A DNA stretch of 62,918 nucleotides, counting the filler, from Hausera hauseri (lineage: Eukaryota), in NCBI GenBank assembly GCA_046269625.1. It is 11 parts of 11 records of this genome, joined end to end, with 100 filler letters (N's around TTAATTAATTAA, not from the genome) between each part and the next. Parts side by side here need not be neighbours in the genome. Positions count along the whole stretch, not along the records: positions 50,251 to 58,622 come from JBJURY010668774.1; 10 more parts are not named here. One strand, 5' to 3'. Within the stretch, counting starts at the first letter, position 1. The number at the start of each line of letters is the position of its first letter. Both the position numbers and the translations under genes were made by a program. This document shows positions 1 to 62,918 of the stretch, piece after piece. Under the pieces are notes generated by a model, which ran no database searches, was not told the origin of the DNA, and saw only the letters and a list, made by a program, of their open reading frames with translations.

Positions 1-2509
1 AAAAACCGTAGACAAACCAGGAATTTTGACAGAAGTCGATTTAGATGCAGAACCTGAATTCACGGTTGAAAAGGTAAATAAGACTACTGAAGAAGAGAGC
101 CGAGAAAGAATTCATGGAGCAACTGATACTTAAAATTACGAAAAATAGAGGCCGCAGTCCTTCATTAAAAAGGAAACGTAGAAGTCGTTCACGTTTGAAA
201 GTAACTAGAGAGAAAACAGAAGAAACAAGAAATACAGACATCGCTGTAGAGAGCAATATAGAGCCTAGCTTAAATACACCAGAAATCGTTCCATTCACAC
301 CTATCAAAGTAAGAGTCTGTAGAGTCGGTTAACAAAATTAATGAGATTTGCCCAATTCTCATTAGTGAAGAAGAAAAGGGAGACATTGATTTTGATTCAA
401 GAAAATGGAATGTCCAGCGTTCGTGGGAAAACGCCGATGAATTGAAGAAAATGAGAATAAGATGCCACGATCCGGAAATATTACAACGAAATTTAGAAAG
501 ACTCAAGCAGATTAGCGAACAATTAGATATATCCGGCAATGAGCAACAATTTTCTGAGCGATTATATAAAAGCAATCGACTTAGGACAACTTGAAGAGGT
601 GCCACCTGAAGCACTAATAAAATGGAAACGTGAATTAGAATCATGGATTAAAAGTACAGTCGAATTTTCCGAAGGATGGAGCAAAAACGAAGACAATGTC
701 GATGGGATAGTCGCTAAAGCCCAAACGTTATTGTCTAATTTAGACAGATCCAATCAGAAGAGAGTAGTCCGTAATTTAGAGCGTATAATGTATGAAATTC
801 TATGTGCAATGATTAATTGACTTAGAGAAAAACCGGTTAGCAATCGAAATGATATTGATTTAGAAATATTGGGTATAGACCCAGTAGATATTTCTCCCTT
901 AATGGGGATGATAAAAATTGCCTTAGCTGAACCTAAACAATATACGAACCTAGAGGATCGTATCAGAATGGAGAATGAAAGGCGAACACAAATTTGTAGT
1001 GTGAGAAACCGAATTGTTTATAAATAACGAGGAAATCCAATAAGTAATAAAGGCTTGTTTCATAGAATTCGACGAATATAAGGATGAGTTTAATTACGTC
1101 AGCCGGGTCATGAATTTTATAAAAGGTCCAGATGACGAACTAAAGGATGTGTATAAGATGTTAGATAAGGCTATATCAGCAAAGCCAATAGTTGCTAATC
1201 AGTTGTCGGAATGGACAGAACTATTAACGGGACTAAGTAAATTAGCAGAAGATCGTACGAAAGAATTTACAGAAAGTGAGCCTTCTATAAAGAAACAATT
1301 AGAAGAAAACGCGCGTAACTTAGGTACAATAAAGGCAGAAATAGATATCCGAACTCAATTCCAAACATTACGACAACTATATTTTATGAAGAGCAAGAAG
1401 CGGCGATATTGGAAGATTTATAAAATGATCGAAGAAACAAACTTTACATAGAAGCGAAATGACTTGCAATTTATACCAAGATTAAGAAACATTCGACTAG
1501 GAGTCCAGTATTTAACAGCTAAATCTATGGACGAAATTTCAATGCAATATATCGAAACCTTAGGTATTTGTGCAGAACACAGAGCGGCTATAGAATAAGC
1601 AATGAGGTTCATACGAAAACCACAAGAATGGATGGCCGGAACAGATCAGAATTGCCATACCGAGTTGACAAAAATAAGAAATGACCAGCACTTTAGTTTT
1701 GAAGAATCCAAGTTTGTAAAAAAATTGCTCGATGCAATAGATACAGATTCAAAAATCATCACTGAAATGTACGAGATGGCCTTTCTCTTAGTAGAAATAG
1801 CAGAAATTAATGATGAGACAATTGATGCCTAAAATAAGACAAGCCGGAGAAACATGCATTAAAACTAAACAAAGAGCAACCAGGTTAGACGAACTAATGA
1901 AATAGCTTGAAGTCTATCGGAACAAATATGCTTTTACCGAGTCAGAGATCAAAAATAAGCGAGAATTTGCACAAAGATGGCAAAAAGATGTAATTATTGA
2001 ACAAACTAACTATTACCATAAAGGATTCATTCATTCTAATGAACTAGGCGAACTGCTGAAAACGATTCAGTATGCCTGTGGAAACGTAGTATAATTCTGG
2101 ACCACACAGATGAAAGAAATATAGTCAAGGCTAAAAGAAATTCGAGAGAATGTACAAAAGGCGAAGACAACACTAGTGGACTTCCAGACGTTGGAAACGA
2201 ACCAGAATGGGATGCATAATTAAATGCGTTAGCGACCGAAAATCCTGTGACTCAAGTACAGCTAAATAAAATTGAAACGTGTCTGCAGAATAGGAGATTT
2301 AATGTGGAGATGCTCCTGGATTCAGCGGTAACTGAAAAAGATTTAATTAAAATAATTAACGTAAATATTGCTGAAAGTAAGTTAAGACAACTTATTTTGA
2401 CACTAACTAAATTATCCAGTGAGAGCACGGTTTATAGCGCGGTGCCGAAACATTTGATAAAGAAATACTTTTGATAAGGAAAATCTTGAGGGAAAAGCCT
2501 GAAGTAACG

Positions 2510-2719
2510 ATGAGAGTAATGGTATCATCCGAGTGGATGGATGAAAAAGAATGTGAGTTAACTACTTATTCCTATGTAAGGTACATAAGAGAGTGGTTAA
2601 TAAATAATGTCGGAACAAATGAGTTAAATTATAGATTTTACTTTAAAGGTAGAATACTAGACGATTTAGAATAATTAATAGACGTCGGAATTATTCCAGA
2701 AGAAACAAATAGAATAGTA
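2510..2719 (+). pseudogene. Ubiquitin-like (beta-grasp) domain within the polyprotein, copy 1
   Basis: MRVMVSSEWMDEKECELTTYSYVRYIREWLINNVGTNELNYRFYFKGRILDDLE*LIDVGIIPEETNRIV aligns without gaps to ubiquitin 1-70. 15 identities by hand include G35, R42, F45, G47, L50, D52, L56, D58, I61. The stop at 2672 is CAA in copy 2. Confidence 0.65.
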
Positions 2720-3459
2720 GCAATAGTAGCCAAGGAACAGAACAAAGAAGAAGCCACACGAAATGCTAAGACAGAATAATGCGTAAGACAAATCATGGGA
2801 GTCCGAGATGCTACAATGTATTTTGAGTATTTACAAACGGATGAAGACAATGACCAATACGAGAATAATTTAGTGCCACTGAGTAAAATAATAACCTATG
2901 TTCCAAGATCAAAACGCCCGTCGGTAGGCCCAAGAAGATGCTAGAAGAAATTGACTATAATGGGGAATTGATTAGAGAGTTGAGACAAATGTCGATTCCT
3001 ACTTTCAGCACAGATAATGAAGAGTTAAACGAATTAATGAAGAATTTAATACGAATTGTAAATTATTCAAGCCTTCGAGGCAATACATTAGACGATAAGG
3101 AGAANNNNNNNNNNGCGATATTTAATGTAGCTAGAATGACGAGAAGTTCGCGTTTCAAATTATCCAAAAGCAACCTAATCGATGAATCGTTAATCGAAAA
3201 GATCATGGTGAAAAACGCCACTGAAGAATTAAGAAAAGTATTACTGTACTTAGCCATCAAAATAAACCATAATCGAAAGAATGAAATTAACAGAGCAACA
3301 AGCTTAGCACGAAAAGCGGCGAGAAGGCTACCATGCGAAATTAATTGGTCGAGATTATTCAATAAGGAAGAAGACAAACGATACAGAAACAGCAATAGAC
3401 TCGAAGATATGTTACGTAACTTGACAACGACGGATAATAGCCACCAGAAAAATGAATCC

Positions 3460-5300
3460 AATTGGTTAATCAGCTTACTTACCGTGATGATGCTTATAAA
3501 GTATATAGGTGCTGTCACTGTCTACGACTGCGATAAGTTTAAACTATGACAGAAATATTCTCTAATGGACTTAGAAGTATGTGAGGATTCCAGACCGCAC
3601 AAGTTAGAAATGAGAGAGAAAAGTTATTTTCTATACCAAAAACAAGAATTGATATCATTAGTTGGAGTGGAATGTATGGTGAGACAATCTCGTAGTATTT
3701 TTCACTGTTGAATAATGCACGGACATTCTTCAATAATCAAACCAACAACCCCGCCGATTCCGATGAACTTAGAACGACAGCACTGCAAACAAGCTAAGGA
3801 AGCCGGAAGATTAAAATGGGATAGTATGGAGCTAGAGATGCAGCCAGGAAAGATAATTAGAGCCTACAAAGTAGTAATTGGAAGGTTAGACATGCATAAC
3901 GGACATTATAACGGAGCGGAATGCGACACCGGAAAAGGATTAGAAGCAAACGTAGTAGTCGCAGATTTCTATGAATTAGAAATGCGAATACAGAAAGTAA
4001 TGTTCCATAGCCTCACCAAACTTTATACCGAAATCAAAAATGCCATTTACAAGACGGAACATGTGCTTTTAAAAGTTCTGTTATAATATGGGTACCTCCC
4101 TCTGGAAGAAGCTGTAATTTCATCAAGATTAAAGAAATAAAATTTAATAAAACCACCGGAAAGCGATATATGGATAAATGTGATATCAGTTTAAGAACAC
4201 GCGAAGACGTATCAGAACATCCTACACATACTATATTAATCTCTGCTCAGCATGGGTTAAAATTTATTAACAAAGAAATGATTTCTCGTTGTTAAGTAGT
4301 GATGTTCGCTACCAACTATGAAGCGTTCTTTGTCACAGAAACAAAAATAAATGCGAAGACTTACAAGTTGCAAACATAAGATATTCGGATTAAGGACTAC
4401 ATGAAAAACATAGATGATTATTTCTATTACAAGAGACAAGTCGGAATAACTGAATTATACCATAAAATGATAACAAACAATAGTAAATTAAATACGGAAA
4501 TCATGAGGACAAAGCTGGCTCTTATTTACGCTAATCCTGAGTTGGCATCCTCAATAATTCCTATGAGAGAAGGAATCCTCGGTCGAGTTACCGGTGAAGT
4601 TCTGTTGACTTACGAATATGAAAAAAAGACGTACCAATCAACGTTGAAGGAAAACGTTTTATATAGGAACTCCCCGTTATTTACCAGAATACTCCAAGGT
4701 TTGCCACGCCACTCACTAGAGCATTATTAGATAATGCAACCGAACCAACTATCCTAAAATATTGTAAAGCAAGCTTGGGAGAACCCATGTTTAGGCATAG
4801 TGAAACGGATTGGGTTAGTCTGCGAAGCGGAGGTATTACTGCCGTTCCAAATGAATTAACAGGAACATATCTCGCAAAAGGAATTACAGACGACAAATTT
4901 CAAGATACCTCATTGAAGGGTATAGATAGACCTAAGGAAATTGAAGCTTTCAGACAATTTCTCGTACGAGTTAAATCGAGCTATAGCATCCGTAGTAGAT
5001 GAACTCGGTATCAAGCTAAATGGTAATCCTTACTTGGCGTAAATCACTATCAGCGAGTAACCACAGAAATCCTCTATAAAACTTGGGGAAGATTTTTAAT
5101 CTTTGGACAAACCGCTTCCGGATTTCTAGCGATATATTTCCTAGTACAAATGATTAAGGCCGTCATTAAAGCAGTAATAAATGGATATGAAATATTTACA
5201 TTGACCGCATTTTTGTGCAAAATACTAACTACAATTATGACGCCTTTCGGAAAATTTTTAAAAGCATAGGAAGAGAATAGATGGAAATCGAACGTAGAAC
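3460..5300 (+). pseudogene. Chuvirus/Monjiviricetes-like class III fusion glycoprotein (env), copy 1
   Basis: Signal-like NWLISLLTVMMLIKYIGA, then VTVYDC...YSLMDLEVC; ECMVRQSRSIFHC*IMHGHSS (cf. chuviral CxxxxxRxxxHCGMHSH); LALIYANPE...GILGRVTGEVLLTY; TM FGQTASGFLAIYFLVQMIKAVIKAVINGYEIF. Confidence 0.8.
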
Positions 5301-5675
5301 GCCACATCGTTTAACACAATCGTAGACGGAAACGAAGACCTATGTTCTTATACAAGCGGAAGATCACAAAACCTAATATACGAAGAAATAATTCAGATGA
5401 TGACGAGCCTTAGGAAGCAGAAGTACTTTCGAAAACCGACAAGCACAAGACGTATTCCGTAACTAAAGCACCACTGCCTATGCTACCTCCTACTGCTCCA
5501 GTCTACGGAGACTGTGACAAGCGATCAATGAACTCGCATCAGACAGAAATATATAAGAGGACAATTAGCTTAGTAGACCTCTACGAAGGAACAAAACGTT
5601 ATGGAGTCTTACGAAAAATGTGTTATCGACAACCCATGGATGATTCCACAGTTTTGTATTCTACAAAAGAACCTA

Positions 5676-5775
5676 NNNNNNNNNNNNNNNNNNNNNNNNN
5701 NNNNNNNNNNNNNNNNNNNTTAATTAATTAANNNNNNNNNNNNNNNNNNNNNNNNNNNNNNNNNNNNNNNNNNNN
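5676..5775. other. Artificial contig linker N44-TTAATTAATTAA-N44 (also at 11309-11408, 18045-18144, 22345-22444, 29946-30045, 34992-35091, 41060-41159, 45795-45894, 50151-50250, 58623-58722)
   Basis: Identical 100-nt spacer with stops in all six frames, repeated 10 times. Confidence 0.99.
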
Positions 5776-8700
5776 ATCTTTGCTTTTGCTTTCGGGAATT
5801 TCTAATTAGAATCGGTTTTTTGTAGTTTTGAAGTATGTTACCGGACATTGTGGTAGTAATTTATTATTTTTGTGTAAATCAGGCAGCGTTCCAAATTCAT
5901 CGTCTTGTTTACAGAGAGCAAATCGTTTCAGAAGAGGAGACGTAGGCTATCGTCGTTATTTAATTCTATACAATGAGATTGGATTTTCATAACTGCCTCA
6001 AAACCATATACGGTAGCAAAAAAATCATGAATATTTCTTTTGAATAGAATAGATTTTTGTGCAATGCAGCACGGGAATCTGGATGATCAGCAACTGACTT
6101 GTTCACGCGCAATGCGTGGATTTTTGCAAACGATTTTTCCAAATCAGGAAGTTTTAATTTTAGATTTAATCGGTGCAAGTATTGCTACTAAATTAAGTAT
6201 TTCTTGTACAGCCTCTTGATTTTCTCGGATCTACTTGGACTGTGGTGACACCCGAGTCCACGGCACCTCACTACCCCCCGTTACGAAAGTGACACTGTTA
6301 ATGTAACGAAAGTAAGGAGACAAGGCAGAACGGTGTAAGCGAACTATTGGGTCTTTGTATTGACAAGACGTTGGATTTTGTAAATATTTTGTTCTGAAAG
6401 TAACTGTTTTGCTTTGTTTGACGTGCTGTTTGATTGTATGCTGATGCGATTGTAATGTATTTAAATTTTGATTTGACATGTCAGTAAATTGAGAACTAGT
6501 CGGTATGTCGCTTTGCGTAGTCTTTTGAATTAATGCAGGTTTTGGAGTAGCAGGTTGTTGTGTAGGTAGAATGGAGGAAGAATTGAAAAAATCAAGAAAA
6601 TTTTGCGTAGGCTCAGCTGAGGGTTCAGGCGTGTCGTTGACGAAAAATATAGGTTTTACGTTGGTTATGTGTACATTTTGTTCTTTATCGTTTTTTAATA
6701 CCTTAACTGTATGTGAGGTAACATTGAGAACTTTAAATAGTTCTAAATAGTTGGGTTGGAAACCGGAGGGTGAAGGGTTTTTTAACCACACAAACTTTGC
6801 ATTAAATAGCGAGTCAGGTAAGTACGTTTTGTCCCCATGTACTATTTTGCAGAAAGAGTCCTGGTTTAATTGTATGAAATGGTTTTGTGCGGACCTAATG
6901 GTTTTGTCACTTGGTGTGTTGTCCAAGTCGGTGAGCTCAAAAAGTGCACGAATTGTGGTATCAAAAAGTGCTTCAGCAGGTGCGCAACCGGTGGTAGTAG
7001 ACGGTGTGTTGCGCCGCCCGAGTAAAACAAAATGGAGGATGGTTATCCAATTCTTATAAGTTTCGGCCAGGATTTTAAACGAGATCTTGCGAGTGCGATA
7101 AAAGCGTTCCAATAATCCGTTCGACTAGAAATGGTATGCCCAGTCGATTAACTAAAGATTTGAATAGATTCGATTCAAATTGGAGACCTTGGTCTGTAAT
7201 TATTTAGCGAAGTGAACCGAACCGGCTAATCGAAATCCTTATAAATGCATCGGCAATGGAGTCTATATTGATGGAGCGCAAAGGGACGGCTTCAGGCCAA
7301 CGAAACGCGCGGTCCATCATTGTTAAGATAAATTGGTGGCCGTTATCGGAAGGTAATGGGCCAACGATATCTATGTGAACTGACTCAAAACGGGGTGTAT
7401 ATGGAAAATGGAATAATGGTGGTTTAAGATATTATCTACTTTGAACTTTTGGCAAGCTACGCATTGCCTAACCAAACTCTGTTCATCAGTCCTCATTGAT
7501 GGCCATGTTACGTGGCGTTTGAGAAGGCGGAATGTAGCCTTGGAACCTGAGTGATGCAAAGAATGAACATGTTGAAATGTAGTTTGTTGGAGAGGAGGTG
7601 CCAAAATTGGCAAATGTTGTCCAGGTGTCGAAGTATACATGGCTATTCCATCAATGATTTGCACGGATTTATATTGTTTCAGAATTTCATTGGCAGGTGG
7701 ATTTTGTATTAACTGATCCTTTGAGAAAATTGGTGTGACGCTAATTGCACCGACTGACCGTGATAGGAAGTCAGCTATTAAATTGTCTGTTCCTGAAATA
7801 TGGCAAATTTTAAAGTTGAATGTTAAAAGATATGATATATGGCGTTCTTATCGAAGTAATGGCTGTTTTATGTTCATTACGTGAACGAGAGGTTTGTGGT
7901 CATTTTAAATGGTGAAGGAACGAGCGATAAGCAAGTGTGAAAAGTGTTTCAGAGCTGAAACAATAGCAAAGAGTTCTCTATCGAAGGTAGAGTAGCGGCG
8001 TTCTTGTGGCTGCAGCTTACGCGAAAAAAATTCTAACGGTTTATTTATCCCTTGAGATATTTGATGAAGAACCGCTCCTACTTCTGTAGTTGATGCGTCG
8101 GTTGTTAAAATGAGTTCAGAATCAGGTTTTGTGTAGGCTAAAATCTAGACTGTTTTGAGCTTTTCGCGGAGTTCATCGAACTGATTGACAAGTTCTGGTG
8201 TCCAATATATGAGCTTTTTCTTCGGCCACGCTCCTAGTTGAGCGAAAGGAGCAGTTAACTGGCTGCAGTGTGGGACGTATTTATTGACAAAATGTGAAGT
8301 AGCAAAGAAACTACGCATATCAGTGGTAGCTTTTGGTAGCTCAATGTTTTGCAGTTGATGGATTCTATCAGGCTGTGGACTGTGGCCGTCAGGTGTGATG
8401 ACGTGGCCAAGGAAATGTACCTTTTTCTGAAAGAAGGAACATTTGGAAAAGTTCACTTGTAAATTGTAGTTGTGCAAGCGTTGGAAAACTAGTCTGAGAT
8501 GCTCTTCATGTTGTTTGGGCAATGTTGATGTGACTAGTATGTTGTCAATGTATGGATATGCAAATGACAAGCCTAAAAGAACTGAATCTATATGCCGTTG
8601 GAAAGTTTGTGCTGCGTTATTTAAGCCCAACGGCATGAATGTGTATTCGAAAAGACCAAACGGTGTTATAATGGCCGTTTTTGGGATATTTTCTGGTGCT

Positions 8701-9760
8701 ACTGGTAATTGTGGTAGGCTGAATAAATCGTAGTTTTGTGTAAGGAATGCAATATATCCTTAATCAACGGTAAAGGATAAGCGTCCATGGTTGTGACATT
8801 ATTAAGTTGTCGATAGTCGCCGCATGGACGGAATGTGCCATCTTTCTTTGGGACGACGTGCAATGGTGATGCCCATGGTGACTTAGAGCGCTTTATGATT
8901 CCAGCTTGCTCAAGTGCAGAGAATTCCGCTTGTACTGCCTGTCGACTACGTGGTAAAAGTGGACGGAGTTTCTGCCTAAGGGGCCTAAGGTTTTCTGTGA
9001 CGATATGATGGAACGTCGTGTTAGCCGGTCGAAATGCTGAGTCTTTTTTATTGTGTGAAAGCAAGAATTGAATAAATATTGCTGCATTTCCTGGCTAAGT
9101 GTAGTAAAGGCTGTTGTTGTCGCGACAGTTGTTTGATTGGACTTAGTATGTGAAATACTAGAGATTGAATCACCTAAATCGTCCTTGTGAAAGTGGTTTT
9201 GTTTCTCTATTACTGGACTATAACAAAATGTGTGATTATTTATATGAGTATTACTGACGTTCTTATTTGCGTTAGTTGAAGGGTCTTTTATTATCGATTT
9301 TATAAGTGAAATAGCTTGCGTGACTTGTTGGATATTTAAAAAGGTGAGTTTTGTTGGACTGCTCATGATGATCTTACGTTGTCTACAATCTACAAGGAGG
9401 TTGTAGAAAGATAGGAAATGAGATCCAAGTATTGGCGATTGTGTGTCGGCAACGATGAATGTCCAATTGAAAGTGTCGGGGAATGATGGTAATGTGAATG
9501 AGACTTTGGACGTGCCGAAAATGCGTAAAGCTTGGCCGTTTGCTGTATACAGTTTGATGTTAGACGATGAGATAGATAGTGTTTTGATGGATGGTGGTAA
9601 TAAGGAAACGGCAGCCCCTGAGTCTATGAGGAAGTTGATTGGCTGATTAGGTTTGGATGTTAAGGAGGCTTTTAATGTGAAAACAGCATTTGTGCGGCTG
9701 TAGCAGTGACGAGGGTAGCCTTTGCCAGCATGCGCCGGAACATCTGTCGGCTTCACTAAT
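5776..9760 (-). mobile_element. pol: Degenerate Ty3/Gypsy LTR retrotransposon: protease-RT-RNase H-integrase, PPT and probable 3' LTR
   Basis: FLIDSGAAVS protease; SPWASPLHVVPKKDGTFRPCGDYRQLN; MPLGLNNAAQTFQR...YIDNIL (YIDD mutated); RNase H TTDAST...YSTFDRELFAI; integrase HSLHH...CVAC and ERFYRT. G-rich PPT (AACGGGGGGTAG, minus 6282-6271) followed by TG. Many stops and frameshifts. Confidence 0.93.
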
Positions 9761-10264
9761 TTTTTTGAATAGGAGGATTTGGGGAGTCAGGAGAATTGCG
9801 ATGGAATTGTTTAAGTTGCGAAAGATGTTAACGGTTTAGTACATTCATTAATATATGTATAAAAGAAATATGACAGATTCATTGACTCAGGGTCGTTTAA
9901 TTGAGATTTAGTGTGTGTGCAGTGTGTGTATATGTATGTTTTGGAAGAAAAGATAGATAGAGGAAAAGACATGTTTATTTTGTAAGGAAAGCAAAATAAA
10001 GAAGACGGTATGTGCCATTTCGGGGGTATAGCGTATCATTCGGGACCCGGTCGCAACCAAAATCGTTCCGAATAGAGGTTCCGTATATTCGTCAGCAGTA
10101 TGTTTTAAATATCGTGGCCAGGTGTAAAGATGTAGTTGCTGTCATATGTATTACCGTATTTATGTTTTGAACATTTTCATGATCTTTTCATCGCGATTCA
10201 ACGGATCTCGTTGTAAACACAGTCGGATGTACGCTACGTCGATATTACGAAATATTTGCTGCAT

Positions 10265-10520
10265 TGCGTACCGACCCTTCAATCTGATGATTACTACCGG
10301 GTAAGAAAGTACCTCACGTAACGTTGAAACTATGATTCCGATGCGAATACGGATTCCCAGTGACATGCACAAGGATGCTTCAACAGTAAATAATGCGCTG
10401 AAAGCGAGTCCCCATTTACTGTTAACCAAATCGATCTTCCTGATGGAGAAATAAACATGCAATATAAATACTAAATGTGTCAATAAAAGTGGAACATGCG
10501 TGGACAAAAATTCTTTATTA
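10265..10520 (-). pseudogene. SCAP: Fragment of SREBP cleavage-activating protein (sterol-sensing domain)
   Basis: VPLLLTHLVFILHVYFSIRKIDLVNSKWGLAFSALFTVEASLCMSLG matches SCAP [35 protein letters not shown]. Similarity ends after ~80 aa. Confidence 0.75.
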
Positions 10521-10618
10521 ATATACGAAATTTCGATTTTAAATTCAACAGGATCATGAATGTTAATATTGTATATTGCTTTCAAATTCGAAATAGTAGT
10601 GGTTAAAAGCCTTTTGTC

Positions 10619-11155
10619 TCAAGTTTTCTCTGATCGTTCATGCCGCGGATGAGGTAATCCCAAATGACCTTGTTCTGGTCTAAACATACGATTGAAAATG
10701 TGATTTCGTAAATGTAATTTCAAATTTTCAACCACAATTTGTTTGTTAAAAACTAATTTGTAAATATCAGGTTTCAAATTGACATACGGATAAATCATTG
10801 GATTTTCATTAGTCGTTTTACAACGTAAATTAAGTGGTTTATTATAACTTCCAATTAATTCAACAAATGATATGTTATACTTATCATTGTTCGTTATTAA
10901 CCTTGTTAATGATTGGTAAAGTTCATCAAGTTGGTAGAATGTACGACAAAATACTTTCCAACTATTTGTATCAATCAAAGACGGCATTAGTAATAAACTT
11001 AAATTTATGCCAGGTTCGAGTCGGTATTGTTTTGTGAAATCGAACGAACAGTTATTATTATCAAGATACAAAAGTATATCATTCTGATAAGCATTGTCAG
11101 AATCGATTATTTTATAATCCTCGTAAGGAATTATATAAATTCCAGAAAATTTCAA
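10619..11155 (-). CDS. Unassigned 178-aa open frame
   Basis: Uninterrupted protein-like ORF; no family recognised. Confidence 0.25.
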   Translation of the reverse strand: MKFSGIYIIPYEDYKIIDSDNAYQNDILLYLDNNNCSFDFTKQYRLEPGINLSLLLMPSLIDTNSWKVFCRTFYQLDELYQSLTRLITNNDKYNISFVELIGSYNKPLNLRCKTTNENPMIYPYVNLKPDIYKLVFNKQIVVENLKLHLRNHIFNRMFRPEQGHLGLPHPRHERSEKT

Positions 11156-13189
11156 AGTCGTTGTACAGCTCTGAGATAAATTTATAATTACAATTTTTTT
11201 ATGAAAAATGAATGGTTAATTTTATGATTTAAAATATAGCTGTAGAAAAGAGCACCTGACAGAAACAAATAAACCAATATTAATACCGTTTTCCATTTAA
11301 CTGGAGATNNNNNNNNNNNNNNNNNNNNNNNNNNNNNNNNNNNNNNNNNNNNTTAATTAATTAANNNNNNNNNNNNNNNNNNNNNNNNNNNNNNNNNNNN
11401 NNNNNNNNCCCGACGAAACAAATCGAATCGTGAAAATAGTTCTATTGTTTTCTTTAAGTCCTGGAATCCGTCAGAGTATTTCTCTTCTGGTGTTAGATCT
11501 ATTAATTGAATGTAAGGGTGGCAATTGGATTTAGTAATGCAATCTTACCTAAAACAGTGGTCGTTGATTAGATAGCTGAGATTGAGGATTTAATAGAATG
11601 GTAATGAACCAAATTCTGCGTCACAGTTGTTGTCGTCAAAATTTTTCGTAGAATAATTATGTGTACTACGTCTGTCTTGGCAGTTTATATACTGTCTTGA
11701 TTTTTCAAAATCATTCGTCAGTTTCAATAATTAGAATTCCAGCCTTTGCTTGTTGGTGATAATTTTAAAAATTTGATCCATGCAATTTGAATAATTGCAT
11801 TTGTCGGGAATTGCTATGTTAGCTTGGGTGAGTTGCTGGATTAGGATTTTGAAAATTTCAAGCAATAATTTTTATTTTTGCCGTGGTTTTGATAATTGCG
11901 GTTGCCTGGACTTGCTACGAGGACCACATAATTTAGCTTCCGAAATTGGGTAATTATTTGTCTCGACATTCTTGTTTTGCTTTTTTCAATATTCCGTAAT
12001 TTCTGTATGGGACGACCCGTTGGGTACAGGTTTTAATTAACTGATATTCTTTAATAAATTTGGAATTCGAAAATATCAATCCATTAAATCTGTAAAAGTC
12101 TGGTAAACCTACTGTGAAAATCTGAAAGGCCACGAGTAAAATCTTTTATCAAAATTATTGGCAACAGGTGACTTATAAATGTGATATTCCGTGTTAGAAA
12201 TGCATGTAGTCGAATGTAACTAAATAATCCATCACGAATTTAAGTGAAAATAGATCGAATATGACATGTATCTTTGGATTTTTGAAAAATCAAACTTTAG
12301 TCATCTCACAATGATATATTTAAAAACATCGTCCACTCAGAAAAAACAAATATTTAAACAACAAAAAAGTATACAAATTAAAATTTTTGTTTGGTGGACC
12401 AATGTGGGCACCATACATCCATTGTGATTTTTGCTAATTCTCGAAATACGGAGTGTAGTTTCGCTGTTTCAGGCGCCACAATCATTTTCGAAAACCGAGT
12501 CAGCATTCGATACCGTTAGGCTGACGTGTTCTCCGCCTTACTCTTTGCCTTTTAGCTCTTGTTCGGTTGGCGGTCGACCGGTCATCTATTCAAAAATCAA
12601 CGATCGAAATACATTTTTATGTATAGTTTACGTGGATAATTCTAAAGTTGCTACGGATTTATTTTAGTCATTTTTGACAGTGATTTTTATAATAAATTGT
12701 ATAAGAGCGTTTTAAAATCCATCGGAGATATTAAAATCAGATTTTTACAAGAATGGCGAATTCAATTCAGTGATTTGGCAATTGGGCAACAGCAAACTGG
12801 AGTTGACGACATAAGCAGAGCAAATAACCTATTTGAATTAGACAAAGAATTTAGCAAAATCAATTTTTCATCCCGCCCTGTGGTGCCCACAGTGGCAGGT
12901 GTTCTTTGGCCCAGTTGGTCGGGCACAGCCGGGCGTCCGTTGCCGCCGCGTCGGGCCCATAGTCGGGCCCGATCTCCCGCCTCACGAATCTATTTACAGA
13001 ACACCTCTACCACTTTACAATACTGAAAATGGAATCTTCGTGGAAGGTGGACGTGTGATTGATCAAAATACGGTTATCCATCGGTGGTTACTAAACGCTG
13101 TATTTTTTGTTATTATATTCCTCGTTCTGATTTTTGTCTTATTTGCAGTTCTCTATTTCCTGAGGATGAAACGACAACAAAAATCAAAG

Positions 13190-13465
13190 ATACCCCCAAA
13201 GCGAAACTGTGTGAAGATGATCTATGGAAACGATTCAACACTCTGACAACGGAGATGGTTATTACAAAATCTGACAGACGAATGTTTCCTGCATTCAAAG
13301 TTCAACTAAGTGGACTCGATGCAAAATCGAAATACGTTTTAGCACTCGAACTAATTCCGTGCTACGACAATTGTTTTAAATTCCACAACGGCAAATGTAC
13401 ATTGGCTGGCAAAGACGCTCCCGAATGGAATCAACTTATTAATTTTCACTGTGAATCGCCGGCAT
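13190..13465 (+). pseudogene. N-terminal half of a T-box DNA-binding domain (Tbx2/3-omb-like)
   Basis: DLWKRFNTLTTEMVITKSDRRMFPAFKVQLSGLDAKSKYVLALELIP...FKFHNG...AGKDAPE...HCESPA. Conserved residues are altered (SGRR to SDRR, W to C) and the frame continues into unrelated Ser-rich sequence. Confidence 0.85.
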
Positions 13466-14269
13466 TAAGCGAGTGTATAAATCTTCACATATCAACAGAA
13501 AAGATAGCCTGTCTGGATACTAGTCAGAATTCCATCGAATCAGTTTGTTCTAGTCAAGACAATGGTCCATGCCATTCACCTATCAAAATAGAGAGTATTG
13601 ACGTATCAGAAATCGACGAAGCTGTTCATATACAATCGTTGGCACCTAAACGAAAATCCAGTTGTGATCTTCTTTTATCGAACTTTAACACGACCCCCAT
13701 AAAAAATCCAAATACACCATCTCGTTTAAAGCTCAGCATATCTTCAAGTATGTCGAGTATTTTTTCCATATCCAAGAGAAAAACGACATTATCAGAAAGT
13801 CAAGATAAACGACGTGGTTTGACATTACCGTTGAATACGACCAAAGTGAAACAGCAAATTATTAGTCCAATGGTCGTTTGTACTAATCAATTTGAACACC
13901 CGCCAATTACATTCGTTACTCATAATTACAGTTTTTAAAATTGTTAAAAATGTAACTCCTTATCTGAAATTCGATTCGGTTCAAGACATGACAGCGGGAT
14001 TTTGTGTCTCTTCATCCAGAGTCGACTAAGATCCAGACACTCCTGTCTTTAAATCTAGACTAAAATCCGAACCTCGTAAACAGTTGGATGAATTGGAACG
14101 TGAAGTTAACGTGCGAGTAATTGTTAAATCGCTTTTCAGCGGTCCTCTTAAAAGATAAGAATCAAAGAAAATTCTGCAAACTATTTCGATCACTGATCTC
14201 TATCCGTCTGTTAACGTGTCAGCTGAATCACAAAATAATCTGACAAATGAAAATTCTCGCAATGATAAC

Positions 14270-14615
14270 AAGAAAATTTCATTTGAATTCACTGTTCCCA
14301 CAAACTTTGTTCAACTGTCTAAGAATTTGTCAAAATTCTGCCGCAACGAAGACAATTGGTCGACATGTGTGATTGCCATTGATAAAATGATTTATGGTAA
14401 ACTTGTGGGCCATGCACCGGACAATAAAACATTGATACTGATTCTCAATGGACCTTGTTTTGCGGTTCGACAGGCAAATTATTGCATACCGATTTCCTCC
14501 ACAGCCTCGGCGGTCTGTCGAAAGTATCACGATTTAGTTCGTCGTATTTCTCGTTATCGGATGATGAGAAGCGAATGTTGACGGATGCATTGGCTCAAGT
14601 GGATAAGTCGATCTT
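14270..14615 (+). pseudogene. RPAP3_C-like domain fragment (RPAP3/Spag/SPAG1 family)
   Basis: VPTNFVQL...IDKMIYGKLVGHAPDNKTLILILNG, frameshift, then FLHSLGGLSKVSRFSSSYFSLSDDEKRML fits the P.N..QF / L..L....RF......LS..EK pattern. Confidence 0.55.
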
Positions 14616-14959
14616 GGTGAAATTATTTTTCTTTTTTTAATTATGTACAGTTGTTTAAACATTGTAAATAAAAAAAGAAAAATAAACAGTTAATGCAACA
14701 ATTCAAATTGTTTTTCATTGAAAGGCCGTCTTTTTAGTTTTGTAATTCTTACAACATTTTGATTGTGCAGTTACAGCGACAATTTTTGGTGGGTTCTTTT
14801 TTGACGGAATTTGTTATTCAATTACAATTCTACGTCTACCATCTAGATTCAGAGTTGCTGTCCCTTTAGATTTTAGAATTTTATCTCGATCACAGTTTTT
14901 TCTTTTGAATTTTGGATTGATCGTTGGTCAAGTTGATTGTGGTGTGTTCGGCTGTCATT

Positions 14960-16715
14960 TGTGATAATAACGGATAACAAGGTTGTAGAAAGATAAGAAA
15001 TCAGACCCAAGTATTTGAGATTGTGTGTCGGCAACAATGAACGTCCAATTAAAAATGTCGGTGAATGGTGGTAAAGTGAATGAATCTTGGACGTGCCGAA
15101 AATGTGTAAAGCTTGGCCGTTATCTGTGTACAATTTGGTGTTAAATGGAGAGGTGTATAGTGTTTTGATGGATGGTGGTAATAAAGCAACAGCTGCCACA
15201 GAGTCAATTAGGAAGTTGATTGATTGATTGAATTTGGAAGTTAAAGAGGCTTTTAATGTAAAAACTGCATAAGTACGGCTATTATGATGGAAACATTTGC
15301 CTGTGTCAAAACATCTGGCGGCTTTATGCGTTGTTTGGAGGCACGGGATTCATGTTGTTGGAAGGCGTAGGATGTGATGAATTAGATCTGTTAACGAATG
15401 TGCAACCTGTAACGCAATTCTGTGCTTTAGAATTAAATTTATTATATTATGTGCAGATAATATCAGATTGTTTGAAATGGGGCTCATAATATCTGCAACC
15501 TAAGCAGCATTTAGTCAACTTGTTTTTGAATTTAGTGTGGTAGTAACATACCATTGATAGTGTAGGTGACCTTGCATGCCTTGAATTTTGAGCTGAAGTG
15601 TGACTATGGTTTGCATCGAAACGATTTCGTCTAGGCATGGTCAAAGCTTCGATTTTTGACATGAGTGCAGAAATTGCTTGATGTATGTTGGCGTTTTCGG
15701 CACGTAAAGAATTTATCTGAGTTCAGATTAGCTATGTTGCTAGCTTGTTGAGTTGTTGGTGCTTGTAACGTAGCGGCTACTAATGGGGCTGCATGTACAT
15801 GTAATATCTTGTGGCTTTTGTCAGCCAGTTGTGCTAGTTTTTGTAGTGATGATGTGTCCTCTACTGTGGTCAGCAGGGCACGTGTGCCTTTGTGTAAAGA
15901 CTGCAGAAAATACCTGCGTAGTAAATTGGCGTTGTTTGCATGATTAACGCCTAGAATACTCAATTGAGTTAGTGAGGTCTGAAGGAATTCTGAGGGTTTC
16001 AATGTGCCTATGGTGTTGTCATTGAAATATATGTTGATAATTTTATCCAGAGATGGTACCGTGATTTTTAGAATTGAGTTAAAAAGTGTTTTGTATGGGT
16101 CAATGCTTTGGAAAATGTCAGACAAGTTGGGAAGCTGCGACTTAATGTTGGAAGGCAGAAGTATAAGCAAGCTGTTTGCTTTAAGAAACGAGTCGACAAT
16201 ATTATTTGACTTCAACCAATCCTCATGAAAGTCCAACCACGTCCGGCTGGAGTGTTGCTTGTCGACGAAGTATTCTACACAAGGTAGATTTGCAGTAGAT
16301 GACGGAGGTATAGGTGAATTTAACGGTACACTTATAGTAAGAATGTCAGCAAAGGCCTTTTGGTCCTTAAAAGATGTTTTTGGGTCAGATCCACCTAGCC
16401 GACGGTAGTGTACGGTGAGTATAGATGTTGAAGATGAGTGTTTGTAACTTGTTATAGTGTCGGATTGTCGGAGAAAAAATGCACTATAACTAAGGCGAAA
16501 ATTAGCGAGAGTTGTTTGTCGCCGTAACGTGTCTGATAAATTTGCAATTATTGTTCACTTGTGTATGTAGTAGGTTTGCGTATGCTTATTTTCGAATAAT
16601 AAAACGAAAGGAACGAAAATGTTACATAGGTCGGGCGTGCAGTGTGGTGCATAAAACACGGGCGCGCCCAAAATCCCTGCATTGTAATGACTGATCTTTT
16701 TGACCTGGGTGATCA
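14960..16715 (-). mobile_element. gag: Ty3/Gypsy 5' fragment: leader, gag and protease (same family as 5776-9760)
   Basis: Gag DPYKTL...LKPSEFL...LLRRYFLQSL...LQKLAQLADK and CYYHTKFKNKLTKCCLGC knuckle. Protease region 14975-15290 is near-colinear with 9395-9710. Confidence 0.85.
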
Positions 16716-17258
16716 TAGATTTGATTTGAGATGATTCATTTGATATATTTTAACCAACGGTATAGTACCGATTTGTCTACCACAGACAATAGGATAATTT
16801 GAATAAGAATCCGAAAGTGATGTATTGACTAAAATAGGGCATAGGTTTGATAGTTTTCGATAGCTTTGTATATTATACATTCGGAAGTGTGCGTAAGGGG
16901 TTCTTTGGTGTTTCTCACACATTCAGAATATAAAAGAAAAGTTATCGCGTGATGTGTATCATTACTTAGTCTATTGGGTACACAGCCAAATTTGTAAGAC
17001 GTAACTGAATTAACTACGCTGAGAGATATGGAGTGCAGCGATTGAACTACTTTGGTCGGAATTATTTTACAAATTGTTACAAAATAGAAATATAGCAAAT
17101 TCACTGGCCTGTTTATTGATCCAAGGCAGGTTGTATTAACGTTGTCACTGGAGACACCCACGGGTAGCAATAAAATTATGAATTGTCATGATACTTTTAT
17201 TTTGGTGCGAAACGCTTTCGGTGCACTTTTATGACTCGGAAAATGTACCACTTAATTG

Positions 17259-18044
17259 CTAAGTTCTCTGGGTCTTTGTATGTGATTTAATAGTCGATTT
17301 TGGTTGATGTGAATTGATGTAATGGAATACGAAATGGCCGAGGTCCATTAATTGGCTAATTTTTGCTAAATTCATTGGGGGTAATTTGATGAGTTCCTGA
17401 TGCAATTTCATTTGTCCACTAATGGCTATTTGTTCCATAGCATTAATTGTTGCATTGAGTTTTTCTTCAAGTTGGCTATGTTCCATAATCGAAGCTAACA
17501 CTCGGAAAGCGGTATCCTGTGTAGTTTCATCTTTATCACCCAACATAATCAACATGCGTAAATGCAACATCGACAAATTAGAATTTAACAAATTACTGTC
17601 TCTATCACATTGGATATAATTAAAGTAAAAGAAATCCGAATACGGTGACCCAGCAGAATGAACCATTTTCAATTCAGTTTCCAATAAAACATTTACAAAA
17701 TATTTCATTGGGTTTTTTACGTCTTTGTTCGAATTCGGTGTTCGTCCTAGTTTTAGACAAATGGAATAGACCTCTTTTGGACCGATTGTTATCGGTTTAG
17801 TAACATTATACTCATAAAGCCGCCTACTCAGTTGTAATAACCTACTGACCGATGTTATCTCATAAATGTCTAATTCCATTACCGAAGTATCCGATGGATG
17901 GTGTTGATTTTCAGTTTTCAAACTTAGTACGTAAATAAGATTATCTATGCCCTTCGGTCTACCAATTTGCCCATGTAATGATATGGATGACAGCAATTCA
18001 ATTTCTGCTTGATGACGTAATAATCTGTACCTAAGATTCGGATG
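17259..18044 (-). CDS. Unassigned intronless ORF (>=261 aa, open to contig end), possibly of viral origin
   Basis: The frame stays open from the contig edge (HPNLRYRLLRHQAEIELLSS...) to the stop at 17259; no host family recognised. Confidence 0.4.
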   Translation of the reverse strand, partial: HPNLRYRLLRHQAEIELLSSISLHGQIGRPKGIDNLIYVLSLKTENQHHPSDTSVMELDIYEITSVSRLLQLSRRLYEYNVTKPITIGPKEVYSICLKLGRTPNSNKDVKNPMKYFVNVLLETELKMVHSAGSPYSDFFYFNYIQCDRDSNLLNSNLSMLHLRMLIMLGDKDETTQDTAFRVLASIMEHSQLEEKLNATINAMEQIAISGQMKLHQELIKLPPMNLAKISQLMDLGHFVFHYINSHQPKSTIKSHTKTQRT

Positions 18045-18144
18045 NNNNNNNNNNNNNNNNNNNNNNNNNNNNNNNNNNNNNNNNNNNNTTAATTAATTAA
18101 NNNNNNNNNNNNNNNNNNNNNNNNNNNNNNNNNNNNNNNNNNNN

Positions 18145-18740
18145 TTTTCAGTATGGGTTTGAGATTTGCAACGGTGGTTTTCAAACAAAAGACATTGTCG
18201 CTGTTTAGCTTTAACACCAGGCAGTTTTTATTTCAGCTGATCAAAAAAGTCAAAGTACAGCGGTCCACACATGGTAAGCGGTTTTGATTCTGCCACCCTT
18301 GCCTGACGGTTTGCCGCTGTTGTATCGTATCCGATTGTTTTTGTCAAATGAGTCTTTTTCGTGTCTGTGCTGTAATTTAGAGCCCTTTCAATGAGTGCTT
18401 TGATACTGTATAGACTAGTGTTGCCTTCGATTTTGACGTTGTTCAGAGTCAGTGAAGCCTCCTAAAACAGTGTGAGGAAAGAGTAATTGGCCGGTGTGAC
18501 AGTGTCTGTTGCAGCGAGAACCATTGATGCATATTTTTTAACAGTGACTTTTGCATAGAGTAGCGTATCGTTTAAATCCAGGTATTCATTGTCCGATACC
18601 ATAATGTTAAACCAAATGTCAATGTTATCGTCCATTAAAACCAAATCAACAGGGTAGATTTCTTCAAATGCCGCATTGTTTATAACAACTTGTGGCGCGT
18701 CTTTGTCAAATATACACAATTCAGATTTTGCAGACGCCAT
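18145..18740 (-). pseudogene. Polinton/Maverick major capsid protein (double jelly-roll), N-terminal part
   Basis: MASAKSELCIFDKDAPQVVI...IWFNIMVSDNEYLDLNDTLLYAKVTV...ANYSFLTLF*EASLTLNNVKI...YSIKALIERALNYSTDTKKTHL is the KSELxxF-type Polinton MCP start. Confidence 0.85.
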
Positions 18741-18755
18741 TTGTCTATCTCTCAA

Positions 18756-19110
18756 TCAATCGAAAATCGTACGACAACGACGTTTGGTTATAGCTGATAA
18801 ACTCAATGATGCTTTACGGCGTTTTCTCATCAAGCCACTACCAGCGAATTGTTTTTTAACTAATTCAACGACTTCCGGTGCAGCGCTTTTTATTTCTGAC
18901 AAGGCGTGTTCCTTCAATGATGGCAAAATCAACTTGTTTTTATATAGTACGTCTTGTGCTGATTTGCTGCCACGGCACCGATACGCATCAACACCGGAAA
19001 TGCTAAACGTGCCAATGTACGCAACCATCCAGATCCATACTATTTACCAAAGAAATAGGGCAGTTCCCCGCCCTGCTGGGGTTTACTATAAATGGAATTG
19101 ATTTTAGAAT
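18756..19110 (-). pseudogene. Polinton small virion core / membrane-active protein
   Basis: QQGGELPYFFGK*YGSGWLRTLARLAFP at the N-terminus, then AGSGLMRKRRK...TIFD at the C-terminus (GxG cleavage-like motifs, basic tail). Lies between the penton and MCP genes. Confidence 0.6.
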
Positions 19111-20085
19111 CAATCATGTAGTTGTTGGATTCGACGGAAATGAAGGGTTAGACTGGTTGTGGTACCGTACGGAAATTCAATAAGGTAGCCCGCGTCACAT
19201 CGGATATTTACTTCAACATTGTTTATATATATAGATGCCACAGGTAGGCACATTAAATTATTGAGCTTGACAGTGACATTGTCTTTGGCAGTATACTTGT
19301 TGCTTTCCGAATAAATTGCACGGAGTAGCGGTACACGTACTCCACCATCCAAAATCAATTTGGTGACGTTCACATAAATATACATTTGACTTAAACCAGT
19401 TTTGAGTTTGAGTTTAAGTGGTTCAACATATGCGCTGCCGTCGATGCCTCAAACCGTTGTCTTCAAAACTTAATACCATGGCCAAAGCTTTGTCTAATGA
19501 AATGTCAGCAATATCCTTAGCCAGTTTAAATTTAATGTACCCATTTGCATCTGACTCGAAAACTTTAAATGTCTTCTTGTACTTTTGATTTGAAAAAAAG
19601 TGTTGACAGAGATGTGCTACAGATTTGTAATAGACATTTTCTCCAATCGATACGTATGACGTTTACACCCTTTCTGCTGTATAGGTAAATTTCACCGTTG
19701 TCTGGTAGTATACGGGACTTAATTTAGGAGCAACTATATTTTCACTTTTAATATTTGTACCTTTCTACTGTGTATTTGTAAATCCAAGTTTCTGCGCCAT
19801 CTCAGAGGACTCAAATGTAACAAAAAATTCAAAATCTGCCATAAAATGTAAGTTTTGATCTAAAATAAAAAACACCGATTTTGCCGTATAAACCGTAATT
19901 TGCTTCGGTCGTGCAAATGGCCGATTTTTCAACTGTTATTTTATTGTTCGTAAGTGTCAGAGGACAAGAATATGTTTTGGTTCCGGTAACAGTCTTGTAC
20001 GTCATTTTCATAGTACCTTTCAATGTCACGGAGGAGTCGTTGGACAACTGATACTGGGCAACACTATGTAAATACTCACATTTAC
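19110..20085 (-). pseudogene. Polinton minor capsid (penton) paralog 2
   Basis: N-terminal SIYIVLPS; C-terminal MYIYVNVTKLILDGGVRVPLLRAI...IEFPYGTTTSLTLHFRRI. Confidence 0.75.
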
Positions 20086-20107
20086 AATGATGTCAGTTTG
20101 TTTATTA

Positions 20108-21151
20108 TCAACGACGTCGAAAATGTAACAGAAAATATGTCGTTGACCCAAACAGAAATTTAATGGGTTTTCAAAATTCATCAAGCATATACACGGAAAT
20201 ACTGTGCACAATGTTGTGAGACAATGATAAATACATGGGTCTGATCATATTAACGCGAACAGTTTCACACGATGATTTGAACGTGTCAGAATCCACTTCG
20301 ATAGAAATCAGCAGTTGTTTACGCTCTCCACCAGCGAGTACGGAGTCCGTTAAATCCGTTAAAATGTTGATTCTATGAAATGTTCCAGAGTTTTGGTTTG
20401 TATTTGGCAACAACAGATCGTCCAACAATGTTTTTATAGAATTCGCGTTTTGAAAAGCCCAGCTTCCGAGCCAATAATTCATCAGAGACAAAATATGTAA
20501 CATTGCCATGTAGTATAATCGAAATTTGACAATCTGCGTTTATGTAACATGTCTTTACAGCTAATAAAGCCGGTTTCTTGACGTATTCACACAATCCCAT
20601 TAATAAATTATGTGGTATAATATATGAGCGGGAAACTGCTTCTGACTTAGTCCACTTTACTATAATATTGGATTCCGCATTGGATAAAAGGTCCAATTTT
20701 TCAGCAATTATAACATATCCACCTAGCCCTAGATGTTTTGAGTGTAAATTGATTTATTGAAAACCCATACTTGAACATCAGCTATAGATTTCAACTGCAT
20801 TTCAATGGGATTTCGATGCATTAGTTTCATACGGTAGTTTGAAAAATAAGAATAAACCGAGAAATGTTGTCGCGAATAATTGCAAAGAATATATCGGTTA
20901 TTGTGTCGGATTGTCCGCAAACGACTTGAAATAGGGTACGTTTCTTGTAGGGTAAAGTAAATACCACCGTTCTGAAGTATTGTCATTGGTGAAAATGTAA
21001 ATGTAAATTCCGTCAAAGCCAGTTCCCAGGCTCCCTGGCGAAAATCAACAGGTTGGTCCAACTGCATGGTAAACTGTTTAGCGTTATTGTCACTGTCATC
21101 ATGTTGTGATAATGATCTGTTACTATCGAGTACAAAGTAAATGCTGCTCAT
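20108..21151 (-). pseudogene. Polinton minor capsid (penton) paralog 1
   Basis: MSSIYFVLDSNRS...NNAKQFTMQLDQPVDFRQGAWELALTEF; C-terminal ILTDLTDSVLAGGERKQLL...RPMYLSL...ISVYMLDEF*KPIKF...LLHFRRR*. The start overlaps the integrase stop (ATGA). Confidence 0.8.
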
Positions 21152-22180
21152 TGAATTTGTGATGCAAAAATCCAACTCGGTGCAGCGTAACCGTTCCACT
21201 TGACGAGATATTCTTTATTCGAACCTTTACCACGTAAACGTAGAATTTCCTGAATACAATATACATCGGGTTTCTCGGGCAGTAGCTGCAGTTCCTGTTC
21301 GTAGAATTTACCGAGTATTTCCTCACCATTTTTATCCTCTAAAACGTACATGACAGGTGTTTGTTTTGTGATGATTGCCAAAATGCGGAAAACCTCGTCG
21401 TTCCAGTTCTGATTAAAATTCTTAATGAATGGCGTCGTACTCAGCCTTGAAATACGTACATAAGCATCGATTTCATATTTTTGGCGTTTAATTGCCGATG
21501 ATTGTGTTCGGTTTGGACAAAGCCACATGTTCAAATCATCGATTACATCAACCGGGCGCATTCCGTTGATTCCACGGTGTGTAGAGTGATTGTATGTATG
21601 AATACTATGCGGCCGTACATATATCCAACGTTTATTGCCTTGCTTTATAAATAATTTGTTTATGCGACCGCGTAATGTTCATTTAAGTCGTTCATCTAGT
21701 GCAGCCTTGTATTGGGAAAACACAGAGTAGTGGTTTACGCCCAACCGTTTCAAGACCGCTGCAACGTGGGCGTTGTAGAATTATTTACCTAAATCTGTTT
21801 GAAAATGCTTCGCCTGTTGTTGTTGTATCAGTGTCTGGACAGCGCCCCAAATCTCTTTACTGGATTTAGATTTCACAGCAATTTCACGTGCAAAAGGACT
21901 AAATACATCAACACATGTCAGCACGTACCGATACCCATCGTTGATGCTGGCGTACGGAACCATTTCTATTAGATTCATTTGCCATACGTTATTTACACCG
22001 GCAGCACGATATGCACGAGTTGGAAACCGCCTTCTTATCGGTTTGTTTAGGCTGTATGCTAACTGTTTCCAGATCAAACGTTGGGCCTGTTGCCGATTCT
22101 GTTTGACAGTCTTTGCCAGTTTGTCGACTCGAGTATACCCGACAAGATGACGCGGATCGAACCACAGGTCGCCCATCGTT
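21148..22180 (-). pseudogene. Polinton retroviral-like integrase with C-terminal chromodomain
   Basis: VWQMNLIEM...NDGYRYVLTCVDVFS...FQTDLGK; YNHSTHRGINGMRP; NWNDEVFRI...YVLEDKNGEEILGKFYEQELQ; chromodomain YCIQEILRLRGKGSNKEYLVKWNGY...SWI. Confidence 0.9.
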
Positions 22181-22599
22181 GTCGTCGATGGTGCTGGTAT
22201 TGCTTGAATTACAACAATTAGAACGAAACGTAAATGAAAGATTCAGTAAACTGGGGCAAAATGATGAAAACCATGCAGTAAAAAAACCGTCACCCAGTAA
22301 TGACGTGACAATCGGAAGAATTGCACCAAGGAATCCGCCATCTTNNNNNNNNNNNNNNNNNNNNNNNNNNNNNNNNNNNNNNNNNNNNTTAATTAATTAA
22401 NNNNNNNNNNNNNNNNNNNNNNNNNNNNNNNNNNNNNNNNNNNNCAAAACACAAAAGACACTTAACAAAGTACATTATTAACATTAAAATAAAACAATGT
22501 ACAATAGATAATTGTCAATAATTGTCACAATATCCAGACCAGATTGAGTTGCCTGTATATGATCTGATCTGACACCACCGTACGTGTTTTATTTCAACC

Positions 22600-25500
22600 T
22601 CCAATATACATGCGCACAACTATTATTTCGCCACAAGTTTTTCGCTTATCATCGTTACATGACAAAGCGACTTTCGCACTAGTTATGGTATATAGCTGGT
22701 GCTCAATTGATCGGATGATCGTTTGAGACACAACAGCTACTGAGTTTCGTCCTTCTGCTGCGGCTGCTGCTGTTTCATATATAAGGCGATAATCACTTGG
22801 CCGATTTCCGCCTGTCTCACATGGACTCCTTTTTCCCGCATTTTCGGTCTACAGTCCGTCAGAAGACTGCAGCACTTTGGGCGTAGGAATATCCATTCCC
22901 AGTATTAGACACGACATTCACTTTCATCCTTGAAGCAGCCGATTTTATTGGTGATCGCGCTGCTGTACAACAGATGATCCCGTGAGTAGTTGAACGTGTC
23001 CAGTAGTCCATCTGACTGCATTTACTGCAGTAGCTGTTCGCGACTGACTTTTCTCAGCCGCAGGAAAAAACTGTCGGTGTCACCGGCAATTATGTCAATA
23101 TTGCAGCCATTATACATTTGTCGGTAACGTGCCAAGTCACGATACTGCAGCTCTTACATCCGCAGCTTGATCAGGTCAAATACCACTTGTCCGATGTAAC
23201 TTGGCCGGTCCGGAACCACTTCTTCCCTGTTTAAGAGCACCGCAACCAATCCATGGGAAATGTGCATTGACCGCAGAAACTGTGCCTTGCTGGTATACGT
23301 AACCAGCCGATTTTTCGAGTTACATAGGCGCACATTCAGCCGCCTTTTCAGATTCTCCACAGTTTTTCTGTACAGGGAATTGTTTTTCAGCTTGTAGTAG
23401 TCCTTTTCGAACTTTGTATAGGCTGCGGCTCGTTTCTCCTAATTTACATATATGTACGCCTTGAATATGGGAGCTGAGCAAATCGGATTGCACGATGCAG
23501 CTGTGTGACGCGTACATCTAGCTGCATGTAGAACTATAGCAGACGCCAATGGACCACGTAATTCTACTTCGGTTCATGCGTCATGAGCAGTTTCTGCATT
23601 TTTGAGCTTAGCGGATATTGGTTAAATGATGCGACCGGTAAATCGTCCAAAACGTCGTGCAGCTCATCTGGTATCTCGAAATCGACTTTCATTAGGTATG
23701 CGACTGAGCTTGCAATGTCTGCTCGTGGTATGTTGACCGCTGTGGCGTCCAGATCTTGTCTGTCCACTACCCATTCAAATGAACCGTACGGCAAGGGTTG
23801 CAAAAGCATCCAGCCGTACAGCTTATTAATATCAATGTACAGCAGTAATGTAATATCGGTAGCACTGACATGATTCTTGTTTTGACAAATGTCATGCTGC
23901 CGCGAATACCAACATCAAACATTCGGTACATTTCCGGGTCTTGAAGCAGCCCAATGTCTCAATTTAGTAACATTAGAGCTGAAGCAGAACTCATTCCCGG
24001 TATGGAATAAAAGTTATGTGGCTCCAACCTATCTTCCGCCAGCGCTTTGGTCCGAAATGCTTGGAACACGTCGGCTAATAAGTACACGTCCAGTTTAAGA
24101 TACTAGAGCATGTAATCCAACATGTTTCTACAGCCCAGTTCTGTCCAAGATTCTTATGCTGTCCGATATTCATCTTCTGCGATACCTGCCCATCGCGGCG
24201 GTAATTCCTCTGTTGTCTGGAGTCGCTTATATGATGTTGCAAAGTCATATGGAAATATTTGCTGCGTGCAATATGTGCAGGGAACTGCGTCAGCGTTATC
24301 GGCACATCTGGTAAGGCACTTACCCGCTTTTCCAATGATTCATTGAGAAATTGCAATGAATTAAGGAAGCGTACCTGGAGTCGGTTTACGCGTGCCCACA
24401 GCGATAGGTACTTCTCCACTGTCGTCGGAATTATGGACAATTTTCAGTGCGGAATGCCGCTAATGGTCCAGTTGAGAATATGGTGTTAGTCATAACCTCG
24501 GAAATGATGAAAGATCACCGGCAAGAATGGTCGCACTCGCCTTGCTAAATTTCATAAATTGCATGCTGCTCCCAAGTATCGACCGGTGAAATGGTCGTGA
24601 TCCGGCACGAGCCGTTCCTGTGCATCAAACGGTATTATTTTGTGGCACAGATAGCATTTATGGTGACAGCGAAATGCAACGGTTGATATTCGTCTGCCCG
24701 AATCAATGACTTATTGTAATTGTTGCGATACCACAGCGCGATTTCCGTTTCCACTAAGGTTTCCAACTGCTGAAGGAAATCATATACACAGTTCTAACCA
24801 TGGAAAATGGAATACTGCGGTTGTCCAGCGGCTTTTATTGATACTAGCAACATACCGACTGCAACCGGAACGTGATTTTTATCGTATATATTGTGCCATT
24901 GTAGAATTGCTTCCATATTGGCACACACCACATATGCTGGACTGTCCGTTTTAGACCAATCAATGAATCTGAGCTCCTTTTTGACGAGCATGACGTATAT
25001 TGTTGTTCCTTATGCGTTTTTTCTGCATAGCGTGACATCATTTGCCCACGTTCTTTCCGATCTGAATCCATGTAAACATACAGGACACCATTTGCATCGT
25101 AGTTTGCTTTTTGATAAACTGGTCATGTTCTATGTTCAACAGTCTATCCAGCTTTGTCACTGCCACGTAATGAAAAATTTCGGCCTGGTCTAACAGCAAC
25201 AAATTTACCGAGCGTCCATTCGGGTTCCGACTGCGGAATAATGATGCCCACATAGGGGTTCTTACAAATTTCTTCGTCTTCCGGTATTTCAACTATTGTG
25301 TTGTACCGGAAAACGTTGGTTGACAGAGTCGGATTACGCCGTTCAAAAGCCCGAATGGTTTTCAGTTTCATCGGCATCCAGCACTAATCAAATTGCAATT
25401 CGGAAAAATACTGCCGATACTGACTTGGACGATTTGTATGATATCTGTTTACTTCGTTGTACTTTAATACAGCCGGAATACAGCACAAAAAACAGTATTC

Positions 25501-25830
25501 GTCGTCATCAGTATTTTGTACATTCACTACCGGCAGAGACTGCTTTAGAGATGAAGGTGTCGGTATGAATGATCCTCCAGACAAATATATTACGTCACTT
25601 GACTTTGTTATGATAAAGCCGATTGTGACAATTTGTATAAGAAGCCATTCACTACCCTCTTCGGTATAGTTGGCGATTTTTTCATCTAACTTTTCGCCTA
25701 AATCGACAAAAAAATCTTCCAAACACGGTACGGTTCGATGTGACAGATACTGTTGTTTCTTATAACCTTCAAGGCTTTCAAATTCTGCAAGTGTATAATA
25801 TTGCACTTTTCAGTTGTAGCGTTTGAATTT
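22600..25830 (-). pseudogene. polB: Polinton protein-primed family B DNA polymerase with endonuclease VII/HNH-like domain
   Basis: GGSFIPTP...VVNVQNTDDDEYCF; CYLC...DHDHFTGRYLGAACN; motif A YIDINKLYGWMLLQPLPYGSFEW; motif B YKLKNNSLYRKTVEN; motif C AGDTDSFF (~23070); KIGCFKDE; KVALSCNDDKR. Many frameshifts. Confidence 0.92.
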
Positions 25831-25838
25831 CTCCACCT

Positions 25839-26450
25839 CTAATTCCAACGGCTGCACACACTGGACAAAACATACCTCAGCTGTAATGTTGTTGTCCCCG
25901 ACATGTTTACTCTCACGTCCACGTACGATTTGTTTATATCGTACTTGACATTAATGGAAGGTTCCTGCTGTTGCATCTGCTGATGTTCGGTACTGTTTCG
26001 GATTAAGTCATCAAGACTGGTTGAAGCCTGATGTATCCTGCTTGTTGAGGCGATACTGGTTTTTCTTGTCGCCACCACTATTTTCTTTTTGGATCGCTGA
26101 AGCTGGTTTAAATGATCCTTGTTTCGGTTATAAAATTGTTCATAGATGATTTCATCAACTATAGAACAACCGATACAAACATAGGCCCGTTTACCGTGCA
26201 TCGTTGTGGGGCCATAGTACTGCTCCATTACACTATGGCAACTATCAACGTCATGCACTCTACTACTACTACTACTACAGTATCGCGGGCATGTGGGACA
26301 GTACACAACCATCATCTTCTTTGCGCGCGTAAACGGGTAAAGATGATGTTTGTGCATCTCATAAAAGTTTGGGTATGGACAAGGGGCCGAAATACTAGCG
26401 CATGTTGGGAACAAAAATGACTCGGTGCCAACAGAGTAATATTTAGCCAT
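25839..26450 (-). CDS. Cys/His-rich ORF immediately upstream of pPolB; probably the pPolB N-terminal extension or a Polinton accessory ORF
   Basis: 203-aa frame with CPTC and CIGC motifs, on the same strand as and abutting pPolB. Confidence 0.35.
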   Translation of the reverse strand: MAKYYSVGTESFLFPTCASISAPCPYPNFYEMHKHHLYPFTRAKKMMVVYCPTCPRYCSSSSSRVHDVDSCHSVMEQYYGPTTMHGKRAYVCIGCSIVDEIIYEQFYNRNKDHLNQLQRSKKKIVVATRKTSIASTSRIHQASTSLDDLIRNSTEHQQMQQQEPSINVKYDINKSYVDVRVNMSGTTTLQLRYVLSSVCSRWN

Positions 26451-28949
26451 CTGCTGATGGCACTACTCCTGCTCCGCATGTATATATGGGATATTGCTTA
26501 CATTTCTGAATTTAAACATATTAACATTTAAAATATATTAAAATTATAAATTATTATTATCCATGCTTCCACTACTACTAATAATAATCAAATGGAATCG
26601 TACATTGAAAATGAAATTCAGAAATTGACCGATTATATGGACATGTGTTTGATGTACGGTTTTTATGTGAACTCACAGAAACGAGAATAATAAGCGGGCG
26701 CGAATATATTGAATTGATAATCAGATCTGTCTTCGTAAAACGTATCGAGAATGAAATGAGACGAAAACGGTAACAAAAACTACGGATTAATTTCCTTATT
26801 GGACTTGCATTTTCTACTTCGCTTTGTATTGTAATGAAAATGTTGATTCACCGTATTTAATCACATTATTTTGCTATGTTTGTTTTCGTGAATCAATATA
26901 ATTTATTTCGCGTGTCATTGTTGTTACATTTCAGTATAAATACTTGTGCTTCGTTAGCGCATGAAATTACAACATGTCCTATTTATCAGAACTCATTTGT
27001 TTGTATCACTCCTTCGACGGTCTCCGGAGTCACCTTTACAATATTGATCGACCTTTACATGATATGCGATACTGTTCTGCCGAAGAGGTACTTCTGTATG
27101 CTGATGAGAATTGGAGGGCACGGGAACCTTATCTATGACATATGAAGCAGGTTGTTGGTGACATTAATATGATATTCGGTCAGATTTTTTGCATGTGGCA
27201 GAAATTAGCGGATACCTATGCACTGTGACAACAGTCCACGTCAAATGCAGTTTGTAGATGATTTTGTCCGAAGCGATCCGATGATGATGGATTATGTTCC
27301 CATGTGGCAATCTGCGGGTCAGATTTGCTTTAAAAGCATTTGAATGTAACTAATTCCGATGGATTCGTTCATTATCCTATGGAATTGGTTAACCCATGTG
27401 GTTTCTATGCTCCTAACATTCATTAAAACGATTTAATTGTTGTTGTACAAAAGAAAGGGAAATAAATGTTCGATTTAGATTTGACTTGGCAGCATACCTG
27501 ATTGTTATAGCCGCACAGGTGTGGTCCGACTAAATTTTAGGTTACCGAAAAATTAAAATGATCCTTATAGTCAGATAGGTGGGGAAATGTGGTTGTCTGA
27601 AACTGGGTCGGTCCAACATTTTTCCGACGTAACTCATTGCGGTGAGTCCGAACATGCAGGTGTCCGAAACTGGGTCATTAATAAAAATTAATGATAAAAA
27701 GAAACATTAATAAAATATTAAAATTAATAATAAAATAGTAATATAAAAAATTATTAAGAGAAAAACAAACATTCATTGGGTGATCCATCCTCGGTTGACA
27801 CAAATTTTCGAAATGACGCTAAACTAAGTGCCATTATTTTATATGTTAGTGTGTGTAGTGGTCATAATTTAGTGACACACATTGCTGATTTTGAAAGCAA
27901 TGCTTCCAAATAACAACACAGTCTCGATTTCAAATGTCAAATATTTCTGTATTGAATTTTACACTAAAGAGCGAACAAATCATGAGAAATAGTATGATAT
28001 TTTCATTAATGTGAGCTTCACCACATCATTTCAATATCTATGTTACACATTTAGTGGTACTCATTAGTTTGTAGGCAAATGGTCTCAGGCGTCACCATCA
28101 CCACCACCACCATTGCACTTTTGATTACAATCATACTCTTTGTGAGTCTTAGTAGTACTCAGTTATAAGCTCGTGGTAATTTGTGCAATCGTAAACCGCC
28201 ATTCGGTTTTAAGCGTCGTCGTCGTCGTTGTACAAAATAAAATTTACGACTTTTACAAAACGAACGCATTTATAACGATAATGACAATGATGATTTTGAC
28301 TTCTTTTTAACAATGCGTTTCATTCCGTTTCGTTTTTCGGTTGCATTTTTCACCCGGATCCGTTAATCTGATTGTGAGGCGGTTATAATATGAATTTTTC
28401 CCATACTTATGGGCAATGTACGAGACTCATTTCCATTACCGGTAGACTTGAACAAGGCGAAATTTTACCCGACGGGAATTTTCCCAACCGGTTTTCCCTA
28501 TGTTCCCTTGGTCTGACGACGACGAAACCGTGTCCATTCGACTTGTTAACATCAATTTTACCTCTGTACAAAATTTCGGTATACCAGCAACACGTGTTGC
28601 GTTGCCGGTTGCATATTACCCGTTTTTCTCTTCCGCTTCTTGTGCCGCCGGGTTACATTTTTTGGCTTGCCGGCGCAGTTGACTTTTGTTCGCCTTGTCC
28701 GGCTCGACCGATTGGTCTCGGTTCAAATTCCATTGCGCCACCTTCTTCCGTCCATGGCGGAGGGGGGTCTCCGAACACCAGACATGAAATGCTCAGAATT
28801 GCGAGATAGGTGGGGAAAACTGGTTTTCAGGTCATTTTGAGCACTTTTGGGGCAGTGGTTAGGAAAGGACACTTCTACCTACTCCTGGCCAACGCATTCA
28901 AGTTGTAAAGCATTTTGTCGTTGAGCATTCAAAGACCGACTTTGTGTTA

Positions 28950-29650
28950 CATGGTGAATCCTAATTTACTCTAACTAGATCTCAGCAAGAAGGATTGTAC
29001 ATCCCAGTAGCAATTGAAAAACAATGTTCCTGATGTGTTACGCTTAAAATACCGCCAGAAATTTTGCCCAAAAATCTTAATTTGCTTTGCCGTTTCCAAG
29101 CGTGGAATTTCTTTGTTGATTCGCAAGTCAAATTCCCTTTTTCTCAATTCTGCAATTTACGTGAATGAGTGCGTTAAAAGCATTTATTACCATTTCACTC
29201 CACTGTATATCCCAGAGGATATTACATCTTTTGGCCTGACCTAGCCTCGTGTCACTATGCCCGTGCAACATTGGAGTGGTTTGAAAGCAAGAAAATACCA
29301 TTCATTCCCAAAGAGAAAAATCCACCTTGTGCACCATAGATCGGCCCAGTTGAGAACTTCTGAGCCCACCTTAAGTTAAAGGTGTACCAAAATAGCTGGA
29401 TTGTCGAAAATGAGACGCAACTTGCACGAAGAAAGCAAAAACCTTTCCGCCAATTTACTTCAAAGATCTATTCCACCACTTCAAAGAAAAAATTGTTGTG
29501 TTGAAAACGGCCCGAATTCTATAATTTGATTGTTATTTTACTTACCGGGAGAGTTGTTAAATTTTGCTCTGAAGTTTCGTTGCTACACCTTTTTTATTTA
29601 AAGAATTGGAACACTTTCTTTTGTTGTAAACTTTTTAGGGCACACATGTT
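28950..29650 (+). mobile_element. IS630-Tc1-mariner DD37E transposase remnant
   Basis: KFCPKILICFAVSKRGIS...NSAIYVNEC; FWPDLASCHYA...FIPKEKNPPCAP*IGPVENF. Counted 37 residues between D (29238) and E (29352). Confidence 0.85.
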
Positions 29651-30980
29651 GAGTGAATTTAAGCGTAATAAATGACAATAATTTTTTATGAAACACAAAT
29701 TATGTTTTTCAGTAAATATACACACAATTTGAAATCGTCATTAGAAAAACTTTGTGAAAAATGTATTTTCATCACCTCTTGTTAATATCTTCCACATATT
29801 TTCCGTGTTTAACACCATTGCTTAATTAGTATAATGATTCTACAGAATTAGACTTTTGCGTACTAAATCATTTATGTTACATGATTATTTTCATTGCAAA
29901 AATATTAGTAATTTGCGACAGAACTTGCAAATAAGATGTATTTTANNNNNNNNNNNNNNNNNNNNNNNNNNNNNNNNNNNNNNNNNNNNTTAATTAATTA
30001 ANNNNNNNNNNNNNNNNNNNNNNNNNNNNNNNNNNNNNNNNNNNNGACACCACTAAACAAATGGTTACGAATGCTGAAAAAATTAATTTCAATTTTTTTT
30101 TCTTACAAACATTCTATTTTTATCGAACAGTCGGTTAAAAGAGTGTTCGACAAACTTGATTAACTCGACAAGTTGAATGATGCAAGAATTAGAATTCAAT
30201 GAAGGCGTGAGTCGAAGTATTTAAATAACAAAATAATTGATACTAATGAAATTTATAAACTGAAGTCAAATGCAATCATTAATTTATTTCGTGACCAAAT
30301 TATACATGTTTTTAAAATGGTGTTATGATGAGTGCATTTTTATTTTATGATGGAATTAGTTTTGTATATAGCGTGACAGTCAATATTAAAGTAATTTTAT
30401 TCGACAAGTATATTACAAAATTCACAATCACAAAATAAAAATGCATTGGATTAAGGGATGAAAGAACCGGCATGATATTTCCTCGAAAAAATGTCCGGAA
30501 AAAGTTGTGGTGCTCCAGAAAGTGTCATTTTACACTTGAAGCTGGTAGATGCTTTAATCCTGGCTTCGTCTAATCCGGATAAATTTTCATAGTCCTTGAA
30601 ATCTGAATTACGCGGAAATGAAAAAAAATTGGCGTTTCATTAAGATTGTATAAACAAAATTATATTCATTTCTGGGTAAATAATATTTTTATTTGCTAGA
30701 TCAACAAATCTCAAAAAATTTCACAAAAATATTCTTGTTTCCGAAAATATTTATCATTGTGTAATAAAAATAATTTAATTAAAGTGGTCCGCAAAAACAA
30801 ATATCAAGTCCTTTCAAAAAGACAAAATATAATTCATTTTCCTTATTAATTTGATATGTTTTAAATAATATCAATGTTTTGTACAGATTTAATAATTGCG
30901 AAGGTTAATTTACTTTTTTAAAATATTTAAAATTTGTTTGATTTATACATTTATTTACATAAAAAATCAGTTTATTGAGA

Positions 30981-33159
30981 ATGCCGATCATGAGCAAGAA
31001 AGAACAGATTTCAACACTTATTCAGACGTCCTATCCGGCCCTTCAAGATGAATTATTTGATTATGTGAATGATATTTTGATTGAAAACGCTGATACATTT
31101 GTGTGTGTTGCTGAGATAAAGGATGCCATTGAAGGTGATGCTAAATACAATTAGTGAATTTATTAGTTACTTTTGATATTTAGGTATATTAAATGAAATT
31201 GATTCTACAAAATCTGAAGACGATGTCGTTTCTTTATGTGAAGATATTTTCAAAATTTTAAATATCGAAGGCAATCAAGTTAAACAGCCGATTTTACTGA
31301 ACAATCCAGTTTCTATTAGTGATTTAGTCGATAAAACAAAGCCGATTGTCTTTACGGATTTTTCCAAAGATGATTACCTGAAAAATTTGTGGACAACGCT
31401 GATTAGTGACGAAATTATTAAACAGAATTTAGCTAGAGCACAAGAAACAAAGCAAAAGAAACAGAAAAAGGAAACTGACGGAATGCACACGTTATTGATT
31501 AGTCAGCAATTCAGTCGAAATAATAATTTGAATGAAGCGGATAAAGATTGTAGCAGCTGTGATGGAAAAACAACAATCGTAAATTTTACAATTGATAATT
31601 TTGATATGTCCTTTGGAAGTAAAGTTCTACTAAAAGAAGCCTCAATATCCATTTCAATCGGTCAACGATATGGTCTGGTGGGTCGAAATGGATTGGGGAA
31701 AAGTACGTTGCTGAAAGCCATCTATTCCGGTGATTTGAAACTTCCGGCAAAAGTATCTGTTTTGTTGGTCGAACAAGAAGTTTTTGGCGATGATACTAAA
31801 GCCATTGATAGCGTGTTAGAATCGGATGTTGTTCGACATAATTTGCTCAAAGAACAGGAAACACTGAGCAAAATATCAAGTAAAGAACAAAATTCCAGAC
31901 GTCTATTTGAAATTTACGAAAAACTAAACGAAATTGAAGCCGATAAAGCTCCAACGCGTGCAGCGTTAATTCTCAATGGTTTGGGATTTTCATCAGATAT
32001 GCAACAGCAACCGACCAAATCATTTTCCGGTGGTTGGCGAATGCGATTATCGTTGGCAAAGGCACTTTTTTGTCAACCGGATTTATTGTTACTTGATGAA
32101 CCGACGAACATGTTGGACATGAAAGCAACGATTTGGTTGGAGGAATATTTGAAAACGTGGAAGAAAAGTCTGATTGTCGTTTCTCACGATCAGAAATTTC
32201 TCGATTCCGTTTCCACGGATACGCTCTATTTACATTCGTTAAAGATTGATCATTACAAATGCAATTTTACACAATTTCAAGTGGCATTGGAGAACAAAGT
32301 CAGCGCACAAATCAGAGAATATGAAAGCCAAAAATTATACCGGGAGAGTGTTCAACGGTTCATCGACAGATTCCGTTGTTATGCCAGTAAGGCCAGTCTC
32401 GTGCAAAGTAAAATTAAACTACTCGAACGACTACCGGTCATAGAAATGCCGGAACCGGAGATGGAAGTCGTATTTGATTTTCCGGAATGTGGCAATTTGC
32501 AAACGGTCGCTATTCAGGCCGATGATGTGTGTTTCGGATACGACGACAAACGGACTGTCATAAAGAATTTGGAAATCCAGGTTAGTTCCCAGAGTCGTGT
32601 GTGTATCGTCGGTGAAAATGGTGCCGGTAAATCGACTCTACTCAAATTGTTCATGGGCCAATTGGATCCACAGGGCGGTATGTTGAGAATCCACAAGAAT
32701 ATCAGATTTGGCTATTTCTGTCAGCATCATGTCGATCAACTCGACGTTCAACAATCGTCGTTGGACTTTCTTCGTTCGTCATATCCTGGATACGAACCAC
32801 AATACTATCGGGCGAGACTCAGGTATTTTGGCATCAATGGTGAGATGGCATTGAGACCAATTAACAGTTTGTCCGGTGGTCAAAAGTCTCGTGTGGCATT
32901 CGCCATTCTGTTCTTGAAAAATCCGAATTTTCTCATTCTTGACGAACCGACGAACCATTTGGACATGCAGACGATATCGGCGTTGGCCGAGGCAATCAAG
33001 AAATTTGACGGCGGCGTTATTTTGGTATCTCACAATGAGAAACTGATCAATGAAGTGTGCAATGAACTGTGGCTGGTGGAGAAGAATGGTCGTGTTAGTA
33101 TTGTTGATGGAGGTATTGGTAAGTATAGAGAAATGTTGTTGAAAGAATTGGAATGTTGA
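30981..33159 (+). CDS. ABCF3: ATP-binding cassette subfamily F member 3 (GCN20 homolog); exons 30981-31134 and 31184-33159, 709 aa (706 if the ATG at 30990 is used)
   Basis: Two ABC domains (GRNGLGKST/FSGGW/LLLLDEPTN; GENGAGKST/LSGGQ/FLILDEPTN) and no TM. Removing the 49-nt GT..AG intron joins an ABCF3-like N-terminus (ELFDYVNDIL...) in frame with no stops. Confidence 0.93.
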
Positions 33160-35091
33160 TATCTGAAACACGGTGCTTTCCTTTCAATGATGATTTTTTA
33201 TGATTTCATTTTGGTTTTTCGTTCTCTTCTGAAAACTATTCGAATGTTCTTTCACTTCTTAAAGTTATTGTCTTTGCGGAATTTAACCCCCCCCACCCCG
33301 AAATTCGCGAATAACAAAAACCTTTAATTTTGTTAAACTACATATCATACACTCTTCCAAATTATTAAGATGTTACAACGTTCATGATATTTACACTAAT
33401 AAACTATGATATTTCGGTTAAACGAGGAGTGCTATCATCGAAACAATAGCTTTGGGTTAAATCATTATATACAATTTCACTTATTTGAGCAATAAAAGAC
33501 AATATAAATTATTTATTTCGAACCTCTATATAGATTTACAGTTATCAACTTTTCCTGTATTCTCCTATTTTGTTAAATTCGGATTCAGTTTCTTTGAAAG
33601 GAACACATCCTAATATTCCATGACAATTTGTTTCAACTACGTTTACAAACTACTTTAAGATTAATACTCACGTTGCTTGATAGATGAGAACTATTATCTC
33701 CTGAATTATTTATTATTAAGGCAATTCGATGTAACAAATTCTGGTTATCTGTTTAGAACCCATTTTCGTTAATTCATCAAATTACAACTTTACTTCTTCC
33801 TCCATTTTGACTTCATTCACTCATTCTTTAACCTTTCTGAATTCATCTCTATAATAGTTAAAATCAATTCAATGATTTAATTAGCTACTCAACAATTAAG
33901 CAATCAGAGACTATAAATCTTGTTGAGCTTTCAAGAAATTTAAATATATCAACAAAATTTTCATTATAATCAAAACATTATACATCAACTTTAAACTTTA
34001 TAGCGGCGTGGTTATTACTGAACTTTAAAATAATTTAAATCAGTGAATACTGTGTTCTTCCACGTTTGTTTCCTGCGTTCTTTCATTATAGTTTTCGGTG
34101 TTGGACATGGTAATTCTATCTTTGACGCTAATTGCAATTTAGTTCGTAAGCGTCTCTGAGAATTATGATTAGAATGTCCTTTCAATGATATTATTGAAAC
34201 TTTCTTGAATATTTGATATAGGAATCTGTTAATCCAATTCTTAATATAAATATCAAATACTTAGAATATTTCTGTGTAGATTTCTTTTTTGACTAAAATA
34301 ATTCATTCAAAATTGCAGTAGAAATCAATTACTTGACTTCCTAAAATTTCTACGAATTCTGTAAAAGTTTTCAGCAATGTATAAAAATGTGTGTGTTTCG
34401 TGTGTTGTTCTCCGTAGTTATGGCTGGCTTTTATACCAGTTTGCAAAGTAAATGATTTATTAAATTTGTCAATTTATTTTTCAAAATTGTAACGCAGTGA
34501 TTTATTAAATATGACCTAGTTTGCCAAAATTGCAGTATAATAATTTATTTATTTCTTTTACAACTACTATTGGATTGTCAAATTGATTTTCAGAATTACC
34601 AAATTCTAATTTATTATGTGGCTAATTCAGTTCTAAAAAGGGTGCGGGTTAATTCCAAAATAACATGATTTAACTTCAACCGTCGATTTTAGAATTTCAA
34701 ACAAATCGATTGATTTATGGCTTGTGTGTATTTCTTGAATTGCAAATAAACCAACACGGGATTCCGAAATTTTAAACAAACCGATTATTTATATTCTGCT
34801 TAATCTGAATAACACCTGGCCCAAGAATTTGATTTATGGTCTATAGCTAACAGCTTGAAGGTTCCTAGTTATTTGCAAATGCCTAATTTGTAGATGTAAC
34901 GTAAATGTAAATTTAAAAAATGTTATTTACTTCATTATTTACTGATTTAACTGAATGCATTCAATTTATTAATTTAGCCGCCTATTTTGGTNNNNNNNNN
35001 NNNNNNNNNNNNNNNNNNNNNNNNNNNNNNNNNNNTTAATTAATTAANNNNNNNNNNNNNNNNNNNNNNNNNNNNNNNNNNNNNNNNNNNN

Positions 35092-37100
35092 CTAAGGCCA
35101 ATCTGTTTAAATCGCAGATTTATGTCAAGAGTATTACCTATCATAAATTTTTGTCTTTTCGAACGATTTTCTAGTTGATCTGTATCTTTGTCCAGACTAC
35201 GAAGGAAGGCTGAGAACTTCGTCAAAATGTGCCACAATACTCCACTATAACACACTTTAGGTACCTTGACCATTTCTATTGATAGCGACTGTCTTATATA
35301 TAATATTAGTTGTGACTCGAGAATATCCTCACTAACAATGATCTTGTTAATTTTAGCAAATCTCGACGTCAATAGATGCCAAGTATGACAATCTACTTTT
35401 GCTAAGAACTATATCAGTAAGATCGCCACTGAAATCTTTTATCAAACAATGAGAAGGAGTAGAATCATATAGAACTAGACTTCGCATCCGAAAGTGTTTC
35501 GGGGGGGGGGTGCGAACGAAGACTATCAAAAATCGCCTGCAAATCAACATTGAAAATCTTTGATATTTCTTTGTACTTGAGAAATGAATTAAGGCCATAT
35601 GTATACAAGTTCGTCGATGATTCGGATATTTGTTTCGTTTTCACCAGCATTTCCTTCGTTTCTTTGTTGTAACCGATTTGACGCTGCTAGACTGAGGAAC
35701 GTTCTGGACGAAATTGTCAACGTCGTCAAACTTGTCGCGTAAATTATTATTCAGTATGAATTTTATACACCGTTCGAAAATTAACATAATCTTCGTTTGC
35801 CTAAGACAATGCGTTGGTTTGAAGTATTGATAATAACATTTTCCTTACGATCCAAATAACTATTGAATATTCAATAAGCACTTTGTACACGACATGGATT
35901 TCATTTGCCGAACCACGCTCCAATTTCGTCACCATATCTCCCAGGTGATTTTGAGCATCATGCAGATTTAATCGATTTATCAGACCGTAAATGATGTCAC
36001 CAGCAAAATCGGAAAATTTATTAAAGCGAGATACCGAGTGCAAATTGATGGACATCAGTGAAGTTTAAAATGGTGGCAACAAATTTTTTTGACACATTCT
36101 TTTGAAATTTTCCACATAATACGCGATTTGATTGATCAAAACTTGTTTTCCCGACGAACATATTTCAAGCATAGTGAAAAAACAACTTACTATAATATTC
36201 GAGTTTTCGCATTCCAAAGCAATTGTTGAAATGAGCTTTAAACATCTTTCCTGAAAATTATTAGCACGATCACTTTATTGGAATTACCCATCGGCTTCAT
36301 ATCAGTCAATTGTCTTAACTCTGCAATTTTATCATTTTGAATGTCAAGTAGCCTTTGTGTTCAGTGTTTACGACCATCGGACGGTACATATTCATCATCC
36401 GAACACAACGAAGAAATGGACAGTATTCGCTTGTGTTTGAAGTCATTCGAATGCGATTCATTATCCAATAGACTTTCCGCAGACCGTCCGGCAGCTTTAA
36501 AACAACTATTTATCCAATCAATGATCAATGAAGATCGAGCCAGATCTTCTTCAACTTTCACTAACGGAATAAATCCCAAAAAATTGACAACGCCAAAACA
36601 ATGAAATATGGTTTCGTTAATGTGGGTATGTTCAAGATCGTTGTTCATCAATGTAATTAGAGACTAATTCCAACAGAACTGTCGTTGATTGAACGTAATA
36701 TTCGTTTCGAAACTGAGTACATTTAAGTATAACCTTTTGCAGGTACAGCAAATAATGGAGTAATGAAAACTTCCTGCGATTTAGTGAGTTATAAACTGTC
36801 TCTGAAATTTTCTGACGACAATTTACTGCCAGATTCGGACAGCGATGAATTGTCGTCAAGTAAATACTTCAGAAATGCATCAAGCATATTAGAAATTGCT
36901 TTATCTTCGATTGACGGGCAACATGATTTGTCACAAATAAATGTCAAATGTTCAATAAGGAACGATTCCTCTTGAATCAGACTGTTTTTTCTTTGAGTTG
37001 AAAAGGAATTAATAATGTACACATCGTTCAAAATGTTCTTGAGTAGCAAATGAACAACTGAATAGATTTGAAATGCGATACCGTCTCGAAATAAATTCCT
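35092..37100 (-). pseudogene. Unassigned decayed coding region
   Basis: Series of overlapping short minus-strand ORFs with protein-like, helical composition, linked by frameshifts; family not recognised. Confidence 0.3.
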
Positions 37101-37199
37101 CGTAGAGAAGATTTACATTCATGACAAATCCGATTTATTCGAATTTGTTCAGCCAAGCTCAATTCGGTTAAAACAACAGAGGAAAATTGCTTCAAATTG

Positions 37200-38870
37200 T
37201 CTCATTTCAATTCGTCAGTCAACAGGTTGACAGACGCGTAACTGTTCAATTCCGATGATGATTTTGATCGGTTTTTATGTAAATGTTTTTTCTGACTATA
37301 TCCATTAGTATAAATATGAGGATCCTTAGATTTAGTCGAGTACGAATTATTAGATTTCTGAATTCCATCAACAGAAGATTGGTAAAAGGCCACCAATTCA
37401 ATTTGCTGGAACCTGTTCATTGGACAATGTGAATAATTATTCTCGTTGATGAAGTAACCGTTACTCATTACGTCATTCAATGTCAATGAACACGATGATT
37501 GATTGAGGAACTTTGATGTTTGTTTAACATCGTTAGTCACAGGATTCCGACTTTTTACAATTGGTCAATTCATACGAACTGAAGTCAGCTGTTGACAGAT
37601 TGGATTCGGATTTATATCGCCGTAAACTACATTGATGATTGAGAAAAATTCGTTAAACGAAGGAATTTCTTCATGAACACCTTCAATAGAATTGCTTTGA
37701 AATTTAGTGATTTGATGAAGAATAATCTAAGGAAAATACCTTATGAGCTTCAAAGGGACATAAGACTTCAAAAAACAGTCGATTCCATGGATTTAAGTAG
37801 CGTACATTGTAATTGGGATAAATGACACCGTGGAAATAATCGGATGATTCATCATCATCATTGTAGAGTTTATAGTATAATGGATGTAGTAAGTTTTCGT
37901 TGGATTCCGATAGGAAATACCATAGAGATGCTGTTGATTCATTGACTTTGTGTTTACATCGTTCATCTGTGTTAAATAGAAAATTACCAAATAGATCAGA
38001 ATGGATATGAATGGCTAATTTAATCAGGAATGTTTCATTAAACTGAAAGTGCGTGTAATTGTCGAAATACTTGATAAACACAATCCAACCATTGAACAAA
38101 AACCGGTGTTGTACAAGTCAATTGTATCCATTTCCTGTCAACAAGTACAGAAAATCCATGTATCGTACGGTAATATCCATCCAATAACAATTCAGCCAAT
38201 GATGTCAATTGCGGTTTACGATCCCATCCATCACTGCAATGTATAATCACAGATCTACCTTTATCAGCAACAATGTGTGCCACATCATTGGCAGCCTTGA
38301 ATAATTTACACATGACGTAGCCAATATGAATTGTCAATTGCAGTCAGCCAATTGTCAGAATTGACAGCAAATATCCATATATAATCAAATGAACTGTGTA
38401 CACTGTGGATATTCGCCAATTGCATGTAAATTATCTCAACCTCACCATAATTTTCTGAATATTCTACACCATCGGAATCAGTGATTGCCATCGGTACGAT
38501 ATGGCATCGAGGATATGAATTACAAATTTTAAAATCTCCATTAGCATCCGTTATTTTCCAAATTTGTCCATCAAATCCCATCTGAAGAAATTCGATTTGG
38601 TTTTCCCATTTGTTATTGAACTCCAAAATGTCGTTTATTTTCGAGTCATCTTTAGCGGAATACGATCTGATTTGAAAATATTCGTTTATGAATGGCAAAT
38701 GGGCGGAAACGAGATAATCTCGATGTTTAAAAAACTGAATGTCGACGAATGTCATGAACTAAAATCATTTTCATCATTCTTGACCGAAACCGTGCTTCTT
38801 TTAAATTGATAACTAAATCTAATTGTCTTTTCCTATACAGAGAGAGACTGAGAGTAATGTGTTCACTTAT
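37200..38870 (-). pseudogene. Myotubularin-related phosphatase (MTMR3/4-like) pseudogene
   Basis: WKITDANGDFKICNSYPRCHIVP; LANIHSVHSSF; VIIHCSDGWDRKPQLTSLAELLLDGYYRTIHGFSVLV; PVFVQWLDCVYQ; FNETFLIKLAIHIHSDLFGNFL. Frameshifts and internal deletions (e.g. the GHKF segment is missing). Confidence 0.88.
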
Positions 38871-39649
38871 GAGAAGTCTGGCAATCTGAGAATAATTGGA
38901 ATGGTATCTTTCATGAAACGACTTTTTGTGGGAACCAAGGAATTTCATCCGCGGTTCAAATTTTTGATAAAGCATATATCCCACGTCTGACACCAATTTT
39001 ATTGTTTCTTATTGCGTAAAATAAATTCACAATAAATCCAACAATGAAATCCAATGGTAAACTCCAAAAACAGCAGGAAGTCTGATTATAAAGCTTTATT
39101 GAAATTTTAAATCGTTTTAACAACTGCAAGCAATTATTTTTTATGAATACCCTCTACAGTATTTACAATAATTATAATCATAAGTTCAGAAACTTTAAAC
39201 GCATTGTACAAAATAGAACAAAATCTGAAATGTTGTCAAACGTAAACGATCCAATAGAATAATTTTGGTCATCTCTGCAGTATATTTTCATACTATTAAT
39301 CAGCAATTTGTTTAGCGCGTATTTCTGATTATTTCTACTAAAGTAAAGTATTTTTTGATGAATTCACGACGCAACTTTGATTTGAAATGAAATGCACTGC
39401 CTGTTAAGGGAGAATATTGTAGACGTGTGAGATAACGTAACCACATATTGATAAATTCACGAAGCAATTTGATTTGATAGATAATCCTGAACGAGTCACG
39501 TGTCGGTGAGATTGCAATTTCCGCTTAAAGTTAAATTTTCGCCTATGTTGAAAATTTGCTGATCTTCTGTCTCACTGAATGTGAGGAATTGGAGATTGAT
39601 GACCAGCATTTCGGTGAGACAACGAGCTGCAGCCGCGACCGTTGCACCA

Positions 39650-41059
39650 AATCACCCCCCCGTGGCAGAAGAAAAATATGTAAAGAAAAAAAAGAATGAT
39701 GAATATAATATAGATGAAAACTATAAATCGTAACAAGAAGTAATGTTTGGTTCCTATTCGGTTTTGGTCCGTGTTAGGCGTTGGACTCCATCTATGAACT
39801 TATCCCTGATGCAAGTAGTAAATATCACTTGGCGTGACCTGTTAGATGTTACTGGTGCTTGTGAAGTTGTTTGCGGGAGAGATATTGTGGATTCTGTGGT
39901 GCTTGAAAATGCTTCATGAAGAGGTGAAAGTGGAGAAGAAGCCGAAAAAGGAAAAGGATCACGCGCAGAAGATGAGACTGGAGATGTCAACAAATCGTGC
40001 GATGAAGGTGAAATGAGTAGTGGATATGCAGGCGATAAAGGAGAGGCAGATGGTGAGGGAACAGTGGATGATGGCGGAAGTGAAGAGAGCTAATTGTGAC
40101 GTGAGAGTGAATGCTGCGAAAGATTAAAATCATCAAGGAAATTAGATGATGGCTTGAGGGTGGAGAAGTTAGAGTTTGGATTTGAAATAATGCTGTTATC
40201 TTTGTCATCGTCAACAAAGAAGGCTGGCTTAAGATTAAAAATGTGTATGTTTTGAGCTTTGTCCTGGCGTAGAATAGTAGCGATGTGTGAAGAAAAGTTC
40301 AGTAATTTGTAAGGGCCAACGTATTGAGGCCGAAAACCAGAAGGCGACGGATCCTTCAGCCATACAAACTTGGCTGAGTATAAGTCCTCTGGGATATAAG
40401 ATTTGTCTCTGTTTATAAAACGGCAGAAGGCATTTGAGTTGACATCAGCAAAGTGGGACTGTGTCGCTCGAATAACGTCATCTGACGGACTTTCATCGAG
40501 ATGGGAGAGCTGAAATAGTGCACGAACTTGTGTCCCAAAGAGAGCCGCAGCTGGGGCACAGCCTGTGTTGGTGGATGGCGTGTTGCACCAACCGAGTAGG
40601 ACAAGAGGAAGAATTGAGGTCCAGTTATGATTGTTGTTTGCCAGGATTTTTAATATAATCTTTATGGTACAATGAAATCTCTCGAGAAGACCATTTGCTT
40701 GGGGATGGTACGGCGTCGTATGAAAGTGGGCTATCCCCAAGTGCTTCACAAGAGATTTGAAAAGATCATCTTCAAATTGNNNNNNNNNNAAATGGCTGAC
40801 CCATATTTTAATAAATGCATCAGCTACTGAGTCAGCGTTGGTTGATCGAAGCGGAACGGCTTCCGGCCAGCGAGAAGCGCAATCCATCGTGGATAGGATA
40901 TATTGATAACCATAGTCGGCAGGTAGAGAACCCATAAGATCCAGTTGCACGGTTTCAAAACGAGAAGTTCAAGGGAAGTGGTACAGTGGTGGTCTGAGGT
41001 GTTTATGAACCTTGTACTGTTGACATGCTACACATCCTTTGACCCGGATTTGTACATCG
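39650..41059 (-). mobile_element. Ty3/Gypsy integrase and 3' end with PPT
   Basis: VQLDLMGSLP...RWPEAVPL...TTPYHPQANGLLERFH...GPYK. Minus-strand GCCACGGGGGGG followed by TG near 39654. Confidence 0.9.
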
Positions 41060-42448
41060 NNNNNNNNNNNNNNNNNNNNNNNNNNNNNNNNNNNNNNNNN
41101 NNNTTAATTAATTAANNNNNNNNNNNNNNNNNNNNNNNNNNNNNNNNNNNNNNNNNNNNAATTGTAAAAGGATAGTAACATTTAATTTTTCTCTAAATAA
41201 AGATTAATGCTGCAAAATATGTCTTATAATATATATTTCAGAAAGCGTTGCTATCTTTAAGATTCTGAACAAGGAGGATCTACCGAAACGTTAATAAACA
41301 AATACTTTGGTCTTTATTTGGAAAAAAAATTATTGTTACAATTCTTTTACAATGTATACAATTATGCTGGATAGAGAAAATTTTAAAATAGAATTTCAAG
41401 ACTTTTAATAATGCTTATCAAAATTCTCTAAGTAAAATGTATGTTGGTTGCATCATTCTGATTTTAAACTTCAAATTATCTCAATATATTACTGATATTG
41501 GCTCAAACATCTTTATCATTTTAATTTGTCGATTGTTACTAACATAAATATAGCTTTTCAGTTTTTTTCTGAATTTTTGTAGATATACAGAATTTTGTAG
41601 AATTTATGAAAATTGAACAAGACAAAGAAATTTATTTCCCACAAAACGTCATAATTTACAAATATTGTAGATGGCTGGGATGAGAATACGTAAATGCATT
41701 CATATTGGACAATGGATTCAATCCACTCATCACGTGATTGGTCGGTATTTCCGCCTTATCCTCAAATGTTCTACAACGGCACTAACTCAAACGACATCAC
41801 AACAAAATTAATTACTGAACATTGTGCGCAGATAATTCACTTTTCATTTCCCGAATTGACTCATAAACACTGGAACATTCGAATGCACTGCCCTCATTTT
41901 CTGTCAACAATCGAATTTGTACCATAATGCTGATGGCCTTGTTGATGAACTCCAGACTCTTCATTGATCGAATACGATTACCCTGATGATCAATAACCCT
42001 ACATCGACTAACAACAGATAACTTACGCTGAAATTTTTACATTTGTTNNNNNNNNNNTTCATTATTTCGTATGCGTCATCATCGCATTTCTGTTTCAAAT
42101 CTGATGCCTGTTCCAATGGCGGTACGCCATGTTCTTGTGCAATCTACACACGATTATATAATTGGTCACCAATGTATGTATGACAAAAGAATGTCGAATG
42201 ATACAAATCACACGCAATACTCGACTAACGTATCGGTGCTGGGATACATTCGTTATGATTTGTTTTACGATGAAGTAAAACCGCTGCTTTACGAATTAAA
42301 GAACGGGGAACGTCATCGAATGGAAGTTACATACAAACTGAATAGTATACTTTGAAAATGGCGTAATTCAGATTTATTTTTTACTGACTTACCCATTTCA
42401 AAATAATCTATTCAATTAAACAAACAAATTTTACAATTAATACGGAAA

Positions 42449-44146
42449 TCATATATAAACCAAAAATGTCACCTCATTAGCAAACTGGAGAACATGCGCC
42501 AAATACTGAGTTAATTCTTTATTCAGTCGTTCCAAATTGATTATAACCGTAAGATAGCTATGCTGGAATTCCATCGAAATTGGTTCCCTAGTGGCCATCT
42601 GAATAACAAAAATATGATTACGAACATCTAACATTTATACTTTCCACTGGGCAATATTGTTCAATTCTCGGTGTTCCTCTACGCACTGTTTTTTCACCTC
42701 GAGAATTTTACTGAGTTTTGTCTAAGAACACCAAATAATTTATCCAACAAATTATTACATACCACCATCACGAGGAATTTCATCGGATATCCACCGTACA
42801 AATCCGCTTCATTCAAAGTAATTCGACCGCCCGTTCGTTGAAGATTATTCGACATGGAATTCGTCAGTGCAGAAGTGCCCATACTGGCAGCAACATCACC
42901 ACTACTGATCTCCGGTAATTTCAGACTCATTGTACCACTATCCGCATTACAAAGAGAACAATCAGGAAATGCGCTGAATTCCCCGCGACTATTGAGTTTC
43001 ATATGATGCTGATGGCGCGTTCCCTATGGATGCAATTAAAGACACTATAAAAATTTATACTGATTGAAGCGCTGATTGGGCAAGTAATCGAGCTGGACTC
43101 ATGAATAAATTTCGACTGGCTTTATGTTGCATTTTAAACGCAGACAACGGAATAACGTCTTGTGGTTGGATGCTGAGTACTTCGTAGTCAGGTACTGCAC
43201 GAGTGCCCAATGCTGGTTTTTCAAAAGAAACCCGATAACTGTTATTAATGGCATCAATAGCATCAACGTGACCGACATATAAACCATCTGTGGGATGCCT
43301 CACTCTAATGAGAGAACACAAATTTTTAATGATTTTAATTTGACATAATTCTCATCACCTCGCCGTAACTTTTGTTCCAATAATCAATGGCATCGGAATA
43401 CAAATATCATCCGGAAGATCTTTTAACAAATCCAACTCAACAGACCGTTTCTGCTGTAACGTTCGAATTTTTTGACGTTTCGAATGTAACGACGCTCGTT
43501 CTTCTTTGAAAAACTGAAATGAACATCGACGAGGTTTTCCCATCATTTTCCTTATACATGCCCATTGAGCTCTCGTCAGTTTTCTAGTTTTCAGTGACGG
43601 AAATGTTTCTCGGAGAAATACCCGAAAATCATTTTCACCCAACAGCAACGGTCGATCGAGATTGGAATAGAACCATTCATAAAATACCCATTTGTGAGCT
43701 TTGGGTAATTTGAGAACGTTTCGCAACTTTATAGCATTCGTTTGAGCAACCTTCCTTTCGGACAATGGAATACCTACTCGATTGTTACTACCAATTACCA
43801 AATTTTTACTAATCTGTAATATCAAATGGTAAAAAGTCAATCTCACTCAGAGGTACTTTTGTCGGCACTCCCTTCCTTCCTCTGGTATAAGACGTTTCAT
43901 CGGGAGGTAACATAACACCTAAATTGTCATTTTTCTGTGTTTCGCCTGATTCGTAAATATCGTCTTCGAAATATCGAGTCCTTCTTCGCAATCGAGGAGG
44001 CTTCAAATTTGTTTAGATAAATGCAAAGAAAATTTATTACATTTCTACGAAATCCTGTTTCATACTCTTCAACTTCATCTAAATATTTACTAAATTAATT
44101 TGAATCCATTGTCAAAAATCTTACAACTTTCTAATTGCTCTGACAT
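42449..44146 (-). CDS. LIN9: LIN-9 / Mip130 (DREAM/MuvB subunit), multi-exon; 3' part not found on this contig
   Basis: DIRP-domain sequence LRNVLKLPKAHKWVFYEWFYSNLDRPL...KTRKLTRAQWACIRKMMGKPRRCS..FFKEER; Tudor-like GTKVTARVRHPTDGLYVGHVDAID...VPDYEVLS; GGYPMKFL. Short GT-AG introns (e.g. ~43306-43358). The ATG at 44146 is inferred. Confidence 0.9.
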
Positions 44147-45894
44147 TTTAAATATTTTGGGTTGAATTAAATAAATAATGCATATTTTTAAAACAAATGA
44201 TCTCACTTAACAGGCTTTGTGATTTCGTTAGATTTAATTTTTTGTTTTTACTAATACGTTTTAAATCAAACAGAATAACATTTTCAATACTATAAATGAG
44301 GTTACAAAAATGCTCATGGTATTAACATTTAATTAATATTGATCTAAAAGCGTAGAAATTTTCATTTTATTGTTTAATTCTCGATTAATACATTGTTCTC
44401 AGGAATCTAGTTTTAAGTTATCAATTAATTAATAATTAAACTTATTAAAATTACTAATTTCGAAAGTGAAATGAAAAAGAAAAATTATGTAACGATACAT
44501 GTGTACATATATGTAAATTCCACAATTGGAAAATTTATTTCGTAATGTACGTCATCTAATTTCAGTTGTAAAAACATAGGTTTCAAATATACTGTATAGC
44601 TACCGTTAATCAAAATTTAAATTTCATAATATTCAGCAAATTGAATATTTAACAGAAATATACACATTAAGAAGTTAGTTTTATTGAACTTATTAATAAG
44701 CCAAAAGTTTATAGTTTATAACAATTTATTTATTTAACAATATTCGCCATATTTGGAAGAATTTACATTGAATCATAAATTAAGATGATAAAGTATATCT
44801 TAAAGCGCGATAACAAAACAATATTTGTGCACTATTTTTACAAATGAATACTTATAAATTACTTTGTCGCCTGTTCAATGCACCATTGGGTGAATATGAC
44901 AAGCTTCATAAAGAAAGTACATTAAATAGAAGTGTTATTCATGAAACTTATGTACGTTCGCAACATTTACGTATTGATATAATGGTTACACAAATATTCC
45001 AATCGCAACTTAATGACCATTGATCACCGTTCCTGACAAATTTTTACTGTTTTTCATATTATTTCCGTTAAGACGTATACCCAAATTGAGTTATATTTAA
45101 GACTGTAATTTATTATAAATAGGATACACTTAAAACTATACCAGGTGAATTTCAAGATTAACTGATGTTAAATTACTAGCAATCAGAGTGGTATCATTTT
45201 AAAACTTTATTATTAAAAACAAATTGTAACGTTGAACGTAAATTGTTTTAGCCATATTGTGAAGGATTAAAATTTTCAGAGCGATAAAAAATTCAAGTCG
45301 CACCAATTTAATATATAGTTTACTTAAAAGTAATTTTGGAATTTTTATACTTATTACCACAATGTTAGGTCAATAACACTCTTCAGATAACTAAATTGGT
45401 GTTTAATAAATGTTCATAATGTTACCTTTATTAATTCTTACTAAACTATTTTTATTAAACTATATACTTATAAATAAATTAAGTAGGTCATCGACAGTTC
45501 ACTATTTTTTGGCGAGGACTGTATTAATCAACATAAAATTGAGACATGTATAATTAATTTAAAAAAAACTGACTGGCAGTATAGTTCCTATTAAAACCGT
45601 CAGATATATTTAAACAGAGGACCTGGAGTAAAACTTTAAATTAAAAGAATACTTTTTAAATGTCTGTAAATGACTGGACCCATAAAACATTTCCAATGCT
45701 TCTGAGGTCCTTCATATTTACGACAACGTCTTGGTATTCTGGGTGACCAAAGTCTAATCATACACATAATTCACATTCAATGCAAATAAATTCANNNNNN
45801 NNNNNNNNNNNNNNNNNNNNNNNNNNNNNNNNNNNNNNTTAATTAATTAANNNNNNNNNNNNNNNNNNNNNNNNNNNNNNNNNNNNNNNNNNNN

Positions 45895-48800
45895 GCTAAC
45901 TGAAAGGGATTTAATTGAGCTAATTAACGTAAACATTACTGAAAGTAAGTTAAGACAACTTATTCCGACCTCAACTAAATTATTTAGTGAAAGTACAATT
46001 TATAGTACGGTGCCGAAACTTTTGATAAGGAAATACGCTAAAATTTTTAGGGCTAGACATGAGGTAACGATGAAAATAATGGTATCATCCGAGTGGATGG
46101 TTGAAAAGGAATGTGAGTTCACTACATATTCTTATGTAAGGGACGTAAGAGAATGGTTATTAAATAATGGTGGAACAAATGAGCTAAATTACAGAATTTA
46201 CTTTAGATGTAGAATACCAGACGATTTAGAACAATTAATAGATGTAGGAATTATCACCGCCAAAACAAATCGGATAGTACTAATAATAGCCAATGAACAG
46301 ACGAAAGAAGAAGCCACACGAAAAGCCAAGACAGACCAATGCATAGGACAAATTATGGGAGTCCGAGATGCTGCAATATAATTCGAGTATTTACAGACGG
46401 ATGAAAATAAGGAACAATACGACAAAAATTTAACACCACTCAGCGAAGTGATAGCCAATGTTCCAAGACTGAAACGCTCAGACGATAGGCCTAAGAAAAC
46501 GCGAGAAGAAGTGGACTACAATGGAGAATTGATTAGAGAACTGAGACAAATGTCAATTCCGACTTTCAGTACAAACAATGGGGAATTAAACGAGTTAGTG
46601 AAGAATTTAATACGAATTGTAAATTATTCAAGCCTTCGAGGTGATGTATTAGATGATAAAGAAAATATAATATTTGATGCAGCTAGAATGATGAGAATTT
46701 CACGTTTTAAACTATCAAAAAGTAACTTAGCCGATGAATCGGTTATTGAAAAGGTCATAGTAGAAAACACTAATGAGGAACTGAGAAAAGTATTACTATA
46801 CTTAGCTATTAAAATAAAACCTAATCGACAGAATGAAATCAATAGAGCTGTAAGCTTAGCACGAGAAGCGGCGAGAAGATTGCCCTGCGAAGTAAATTGG
46901 TCAAGACTGTTTGACAAGGAAGAAGACAAACGGACCAGTAATAAACTTGACGATATGTTACGTAATTTGACAACGGCGGATGTTGTCCACCCGAAAAATG
47001 AATCAAATTGGCTAATCCGTCTACTTAGCCTGATGATGCTAATAAAGCACATAAGCGCTGTTACCATTTACGACTGCGATAAGTTTAAATTAGGGCAAAT
47101 ATATTCCCTAATGAATCTGGAAGTGTGCGAAGACGCCAGACCACACAAGTTGGAAACAAGAGAGAAAAATTATTTCCTGTACCAACATAGCGGACATTGT
47201 TACGGAGCGGAATACGACACTGGGAAAGGATTGCAAGCTAAAGTGGTAGTCGAGGATTTTTACAAATTGGAGATGCGATCACAGAAAGTAATGTTCCATA
47301 GTGTCACCAAGTTATACATTGAGAATCAGAAGTGTCATTTACAAGACAAAACCTGTGCTTTTAGAAGTTCTGTTATAATATGGGAGCCCCCTCTGGACGA
47401 AGTTGTAATTTTATTGAAATTAAGGAACTGAAATTTAATGAAACTACCGGAAAGCGATATGTGGATATATCGGATACCAACTCAAGGACACGCGAAGATA
47501 TATCAGAACACCCTACACCCAATATATTAATATCGGATCAGCATGGACTGATATTTGTTAAAAAAGAGATGATCTCTCGTTGTGATGCAGTGATGTTTGC
47601 TACTAACTATGAGGCACTTTTTGTCGCAGAAACGGAAATAAATGCAAAGACTTACAAACTAGAAACGTAGGATGTCCGAAATGAGGATTACCTGAAAAAC
47701 AGAGACAATTACTTCTATTACAAAAGGCAAGTAGGAATAACTGAATTATATTACAAAATGATAACAAATGACTGTAAATTGGATACCGAGATCATGAGGA
47801 CAAAATTAGCTCTTATATATGCCAACCCAGAATTGACTTCTACAATAATTCGTATGAGAGAGGGAATTTTCGGTCGGGTCACGGGCGAGGTACTGCTAAC
47901 CTACTAATGCGAAAAGAAAGATGTACCCATCAACGTTGAAGGAAAACGTTGCATTCAGGAACTCCATGTCATTTATCAAAATACTCCCAGGTTAGCTACA
48001 CCGTTGATGAGAGTGTTACTGGATAATGCAACCCAACCAACCATCCTTAGAGATTGTAAGGCAATCTTAGGAGAGTCCATGTTTAGACACAGTGAAACAA
48101 ACTGGGTTAGTATGCCAAATGGAGGTATCACTGCCGCTCTAAATAAATTAATAGGAACAAACCTTGCGAAAGGAGTTACGGACGATAAATTTCAAGACAC
48201 ATCGTCAAAAGGCATATACAGGCCTAAGGAAATCGAAGCCTTCAGACAATTCCTCGCTTTTCCGCGACAACGAACACATGAATTAAACCGAGCCATGGCC
48301 TCGGTAGATGATACACAATATTAGTCTAAATGGGAATCTTTACTTGACGTAAACCATTATCAGCGAGTAACCACAGAAATACTCTACAAAATTTGGGGAA
48401 GATTTTTGATTTTCGGACAAGCCGCATCCGGATTCTTAGCGATATATTTTCTGATACAAATGATTAAAGCAGTCATCCAAGCAGTAATAAATGGGTATGA
48501 AATATTTACATTGACTGGATTTTCATGTAAGATACTGACTGCAATCATAATGCCCTTTGGAAAATTCTTAAAAGCATACGAAGAAAATAGATGGAAATCA
48601 GACGTAGAACGCCATGTCCGTTATTATAATCGTAAACGAAAAGGAAAGCATATATTCTTGCAAAAGCGGAAATTTACAAAATCTAATATAAGAAGAAATA
48701 ATTCAGATGATGAAGAGCCTAAGGGAGGAGAAGTACTTTCAGGAATAAATAGACATAAGATGTACTCTGTCATTAAAGCGCCGTTGCCTATGCTACCTCC

Positions 48801-50150
48801 TACCGCTCCAGTCTATGAAGACTGTGACAAACGAACAATGAGTTCATATCAGACGGAAATCTATAAAAGGACAATTAATGTAAAAGACCCTTATGAAGAA
48901 ACAAAACATTACGGAATCCTACGGAAAATGTGTTACCGACAATCCGCGGAGGGTCCAAAGATGTTGTATTTTCCGACAGAACCTCAAAATATAAAAATAG
49001 ATCAACGATTTGGGATAATCCGAGGTTAAAAGACTTCCAAAATACCGAATTACACACTAACGATCGAGAAACATTAATTAGTGCACACGAAATGGAAGAA
49101 TTAAACATAGAAAACAACAAATTATATCGAAATGGAGAATTAAGGTAACTGGCAGAGAACATAGTATCCTCCCCAAAAAACCGAATCAATGGGCATAAGA
49201 TATCGGCAATAAAACGATCAAAGGATGCAGCAAACTGCTTCGGAACGGTGAAAGAAGGAAGACTTTTCGCCAAAGTCATTATCGAAGATAGGAAAGTTTA
49301 TGCCCTAATCGATGCAGGGTCCGAAATGTTTTACATTAAAAACGATTCAATACCTCAATCGTTAAGGGGACAATTATACCCACCATTCACAAAAGATCTA
49401 GGGAGTACAGGAGCTTTTGGTCAGATGTCGAAATCCATGTTTAAATGGAACCCAGAAGTCCAAATAGTTGGACAAATTTTTCGTCATGAATTTGCAGTTA
49501 TGGAACAATTAACCGATGACGTAGTCTTAGAATGTGATCTACTGAAAAGACTACCAAATATAGTGATCGACTTACAAACGGGGAAGCTGGTAAAGATCGG
49601 ACGGAATAAACGTATAAAAAACGCCAAAGAAAGAAAATTTGGAGAAGTATGGATACCTGTAGACGAAGACATTTCACCAAGAACAGAAATGATAATTTAC
49701 GTCCAAATACAGCAAGATGACGACCAACCGGTATATTTTGAACCACAAAATACATTAGATTCGAATATAATACTCAGCAATATACTAACAAGAGTACACT
49801 CCGGTCGGGTGCCGATCAGAATAGCTAATAACGCACAGATATTCGTCAGGCTTCATGCTTATACCACTCTAGGAAATACCTATAGAGTATCGTCAATAAC
49901 TAATGAAGTAAAACCTTACAAGTATGCTGAATTGCCACCTTATGTCGAAATTAAGTTTTAATCTCAGTCTTATTGTCGATTCTATGAATTATTATGCCGC
50001 TATAAATCAATTATCGCTAAGGACGAAGAAGATATCGGTAGAGCGAAAGCGTTAAAACTGATGATTCCACTGAAGAAAAATCATGGTTCGAACGAAAAAA
50101 TAGACTTGAAAGACCAGAAGATGACAAAATGGTACCCTCCGCCACATTCA
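45895..50150 (+). mobile_element. Decayed copy 2 of the env-bearing retroelement: UBL - helical - class III glycoprotein - tail - protease - pol start
   Basis: Colinear with 2325-5675. UBL 46070-46279; signal peptide and VTIYDC at ~47006-47077; TM ~48400-48560; retropepsin downstream. Confidence 0.8.
49149..50150 (+). pseudogene. Retroelement aspartic protease, beta-rich linker and pre-RT segment (Ty3/Gypsy-type pol start)
   Basis: VIIEDRKVYALIDAGSEMFYI (D at 49311)...HEFAVMEQLTDDVVLECDLLKR. Linker ISPRTEMIIYV...GRVPIRIANNAQIFVRLHAYTTLG. After one stop, in the same frame: FYELLCRYKSIIAKDEEDIGRAKALKLMIPL (cf. LL..Y.D.F......LG.T....H.I.L). Confidence 0.8.
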
Positions 50151-50250
50151 NNNNNNNNNNNNNNNNNNNNNNNNNNNNNNNNNNNNNNNNNNNNTTAATT
50201 AATTAANNNNNNNNNNNNNNNNNNNNNNNNNNNNNNNNNNNNNNNNNNNN

Positions 50251-52530
50251 TTTCGCGACGAAATATGAATTAAAAGTTCCTGAGTATTCTCCCATTGAAA
50301 ACATCCACAGACATCAATCGGAACTGTCTTCTGAAGTCCTTTTCGTCGTTCCAGTATCGTCCCAAAATCGGATGCCAACAATAGTGAATTGTTAACAATT
50401 CTCATTACCAAACCGGTTTCACCAATTTTTGCAATGCTATCGAACGAAATCGAATCCAATGGCACAAAGACGTTAGTCTTATCCATTATTTTCAATTCCA
50501 TATCGGGTTCCCTCTCCCGTTTTGATTTATCCACATTGAAATTCGTAACATTCCACGCAAAAATCCCATCCATGCAACCAGCAACAAGATAGTTGTAATG
50601 ATCAAAAAAGACCAGATCCAAAACCGAATTCAAATCCAAACGAGGACACCGAAATCTCGATAATATCATGAAGTGCTGCATCGTACTGCCATTAGTCATC
50701 GGCACACCGATATCCCACATTAACACTGATGCTTTGGCGTCACCACTGAAGAGAATTTGAGGTTGAGATGGATGGAAGAGCAGAGCAGTGATGTCTTCTG
50801 TATGACCGGTCATATCGCAATACTTCACCGTATCAATGTAAAACATTCGGATTTCTCGTAATTTTCCTCCAGCAACTAGGATGTTTACTTTCTCACCACG
50901 GGCCGTGGCGAGCGTGGTCCAAGCCAGAGTCATAAATTCCTACGAACATAGAAATCTGTAACCTGTCAAAATCGCGTACTTCTCCTTCTCGTCGGAATTT
51001 TCGTTCAACAATGTTGTTTTGTTTAGAGCATTTGATTAAACAAACGTATTCGCTCCCGCATGTGGCAATTCGATGAGTAGTGGCATTTCGGTAATTCGGG
51101 TTCAGTTCGAATTGACTTTTCCAAATTTTGACGTTTTTCATTTCATTATACTGTCCGGAATCTTCTTTTCCGTGACATCTCAGAAACTCTATTGAATCGT
51201 AGTCGATTAAGCCGTCTTTAATTTTGTTTTGAATACAGACGTCTGTTAAAGTTCTAACATCTTTCTGATTACGATTTTTCGGACGTCCTGTCTATTTATT
51301 TGGCACATCAATATCTTGCCCTTCAATAGTTTCCATTTTCTTGCGTTTCGGTTTGACTTTGGGCGGTGTACCACGTCTCTTTTTATCACTGTCTATCGTA
51401 CTACTAGTTTTATTTTTATCCAGTACTCTTTCTCGAAGCGGATTTTTGACAGTTTTTTTTGTAAATATCCGATGCCATATAACCCTTGACGTAGTCTTTA
51501 TTTCTCATTTCATCCGGCAGAAAATCAGCCAATGGTTGGCATTTGACTTTGCCTGGTGAAAAGATTATGAAAACTACGCAGCGCTTTTCGGTTAATGTCC
51601 GACCGATATGAAACGATGGAACCACATCCTGGCAAATGTACTGAGTTATTTGGCCATTGGGATCAGATCCAAGAAAATGTGTCTCTTTAACTTCATCCTG
51701 TACGTTTTTTCCTAAAATCTCGTCAATTTCCTGTTGCATTTCTGAACACTGTGGAGTAATCTTCAATGTATTTCTGTACGATTGCGTTTTTGTCAACGTT
51801 ATTCAAATCGCACTCGCAGAATAAACCAGAATACTCCTTTGGATCGATGTTTTCATCTTCCACTAAACAATCTTCTGTTTCCAATATTTGCGATTTAAAA
51901 TAATTTTCCATAAAATTCAAAATCAAAAGATCCTTGTACTTTTCCTAATTTTCATCTAATGAAAGACTTTCATATTTCATATCTTTAATGAGCAGTTTAA
52001 TCAATCCCAACTTTTCGCTCGTCGTTTTCATTAAACGATATCTATTTACGTATTCCATACTCCATCGTCTTTCAATCTTCAGTTGCAACGGCTGTTGTAG
52101 CGCGCAATTCATTTCATTCACCATACTTTCCCGATTTTTAACAACGAACACATTCCCATTTAACACTTGAATTTCGGACAGAAATAGACCAAACTGGAAA
52201 AATCCAACGTCTTCAGATAGCAATCATCAATTTTGAGGTCAAGTAATTGGAGAAACTGTTCAATAAATAGAGTCGTTCGGAAATAATTGTCGTTGATGTA
52301 CAGACATCTGAGTGATGGAAAATATAGATCCTTGGGAAAGTCGTTGAGAAGGTTATTGGACAGATCAAGAACTTGTAAATTAATACATTGACTCAAGTCG
52401 TCGATGTTTATTCTCGTATAATTTCTGAATGATAGATTCAAAACTTTGACGTCTTTCAGATTCGAACATTTTGAATGCATAAGAATATCCTCTGCTGAAA
52501 TAACTGAGTCAATTTGCTCTACGGTCATGT
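50251..52530 (-). pseudogene. LRWD1: LRWD1/ORCA-like LRR + WD40 gene, frameshifted, 3' end cut by the contig edge
   Basis: N-terminal LRRs (VKVLNLS...LQVLDLSNNLLNDFP...EQFLQLLDL); WD40 part FLRCHG...IWKSQFE...IATCGSEYVCLI...LAWTTL...GHTEDITALLFHP...VLMWDIGVP matches LRWD1. A short intron near 50940-50980; several frame changes. Confidence 0.8.
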
Positions 52531-52769
52531 CAATTGGAGTATCTGTTTGTATCCTTCTGACAAAATCCCACTTCTGACACTATTGTGGGTTCACAATTTT
52601 AATTATTTCCACCATTTAAGAAAAGCACGGAAATATATCCACAAATTTTATTTTAAATTCCAAAATTCAATTATCAATAATAATTTTGATATTCATATAC
52701 AGATTTAAAAACATATAAACATACACACATATATACATATTTATATACAGTTCATATTACATCTTGAGA

Positions 52770-55200
52770 ATTTTGTAATGCTGAGTTTTGAATATTCGAT
52801 GAATATTTTTGTTTTGGCAGAACAACAAGAAAACACTCGAGCAAAACTTTTGTTGAGGTATTGGTTAACCTGCCTTTGAACTTTGTTTCATATATCGCTT
52901 GTCGTTATATTGTTAGAGAATCTCTCAATCTCAAACAGGAATCCACAAATTCAAATTGTTGTAGTTTTGATGAGACACCAAGACACGACGAGACAAAACG
53001 ACAAAATGCATCAATTCGTCGGCACAACAATTAATAACAAATAAAAAAATATGTAAAGGTCCTTGTTGGGCACAACATTAACCGCCCCCCCTCCCCCCGT
53101 GGCAAAGCAAAGAATGGAGAGGTAAGAAAGTAGAAAATGGGTAGAAACTGTATATGCAGTCTAAGAGGTTTTGTGTGGGTAAGACGTTGTACTCCTGCAG
53201 TGTTTATCTCCTTGTTTTAGGTCCTAAAGGTGACTGATTTGTGAATTTTCAATGTCATGGTTCCTGCTTGTGCAGGTGATTGAGATACAGTAAAATCGAA
53301 TTTGGTCGTGTTAGGTGTTGTTTCATACAAAGACGGGGAAGGAGATGGAGGATAAGATGTAGGAGAAGAGGGGGTAAATGTTGTTAGGGTAGTAGAATCG
53401 GAGATTGGAGGAGGTTATGGTAGAGAAGTAGAAATAGGGGTCGGCTTGGAAATGGGTGCAGGTGGTGGAGGAACTGAAGGAAGAAAAGGTGGAGGAGTGA
53501 AAAAGGAGGTAGAAGATTTAATTTGGGGAATATCATCTACGAAAAAGGCAGGCTTTACGTTGTTGATATGTACTGTTAGTTCCTTACCGTCTTTAGAAAT
53601 AATTGCATTGTGGGAATGCAATTGAATGAGTTTGTAGGGCCACAAATACCGTGGTTGAAAACCGCACGGCGTCTGGTTTTTCAGCCAGACGAACTTTGCC
53701 AAATATAAATTCTCCGATAAGTACGTTTTATTGTTATTTACGATCCTGCAGAAGGAATCTTTACTAACTGAGATAAAATGGTCCTGTGCCGTTCGGATAG
53801 CTTCGTCTGTAGGTGTATCTTCCAAGGCAGTTAACTCAAATAATGGACGTACAGGTGTTTCGAAAAGAGCTTCCGAAGGTGAACAGCCAGTAGAAGTAGA
53901 AGGGGTGTTACGCCAACCCAGAAGAACCAACGAAAGAAGAGTAGTCCAACTGCTGTTGAATTCTGCTAGTATTCTCAGTGACATTTTTAGTGTTCTGTGG
54001 AATCTCTCTAAAAGACCGTTCGATTGGGGGTGATACGGTGATGTGTGAATATGGCTGATTCCTAATCTGTTAACGAGCGATTTAAACAAATTGTACTCGA
54101 ACTGAGTACCTTGGTCTATAAGAATAAATCTAGGAGATCCAAATTTGCTGATCCAAGTGCGTATGAAAATGTCGGCTATTGTGTCCGTGTTAGTGCTCCG
54201 TAGTGGGACAGCTTCTGGCCAACGTAAGAAACGATCCATCATTGTTAAAATGAACTGATGGCTATTGTCAGGAAGAAGAGGACCAACGAGATCAACATGA
54301 ACAAATCCGAAACGTAATGTTCAAGGGAAATGATAAAATGGTGGCTTCAAATGTTTGGTGATTTTAAATTTCTGGCAGGCCACGCACTCCTTAACCCACG
54401 CTTCACACCAAAACGCATAGTCGATAATATTACTTGCCGGTGGAGTAAGCGAAAAGTTGCATTAGCACCAGGATGGTGCAATGAATGTACACTGTTAAAC
54501 GCTTGCCGTTGTAAAGGTGGTGCGAGAATTATTACGGAATGACATGGTTTAAAAATGTCTAAAGCCACGCCGTCAACAATTGTGTAAGACTTAAAAGAAT
54601 TAAGCATGTCCTGAGGTGGCCAGTTTTGTTGTAGTTGTACTTGAGAGAAGATTGGTGAAAAATTAATTGTACCAACCGTTCTGCATAAGAAATCGGCGAC
54701 TAAATTATTAACGCCGTTGATATGTTTGATATGGAAACTAAATGTTTATAGATACGATATGCGTCGCTCTTGACGTGTAGATGGGTGTTTCATAGACATA
54801 ATATTGACTAAAGGTTTGTGATCAATTTGAATAACAAAACTGCGATCTGTAAGTGGGAGAAATGTTTTAAGGTCAAAACTATGGCTAGTAGTTCTCCATC
54901 GAATGTAGAATACTTAGTTTCTGGTGGTGTTAATTTTCTAGAAAAAAATTTGAGTGGTTGGTTTTCGCCTTTGTATAACTGATGTAACACAGCGTCTTCC
55001 GTCGTGGTTGAGGCGTCTGTGGTAAGAATAAGTTCAGCGGCCGGCTTAGGAAATGCCAGAATTTCTACGGTTTTGAGGCCTTCTCGCAGTTTGTCAAACT
55101 TATCAAGAAAATCAGGTGTTCATTGGTTAGGTTAATGTTTTTTGCCGCCACTTAAGTCAGCAAATGGTGCTGTAAGTTTAGAGCAGTACGGCACATACTG
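52770..55200 (-). mobile_element. Ty3/Gypsy RNase H-integrase fragment with PPT and probable 3' LTR
   Basis: TTDAST...KYSTFDGELLAI; HSLHHPG; RWPEAVPL...DQGTQFE...SPYHPQSNGLLERFHRTLK. PPT GCCACGGGGGGAGGGGGGG (minus 53103-53085), then TGTTGTGCC at 53077. Confidence 0.9.
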
Positions 55201-55204
55201 CTAA

Positions 55205-55923
55205 TGAGGCCGAATATTTGATGAATATTTGATTCTTGGCAGAATAACAAGAAAACATTCGATCAAAACTTTGTGGTATTACACTTATTAAAGTAAAATC
55301 TGGTTGGTTAATGTAGATAGGTTGATAATACTACATTATATGTCTGCTAAAAGTAATCGGTGGATCAACAAAATTTTATCCGATGATGTTGACTGTCAGT
55401 CTTATTTGCCAACTGATTCGTTCAATGGTAACTTTAATGCTAGAAACCATCGACGAAAGAGCCATAAATATAACTGATGAGGTGAAGAACGATTTCGTCT
55501 GGAAATGAACAATCTGTGTCTCATGGTGACGACATTACTATGTCGAGGAGCCAATATGGGGAATATTAGCATAAATGAAATACATAGTGACAATAAATTT
55601 TCGATTCTCGACACAATTTAGAAACTAATAAAGATTGGGACTTATTTGTTTGAAATTAGATTGTTTGTCTGACGTTAGAATATGGACGAACTTCCTGAGA
55701 CATCTTAGAGATTCTTTAACTCTAGATCACTGTAATTTTGGATTGTTGCTGTACGGATCTGACGGTTGCACATAAATATAGCTATGATCTGTCACGGTGA
55801 TAAAACCATAATCATGCATTGAGTTGTCGACAAAACAAAAAAAATAAAATAATAAAAAAAATTAACAATGAATGAGAAAACAATAAAAAAATCAAGGTAG
55901 CACGACACTTGTTTGGCACAACA
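55205..55923 (-). repeat. LTR-like sequence related to 52790-53077
   Basis: Both begin TGTTGTGCC[A/C]AACAAG on the minus strand and share a ~60-nt block (52790-52850 vs 55213-55272). Confidence 0.5.
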
Positions 55924-56419
55924 AGATGGTGTGAAATATTTTATTTAAAACATGTTGTCATGTTTAAGTCGTTGATGTACAACGTTGTGTAGCCACCATT
56001 TGACTCACCACTTTTGCTCGTTTTGCCCCGGTTTGGATCAATAAAGCAAGACGATTTCTGGAAAGGGCAGAACTATGTCCAGAGGTTGGCCAATCCATAG
56101 TTTTTGCGATGACACAGAAGGCTTCCAAAAGTCTATAATTGGCTAGATACCTCATAATCAAAATTAGATGAAGCCAAACAACAAAGGTCATTCAGAAATG
56201 AAATACTGATCATTTGTTCTTCAGTGGCTTTGTTATATATTGGGGTGGCCCTTAACGATCTCCCACTATATAACAGTATTTTGCTCTTGAATTTGAATAA
56301 CTTACGCAGATTCGATTTAACGTTCTCGTTAAATGAATGTGCCAATATGTGACGAGTTTGATAATGTGGGTACTGCTTGCCGTATCCTGTGCACGGTTTA
56401 ATTAAAAAATTTTCGTACT

Positions 56420-57016
56420 TATGTAATTTTAAGTGAAATTTTAACCTTTATATCGTCGAATCAGCCTTAAGAACCGAAGAGAAACTATATAGGGAATTTA
56501 GAACAAGTAATTCACACTTACAATATAATAAACCAATACAGATATCGTCACTCTCAATAATCGTCAATAATGTCGAATAGTGAATTTGCCAGATAGACTT
56601 CGGTTTTCAAAAGACTGTGCTCTCGTCCACTCTTTAATTTTAAATTAACGAATTTTTCTCAACTTTGCCTTCACAACCGACTCCTAAGTCGATAAAAGAT
56701 ATCCCTATACTGCCAGGAGCATTGACTTAAATAGTAGTCTACCGTGTAGGCGTTTTATTAACCTTTCAATTTTTAAATTAAATACGTACAGTTTCTTTGG
56801 CTATTAAATTCGTTACACTGATTAATAAATCAATGAAATTAATAAATAATATGTACAATTCTACTACTATTCAATTTCAATTCTGTAACTATTTAATTCA
56901 TCAATAATTAATATGTACAATGGTAGTGGCAACCTATTCTTCACGATGTGTTTAATCTGACAACAATAGCTGATCTGATTGATAGTGATAAGTGATTTAC
57001 AACATTTCTCCTCCCT
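56420..57016 (-). repeat. Candidate PPT (57016-57005) and 3' LTR starting TGTTGTAA at 57004; far end uncertain
   Basis: 12-nt purine run directly before TG; minus-strand AATAAA at 56759-56754; non-coding AT-rich sequence follows. Confidence 0.5.
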
Positions 57017-58622
57017 GAGCGACATCCTCGGATGTGCCCATTGCGTCAGGAGAAGTGGCGCCATGTGACCTAGGATCTCTTAGCCGGTCCATCCTTTCTT
57101 GCAAGTCTGATGGGGAGTCTGACCTATCTTGGCTCGTTGAGGGTCTGGTTTCGAAACTATAACTATAATGGGGTTTTATTCTAACCACTCGAGTGTAACT
57201 TCCATTCGAATAATATTTTAACTCGGTGGCTTCTGCACGGCATACTGGGCATGTGGTTTTTCCGTTATCTAGGGTCCATTTTTCTAAGCAATCCCTGCAA
57301 TACTTATGCCGGCAATTCTTATTATCTAATATCACGTATCCCTGTTGCAGGTTTGCTTCGCATACGGGGCATTCATTTTCTTCCTTGCCCCAATCATCTC
57401 GATCTAAGTTGACTTGGATTACCACTTCGATTGGTTTGACAACAATTCCATCTCTGTCTTGATATAGGTACCCGTGGATCCTCTTTTGTTTTGGATTGAC
57501 TGAACTTTTTCTTGGGTCACAATCCACCTGGATTAGTGTCCAGTCCGTTACGAATTCTCGATCTAAGTCGGGAATCTGCCCTTCTACCTTATATTTCTGG
57601 TATTGTTTCTTAAGTAAAATTCTGATCTGCTTGTTTACTGGGACTACTATTTTCCCAGTTCTTTTGGATTGGAAAATCGACGTAAGATAGTTACCGAGTT
57701 TGGGGTTTTCCCAGATGTATGTGTTCTCAAAAACCTCTCTCGCCGGAGCCATCTTTACATAAAATACGGCTTCTTTAATCATTTTCTTGCTATAATATTT
57801 TGTGGTGACTAACATTCTAGGGAAATTTTGAGTCGTTTTGTGGTGCACGTTTCCTTTGTCTTTCCTTTTTACTAAAAAATTGACTTCTTTTATTGTAGGG
57901 CTTTGAACTTTCTTTTGAACGAAATTTGTTTGCTTTGATGTGCTTGGTTGGTTTGACAGTTCTTCTTCCTCTCCTACTTGATTCTCTTTTCTTTTCTTAA
58001 ATAAGTAGTTATAAATGGATAGGGTTCTCTTGGTTTTAGTTGGTATTTTTGTTTTGATTTCGTCCAGCTTCTGTAGAGGTTCCATCGATTGTTTTGTTGT
58101 CGGCTTGGGATGAATTTCTTTTTGTTCTTCTGTCGGTTTTTGTACTGTAATTGTGAGGTTGTTTCCCCCTCTTGGTTTAATGACTTGCATTGGAGAATAT
58201 GATTTGATATCTCGACGGTATTGATTGTCTATATTTTCGGGTGTTATGGAACTCTGTAAGTTATTCATTGGACTTCTGGGGGCCCATTCATGTTCCCATC
58301 TAAGAGATTTATTTATCTCCTGCAAATAGTGAGAACGTTGTCGAGTTGATACACATCTTGGGATTCTGTTAGGATCCTGAATCATGGCTTCTATCATTAA
58401 CTTTAAAAAGGCTTCAGGCGCTGTTGACTGATTCCTGCCTTTTGCGGTTTCCTCCATCCTTTTCTGAACTACTGGATGGGCAGCTATTTCCCTAAATCCG
58501 GCAATATTTGCATCGGATATCCCTAATAGCTTTAGTTCTCCCCGTACATGGTATCCCGCTACCATACATCCGTAGAGACAGTGTTCTACTTCGCGGCGAA
58601 CTTGCCTTATGTCCTTTCCGTT
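56997..58622 (-). CDS. Intact intronless ORF (>=541 aa, open to contig end) with C-terminal C3HC4 RING finger; probable last ORF of an LTR element
   Basis: CPVC...CRHKYCRDC...W.......CPVCR. The last codons (cAGGGAGGAGAAA TGTTGTAA) form a polypurine tract followed by TG. Confidence 0.75.
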   Translation of the reverse strand, partial: NGKDIRQVRREVEHCLYGCMVAGYHVRGELKLLGISDANIAGFREIAAHPVVQKRMEETAKGRNQSTAPEAFLKLMIEAMIQDPNRIPRCVSTRQRSHYLQEINKSLRWEHEWAPRSPMNNLQSSITPENIDNQYRRDIKSYSPMQVIKPRGGNNLTITVQKPTEEQKEIHPKPTTKQSMEPLQKLDEIKTKIPTKTKRTLSIYNYLFKKRKENQVGEEEELSNQPSTSKQTNFVQKKVQSPTIKEVNFLVKRKDKGNVHHKTTQNFPRMLVTTKYYSKKMIKEAVFYVKMAPAREVFENTYIWENPKLGNYLTSIFQSKRTGKIVVPVNKQIRILLKKQYQKYKVEGQIPDLDREFVTDWTLIQVDCDPRKSSVNPKQKRIHGYLYQDRDGIVVKPIEVVIQVNLDRDDWGKEENECPVCEANLQQGYVILDNKNCRHKYCRDCLEKWTLDNGKTTCPVCRAEATELKYYSNGSYTRVVRIKPHYSYSFETRPSTSQDRSDSPSDLQERMDRLRDPRSHGATSPDAMGTSEDVAQGGEML

Positions 58623-58739
58623 NNNNNNNNNNNNNNNNNNNNNNNNNNNNNNNNNNNNNNNNNNNNTTAATTAATTAANNNNNNNNNNNNNNNNNNNNNN
58701 NNNNNNNNNNNNNNNNNNNNNNCGTCTGGCAAAAAAAGG

Positions 58740-59100
58740 TAGCCATTTGTTCGCCAAGTACTGCTTTTCCATTTTGTGCAAGTGTCGAAATACTGTAGTG
58801 TGAGACAACGACAGCTCTTCTGCCATATTACGAGATGTAGCATATTTGTCGTATGTCAGAAACTCTTTGATTCGATCTCTACAACATCTTTAACCAATGG
58901 TCGCCCACTTCTCTCTTCATCGTCAACGACAAAATTACCAACAATGAATTTTGCAATTATTCGCTGGCAGTTTCTCGCAGACACAGTGCCGGTGCCAAGC
59001 ACGGAGTTAATCTTCTTCTCAATTGCTAGCGCATTCATTTTATCTTCCCACAAAAATATGTCAGCATTATCAAGTCGATTCGCTTAAACTCCATCATGTG
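58740..59100 (-). mobile_element. Mariner transposase N-terminal HTH remnant
   Basis: NALAIEKKINSVLGTGTVSARNCQRIIAKFIVGNFVVDDEERSGRP fits the mariner I..V.G...VS.R..QRWF.KF..G.F...D..RSGRP pattern. Confidence 0.75.
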
Positions 59101-59334
59101 CCACAAAATAATATTTTTAAATGATAGCTATCTGAAATAATTATTTAATTATAAGATAAAGATAAAACATTTAAAAAGGATTTAGTAATGCATTTAAACT
59201 AAACATTTCTTCATAAAACATTGAAATTTTTTAGATTTACAGACGATTGATGTTTTGTTTATATTTCCAATTTACATATTGTCTTTCGAATATAAATTAT
59301 AGCTGGTAGCTCGAGCGCAGTTATGAATAAGGAC

Positions 59335-62300
59335 CACGAGTGAGATGTGGTTAAAGTTGTGGCAATGAAAGGTGTTGAGAGATGTAGTAGTGAAAGGTAT
59401 TGAGAGGTATGGTGGTGAAAGGTGTTGTAGTGATAGGTGTTGAGATGTGTGGTGATGTAAGGTGTTGAGAGGTGAGGTGGTGAAAGATGTGGTAGTGAAA
59501 GGTGTTGAGATGTTTGGTGATGTAAGGTGTTGAGAGATGTGGTGGAGTAAGGTATTGAGAGGTGTGGTGGTGAAAGTTATTGTAGTGAAAGGTGTCGAGA
59601 GTTGTTGTGGTAAAAAGTGTGGAGTGAAAGTTGTTGATAGATGTGGTGATGTAGGGTGTTGAGAGGTGTGGTGGTGAAACGTGTTGAAAGTCGTTCTGGT
59701 CAAAGATGTTGTGGTGAAAGGTGTTGAGAGTTGTGGTGGTTTAAGGTGTCGAGAGTTTTTGTGGTGAAAGGTGTGGTACTGAAAGTTTATGAGAGGTGTG
59801 GTGATGTAGGGTGTTGAAAGGTGTTGAGAGTCGTTCTTGTAAAAGGTGTGGTATGGAAAGGTGTTAAGATGTGTGGTGGTGTAAGATGTTGAGACGTGTC
59901 GTAGAGTGAGGAGTTGAGAAGCATGGTGGTGAAACTTGTTGTAGTGAAAGGTGTTGAGATGTGTGGTGGTGTAAGGTGTCGAGAGTTTTTGTGGTGAAAG
60001 GTGTGGTACTGAAAGTTGTTGAGATGTGCAATTATGTATGGTGTTGAGAGTTGTGGTGGTGAAAGGTGTCGAGAGTTGTTGTGATAAAAGTTGTGGTAGT
60101 GAAAATTGTTGAGAGGTGTGGTGATGTAGGGTGTTGAGAGGTGAGGTGATTATAGTTGTGGTAATGAAGGGTGTTGAATGGTGTGGTGGTGTAAGGTGTT
60201 GAGTGGTGTGGTGAAGTAAGGTGTTGAAAGATGTGGTGGAGTAAGGTGTTGAGAGTTGTGGTGGTGAAAAGTGTGGAGTGAAAGTTGTTGATAGGTGTGG
60301 TGATGTAGGGTGTTGAGAGGTGTGGTGGTTTAAGGTGTTGAAAGTTGTGGTGGTGAAAGGTGTTGAGAGTCGTTCTGGTGAAAGTTGTGGTATTGAAAGA
60401 TATTGGGAAGTGTGGTGTTGTAAGTTGTTGAGAGGTGAGGTGGTGAAATATCTGATAGTAAAAGGTGTTGAGATGTGTGGTGGTTTAAGCTGTTAAGAGT
60501 TGTTTTGGTGAAAATGTGGTAGTGAAAGTTGTTGAGAGTTGTTGTGATGTAGGGTGTTGAGAGGTGAGGTGATGAAAGGTGTCGTAGTGAAAGTGTTGAG
60601 ACGTGTGGTTGTTTAACGTGTTGAGATGTGAGGTAGAGGAAGATGTGGTTGTGAAAGTTGTTCAGTGGTGTGTTGATGTAGGGCGATAAGAACTGAGGTG
60701 GTTAAAGGTGTGGCAGTGAAAGGAGTTGAATGGTGTGGTGGTATAAGTTGTTGAGATGTGAGGTGGAGAAAGGTGTGGTAGTGAAAGGTTTTGAGAGGTA
60801 TGGTGGTGTAAGACGTTGAGAGGTGTGGGTGTGAAAGTTTTGGTTGTGAAATGTGATGAGAATTATGGTGGTGTAAAGTGCTGTATTGAAAGGAGTTGAG
60901 AGGTATTGTAGTGTAAGTTGTTGAGAGGTGTGATGGTGAGGGGTGTTTCAGTGAAATGTATTGAGAGTTGTGTAGGTGTAACGTGTTGAGAGGTGAGGTG
61001 GTTAAAGCTGTGGAATTGAAAGGTGTTGAGTAGTGTGGTCCTGTAAATTGGGGTAGTGAAAAGTGTCGAGAGGTATTGTGGTTATGTTGTTGAGCGGTGT
61101 GATGGTGAAAGGTGATGATAATTATGGTAGTGTAAGGTGTTGAGAGGTGAGGTATTGAAAGCTGTGGTAGCAAAAATGTTGAGAGTTGTCCTGGGTTAAG
61201 GAGTTTTCCCGTGTGGTGTAAAAGATGTTGTAGTAAAAAGTGTTGAGAGGTGTTGTGGTAAGACCTGTGTTACTGAAAGGTGTTTAGAGTTTTGGTGGTG
61301 AAAGTTGTGGTAGTGAAACATATTGAGTGGTGTTGTGGTGAAAGGTGTTGTAGTGAAAAGTGATGAGAAATGTTGTGGTGTAAGGTGTTGAGAGTTGTGA
61401 TGATGAAAAATATATTAGTGAAAATTGTGGAGAGTTGCGGTGGTGTAATGTGTAGAGAAGTGTGGTGGTGAAAGCTGCTGTAGTGAAAGGTGTTGAGATT
61501 TATGGTGGTGTAAGATGTTGAGAGTTGTGGTGTTGAATGATACTTTAGTGAAAGGTGCTGAGATGTGAGGTGGTGAAAGATGTTTTAGTGAAAGGTGTTG
61601 AAAGTTGTGGTGGTGTATGGTGTTGGGATCTGTGGGGGTGACAAGTGTTGTAGTGAAATGTGTCGAGAGGTGTGGTGGTAAAAGTTGTGGTAGTGAAAGA
61701 TGTTGAGAAATATGTTGATGTAATGTGTTATTGTGAAATGTGTGGAAAGTTGTTGTGGTGTAAGGTGTTGAGACGTGTGGTGGTGTAAGCTCTTGTAGTG
61801 AAAGTTGTTGAGAGTTGTGGTGGTGTAAGGTGTTGAGAGGTGTTGTGCTGAAAGGTGCCTTACTAAAATGTGTTGAGAGGTGTGGTGGTGTAAAATGTTG
61901 AGAGTTGTTGTGTTGAAAGGTGTTGTAGTGAAAGGTGTTGAGTGACGTGGTTGTGTAAGGTGTGGTAATGAAAGGTGTTGAGAGGTATGGTGTTGTAAAT
62001 TTTTGAAATGTGTGGTGGTGAAAGGTGTTGTAGGGAAAGGTGATGAGATGTATGGTGGTGTAAGTTGTAGAAAGCTATGCTGGTGAAAGATATTGTACTA
62101 AAAGTTGTTGAGAGGTGTGGTGGTGTAAATTGTTGAGAGGAGTTGTGGTAAATGTTGTTAGTGAAATTTGTTGAGAAATGTTGTGGTGAAATATGTGGTA
62201 GTGATAGGTCTTCAGATGTGTGGTAGTGTAAGTTGTTGAGAGGTGATGTGGTGAAAGGTGTGGTTGTAAATTGTGGTGAGACGTGTGGTAGTGTAAGGTG

Positions 62301-62805
62301 TTGGCAGTTGTGGTGATGAAAGATATTTTAGTAAAATATGTTGAGAGGTGTGGTGGTGAAAGTTGTGGTAGTGTAAGTGTTGAGTGGTGTGGTGGTGTAA
62401 GGTGTGGTAATAAAAGTATTGAGTGGTATGTTGGTGAAAGGTGTTGTAGTAAAAGATTTTGAGAGATTTGGTGGTGTAAATTGTTGAGTGGTGTTGTGGT
62501 GAAAGTTGTGGTAGTGAATATAAGGAGAGGTATAATGTAAGATATCGAGAGTTGTGGTGGTGAAAGTTGTGATAGTGAAATTTGACGAGATGTATGATGG
62601 TGTAAGATTTTGATTTTTGTGGCGGTGTAAGATGTGGTAATGAAAGATGTTGAGAGGTATGATGATGTAATGTGTTGAACGTTGTGGTGATGGAAGGTGT
62701 GGTAGTGAAATATGATAAAAGTATGGTAGTGTAATATGTTGAGAGCTGTGGTAATGTAATGTGTTGTAGTGAAAGGTCTTGAGAGGTGTGGTAGTGTAAG
62801 GTGAG
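59335..62805 (+). repeat. Degenerate GT-rich satellite
   Basis: Shuffled units of ~10 nt (GTGTTGAGAG) and ~15 nt (GTGTGGTGGTGAAAG / GTGTGGTGGTGTAAG); almost no C on the + strand over 3.5 kb. Confidence 0.95.
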
Positions 62806-62918
62806 TAGTTGGACGGGAGGAGTTGGCCCCAACCCCCCCCCGGGAAGGAAGGAAGCCAATAGGAGGAGAACACGTCATCGAGGGGAAGGGAAACTGGCGA
62901 ATGAGAAGAGGACACGTC

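Follow-up and report, generated by a model that had tools for sequence, protein, structure and literature searches.

Two decayed copies of an envelope-carrying retrotransposon in the DNA of Hausera hauseri share a stretch of 70 residues upstream of env (2510-2719 and 46070-46279), which we read, at a probability of roughly 0.6, as an integral ubiquitin-like domain (UBL) in a Burro-type polyprotein that acts as a docking module for host ubiquitin and proteasome factors. The stretch is very probably a real ubiquitin-like fold, and the assignment of the element to the Burro type, which is made from its domain order, is about equally secure. If both are true, the docking mechanism itself has about even odds.

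Two decayed copies and their setting

The window, that is the whole stretch of 62,918 nucleotides that was analysed, is made up of 11 short contigs with N-TTAATTAATTAA-N linkers between them, and because it strings together separate contigs, the sequences adjoining across the linkers are unrelated. Copy 1 is on the contig at 1-5675 (5.7 kb) and copy 2 on the contig at 45895-50150 (4.3 kb). Both are decayed, being dead fossils of the retrotransposon, and their DNA identity is about 80% over 2329-3639 and 3895-5674 (copy 1 coordinates). The parts of the element are, in order, a decayed helical and charged region about 800 codons long, the UBL, a linker, a helical domain of 165 aa, an internal hydrophobic signal, an env protein of family PF24664, and a transmembrane (TM) segment with a tail; in copy 2 the tail is followed by a weak aspartic protease match, a stretch of 123 aa and the presumed start of reverse transcriptase (RT).

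All parts of both copies are on the plus strand. The upstream region of copy 1 (1-2471) contains many stops and frame changes and gave no convincing Pfam match, and no Gag was seen in this contig; its last part (2329-2471) is common to copy 2, with dN/dS of 0.31. The domain is interrupted by a stop at 2672-2674, and it is followed by the linker (2720-2952, with a stop at 2777-2779 and a frame change near 2917), a helical domain (2953-3459) at the place that the BCL2-like motif occupies in Burro, the env signal peptide (3460-3513), placed through its match to copy 2, and a broken env with TM segment and cytoplasmic tail (3514-5675, E 2e-9).

Copy 2 begins with a coding stretch in frame upstream of the domain (45896-46069, dN/dS 0.31). 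The domain itself is open, and after it come the linker (46280-46510), the helical domain of about 165 aa at the same Burro position (46511-47005), the internal signal peptide predicted by hydropathy (47006-47059, with the peak at 47012), and env with TM segment and tail (47060-49029, E 1.5e-16, 7.3e-7 and 6.9e-12), which has an internal deletion and stops. The protease match (49149-49589) is weak with both Pfam RVP (E 0.041) and Asp_protease (E 0.043), and a DDI1-like reading of the element (UBL, helical domain, retroviral protease) was dropped because env lies between and the DDI2 match has E 0.7. The last stretch (49590-50150) would comprise a beta-rich part at the dUTPase-like position of Burro and then the RT start at the contig end; a Pfam scan found no RT match in it.

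Two irregularities were noticed beside these features. The same env codon is an in-frame stop in both copies (4377-4379 and 47668-47670, plus strand) with different stop codons, which is likely coincidental decay. Between the env tail and the protease of copy 2 (48985-49148, plus strand) there is a frame change in a place where contig cover is low, and both decay and a programmed shift are possible.

The first-pass annotation had stated that in copy 2 the domain and the env signal peptide share one frame with a single stop between them, and that the corresponding codon of copy 1 is not a stop; both statements held, the stop being at 46379-46381. In copy 2 no stop interrupts the frame between the start of the contig and the end of the domain, with 58 open codons upstream and 33 downstream, and because the upstream coding stretch is in the same frame, the UBL is an internal domain. 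Copy 1 is more broken than had been said, with the two stops given above and frame changes near 2472-2479 as well as 2917.

The dN/dS comparison that had been proposed as a check was run between the two copies and gave 0.25 for the domain (CI 0.10-0.61), which means purifying selection, while its shifted frames gave 0.53 and 0.81. By the same comparison, the coding stretch immediately before the domain had 0.31, the linker 0.52, the helical domain 0.16 and env 0.02-0.15. One public run held 15,052 records of related contigs on copy 2 and 1,373 on 2440-2840, 633 of the latter being less than 90% alike; contig depth in this run, from which the window itself may derive, is not equal to copy number. 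The variants among related contigs were read by hand at 20 listed non-stop places of the domain, and nine were silent, nine conservative and two radical; the motif stretch 2636-2671 had two variable places among those listed, one silent and one conservative. At the stop places of copy 1, contigs with 3,400 of 3,741 and 6,614 of 6,759 of the summed depth read another letter, so these stops look private to copy 1. Where copy 2 departs, at 46208 and 46218, the change is due to decay of that copy.

Other contigs in the window carry host genes (T-box, TPPC8, LRWD1 and an ABC protein) that indicate an animal host, the T-box being partial (13063-13938, plus strand, Pfam E 2.6e-22), and we take 43355-43846 (minus strand) to be a LIN-9-like exon. 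Fragments of one ordinary gypsy family (protease, RT, integrase) were found at 5776-11308, 14873-16554, 40090-40968 and 53415-54745 (-), and blastn revealed no kinship between them and the env-bearing element; within a gypsy contig, 10160-10618 (minus strand) is presumably a sterol-sensing-like fragment. Decayed ORFs together with a neighbouring ORF occupy 20729-22242 (minus strand), and we assume that they resemble an integrase of Ginger/Polinton type with a chromodomain-like end. An intronless ORF of more than 540 codons (56997-58622, minus strand), whose only domain is a RING finger close to the end (E 7e-9), is possibly the accessory end of another retroelement. A G/T-rich tandem array of 3.5 kb (59339-62803) is built from nested units of 15, 25, 40 and 65 bp with GC skew up to 0.88, and its minus strand reads as repeats rich in Thr, Pro, His and Ser. 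A search of Rfam found nothing.

Resemblance to ubiquitin in sequence and predicted fold

Both stretches are present and translate as the first-pass annotation had given them, and the gapless alignment with ubiquitin over 70 aa was reproduced for both copies against a reference set of 78 distinct ubiquitin-register ORFs drawn from 121 viral loci and scored without gaps. The median identity to these ORFs was 15/70 for copy 1 and 13/70 for copy 2, and the profile scores were 37.9 and 18.3, with the next best window at 9.4. When all six frames were cut into windows of 70 residues and those with no more than two stops or unknowns were kept, the two copies were ranks 1 and 2 of 37,385, and none of 200,000 shuffles reached the score of either copy (z 5.98 for copy 1 and 4.85 for copy 2). 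Most of the signal is held by residues 41-70 (z 5.9 and 4.2), and the contribution of residues 1-20 and 21-40 is weaker (p 0.02-0.06 each). The claimed hydrophobic core pattern is also there, as 13 of 16 core positions are hydrophobic in copy 1 and 12 of 16 in copy 2; I13 and L67 are unmatched, and copy 2 is without the motif residues G47 and L50, which the annotation had not mentioned. In the gapless register, positions 8, 44, 68 and 70 are E, Y, R and V, and E64 is retained in copy 1.

There is no C-terminal GG in either copy, as had been claimed (positions 75-76 are KE and NE), and none was found in the linker following the domain. Because GG is missing, the usual routes of conjugation and of cleavage by deubiquitinases would be closed to the domain. 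It lacks the defining end of the type I conjugatable modifiers (ubiquitin, SUMO, NEDD8), and it agrees with the integral UBLs of type II, which are embedded in a larger protein and have no GG. The claim of an integral, non-conjugatable UBL upstream of env is likely right, as there is a weak ubiquitin profile match and a model in beta-grasp order. RAD23, DSK2, BAG6, parkin and midnolin, which are type II UBL proteins, share with it the absence of GG and the motifs F-x-G-[KR]-x-L-x-D and L-x-D-x-x-I, and they fill the lists from the fold searches. They are host proteins and usually have the UBL at the N terminus, whereas the UBL of the element is internal in a retroelement polyprotein and its L8/H68 surface is altered.

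The checks with profiles and models that had been suggested gave a mixed result. With Pfam, copy 1 matched PF00240 in register (residues 23-63 onto profile 21-61) and had no other Pfam match, but the score (E 0.052, 13.7 bits) is below the cut-off of 25.4 and copy 2 gave none; PF11976 was not among the Pfam matches to the domain. With hhalign, 47 gapless columns were aligned in the same register (P 0.017), and three control alignments from the same element gave 2-14 columns (P 0.17-0.64). The E-values obtained with polyubiquitin entries of PDB were rejected as an artefact of repeat summing.

The AlphaFold model from the two sequences places strands and helix in the order of ubiquitin (E3-10, E13-21, H25-37, E45-47, E62-64, E73-75) at low confidence. 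By hand count, at least 32 of 50 rows of VIA-align name ubiquitin-fold proteins, and so do 15/43 among the Foldseek matches listed. Modelled from its sequence alone, copy 2 reached a pLDDT of 46, which was insufficient for a fold search. The annotation would have been withdrawn if neither a beta-grasp fold nor a ubiquitin-clan match had appeared; it stands, because a weak profile match and a beta-grasp-ordered model are both present. Each fold test is non-significant alone, and our confidence in the fold rests on all of them combined.

Homologues were also searched for outside the window. HMMER with the 370-aa stretch before env gave 0 matches in 1.84 billion representatives, word searches gave none among 4,522, 3 and 1,811 candidates, and scans of viral contigs and a first metagenome scan gave none. 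One metagenome locus (L122) was rejected as a chance match, being a bacterial repeat-protein region of 65% GC.

Relation to Burro and other env-carrying elements

In the published account of 2019, the giant planarian element Burro/GYPSM1 has a Ubi2/SUMO-like motif upstream of its BCL2-like and env regions, in the order MATH, Ubi2/SUMO-like, BCL2-like, env, PR, dUTPase-like and RT (PMC6431247). The H. hauseri element has a likely UBL motif before a helical domain, then an env related to the fusion glycoproteins of mononegaviruses, then a protease, with a long accessory region upstream; here the PF24664 matches precede the weak protease match. The likely UBL lies about 260 codons before mature env, and its kinship to the Burro motif would be one of position. 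The relation of the whole element to Burro is drawn from domain order, because the BCL2-like, MATH and dUTPase-like domains are undetected here and Burro was compared by its published description. The 165-aa helical domain gave no Bcl-2 match in Pfam or PDB, the published Burro assignment having used other methods; the 123-aa stretch between PR and RT gave no dUTPase match in the Pfam scan and a further search; and no MATH domain was seen just upstream of the UBL.

In Dugesia japonica, some Burro copies are reported to have decayed and to contain stops and frameshifts (PMC6431247), and the D. tigrina element is described as likewise without MATH in ORF1. The published UBL match of Burro is PF11976 (Ubi2/SUMO-like) by HHpred, whereas here it is a weak PF00240. 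In Burro/GYPSM1, gag, env and pol form one frame of about 5,000 aa, which has Gag and CCHC knuckles at the N terminus; the LTRs are long and the host is a planarian. Gag, RT and integrase (IN) of the present element are outside both contigs. The accessory domains of Burro are reported to be enriched for ubiquitination- and apoptosis-related functions (PMC6431247), and the RING/BIR region of Burro1 is reported, at second hand, to shield stem cells from apoptosis (PMC13465017).

An env of gB type ahead of pol is known in errantiviruses of Platyhelminthes, Nematoda and Bryozoa (PMC13524379). These GAG-ENV-POL elements are alike in having env before pol and in its chuvirus/gB-like class (PF24664), but the main text of that paper has the word 'ubiquitin' 0 times, and its available passages hold no accessory-domain annotation. 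No further UBL of a retroelement was found in the literature by title or start of abstract. The first-pass annotation had regarded a UBL as unusual for LTR retroelements; the domain is very probably present here, but it is not new in kind, because the Ubi2/SUMO-like motif of Burro was already in print.

Possible roles of the domain

The UBL would be a non-conjugated beta-grasp domain of type II and belong to the accessory part of a gypsy polyprotein of gag-env-pol order. Through its internal signal peptide, env would enter the lumen, and the chain before it, with the UBL, would stay in the cytosol and be tied to the membrane until env is cleaved off. At this site the partners of the UBL would be proteasome receptors, p97 adaptors or E2/E3 enzymes, and the docking would control turnover or localisation of the accessory segment. 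We favour such a docking module because the usual partners of type II UBLs are proteasome receptors, p97 adaptors or ligases, and because functions in ubiquitination and apoptosis are common among the accessory domains of Burro. The annotation had offered interaction with the proteasome or host defence, or else budding, and the first half of this is preferred here; the second fares less well, L8 being acidic in this element.

As a budding device, the domain would be a built-in ubiquitin surrogate, which recruits ESCRT from the membrane, perhaps together with a PTAP motif in the env tail; we consider this unlikely, and the fuller form, in which the UBL is held by the env signal anchor and engages Tsg101/ESCRT jointly with that motif, is also improbable. 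PTAP is a late motif that binds Tsg101 (PMC10144533), and the motif (PLPMLPPTAPVY) at 5489-5500 and 48799-48810 (plus strand) is identical in both copies, although the cytoplasmic tail around it is otherwise looser (dN/dS 0.27). No other motif resembling a late domain was found in the three forward frames of either copy, and PTAP presumably has such a role; its place is in the env tail rather than in Gag. Tsg101 can take up PT/SAP as well as ubiquitin in pockets of its UEV domain (PMC5680296), the UBL would face the cytosol in the predicted topology, copy 1 retains E64, and engineered fusions of GG-less ubiquitin to Gag, likewise a ubiquitin fold in one chain with a viral structural protein, promoted ESCRT-dependent release (PMC2958808). 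However, those fusions used true ubiquitin and needed L8 and I44 (PMC2958808), whereas the domain of the element is about 21% identical to ubiquitin and has E and Y at these positions, with H68 changed to R. PTAP alone would also give entry to ESCRT without a mimic, and particles of such elements are not reported in the sources cited.

The loss of the ubiquitin surface patch with the core kept would also be expected of a real beta-grasp domain which separates and stabilises its neighbours and binds no host factor, and the dN/dS of the domain is looser than that of env and the helical domain. Such a spacer or folding aid is nevertheless doubtful in our opinion, since the enrichment of Burro accessory domains in ubiquitin and apoptosis functions (PMC6431247) suggests capture for a host-facing role.

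It is similarly unlikely that the resemblance is due to chance, the stretch being a constrained alpha/beta segment unrelated to ubiquitin. A UBL is published at the same place in elements of the same layout (PMC6431247), the order of secondary structure matches, and the gapless register runs over the full length with z of about 6; on the other hand, every library search was sub-threshold, unrelated Pfam families match adjacent parts of the element at E 0.004-0.07, confidence in the models is low and PDB is rich in ubiquitin folds. Finally, pestivirus polyproteins carry ubiquitin inserts that are cut by host deubiquitinases, and the present domain is likewise inside a polyprotein with further domains downstream, but a processing signal of this kind is very improbable with no GG at 75-76 or in the following linker of either copy.

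No new kind of system is revealed by the docking module proposed here. The sequence register and the selection give independent support to a domain that received one sentence in a review of 2019 (PMC6431247), and they mark the UBL as a constrained part of a much-copied family rather than a stray insert. If the budding reading were true, the element would offer a natural case of a retroelement polyprotein that is self-ubiquitinated and would suggest that elements of the Burro type bud as particles, and the PTAP in the env tail bears on whether these elements are true enveloped proviruses that bud. As a small expressible domain, the UBL may serve as a handle on the link of giant retroelements to the ubiquitin and cell-death pathways of their hosts.

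Follow-up and report, generated by a model that had tools for sequence, protein, structure and literature searches.

The contig at positions 45895-50150 of the window (the whole stretch of 62,918 nucleotides of Hausera hauseri DNA that was analysed) very probably carries a decayed copy of a high-copy LTR retroelement of the Ty3/gypsy type, of the Burro-like GAG-ENV-POL kind, in a fast-evolving animal. The element is a replicated, reverse-transcribing and env-carrying lineage whose env lies ahead of pro-pol. It is divergent (no more than 34% identity) and decayed, and its gene order as such had previously been reported from planarians, nematodes and bryozoans. The window is composed of contigs strung together by N44-TTAATTAATTAA-N44 spacers. 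The single 4.3 kb contig defined above is designated copy B, and a separate contig of 5.7 kb (1-5675) holds the related copy A (Table 1).

Table 1. Features of copies A and B in window coordinates.
Feature	Position	Strand	Evidence or remark
Copy A, upstream part, heavily broken	1..2328	+	AT skew; no gag signature
Copy A, second diverged copy, UBL module to tail	2329..5675	+	blastn 80.4% and 78.9%; codon-position bias
Copy B, helical and ubiquitin-like accessory module, contig begins within	45895..46378	+	relatives' profile, tblastn
Copy B, helical domain at Burro's BCL2-like position	46382..47011	+	profile rank, weak E
Copy B, internal signal-peptide-like hydrophobic stretch, directly 5' of YDC ectodomain start	47012..47068	+	hydropathy
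Copy B, Monjiviricetes/gB-type (class III) fusion glycoprotein ectodomain	47069..48399	+	PF24664 (Monjiviricetes_fusion) E 1.3e-45
Copy B, TM segment (48400-48492) and weaker hydrophobic segment (48502-48558)	48400..48558	+	hydropathy 2.06 and 1.65
Copy B, basic, proline-rich cytoplasmic tail, ~156 codons	48559..49029	+	kept in copy A with third-position bias
Copy B, spacer in protease frame, overlapping tail frame by ~130 nt	48897..49307	+	one stop at 49146
Copy B, retropepsin-type aspartic protease	49149..49600	+	IDAGS at 49308-49322; Atlas, BLASTP
Copy B, protease-RT linker and pre-RT motif, at Burro's dUTPase-like position	49601..50150	+	collinear tblastn

The order of the copy B modules, from the ubiquitin-like (UBL) module through the helical region, signal peptide, ectodomain, TM and tail to the protease and linker, was proposed in an earlier sequence-only reading and is confirmed on the plus strand by profiles, PF24664 and hydropathy. 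The UBL-helical region was assigned from local profiles. The profile of L001, P0009 and P0014, which have the UBL module in common with copy B, matches 45851-46378 as the best of 1,099 ORF pieces (E 9e-8), and tblastn with L001 finds the module in B (E 5e-5) and in A (1.6e-5). The ubiquitin label derives from a sub-threshold Pfam ubiquitin match of L001 (E 0.0047). The helical domain ranks first among the 1,099 ORF pieces with a 4-sequence BCL2-like profile, yet at E 0.45, and a 3-sequence BCL2-like profile gave no match to this region. The relative P0007 has a Pfam Bcl-2 match below cut-off (E 1e-3), and a single-sequence fold of A 3115-3420, of low confidence (pLDDT 50.6), yielded a best Z of 5.6 with no Bcl-2 chain among the 50 matches listed.

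The helical region, the signal-like stretch and the start of the ectodomain share one open frame (ORF 46382-47431). The hydropathy of the signal-like stretch is 1.73 for copy B and 2.06 for copy A; a hydrophobic stretch, read by eye, precedes an [AG][YF]DC motif in all 12 relatives examined. The signal peptide of copy B thus lies within a longer reading frame that also encodes the domains before it, contrary to a free-standing chuvirus glycoprotein; insertion of a stand-alone glycoprotein of ~650 aa was rejected on this ground and because env groups with those of polyproteins. The B ectodomain is broken by a 255-nt deletion relative to copy A (A 3640-3894), one frameshift and three stops, and the gB-like fold is that of the P0007 model (pLDDT 80.9). 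The model matches herpesvirus gB at E 2e-13 with a TM-score of only 0.31-0.35. The pair of hydrophobic segments that follows the ectodomain is present in copy A as well.

Copies A and B are ~80% identical, and the comparison of the two spans ~990 codons. As had been noted from the sequence, most lesions differ between them: of 13 stops in the aligned part, 3 are private to B, 9 are private to A and 1 is common, and of the reciprocal frameshifts, the one near 4030 occurs in A alone and the one near 47385 in B alone. A read-through role for the common stop (B 47668/A 4377) was weighed and rejected, since its codon is not the same in the two copies and chance alone would give 0.1-0.7 shared stops. 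Differences between the copies are enriched at third codon positions (57/37/94, 58/40/165 and 29/26/60 for the three positions), a pattern resembling purifying selection. The accompanying claim of a consensus largely open over ~1,900 codons was overstated. The upstream part of A has single-copy coverage, contains 49-68 stops per frame and has a longest open run of 408 nt. Its AT skew (0.265, vs 0.21 in the element and ~0 elsewhere) makes it A-rich like the element, and it is probably a further accessory or coiled-coil part of the polyprotein. Pfam searches on 9 natural ORF pieces of copy A returned sub-threshold matches only, and an Atlas search with A 1044-1448 gave nothing at 0.9 or above. 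There is no CCHC motif in any plus frame of either contig and no match to a gag profile built from the relatives anywhere in the whole stretch.

The protease ORF scores 0.96-0.97 against Atlas retropepsin clusters and matches P0003 by BLASTP (E 8e-18); it has no Pfam match, and DDI2 (E 0.7) is its lone match to PDB sequences. Its IDAGS motif, ~93 codons from the tail, deviates from the consensus of the relatives. In the linker, tblastn with P0002, P0003, P0005 and P0151 is collinear up to ~50072-50084 (E 1e-9 to 2e-19), and no Pfam or PDB sequence match names a domain, dUTPase included. The contig includes the pre-RT motif of the sequence-only reading and ends before RT, some tens of codons short of where RT starts in the relatives. 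RT, integrase, gag and LTRs lie in neither contig.

Single-ORF polyproteins are the nearest relatives in the databases. An unindexed search of 1.84 billion representatives gave 14 matches at E 1e-30 or better. Among the 13 top matches scanned, a protease is found 3' of env in the same ORF in 10 (P0008 below the Pfam cut-off), RT also follows env and protease in 4, and integrase is found 5' of env in none. The env of P0001-P0011, P0014, P0017, P0151, L001 and L002 is 25-34% identical to that of copy B, and these single-ORF relatives share with it the signal peptide and YDC start and the protease 3' of the TM. P0017, P0151 and L002 have the same env-before-pol order, L002 being a complete 2,693-codon ORF (gag-env-PR-RT-RH-IN), and the best match of the P0005 RT is the Ty3 RT (E 1e-82). 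Word-indexed homologue searches for longer proteins, over 975 candidates with the protease ORF and 1,022 with env, were negative; 2 of 175 pattern matches were confirmed in metagenome_contigs and none of 242 in viral_contigs. In a quick env tree, built after removal of 8 of 70 rows whose overlap was short, copy B, on a long branch (1.66), clusters with 13 polyprotein envs in a group of 16 rows (SH-aLRT 98), and the free glycoproteins of ~650 aa fall apart from this group.

Copy B is the sole copy covering the env-protease junction. Its tail frame closes at 49027, the protease being read in a different frame; copy A stops at B 48984, short of the junction. A continuous env-protease frame is therefore not seen in the window. 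The frame change near 49.0 kb might be part of the design of the same kind of element, a regulated change between tail and protease that would deliver less Pol than Gag-Env. The overlap of the two frames over ~130 nt favours this, as does the contig indel table, which lists only 47388 and nothing at the junction. Regulation is nevertheless unlikely. There is no XXXYYYZ slippery site in 48861-49040, env and protease form one ORF in the ten relatives mentioned above and in Burro as described in PMC6431247, and copy B has several other private lesions. In addition, a diverged contig bridging 48804-49127 (55 differences in 325 nt) has one gap relative to copy B, so copies vary in length within that stretch.

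Still less probable is a one-off junction in which deletion, nesting or misassembly placed either an inserted chuvirus-like glycoprotein or the env end of one element beside another element's protease. Short-read repeat contigs can be chimeric, copy A stops short of the protease, and contig depth at the junction is the lowest of 30 bins (866 and 558 vs 2,200-57,000 elsewhere). Against this, P0002, P0003, P0005 and P0151 match both env and protease-linker of copy B in order, the site is bridged by the diverged contig and by an identical one of the sequencing run (48933-49360), env groups with polyprotein envs and not with free glycoproteins, and AT skew is uniform along contig B. Moreover, 15,057 contigs of one run, which may be the source of the assembly itself, align to copy B over all 30 bins (contig details come from 8 of 15,145 pieces listed), which argues for a repeated family instead of a one-off junction. 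On the other side of the balance, loose ends occur at 48692 in 51 contigs.

In BEL/Pao elements of the Anakin type env follows integrase, and P0053 agrees with this arrangement. That copy B is such an element, its env after integrase and then followed by an unrelated gypsy protease, is scarcely credible: chuvirus-like glycoproteins do occur in BEL/Pao elements (PMC13524379) and P0053 has DUF5641 ahead of env, but neither integrase nor DUF5641 was found 5' of env in copy A or B, env precedes the protease in copy B, and P0053, which is the 53rd match, is placed elsewhere in the env tree; the collinear relatives together with that tree largely refute the idea. Anakin, a BEL/Pao element with a chuvirus glycoprotein (PMC7642597), and copy B have the same glycoprotein family, PF24664.

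The preferred assignment, a Burro-like GAG-ENV-POL element, corrects the earlier view of known elements, in which env would follow integrase, as env precedes pol in Burro (PMC6431247) and in the GAG-ENV-POL errantiviruses (PMC13524379). The replicated lineage of unusual order that had been proposed is real in its order and its many copies, and the order is already in print. Burro/GYPSM1 are described in PMC6431247 (2019; citing Grohme 2018 and Jurka 2007) as giant gypsy elements of dugesiid planarians, longer than 30 kb with LTRs, whose one ORF reads gag-...-Ubi/SUMO-like-BCL2-env-PR-dUTPase-like-RT-RH-IN and includes an N-terminal gag with CCHC knuckles and AIR1, Smc, MATH, BIR and ankyrin modules. 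Their account matches the present element in the order Ubi/SUMO-like, BCL2 position, env, protease and linker, in an env related to mononegavirus fusion proteins (PF24664 in copy B) and placed 5' of the protease, in accessory modules in frame with env, in very high copy number, and in decayed copies with stops and frameshifts, which Burro has in Dugesia japonica (PMC6431247). The likeness is one of described features, and unlike Burro the two truncated contigs show no gag, AIR1, MATH, BIR or ankyrin, copy A being cut and broken upstream; searches of the 2.3 kb 5' of UBL in that broken copy likewise gave no gag with CCHC, AIR1, Smc, MATH, BIR or ankyrin. A literature search on Burro with in-frame env, gypsy and Dugesia found the 2019 review alone. 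The GAG-ENV-POL Ty3/gypsy 'ancient errantiviruses' of Nematoda, Bryozoa and Platyhelminthes (PMC13524379, which cites Sacco et al. 2022) resemble the present element in a gB-type env before pol and in being multi-copy, Smed_errantivirus_2 having as many as 215 copies. They are intact and LTR-flanked, whereas the present copies are decayed and the element ends lie outside the contigs. The terms polyprotein, in-frame, ubiquitin, BCL and Burro are absent from the main text of PMC13524379, which therefore leaves the UBL/BCL2-position modules undescribed.

A single ORF gag(CCHC)-accessories-env-PR-RT-RH-IN is seen in relatives only. From such an ORF one polyprotein would be made, whose internal signal peptide would direct the ectodomain to the lumen of the ER and, after the signal peptidase cut, could remain as membrane anchor of the upstream gag/accessory part. 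The TM would halt transfer, so that the tail, protease and RT-RH-IN would remain attached to Env on the cytoplasmic side. Gag and Pol would thus be held at the fusogen-bearing membrane until freed by the retropepsin, and budding particles with the class III fusogen could carry them between cells. By analogy with the proposal made for Burro, the UBL and BCL2-position modules might tune host ubiquitination or apoptosis. We infer an enveloped virus, as is done for the published GAG-ENV-POL elements.

The present copies reveal no new gene order. What they contribute is one more member, divergent, very abundant and decayed, of a group of possibly infectious retroelements that has received little study, and the UBL/BCL2-plus-env polyprotein seems, from the relatives, to extend past the described Burro elements. 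A more tentative reading, for which the odds are rather against, is that the Burro layout, in which UBL and BCL2-like modules for host control are joined in frame to a class III fusogen within a single gag-env-pol polyprotein, marks a wide unnamed family and not a planarian oddity, with copy B as a deep branch in a host beyond those on record. In that reading the signal peptide of env would also anchor the BCL2-like domain in the membrane, a polyprotein topology like that of flaviviruses in a reverse-transcribing element. Should the host be neither flatworm, nematode nor bryozoan, the range on record would be extended, with consequences for the timing at which a gB-type fusogen joined Ty3/gypsy. 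For the host ABCF3, identity to the best 120 matches listed of 8,000 scored is 41-52%, and none of those listed is labelled flatworm. Note that the 255-nt loss in the B ectodomain was omitted from the sequence-only reading. Several relatives have, beyond the extent of copy B, tandem proteases and an extra hydrophobic module after integrase.

The contig at 45895–50150 of the window (+ strand; copy B) codes for a gB-type fusion glycoprotein (env) ahead of a protease, as the sequence-only reading had claimed. This anatomy is confirmed by three-frame translation, Pfam and retropepsin clusters. One open frame, ORF 46382–47431, joins a helical region, a signal-like hydrophobic stretch and the opening portion of the ectodomain (see Table). 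The ectodomain ends in two hydrophobic segments, after which comes a tail of 156 codons. The protease ORF, for which Pfam gives no match, resembles retropepsin clusters at 0.96–0.97, the best family matches agreeing in 10 of 10, and aligns with a relative over 243 residues (E 8e-18). The contig stops short of the reverse transcriptase (RT). The ubiquitin-like module (UBL) read in the first ORF is supported by a profile of the relatives L001, P0009 and P0014, which finds that ORF at E 9e-8 as the top-ranking of 1,099 pieces. The helical ORF ranks first with a Bcl-2-like profile related to P0007 and P0001, but with an E of only 0.45. A second, diverged copy (contig 1–5675, + strand; copy A) has 80.4% and 78.9% identity to copy B over its positions 2329–5674 and supplies further PF24664 model positions 61–128 (E 9e-6). 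Neither a CCHC motif nor a gag-profile match was found in either copy.

Table. Positions of features in the window
Feature	Position	Strand	Evidence
Monjiviricetes-type fusion glycoprotein	copy B	+	PF24664, E 1.3e-45, model positions 251–602 of 653
Signal-like hydrophobic stretch	47012–47068	+	inside ORF 46382–47431
ABCF3 ORF	31177–33159		660 codons uninterrupted
Degraded ordinary gypsy element	5776–11308	-	protease, RT (E 2.7e-18), integrase zinc finger
Low-complexity array	59338–62803		3.4 kb, units of 15/25/40/65 nt
300-nt repeat	9398–9699 and 14980–15280		84% identity

Both copies are broken and dead in their present state. In copy B, 255 nt of ectodomain are missing and there is a frameshift near 47385, copy A has frameshifts of its own, and the stops in the aligned part are private to B (3), private to A (9) or common to both (1). 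The common stop lies in the same mid-ectodomain codon (window 47668 and 4377) through differing codons, which is within chance (expectation 0.1–0.7). Differences between the copies at the three codon positions number 57/37/94 over the 360 codons before env, 58/40/165 over 434 codons of ectodomain and 29/26/60 over 196 codons of TM and tail, a pattern which shows that all three regions coded for protein in active ancestors. The proposal of roughly 1,900 open codons finds no support in copy A 1–2328, which has single-copy coverage and 49–68 stops per frame. The tail and protease frames of copy B differ and overlap by ~130 nt; a canonical slippery site is absent there, and copy A ends upstream of this junction.

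Contigs of the one sequencing run found to contain the stretch, which may itself be the source of the window, were matched to the copy B stretch at 80% identity in 30 bins. The 15,057 contigs over all 30 bins (644 at ≥99%, 2,226 at 95–99%, 5,958 at 90–95%, 6,229 below 90%) are spread in identity and therefore show that the element is present as many diverged copies, contig depth not being copy number. Among the 8 pieces listed, one contig runs from tail into spacer (48804–49127) with 55 differences over 325 nt, and an identical contig covers 48933–49360. The depth minimum at 49019–49302 (866 and 558), loose contig ends at 48692 and the shortness of the listing count against recurrence.

The env region had 519 matches in an unindexed search; 14 of these reached E 1e-30 or better, and all but P0012 (a fragment of 348 aa) were scanned, 13 in number. 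The protease follows env in the same ORF in 10 of the 13; four run on into RT and RNase H, three of these reaching integrase, and three terminate within env or shortly past it. None of the 13 has integrase before env. The window order env-protease is also found in P0017, P0151 (4,844 aa) and metagenome locus L002 (2,693 codons), and P0002, P0003, P0005 and P0151 match both the window env and the protease-linker collinearly. In L001 a gag with CCHC precedes a ubiquitin-like module (E 0.0047), which is followed by a helical domain and then by env; a single stop lies ahead of the signal peptide. P0007 has a weak Bcl-2 match directly upstream of env, in sequence also common to P0001; its model (pLDDT 80.9) matches herpesvirus gB (E 2e-13, modest TM-scores). 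The best match of the P0005 RT is Ty3 RT. A quick tree with 62 rows places the window env on a long branch, grouped with 13 envs from polyproteins and with 2 fragments (SH-aLRT 98).

The feature is real, was read correctly from the sequence and is not a chance junction, but its architecture is already known. The order from UBL to linker, put forward as unusual, is that of the planarian Burro giant gypsy elements (PMC6431247). GAG-ENV-POL Ty3/gypsy elements with gB-type env are also on record, in PMC13524379, from Nematoda, Bryozoa and Platyhelminthes, where they do not form one clade; the nematode case is attributed there to Sacco et al. 2022. There are signs that UBL/BCL2-plus-env polyproteins occur more widely than the described Burro elements.

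Topology and relatives suggest that one polyprotein would be made. Its internal signal peptide would direct the ectodomain into the ER and anchor the upstream part, while the TM would keep tail, protease and pol on the cytoplasmic side, provided that the second hydrophobic segment stays out of membrane crossing. The retropepsin would free the pieces and particles would bear a class III fusogen.

Some relatives have additional features. By eye, P0002, P0003, P0011, P0151 and L002:440-8521 carry a further hydrophobic signal-like stretch past integrase, and most of them also have a TM-like segment at the C-terminus; this may be a second membrane protein of the same ORF. Retropepsin-like motifs number 7 in P0151, which also matches ankyrin and C2H2, 5 in P0009 (one, inside the UBL module, probably by chance) and 3 each in P0001 and P0003. 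P0002 (HBK71150.1), filed under a Flavobacteriaceae MAG, is a complete env-pro-RT-RH-IN polyprotein and most likely comes from a mis-binned animal contig.

The window is built of short contigs with spacers in between, and others of these carry animal genes (T-box, LRWD1, DIRP, TRAPPC8, RING finger, ABCF) as well as fragments of ordinary gypsy elements. The ABCF3 ORF has 41–52% identity to all 120 matches listed, which did not place the host and points to a fast-evolving one without a close relative among them. The degraded gypsy element keeps the usual order, with no env seen in it, and is unrelated to the env-carrying element; remnants of gypsy integrase and RNase H on yet other contigs (53418–54320 and 40093–41058, - strand) are without link to the env-carrying family. 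The array, in which several frames are open on the - strand, probably codes for a Thr/Pro-rich mucin-like protein. The 300-nt repeat is found on two contigs. CpG observed/expected is 0.99–1.25 on the contigs measured, without CpG depletion, retroelement copies included.

Follow-up and report, generated by a model that had tools for sequence, protein, structure and literature searches.

A RING-finger reading frame, probably the last gene of a high-copy LTR retroelement, in Hausera hauseri

The bdelloid LTR retrotransposons Juno and Vesta carry, past pol, a non-envelope ORF3 with a 3'-5' exonuclease fold of the DnaQ superfamily; in the accessible text of Rodriguez et al. 2017 (PMC5408684), this exonuclease is RNase D-like (DEDDy), its DEED residues are intact, and no RING is reported. 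The same text has ORF3 typically made from spliced or subgenomic RNA (PMC5408684), and the available part of PMC6338049 also lists an exonuclease among the accessory domains of LTR elements.

The giant Gypsy element Burro (GYPSM1) of planarians, as presented in the accessible text of Arkhipova and Yushenova 2019 (PMC6431247), has a fusion env of mononegavirus type between gag and protease, an order that is also found in two broken copies of an element described below, on contigs 1 and 9 of our data. Burro has a Ubi/SUMO-like domain before env, and its ubiquitination-related cargo includes an AIR1 'RING Zn-finger' motif; this cargo sits in an ORF1 of 4,900 amino acids or in an upstream ORF, and the same text describes no 3' exonuclease-RING ORF (PMC6431247). 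The accessible text of PMC8532177 adds no domain information on Burro-type elements. The HSV/gB-type GAG-ENV-POL errantiviruses of nematodes, bryozoans and flatworms share gene order and env class with contigs 1 and 9; no RING, exonuclease or ubiquitin appears in the main text or the seven supplements of the survey that presents them, whose scope leaves aside other ORF layouts (PMC13524379, available text).

We analysed a stretch of 62,918 nucleotides of Hausera hauseri, called the window below, which consists of short contigs joined by N-spacers and contains T-box, LIN-9/DIRP, LRWD1-like and ABC-F host genes, a set that indicates an animal. The LRWD1/ORCA-like gene, at 50251-52600, has LRR and WD Pfam matches, is broken by introns or breaks, and adjoins a retroelement cluster. 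Positions 59242-62800 hold a degenerate satellite of about 3.5 kb, with GT-rich units of 10, 15 and 25 nucleotides, an extreme strand skew (C 5%) and a G-rich unique end. ORF fragments at 20700-25800 resemble integrase and polymerase pieces of Polinton/Maverick elements.

On the contig at 50251-58622, a reading frame encoding a RING finger runs along the minus strand from 58622 to 56997: it comprises 541 residues and a stop, and its 5' side is open at the contig end. Only one relative, P0002, emerged from 5.8 billion proteins (1 of 4400 candidates) and from 1.84 billion representatives. P0002 has 870 amino acids and is encoded on a 16,242-nt contig; the RING ORF aligns to its residues 302-870 with 40% identity. 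Parts of the stretch are also contained in three public sequencing runs, X1, X2 and X3. The features of the locus are the following.

56997..58622, minus strand: RING ORF, 3' part of a probable accessory ORF; 541 codons, 5'-truncated by the contig end, with a full length of about 870 amino acids judged by P0002
58458..58622, minus strand: residues 1-55, C-terminal half of a DEDDh-like (DnaQ/RNase T-like) fold called from P0002, which includes the Exo II-like motif GYHVRGE
57825..58187, minus strand: basic linker, poorly conserved (34/106 identical to P0002), K+R 21%
57387..57824, minus strand: middle domain, no assigned family, 71/141 identical to P0002
57237..57371, minus strand: C3HC4 RING finger, with all eight ligands and W449, P459 and R462 in both homologs
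57005..57016, minus strand: polypurine tract AGGGAGGAGAAA, in frame, part of Q-G-G-E-M
56422..57004, minus strand: putative 3' LTR of 583 nt, TGTTGTAA...TTACA; its start is well supported, its far end is a candidate, and diverged paralogs occur in X1
56754..56759, minus strand: AATAAA, candidate polyadenylation signal, 238 nt past the ORF stop

At the composition found here, the chance of 541 stop-free codons is about 4e-17. The preliminary description had announced at least 541 codons with neither stop nor intron; the first part stands, and the second is supported by colinearity with P0002 over the whole length, rather than by RNA. The ABC-F gene, at 31177-33159, runs for 660 uninterrupted codons, so that long intron-free host frames do occur in this genome.

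The eight zinc ligands of the RING are arranged as C418-x2-C421-x15-C437-x-H439-x2-C442-x2-C445-x12-C458-x2-C461 (nt 57371-57237), which is the C3HC4 spacing, and the Pfam families zf-RING_2 (E 6.8e-9) and zf-C3HC4 (E 3e-7) match the ORF above their curated cut-offs; the RING had rightly been called canonical. Residues 413-470 share 42 of 56 positions with P0002. V420 is present in both homologs, as are W449, P459 and R462; we take these four to be the loop-1 hydrophobic residue, the helix Trp, the Pro and the linchpin Arg that usually contact the E2. A two-sequence AlphaFold model is confident at the RING only (blocks 66-76), and the model of the whole P0002 (pLDDT 31) is unusable. Assuming that the ORF is the terminal ORF of an LTR element, it is quite likely that the protein is an active E3 ligase.

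Viral RING E3 ligases such as herpesvirus ICP0 and baculovirus IE2 and PE38 resemble the protein studied here in having a C3HC4 RING that is encoded by a mobile element and is plausibly nuclear and directed against host restriction, and they are among its weak fold matches; the analogy is limited to the RING, and fold searches with the model gave RING-level matches only, none of them at E up to 0.001. Between the RING and the start of the ORF, the middle domain has no usable Pfam, Atlas or fold match, and the linker has basic clusters, KKRK at residues 209-212 and KKRRK at residues 547-551 of P0002, that would be NLS-like.

The last codons of the ORF are spelled AGGGAGGAGAAA (57016-57005) followed by TGTTGTAA (57004-56997). 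The combination of AGGGAGGAGAAA and TGT is unique on both strands of the window, being the sole run of at least 10 purines with at least 5 G that is followed by TGT, which bears out the preliminary reading of QGGEML* as a polypurine tract, then TG. AATAAA, placed by that reading about 250 nt further on, does begin at 56759, 238 nt past the stop. In P0002 the QGGEML end is identical at 6 of 6 residues, and the tail just before it at 10 of 38: a conserved end after a divergent tail fits, as far as a comparison of proteins can indicate, a polypurine tract and LTR start held under constraint at the DNA level. The best candidate for the far end of the LTR is TTACA at 56422, which is a guess because no second copy of the LTR was found in the window by BLASTN of 54700-58622 against it. 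The candidate LTR folds no better than its shuffles (z 0.13), and no Pfam-type family was found in the six frames of 55400-56422. Just past the candidate end, a short high-copy repeat at 56131-56410, with an X1 depth of 5,511 and no Pfam family, could be part of a longer LTR.

The RING ORF belongs to a mobile sequence present in many copies and is no single-copy host gene. Contigs of X1 are identical to 50596-50907, 51523-51896 and 55977-56258 (among the pieces listed, 24 of 8387), and this run appears to come from the same or a very close organism, of which it may be the source sample. Its summed contig depth, which is not a copy number, is 5.6-12.5 for the host gene (50531-51930), 2,100-22,623 for the RING ORF and 97-191 for the LTR candidate. 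Firmer evidence of repetition is consequently given by the variant sites 57342, 57635 and 58186, found on 38, 35 and 20 different X1 contigs respectively (among the rows listed, 40 of 1371); copies are counted here as variants among contigs. Variation of single sites across 20 to 38 contigs, among those rows, speaks against the single-copy locus that the preliminary description had put forward as the opposite case. A 273-nt X1 paralog of the LTR-like part shows 41 substitutions (among the pieces listed, 24 of 8387). X2 and X3 contain ORF-like contigs and leave the host gene uncovered, and in the integrase and ORF bins the depth of X2 tracks that of X1 at some 1/27 to 1/124 of its value. X2 may thus represent a minor fraction of the same organism, and was not counted as a second species or as a sign of horizontal transfer.

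The RING ORF is very likely the terminal ORF of an LTR element. On the contig that ends at 58622, neither gag nor pol nor a 5' LTR is physically linked to it. Other elements of the window that bear on its parentage are listed here, along with a copy of its polypurine tract.

45895..50150, plus strand: contig 9 copy, broken, of a GAG-ENV-POL-type element that encodes a Monjiviricetes-type fusion protein followed by PTAP and a protease-like ORF
1-5675: contig 1 copy of this GAG-ENV-POL-type element, 79-80% identical to the contig 9 copy, also broken
48722..48732, plus strand: exact 11-nt copy of the polypurine tract, AGGGAGGAGAA, on contig 9 between env and the protease-like ORF
52595..55884, minus strand: decayed small Ty3/Gypsy element on the 3' side of the LTR of the RING ORF; it has RNase H, integrase and, at 53098, a G-run tract of its own

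The integrase at 53418-54320, on the contig of the RING ORF, was considered as its parent and ruled out, on account of its position on the 3' side of the LTR and of the separate G-run tract that belongs to it. It is related to those of small Gypsy elements on other contigs, and in two small Gypsy copies the G-run tract comes right after the integrase, with no space for a RING-type ORF. In one X1 contig (among the pieces listed) 52594 is joined to 55885, which weakly suggests that the Gypsy element at 52595..55884 is a separate insertion. A direct repeat of 61 nt (87%) at 52790-52850 and 55212-55272 flanks this decayed element; as its second copy is within sequence on the RT/RNase H side, it may be the trace of a rearrangement instead of a pair of LTRs.

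In contigs 1 and 9, Pfam recognizes Monjiviricetes_fusion with E-values of 1.5e-16 and 7.3e-7, and this class III env precedes a protease-like ORF that was called by motif, by eye, and whose DDI1-homolog match stands at E 1.9. Both copies have the PTAP motif past the transmembrane part, in a Burro-like layout; on contig 9 the env and protease frames overlap, where env ends, at about 48897-49029. A putative UBL of contig 9, called by eye, has no Pfam or PDB match. The ties between this env element and the RING ORF are of two kinds. The window contains the 11-mer AGGGAGGAGAA in two places, the polypurine tract and 48722, when 0.02 occurrences are expected (14 of 3000 simulations); this second copy was noticed after the fact, and contig 1 differs from the tract at 48722 at 3 of 13 bases. 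The tract at 48722-48732 is a possible central polypurine tract, of the sort known for Ty1, EVADE and HIV (PMC7197481, accessible text).

As had been remarked from the first inspection, the A-rich coding strand of the ORF resembles that of the env element: its A content is 0.39, against 0.38 in the ORFs of contig 9, whereas two host ORFs have 0.32-0.33 and the small Gypsy ORFs range over 0.26-0.33. The second tie is synonymous codon usage, which was compared with four hand-chosen groups. The log-likelihood of the RING ORF is -559.5 under the env element, -583.6 under the small Gypsy elements, -600.7 under the Polinton-like set and -607.9 under the host; the lead of the env element is thus 24 log units on small Gypsy and 48 on host, and it is the best fit in 988 of 1000 bootstraps, for a classifier that assigns 26 of the 32 training ORFs correctly, a figure inflated by paralogous copies. 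From this indirect evidence, codon usage and the 11-mer, the env element of contigs 1 and 9 is somewhat favoured as the parent.

It is somewhat less probable that the RING ORF is the terminal ORF of a different LTR family: an env-less Gypsy or BEL element, or a non-autonomous element that carries only cargo. BLASTN within the window finds no overlap between the contig of the ORF and contigs 1 or 9, and no homolog links them: searches for homologs of the contig 9 ORFs, weak and limited in length, returned 0 of 3244 candidates on the env side (612-2000 amino acids) and 0 of 2496 for the protease ORF (733-2090 amino acids), so that the 16,242-nt contig of P0002 is untied to the env element. An A-rich codon usage may moreover be common to several families. 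The rotifer exonuclease ORF3s, too, are found in env-less lineages (PMC5408684, accessible text). Against a different family stand the codon usage itself and the exact copy of the polypurine tract in contig 9, and the small Gypsy family of the window, which has another tract and no ORF3.

The DEDDh-like fold, which the preliminary description had overlooked, was recognized in P0002 at residues 246-345 approximately, upstream of the RING. The structure-linked matches are DnaQ 8h18, at E 8e-4 with the whole P0002 and 1.5e-4 with a piece of it, and PolC, at 4.5e-4 with a piece; Pfam RNase_T matches at E 0.012 and four DnaQ/PolC models of NCBIfam at E 0.004-0.011, the former below and the latter far below the cut-off. 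The top three Atlas clusters for P0002 are RNase_T clusters, with scores of 0.87-0.89, at the level of leads. Each match is weak, and the families fall below curated cut-offs, yet all are consistent with a DnaQ/RNase T (DEDDh) fold. The half of the fold retained in the RING ORF (residues 1-55) gives no match when searched alone with Pfam, NCBIfam and a further search; 27 of its 55 residues are identical to P0002.

At Exo I of P0002, the D and the E of the motif align to A and N, and at Exo II the D aligns to M: three catalytic acids are replaced, and P0002 is thus probably a pseudo-nuclease. The RING ORF starts inside the fold, past the Exo I sequence, and has an E at the Exo II position (GYHVRGE). 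The same element could then encode, in the lineage of the window, an active exonuclease that trims the ends of RNA or cDNA, with a RING that regulates the element's own particle. The acid retained at Exo II agrees with this, as do the rotifer ORF3 nucleases, which keep their catalytic residues (PMC5408684, accessible text); we consider it unlikely, P0002 having kept fold and RING without the three acids. Compared with Juno and Vesta, the RING ORF and P0002 have DnaQ/RNase T (DEDDh) matches instead of an RNase D-like DEDDy domain, acids that are lost in P0002, and a fused RING. Inactive DEDD folds that retain RNA binding are found in the piRNA factors Maelstrom and EXD1 (PMC5408684, accessible text); these are host genes that lack a RING, and no sequence match of theirs to the RING ORF or P0002 was found.

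P0002 also bears on the 5' side of the gene. It begins with Met, and its only families above the Pfam cut-off are those of the RING. In the 300 residues of P0002 upstream of the start of the RING ORF, no integrase or chromodomain is found at E up to 10, and its first 240 residues gave no assignment in whole-protein searches and an Atlas search from residue 50. The initial Met and the missing integrase favour a stand-alone ORF over an extension of pol. Scans of loci for the neighbourhood of the ORF confirmed 0 of 165 pattern matches in metagenome contigs and 0 of 13 in viral contigs, and none in phages.

The preliminary description had proposed either a terminal ORF or a post-integrase extension: repetition and the PPT/LTR-like end support the former, and P0002 argues against the latter. 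For the extension to hold, the RING ORF would have to be the C-terminal part of one long pol polyprotein, released by the protease, and the Met of P0002 would have to be spurious, produced by a stop further upstream in a copy that has decayed. Burro does pack many domains in one polyprotein (PMC6431247, accessible text), the RING ORF is open at its contig end, and P0002 is a single record; with 300 upstream residues devoid of the expected matches and no longer relative among the 1.84 billion representatives, we hold such an extension to be quite improbable. Very improbable, finally, is an expanded host RING family or a non-LTR mobile cargo (Polinton-like, Penelope-like or of a DNA virus) whose purine-rich end is due to chance: the window has Polinton-like pieces, presumably, and no paired LTR, large DNA viruses have many RING proteins, and rotifer Penelope-like elements share exonuclease ORFs (PMC5408684, accessible text), against which weigh a single relative in 5.8 billion proteins, unlike a conserved host gene, the heavy diversity of copies, a conserved end coded by the polypurine tract, and host and Polinton-like sets that are the worst fits in codon usage.

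Overall, the RING ORF is probably the stand-alone last gene of an LTR retroelement of Ty3/Gypsy type and high copy number, in the position of an ORF3. Its final codons overlap the polypurine tract and the opening bases of the putative 3' LTR. The protein consists, in this order, of an N-terminal region without an assigned family, a putative DEDDh exonuclease-like fold (probably dead in P0002), a basic linker, a conserved domain, likewise without an assigned family, and an intact RING-HC. In the mechanism that we propose for such a gene, a spliced or subgenomic RNA would serve for its expression, as it typically does for an ORF3. The basic cluster of the linker may direct the protein to the nucleus, where the dead nuclease fold could bind RNA or DNA and thereby bring the RING to nucleoprotein or host silencing complexes; by ubiquitylating host silencing or restriction proteins, the RING could then keep the element expressed. 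We offer such an anti-silencing role tentatively, its target and its benefit to the element being the least supported steps. More doubtful is the full scenario in which an env-bearing GAG-ENV-POL element of invertebrates, with a central polypurine tract behind env, would have filled the 3' slot vacated by env with a nuclear E3 of counter-defence, ICP0-like, that docks on RNA or chromatin through its dead DEDDh fold and destroys silencing factors.

Accessory ORF3s as a mode, exonuclease ORF3s in rotifers, and RING or ubiquitin-related cargo in Burro are known; what appears to be new is the combination of DEDDh-like and RING domains. No description of a 3' exonuclease-RING ORF was found in the literature searched, the scope of which stops short of Repbase, subscription papers and bioRxiv supplements. 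To our knowledge, counter-defence proteins encoded by transposons have seldom been identified in animals. An intact RING and a nuclease-like fold, kept across two lineages that are 40% identical, make this gene a testable candidate for one. It would also be the second time, apparently independently, that a fold of the DnaQ superfamily has been captured in the ORF3 slot, and the idea of ubiquitin tinkering proposed for Burro would extend to a separate 3' gene.
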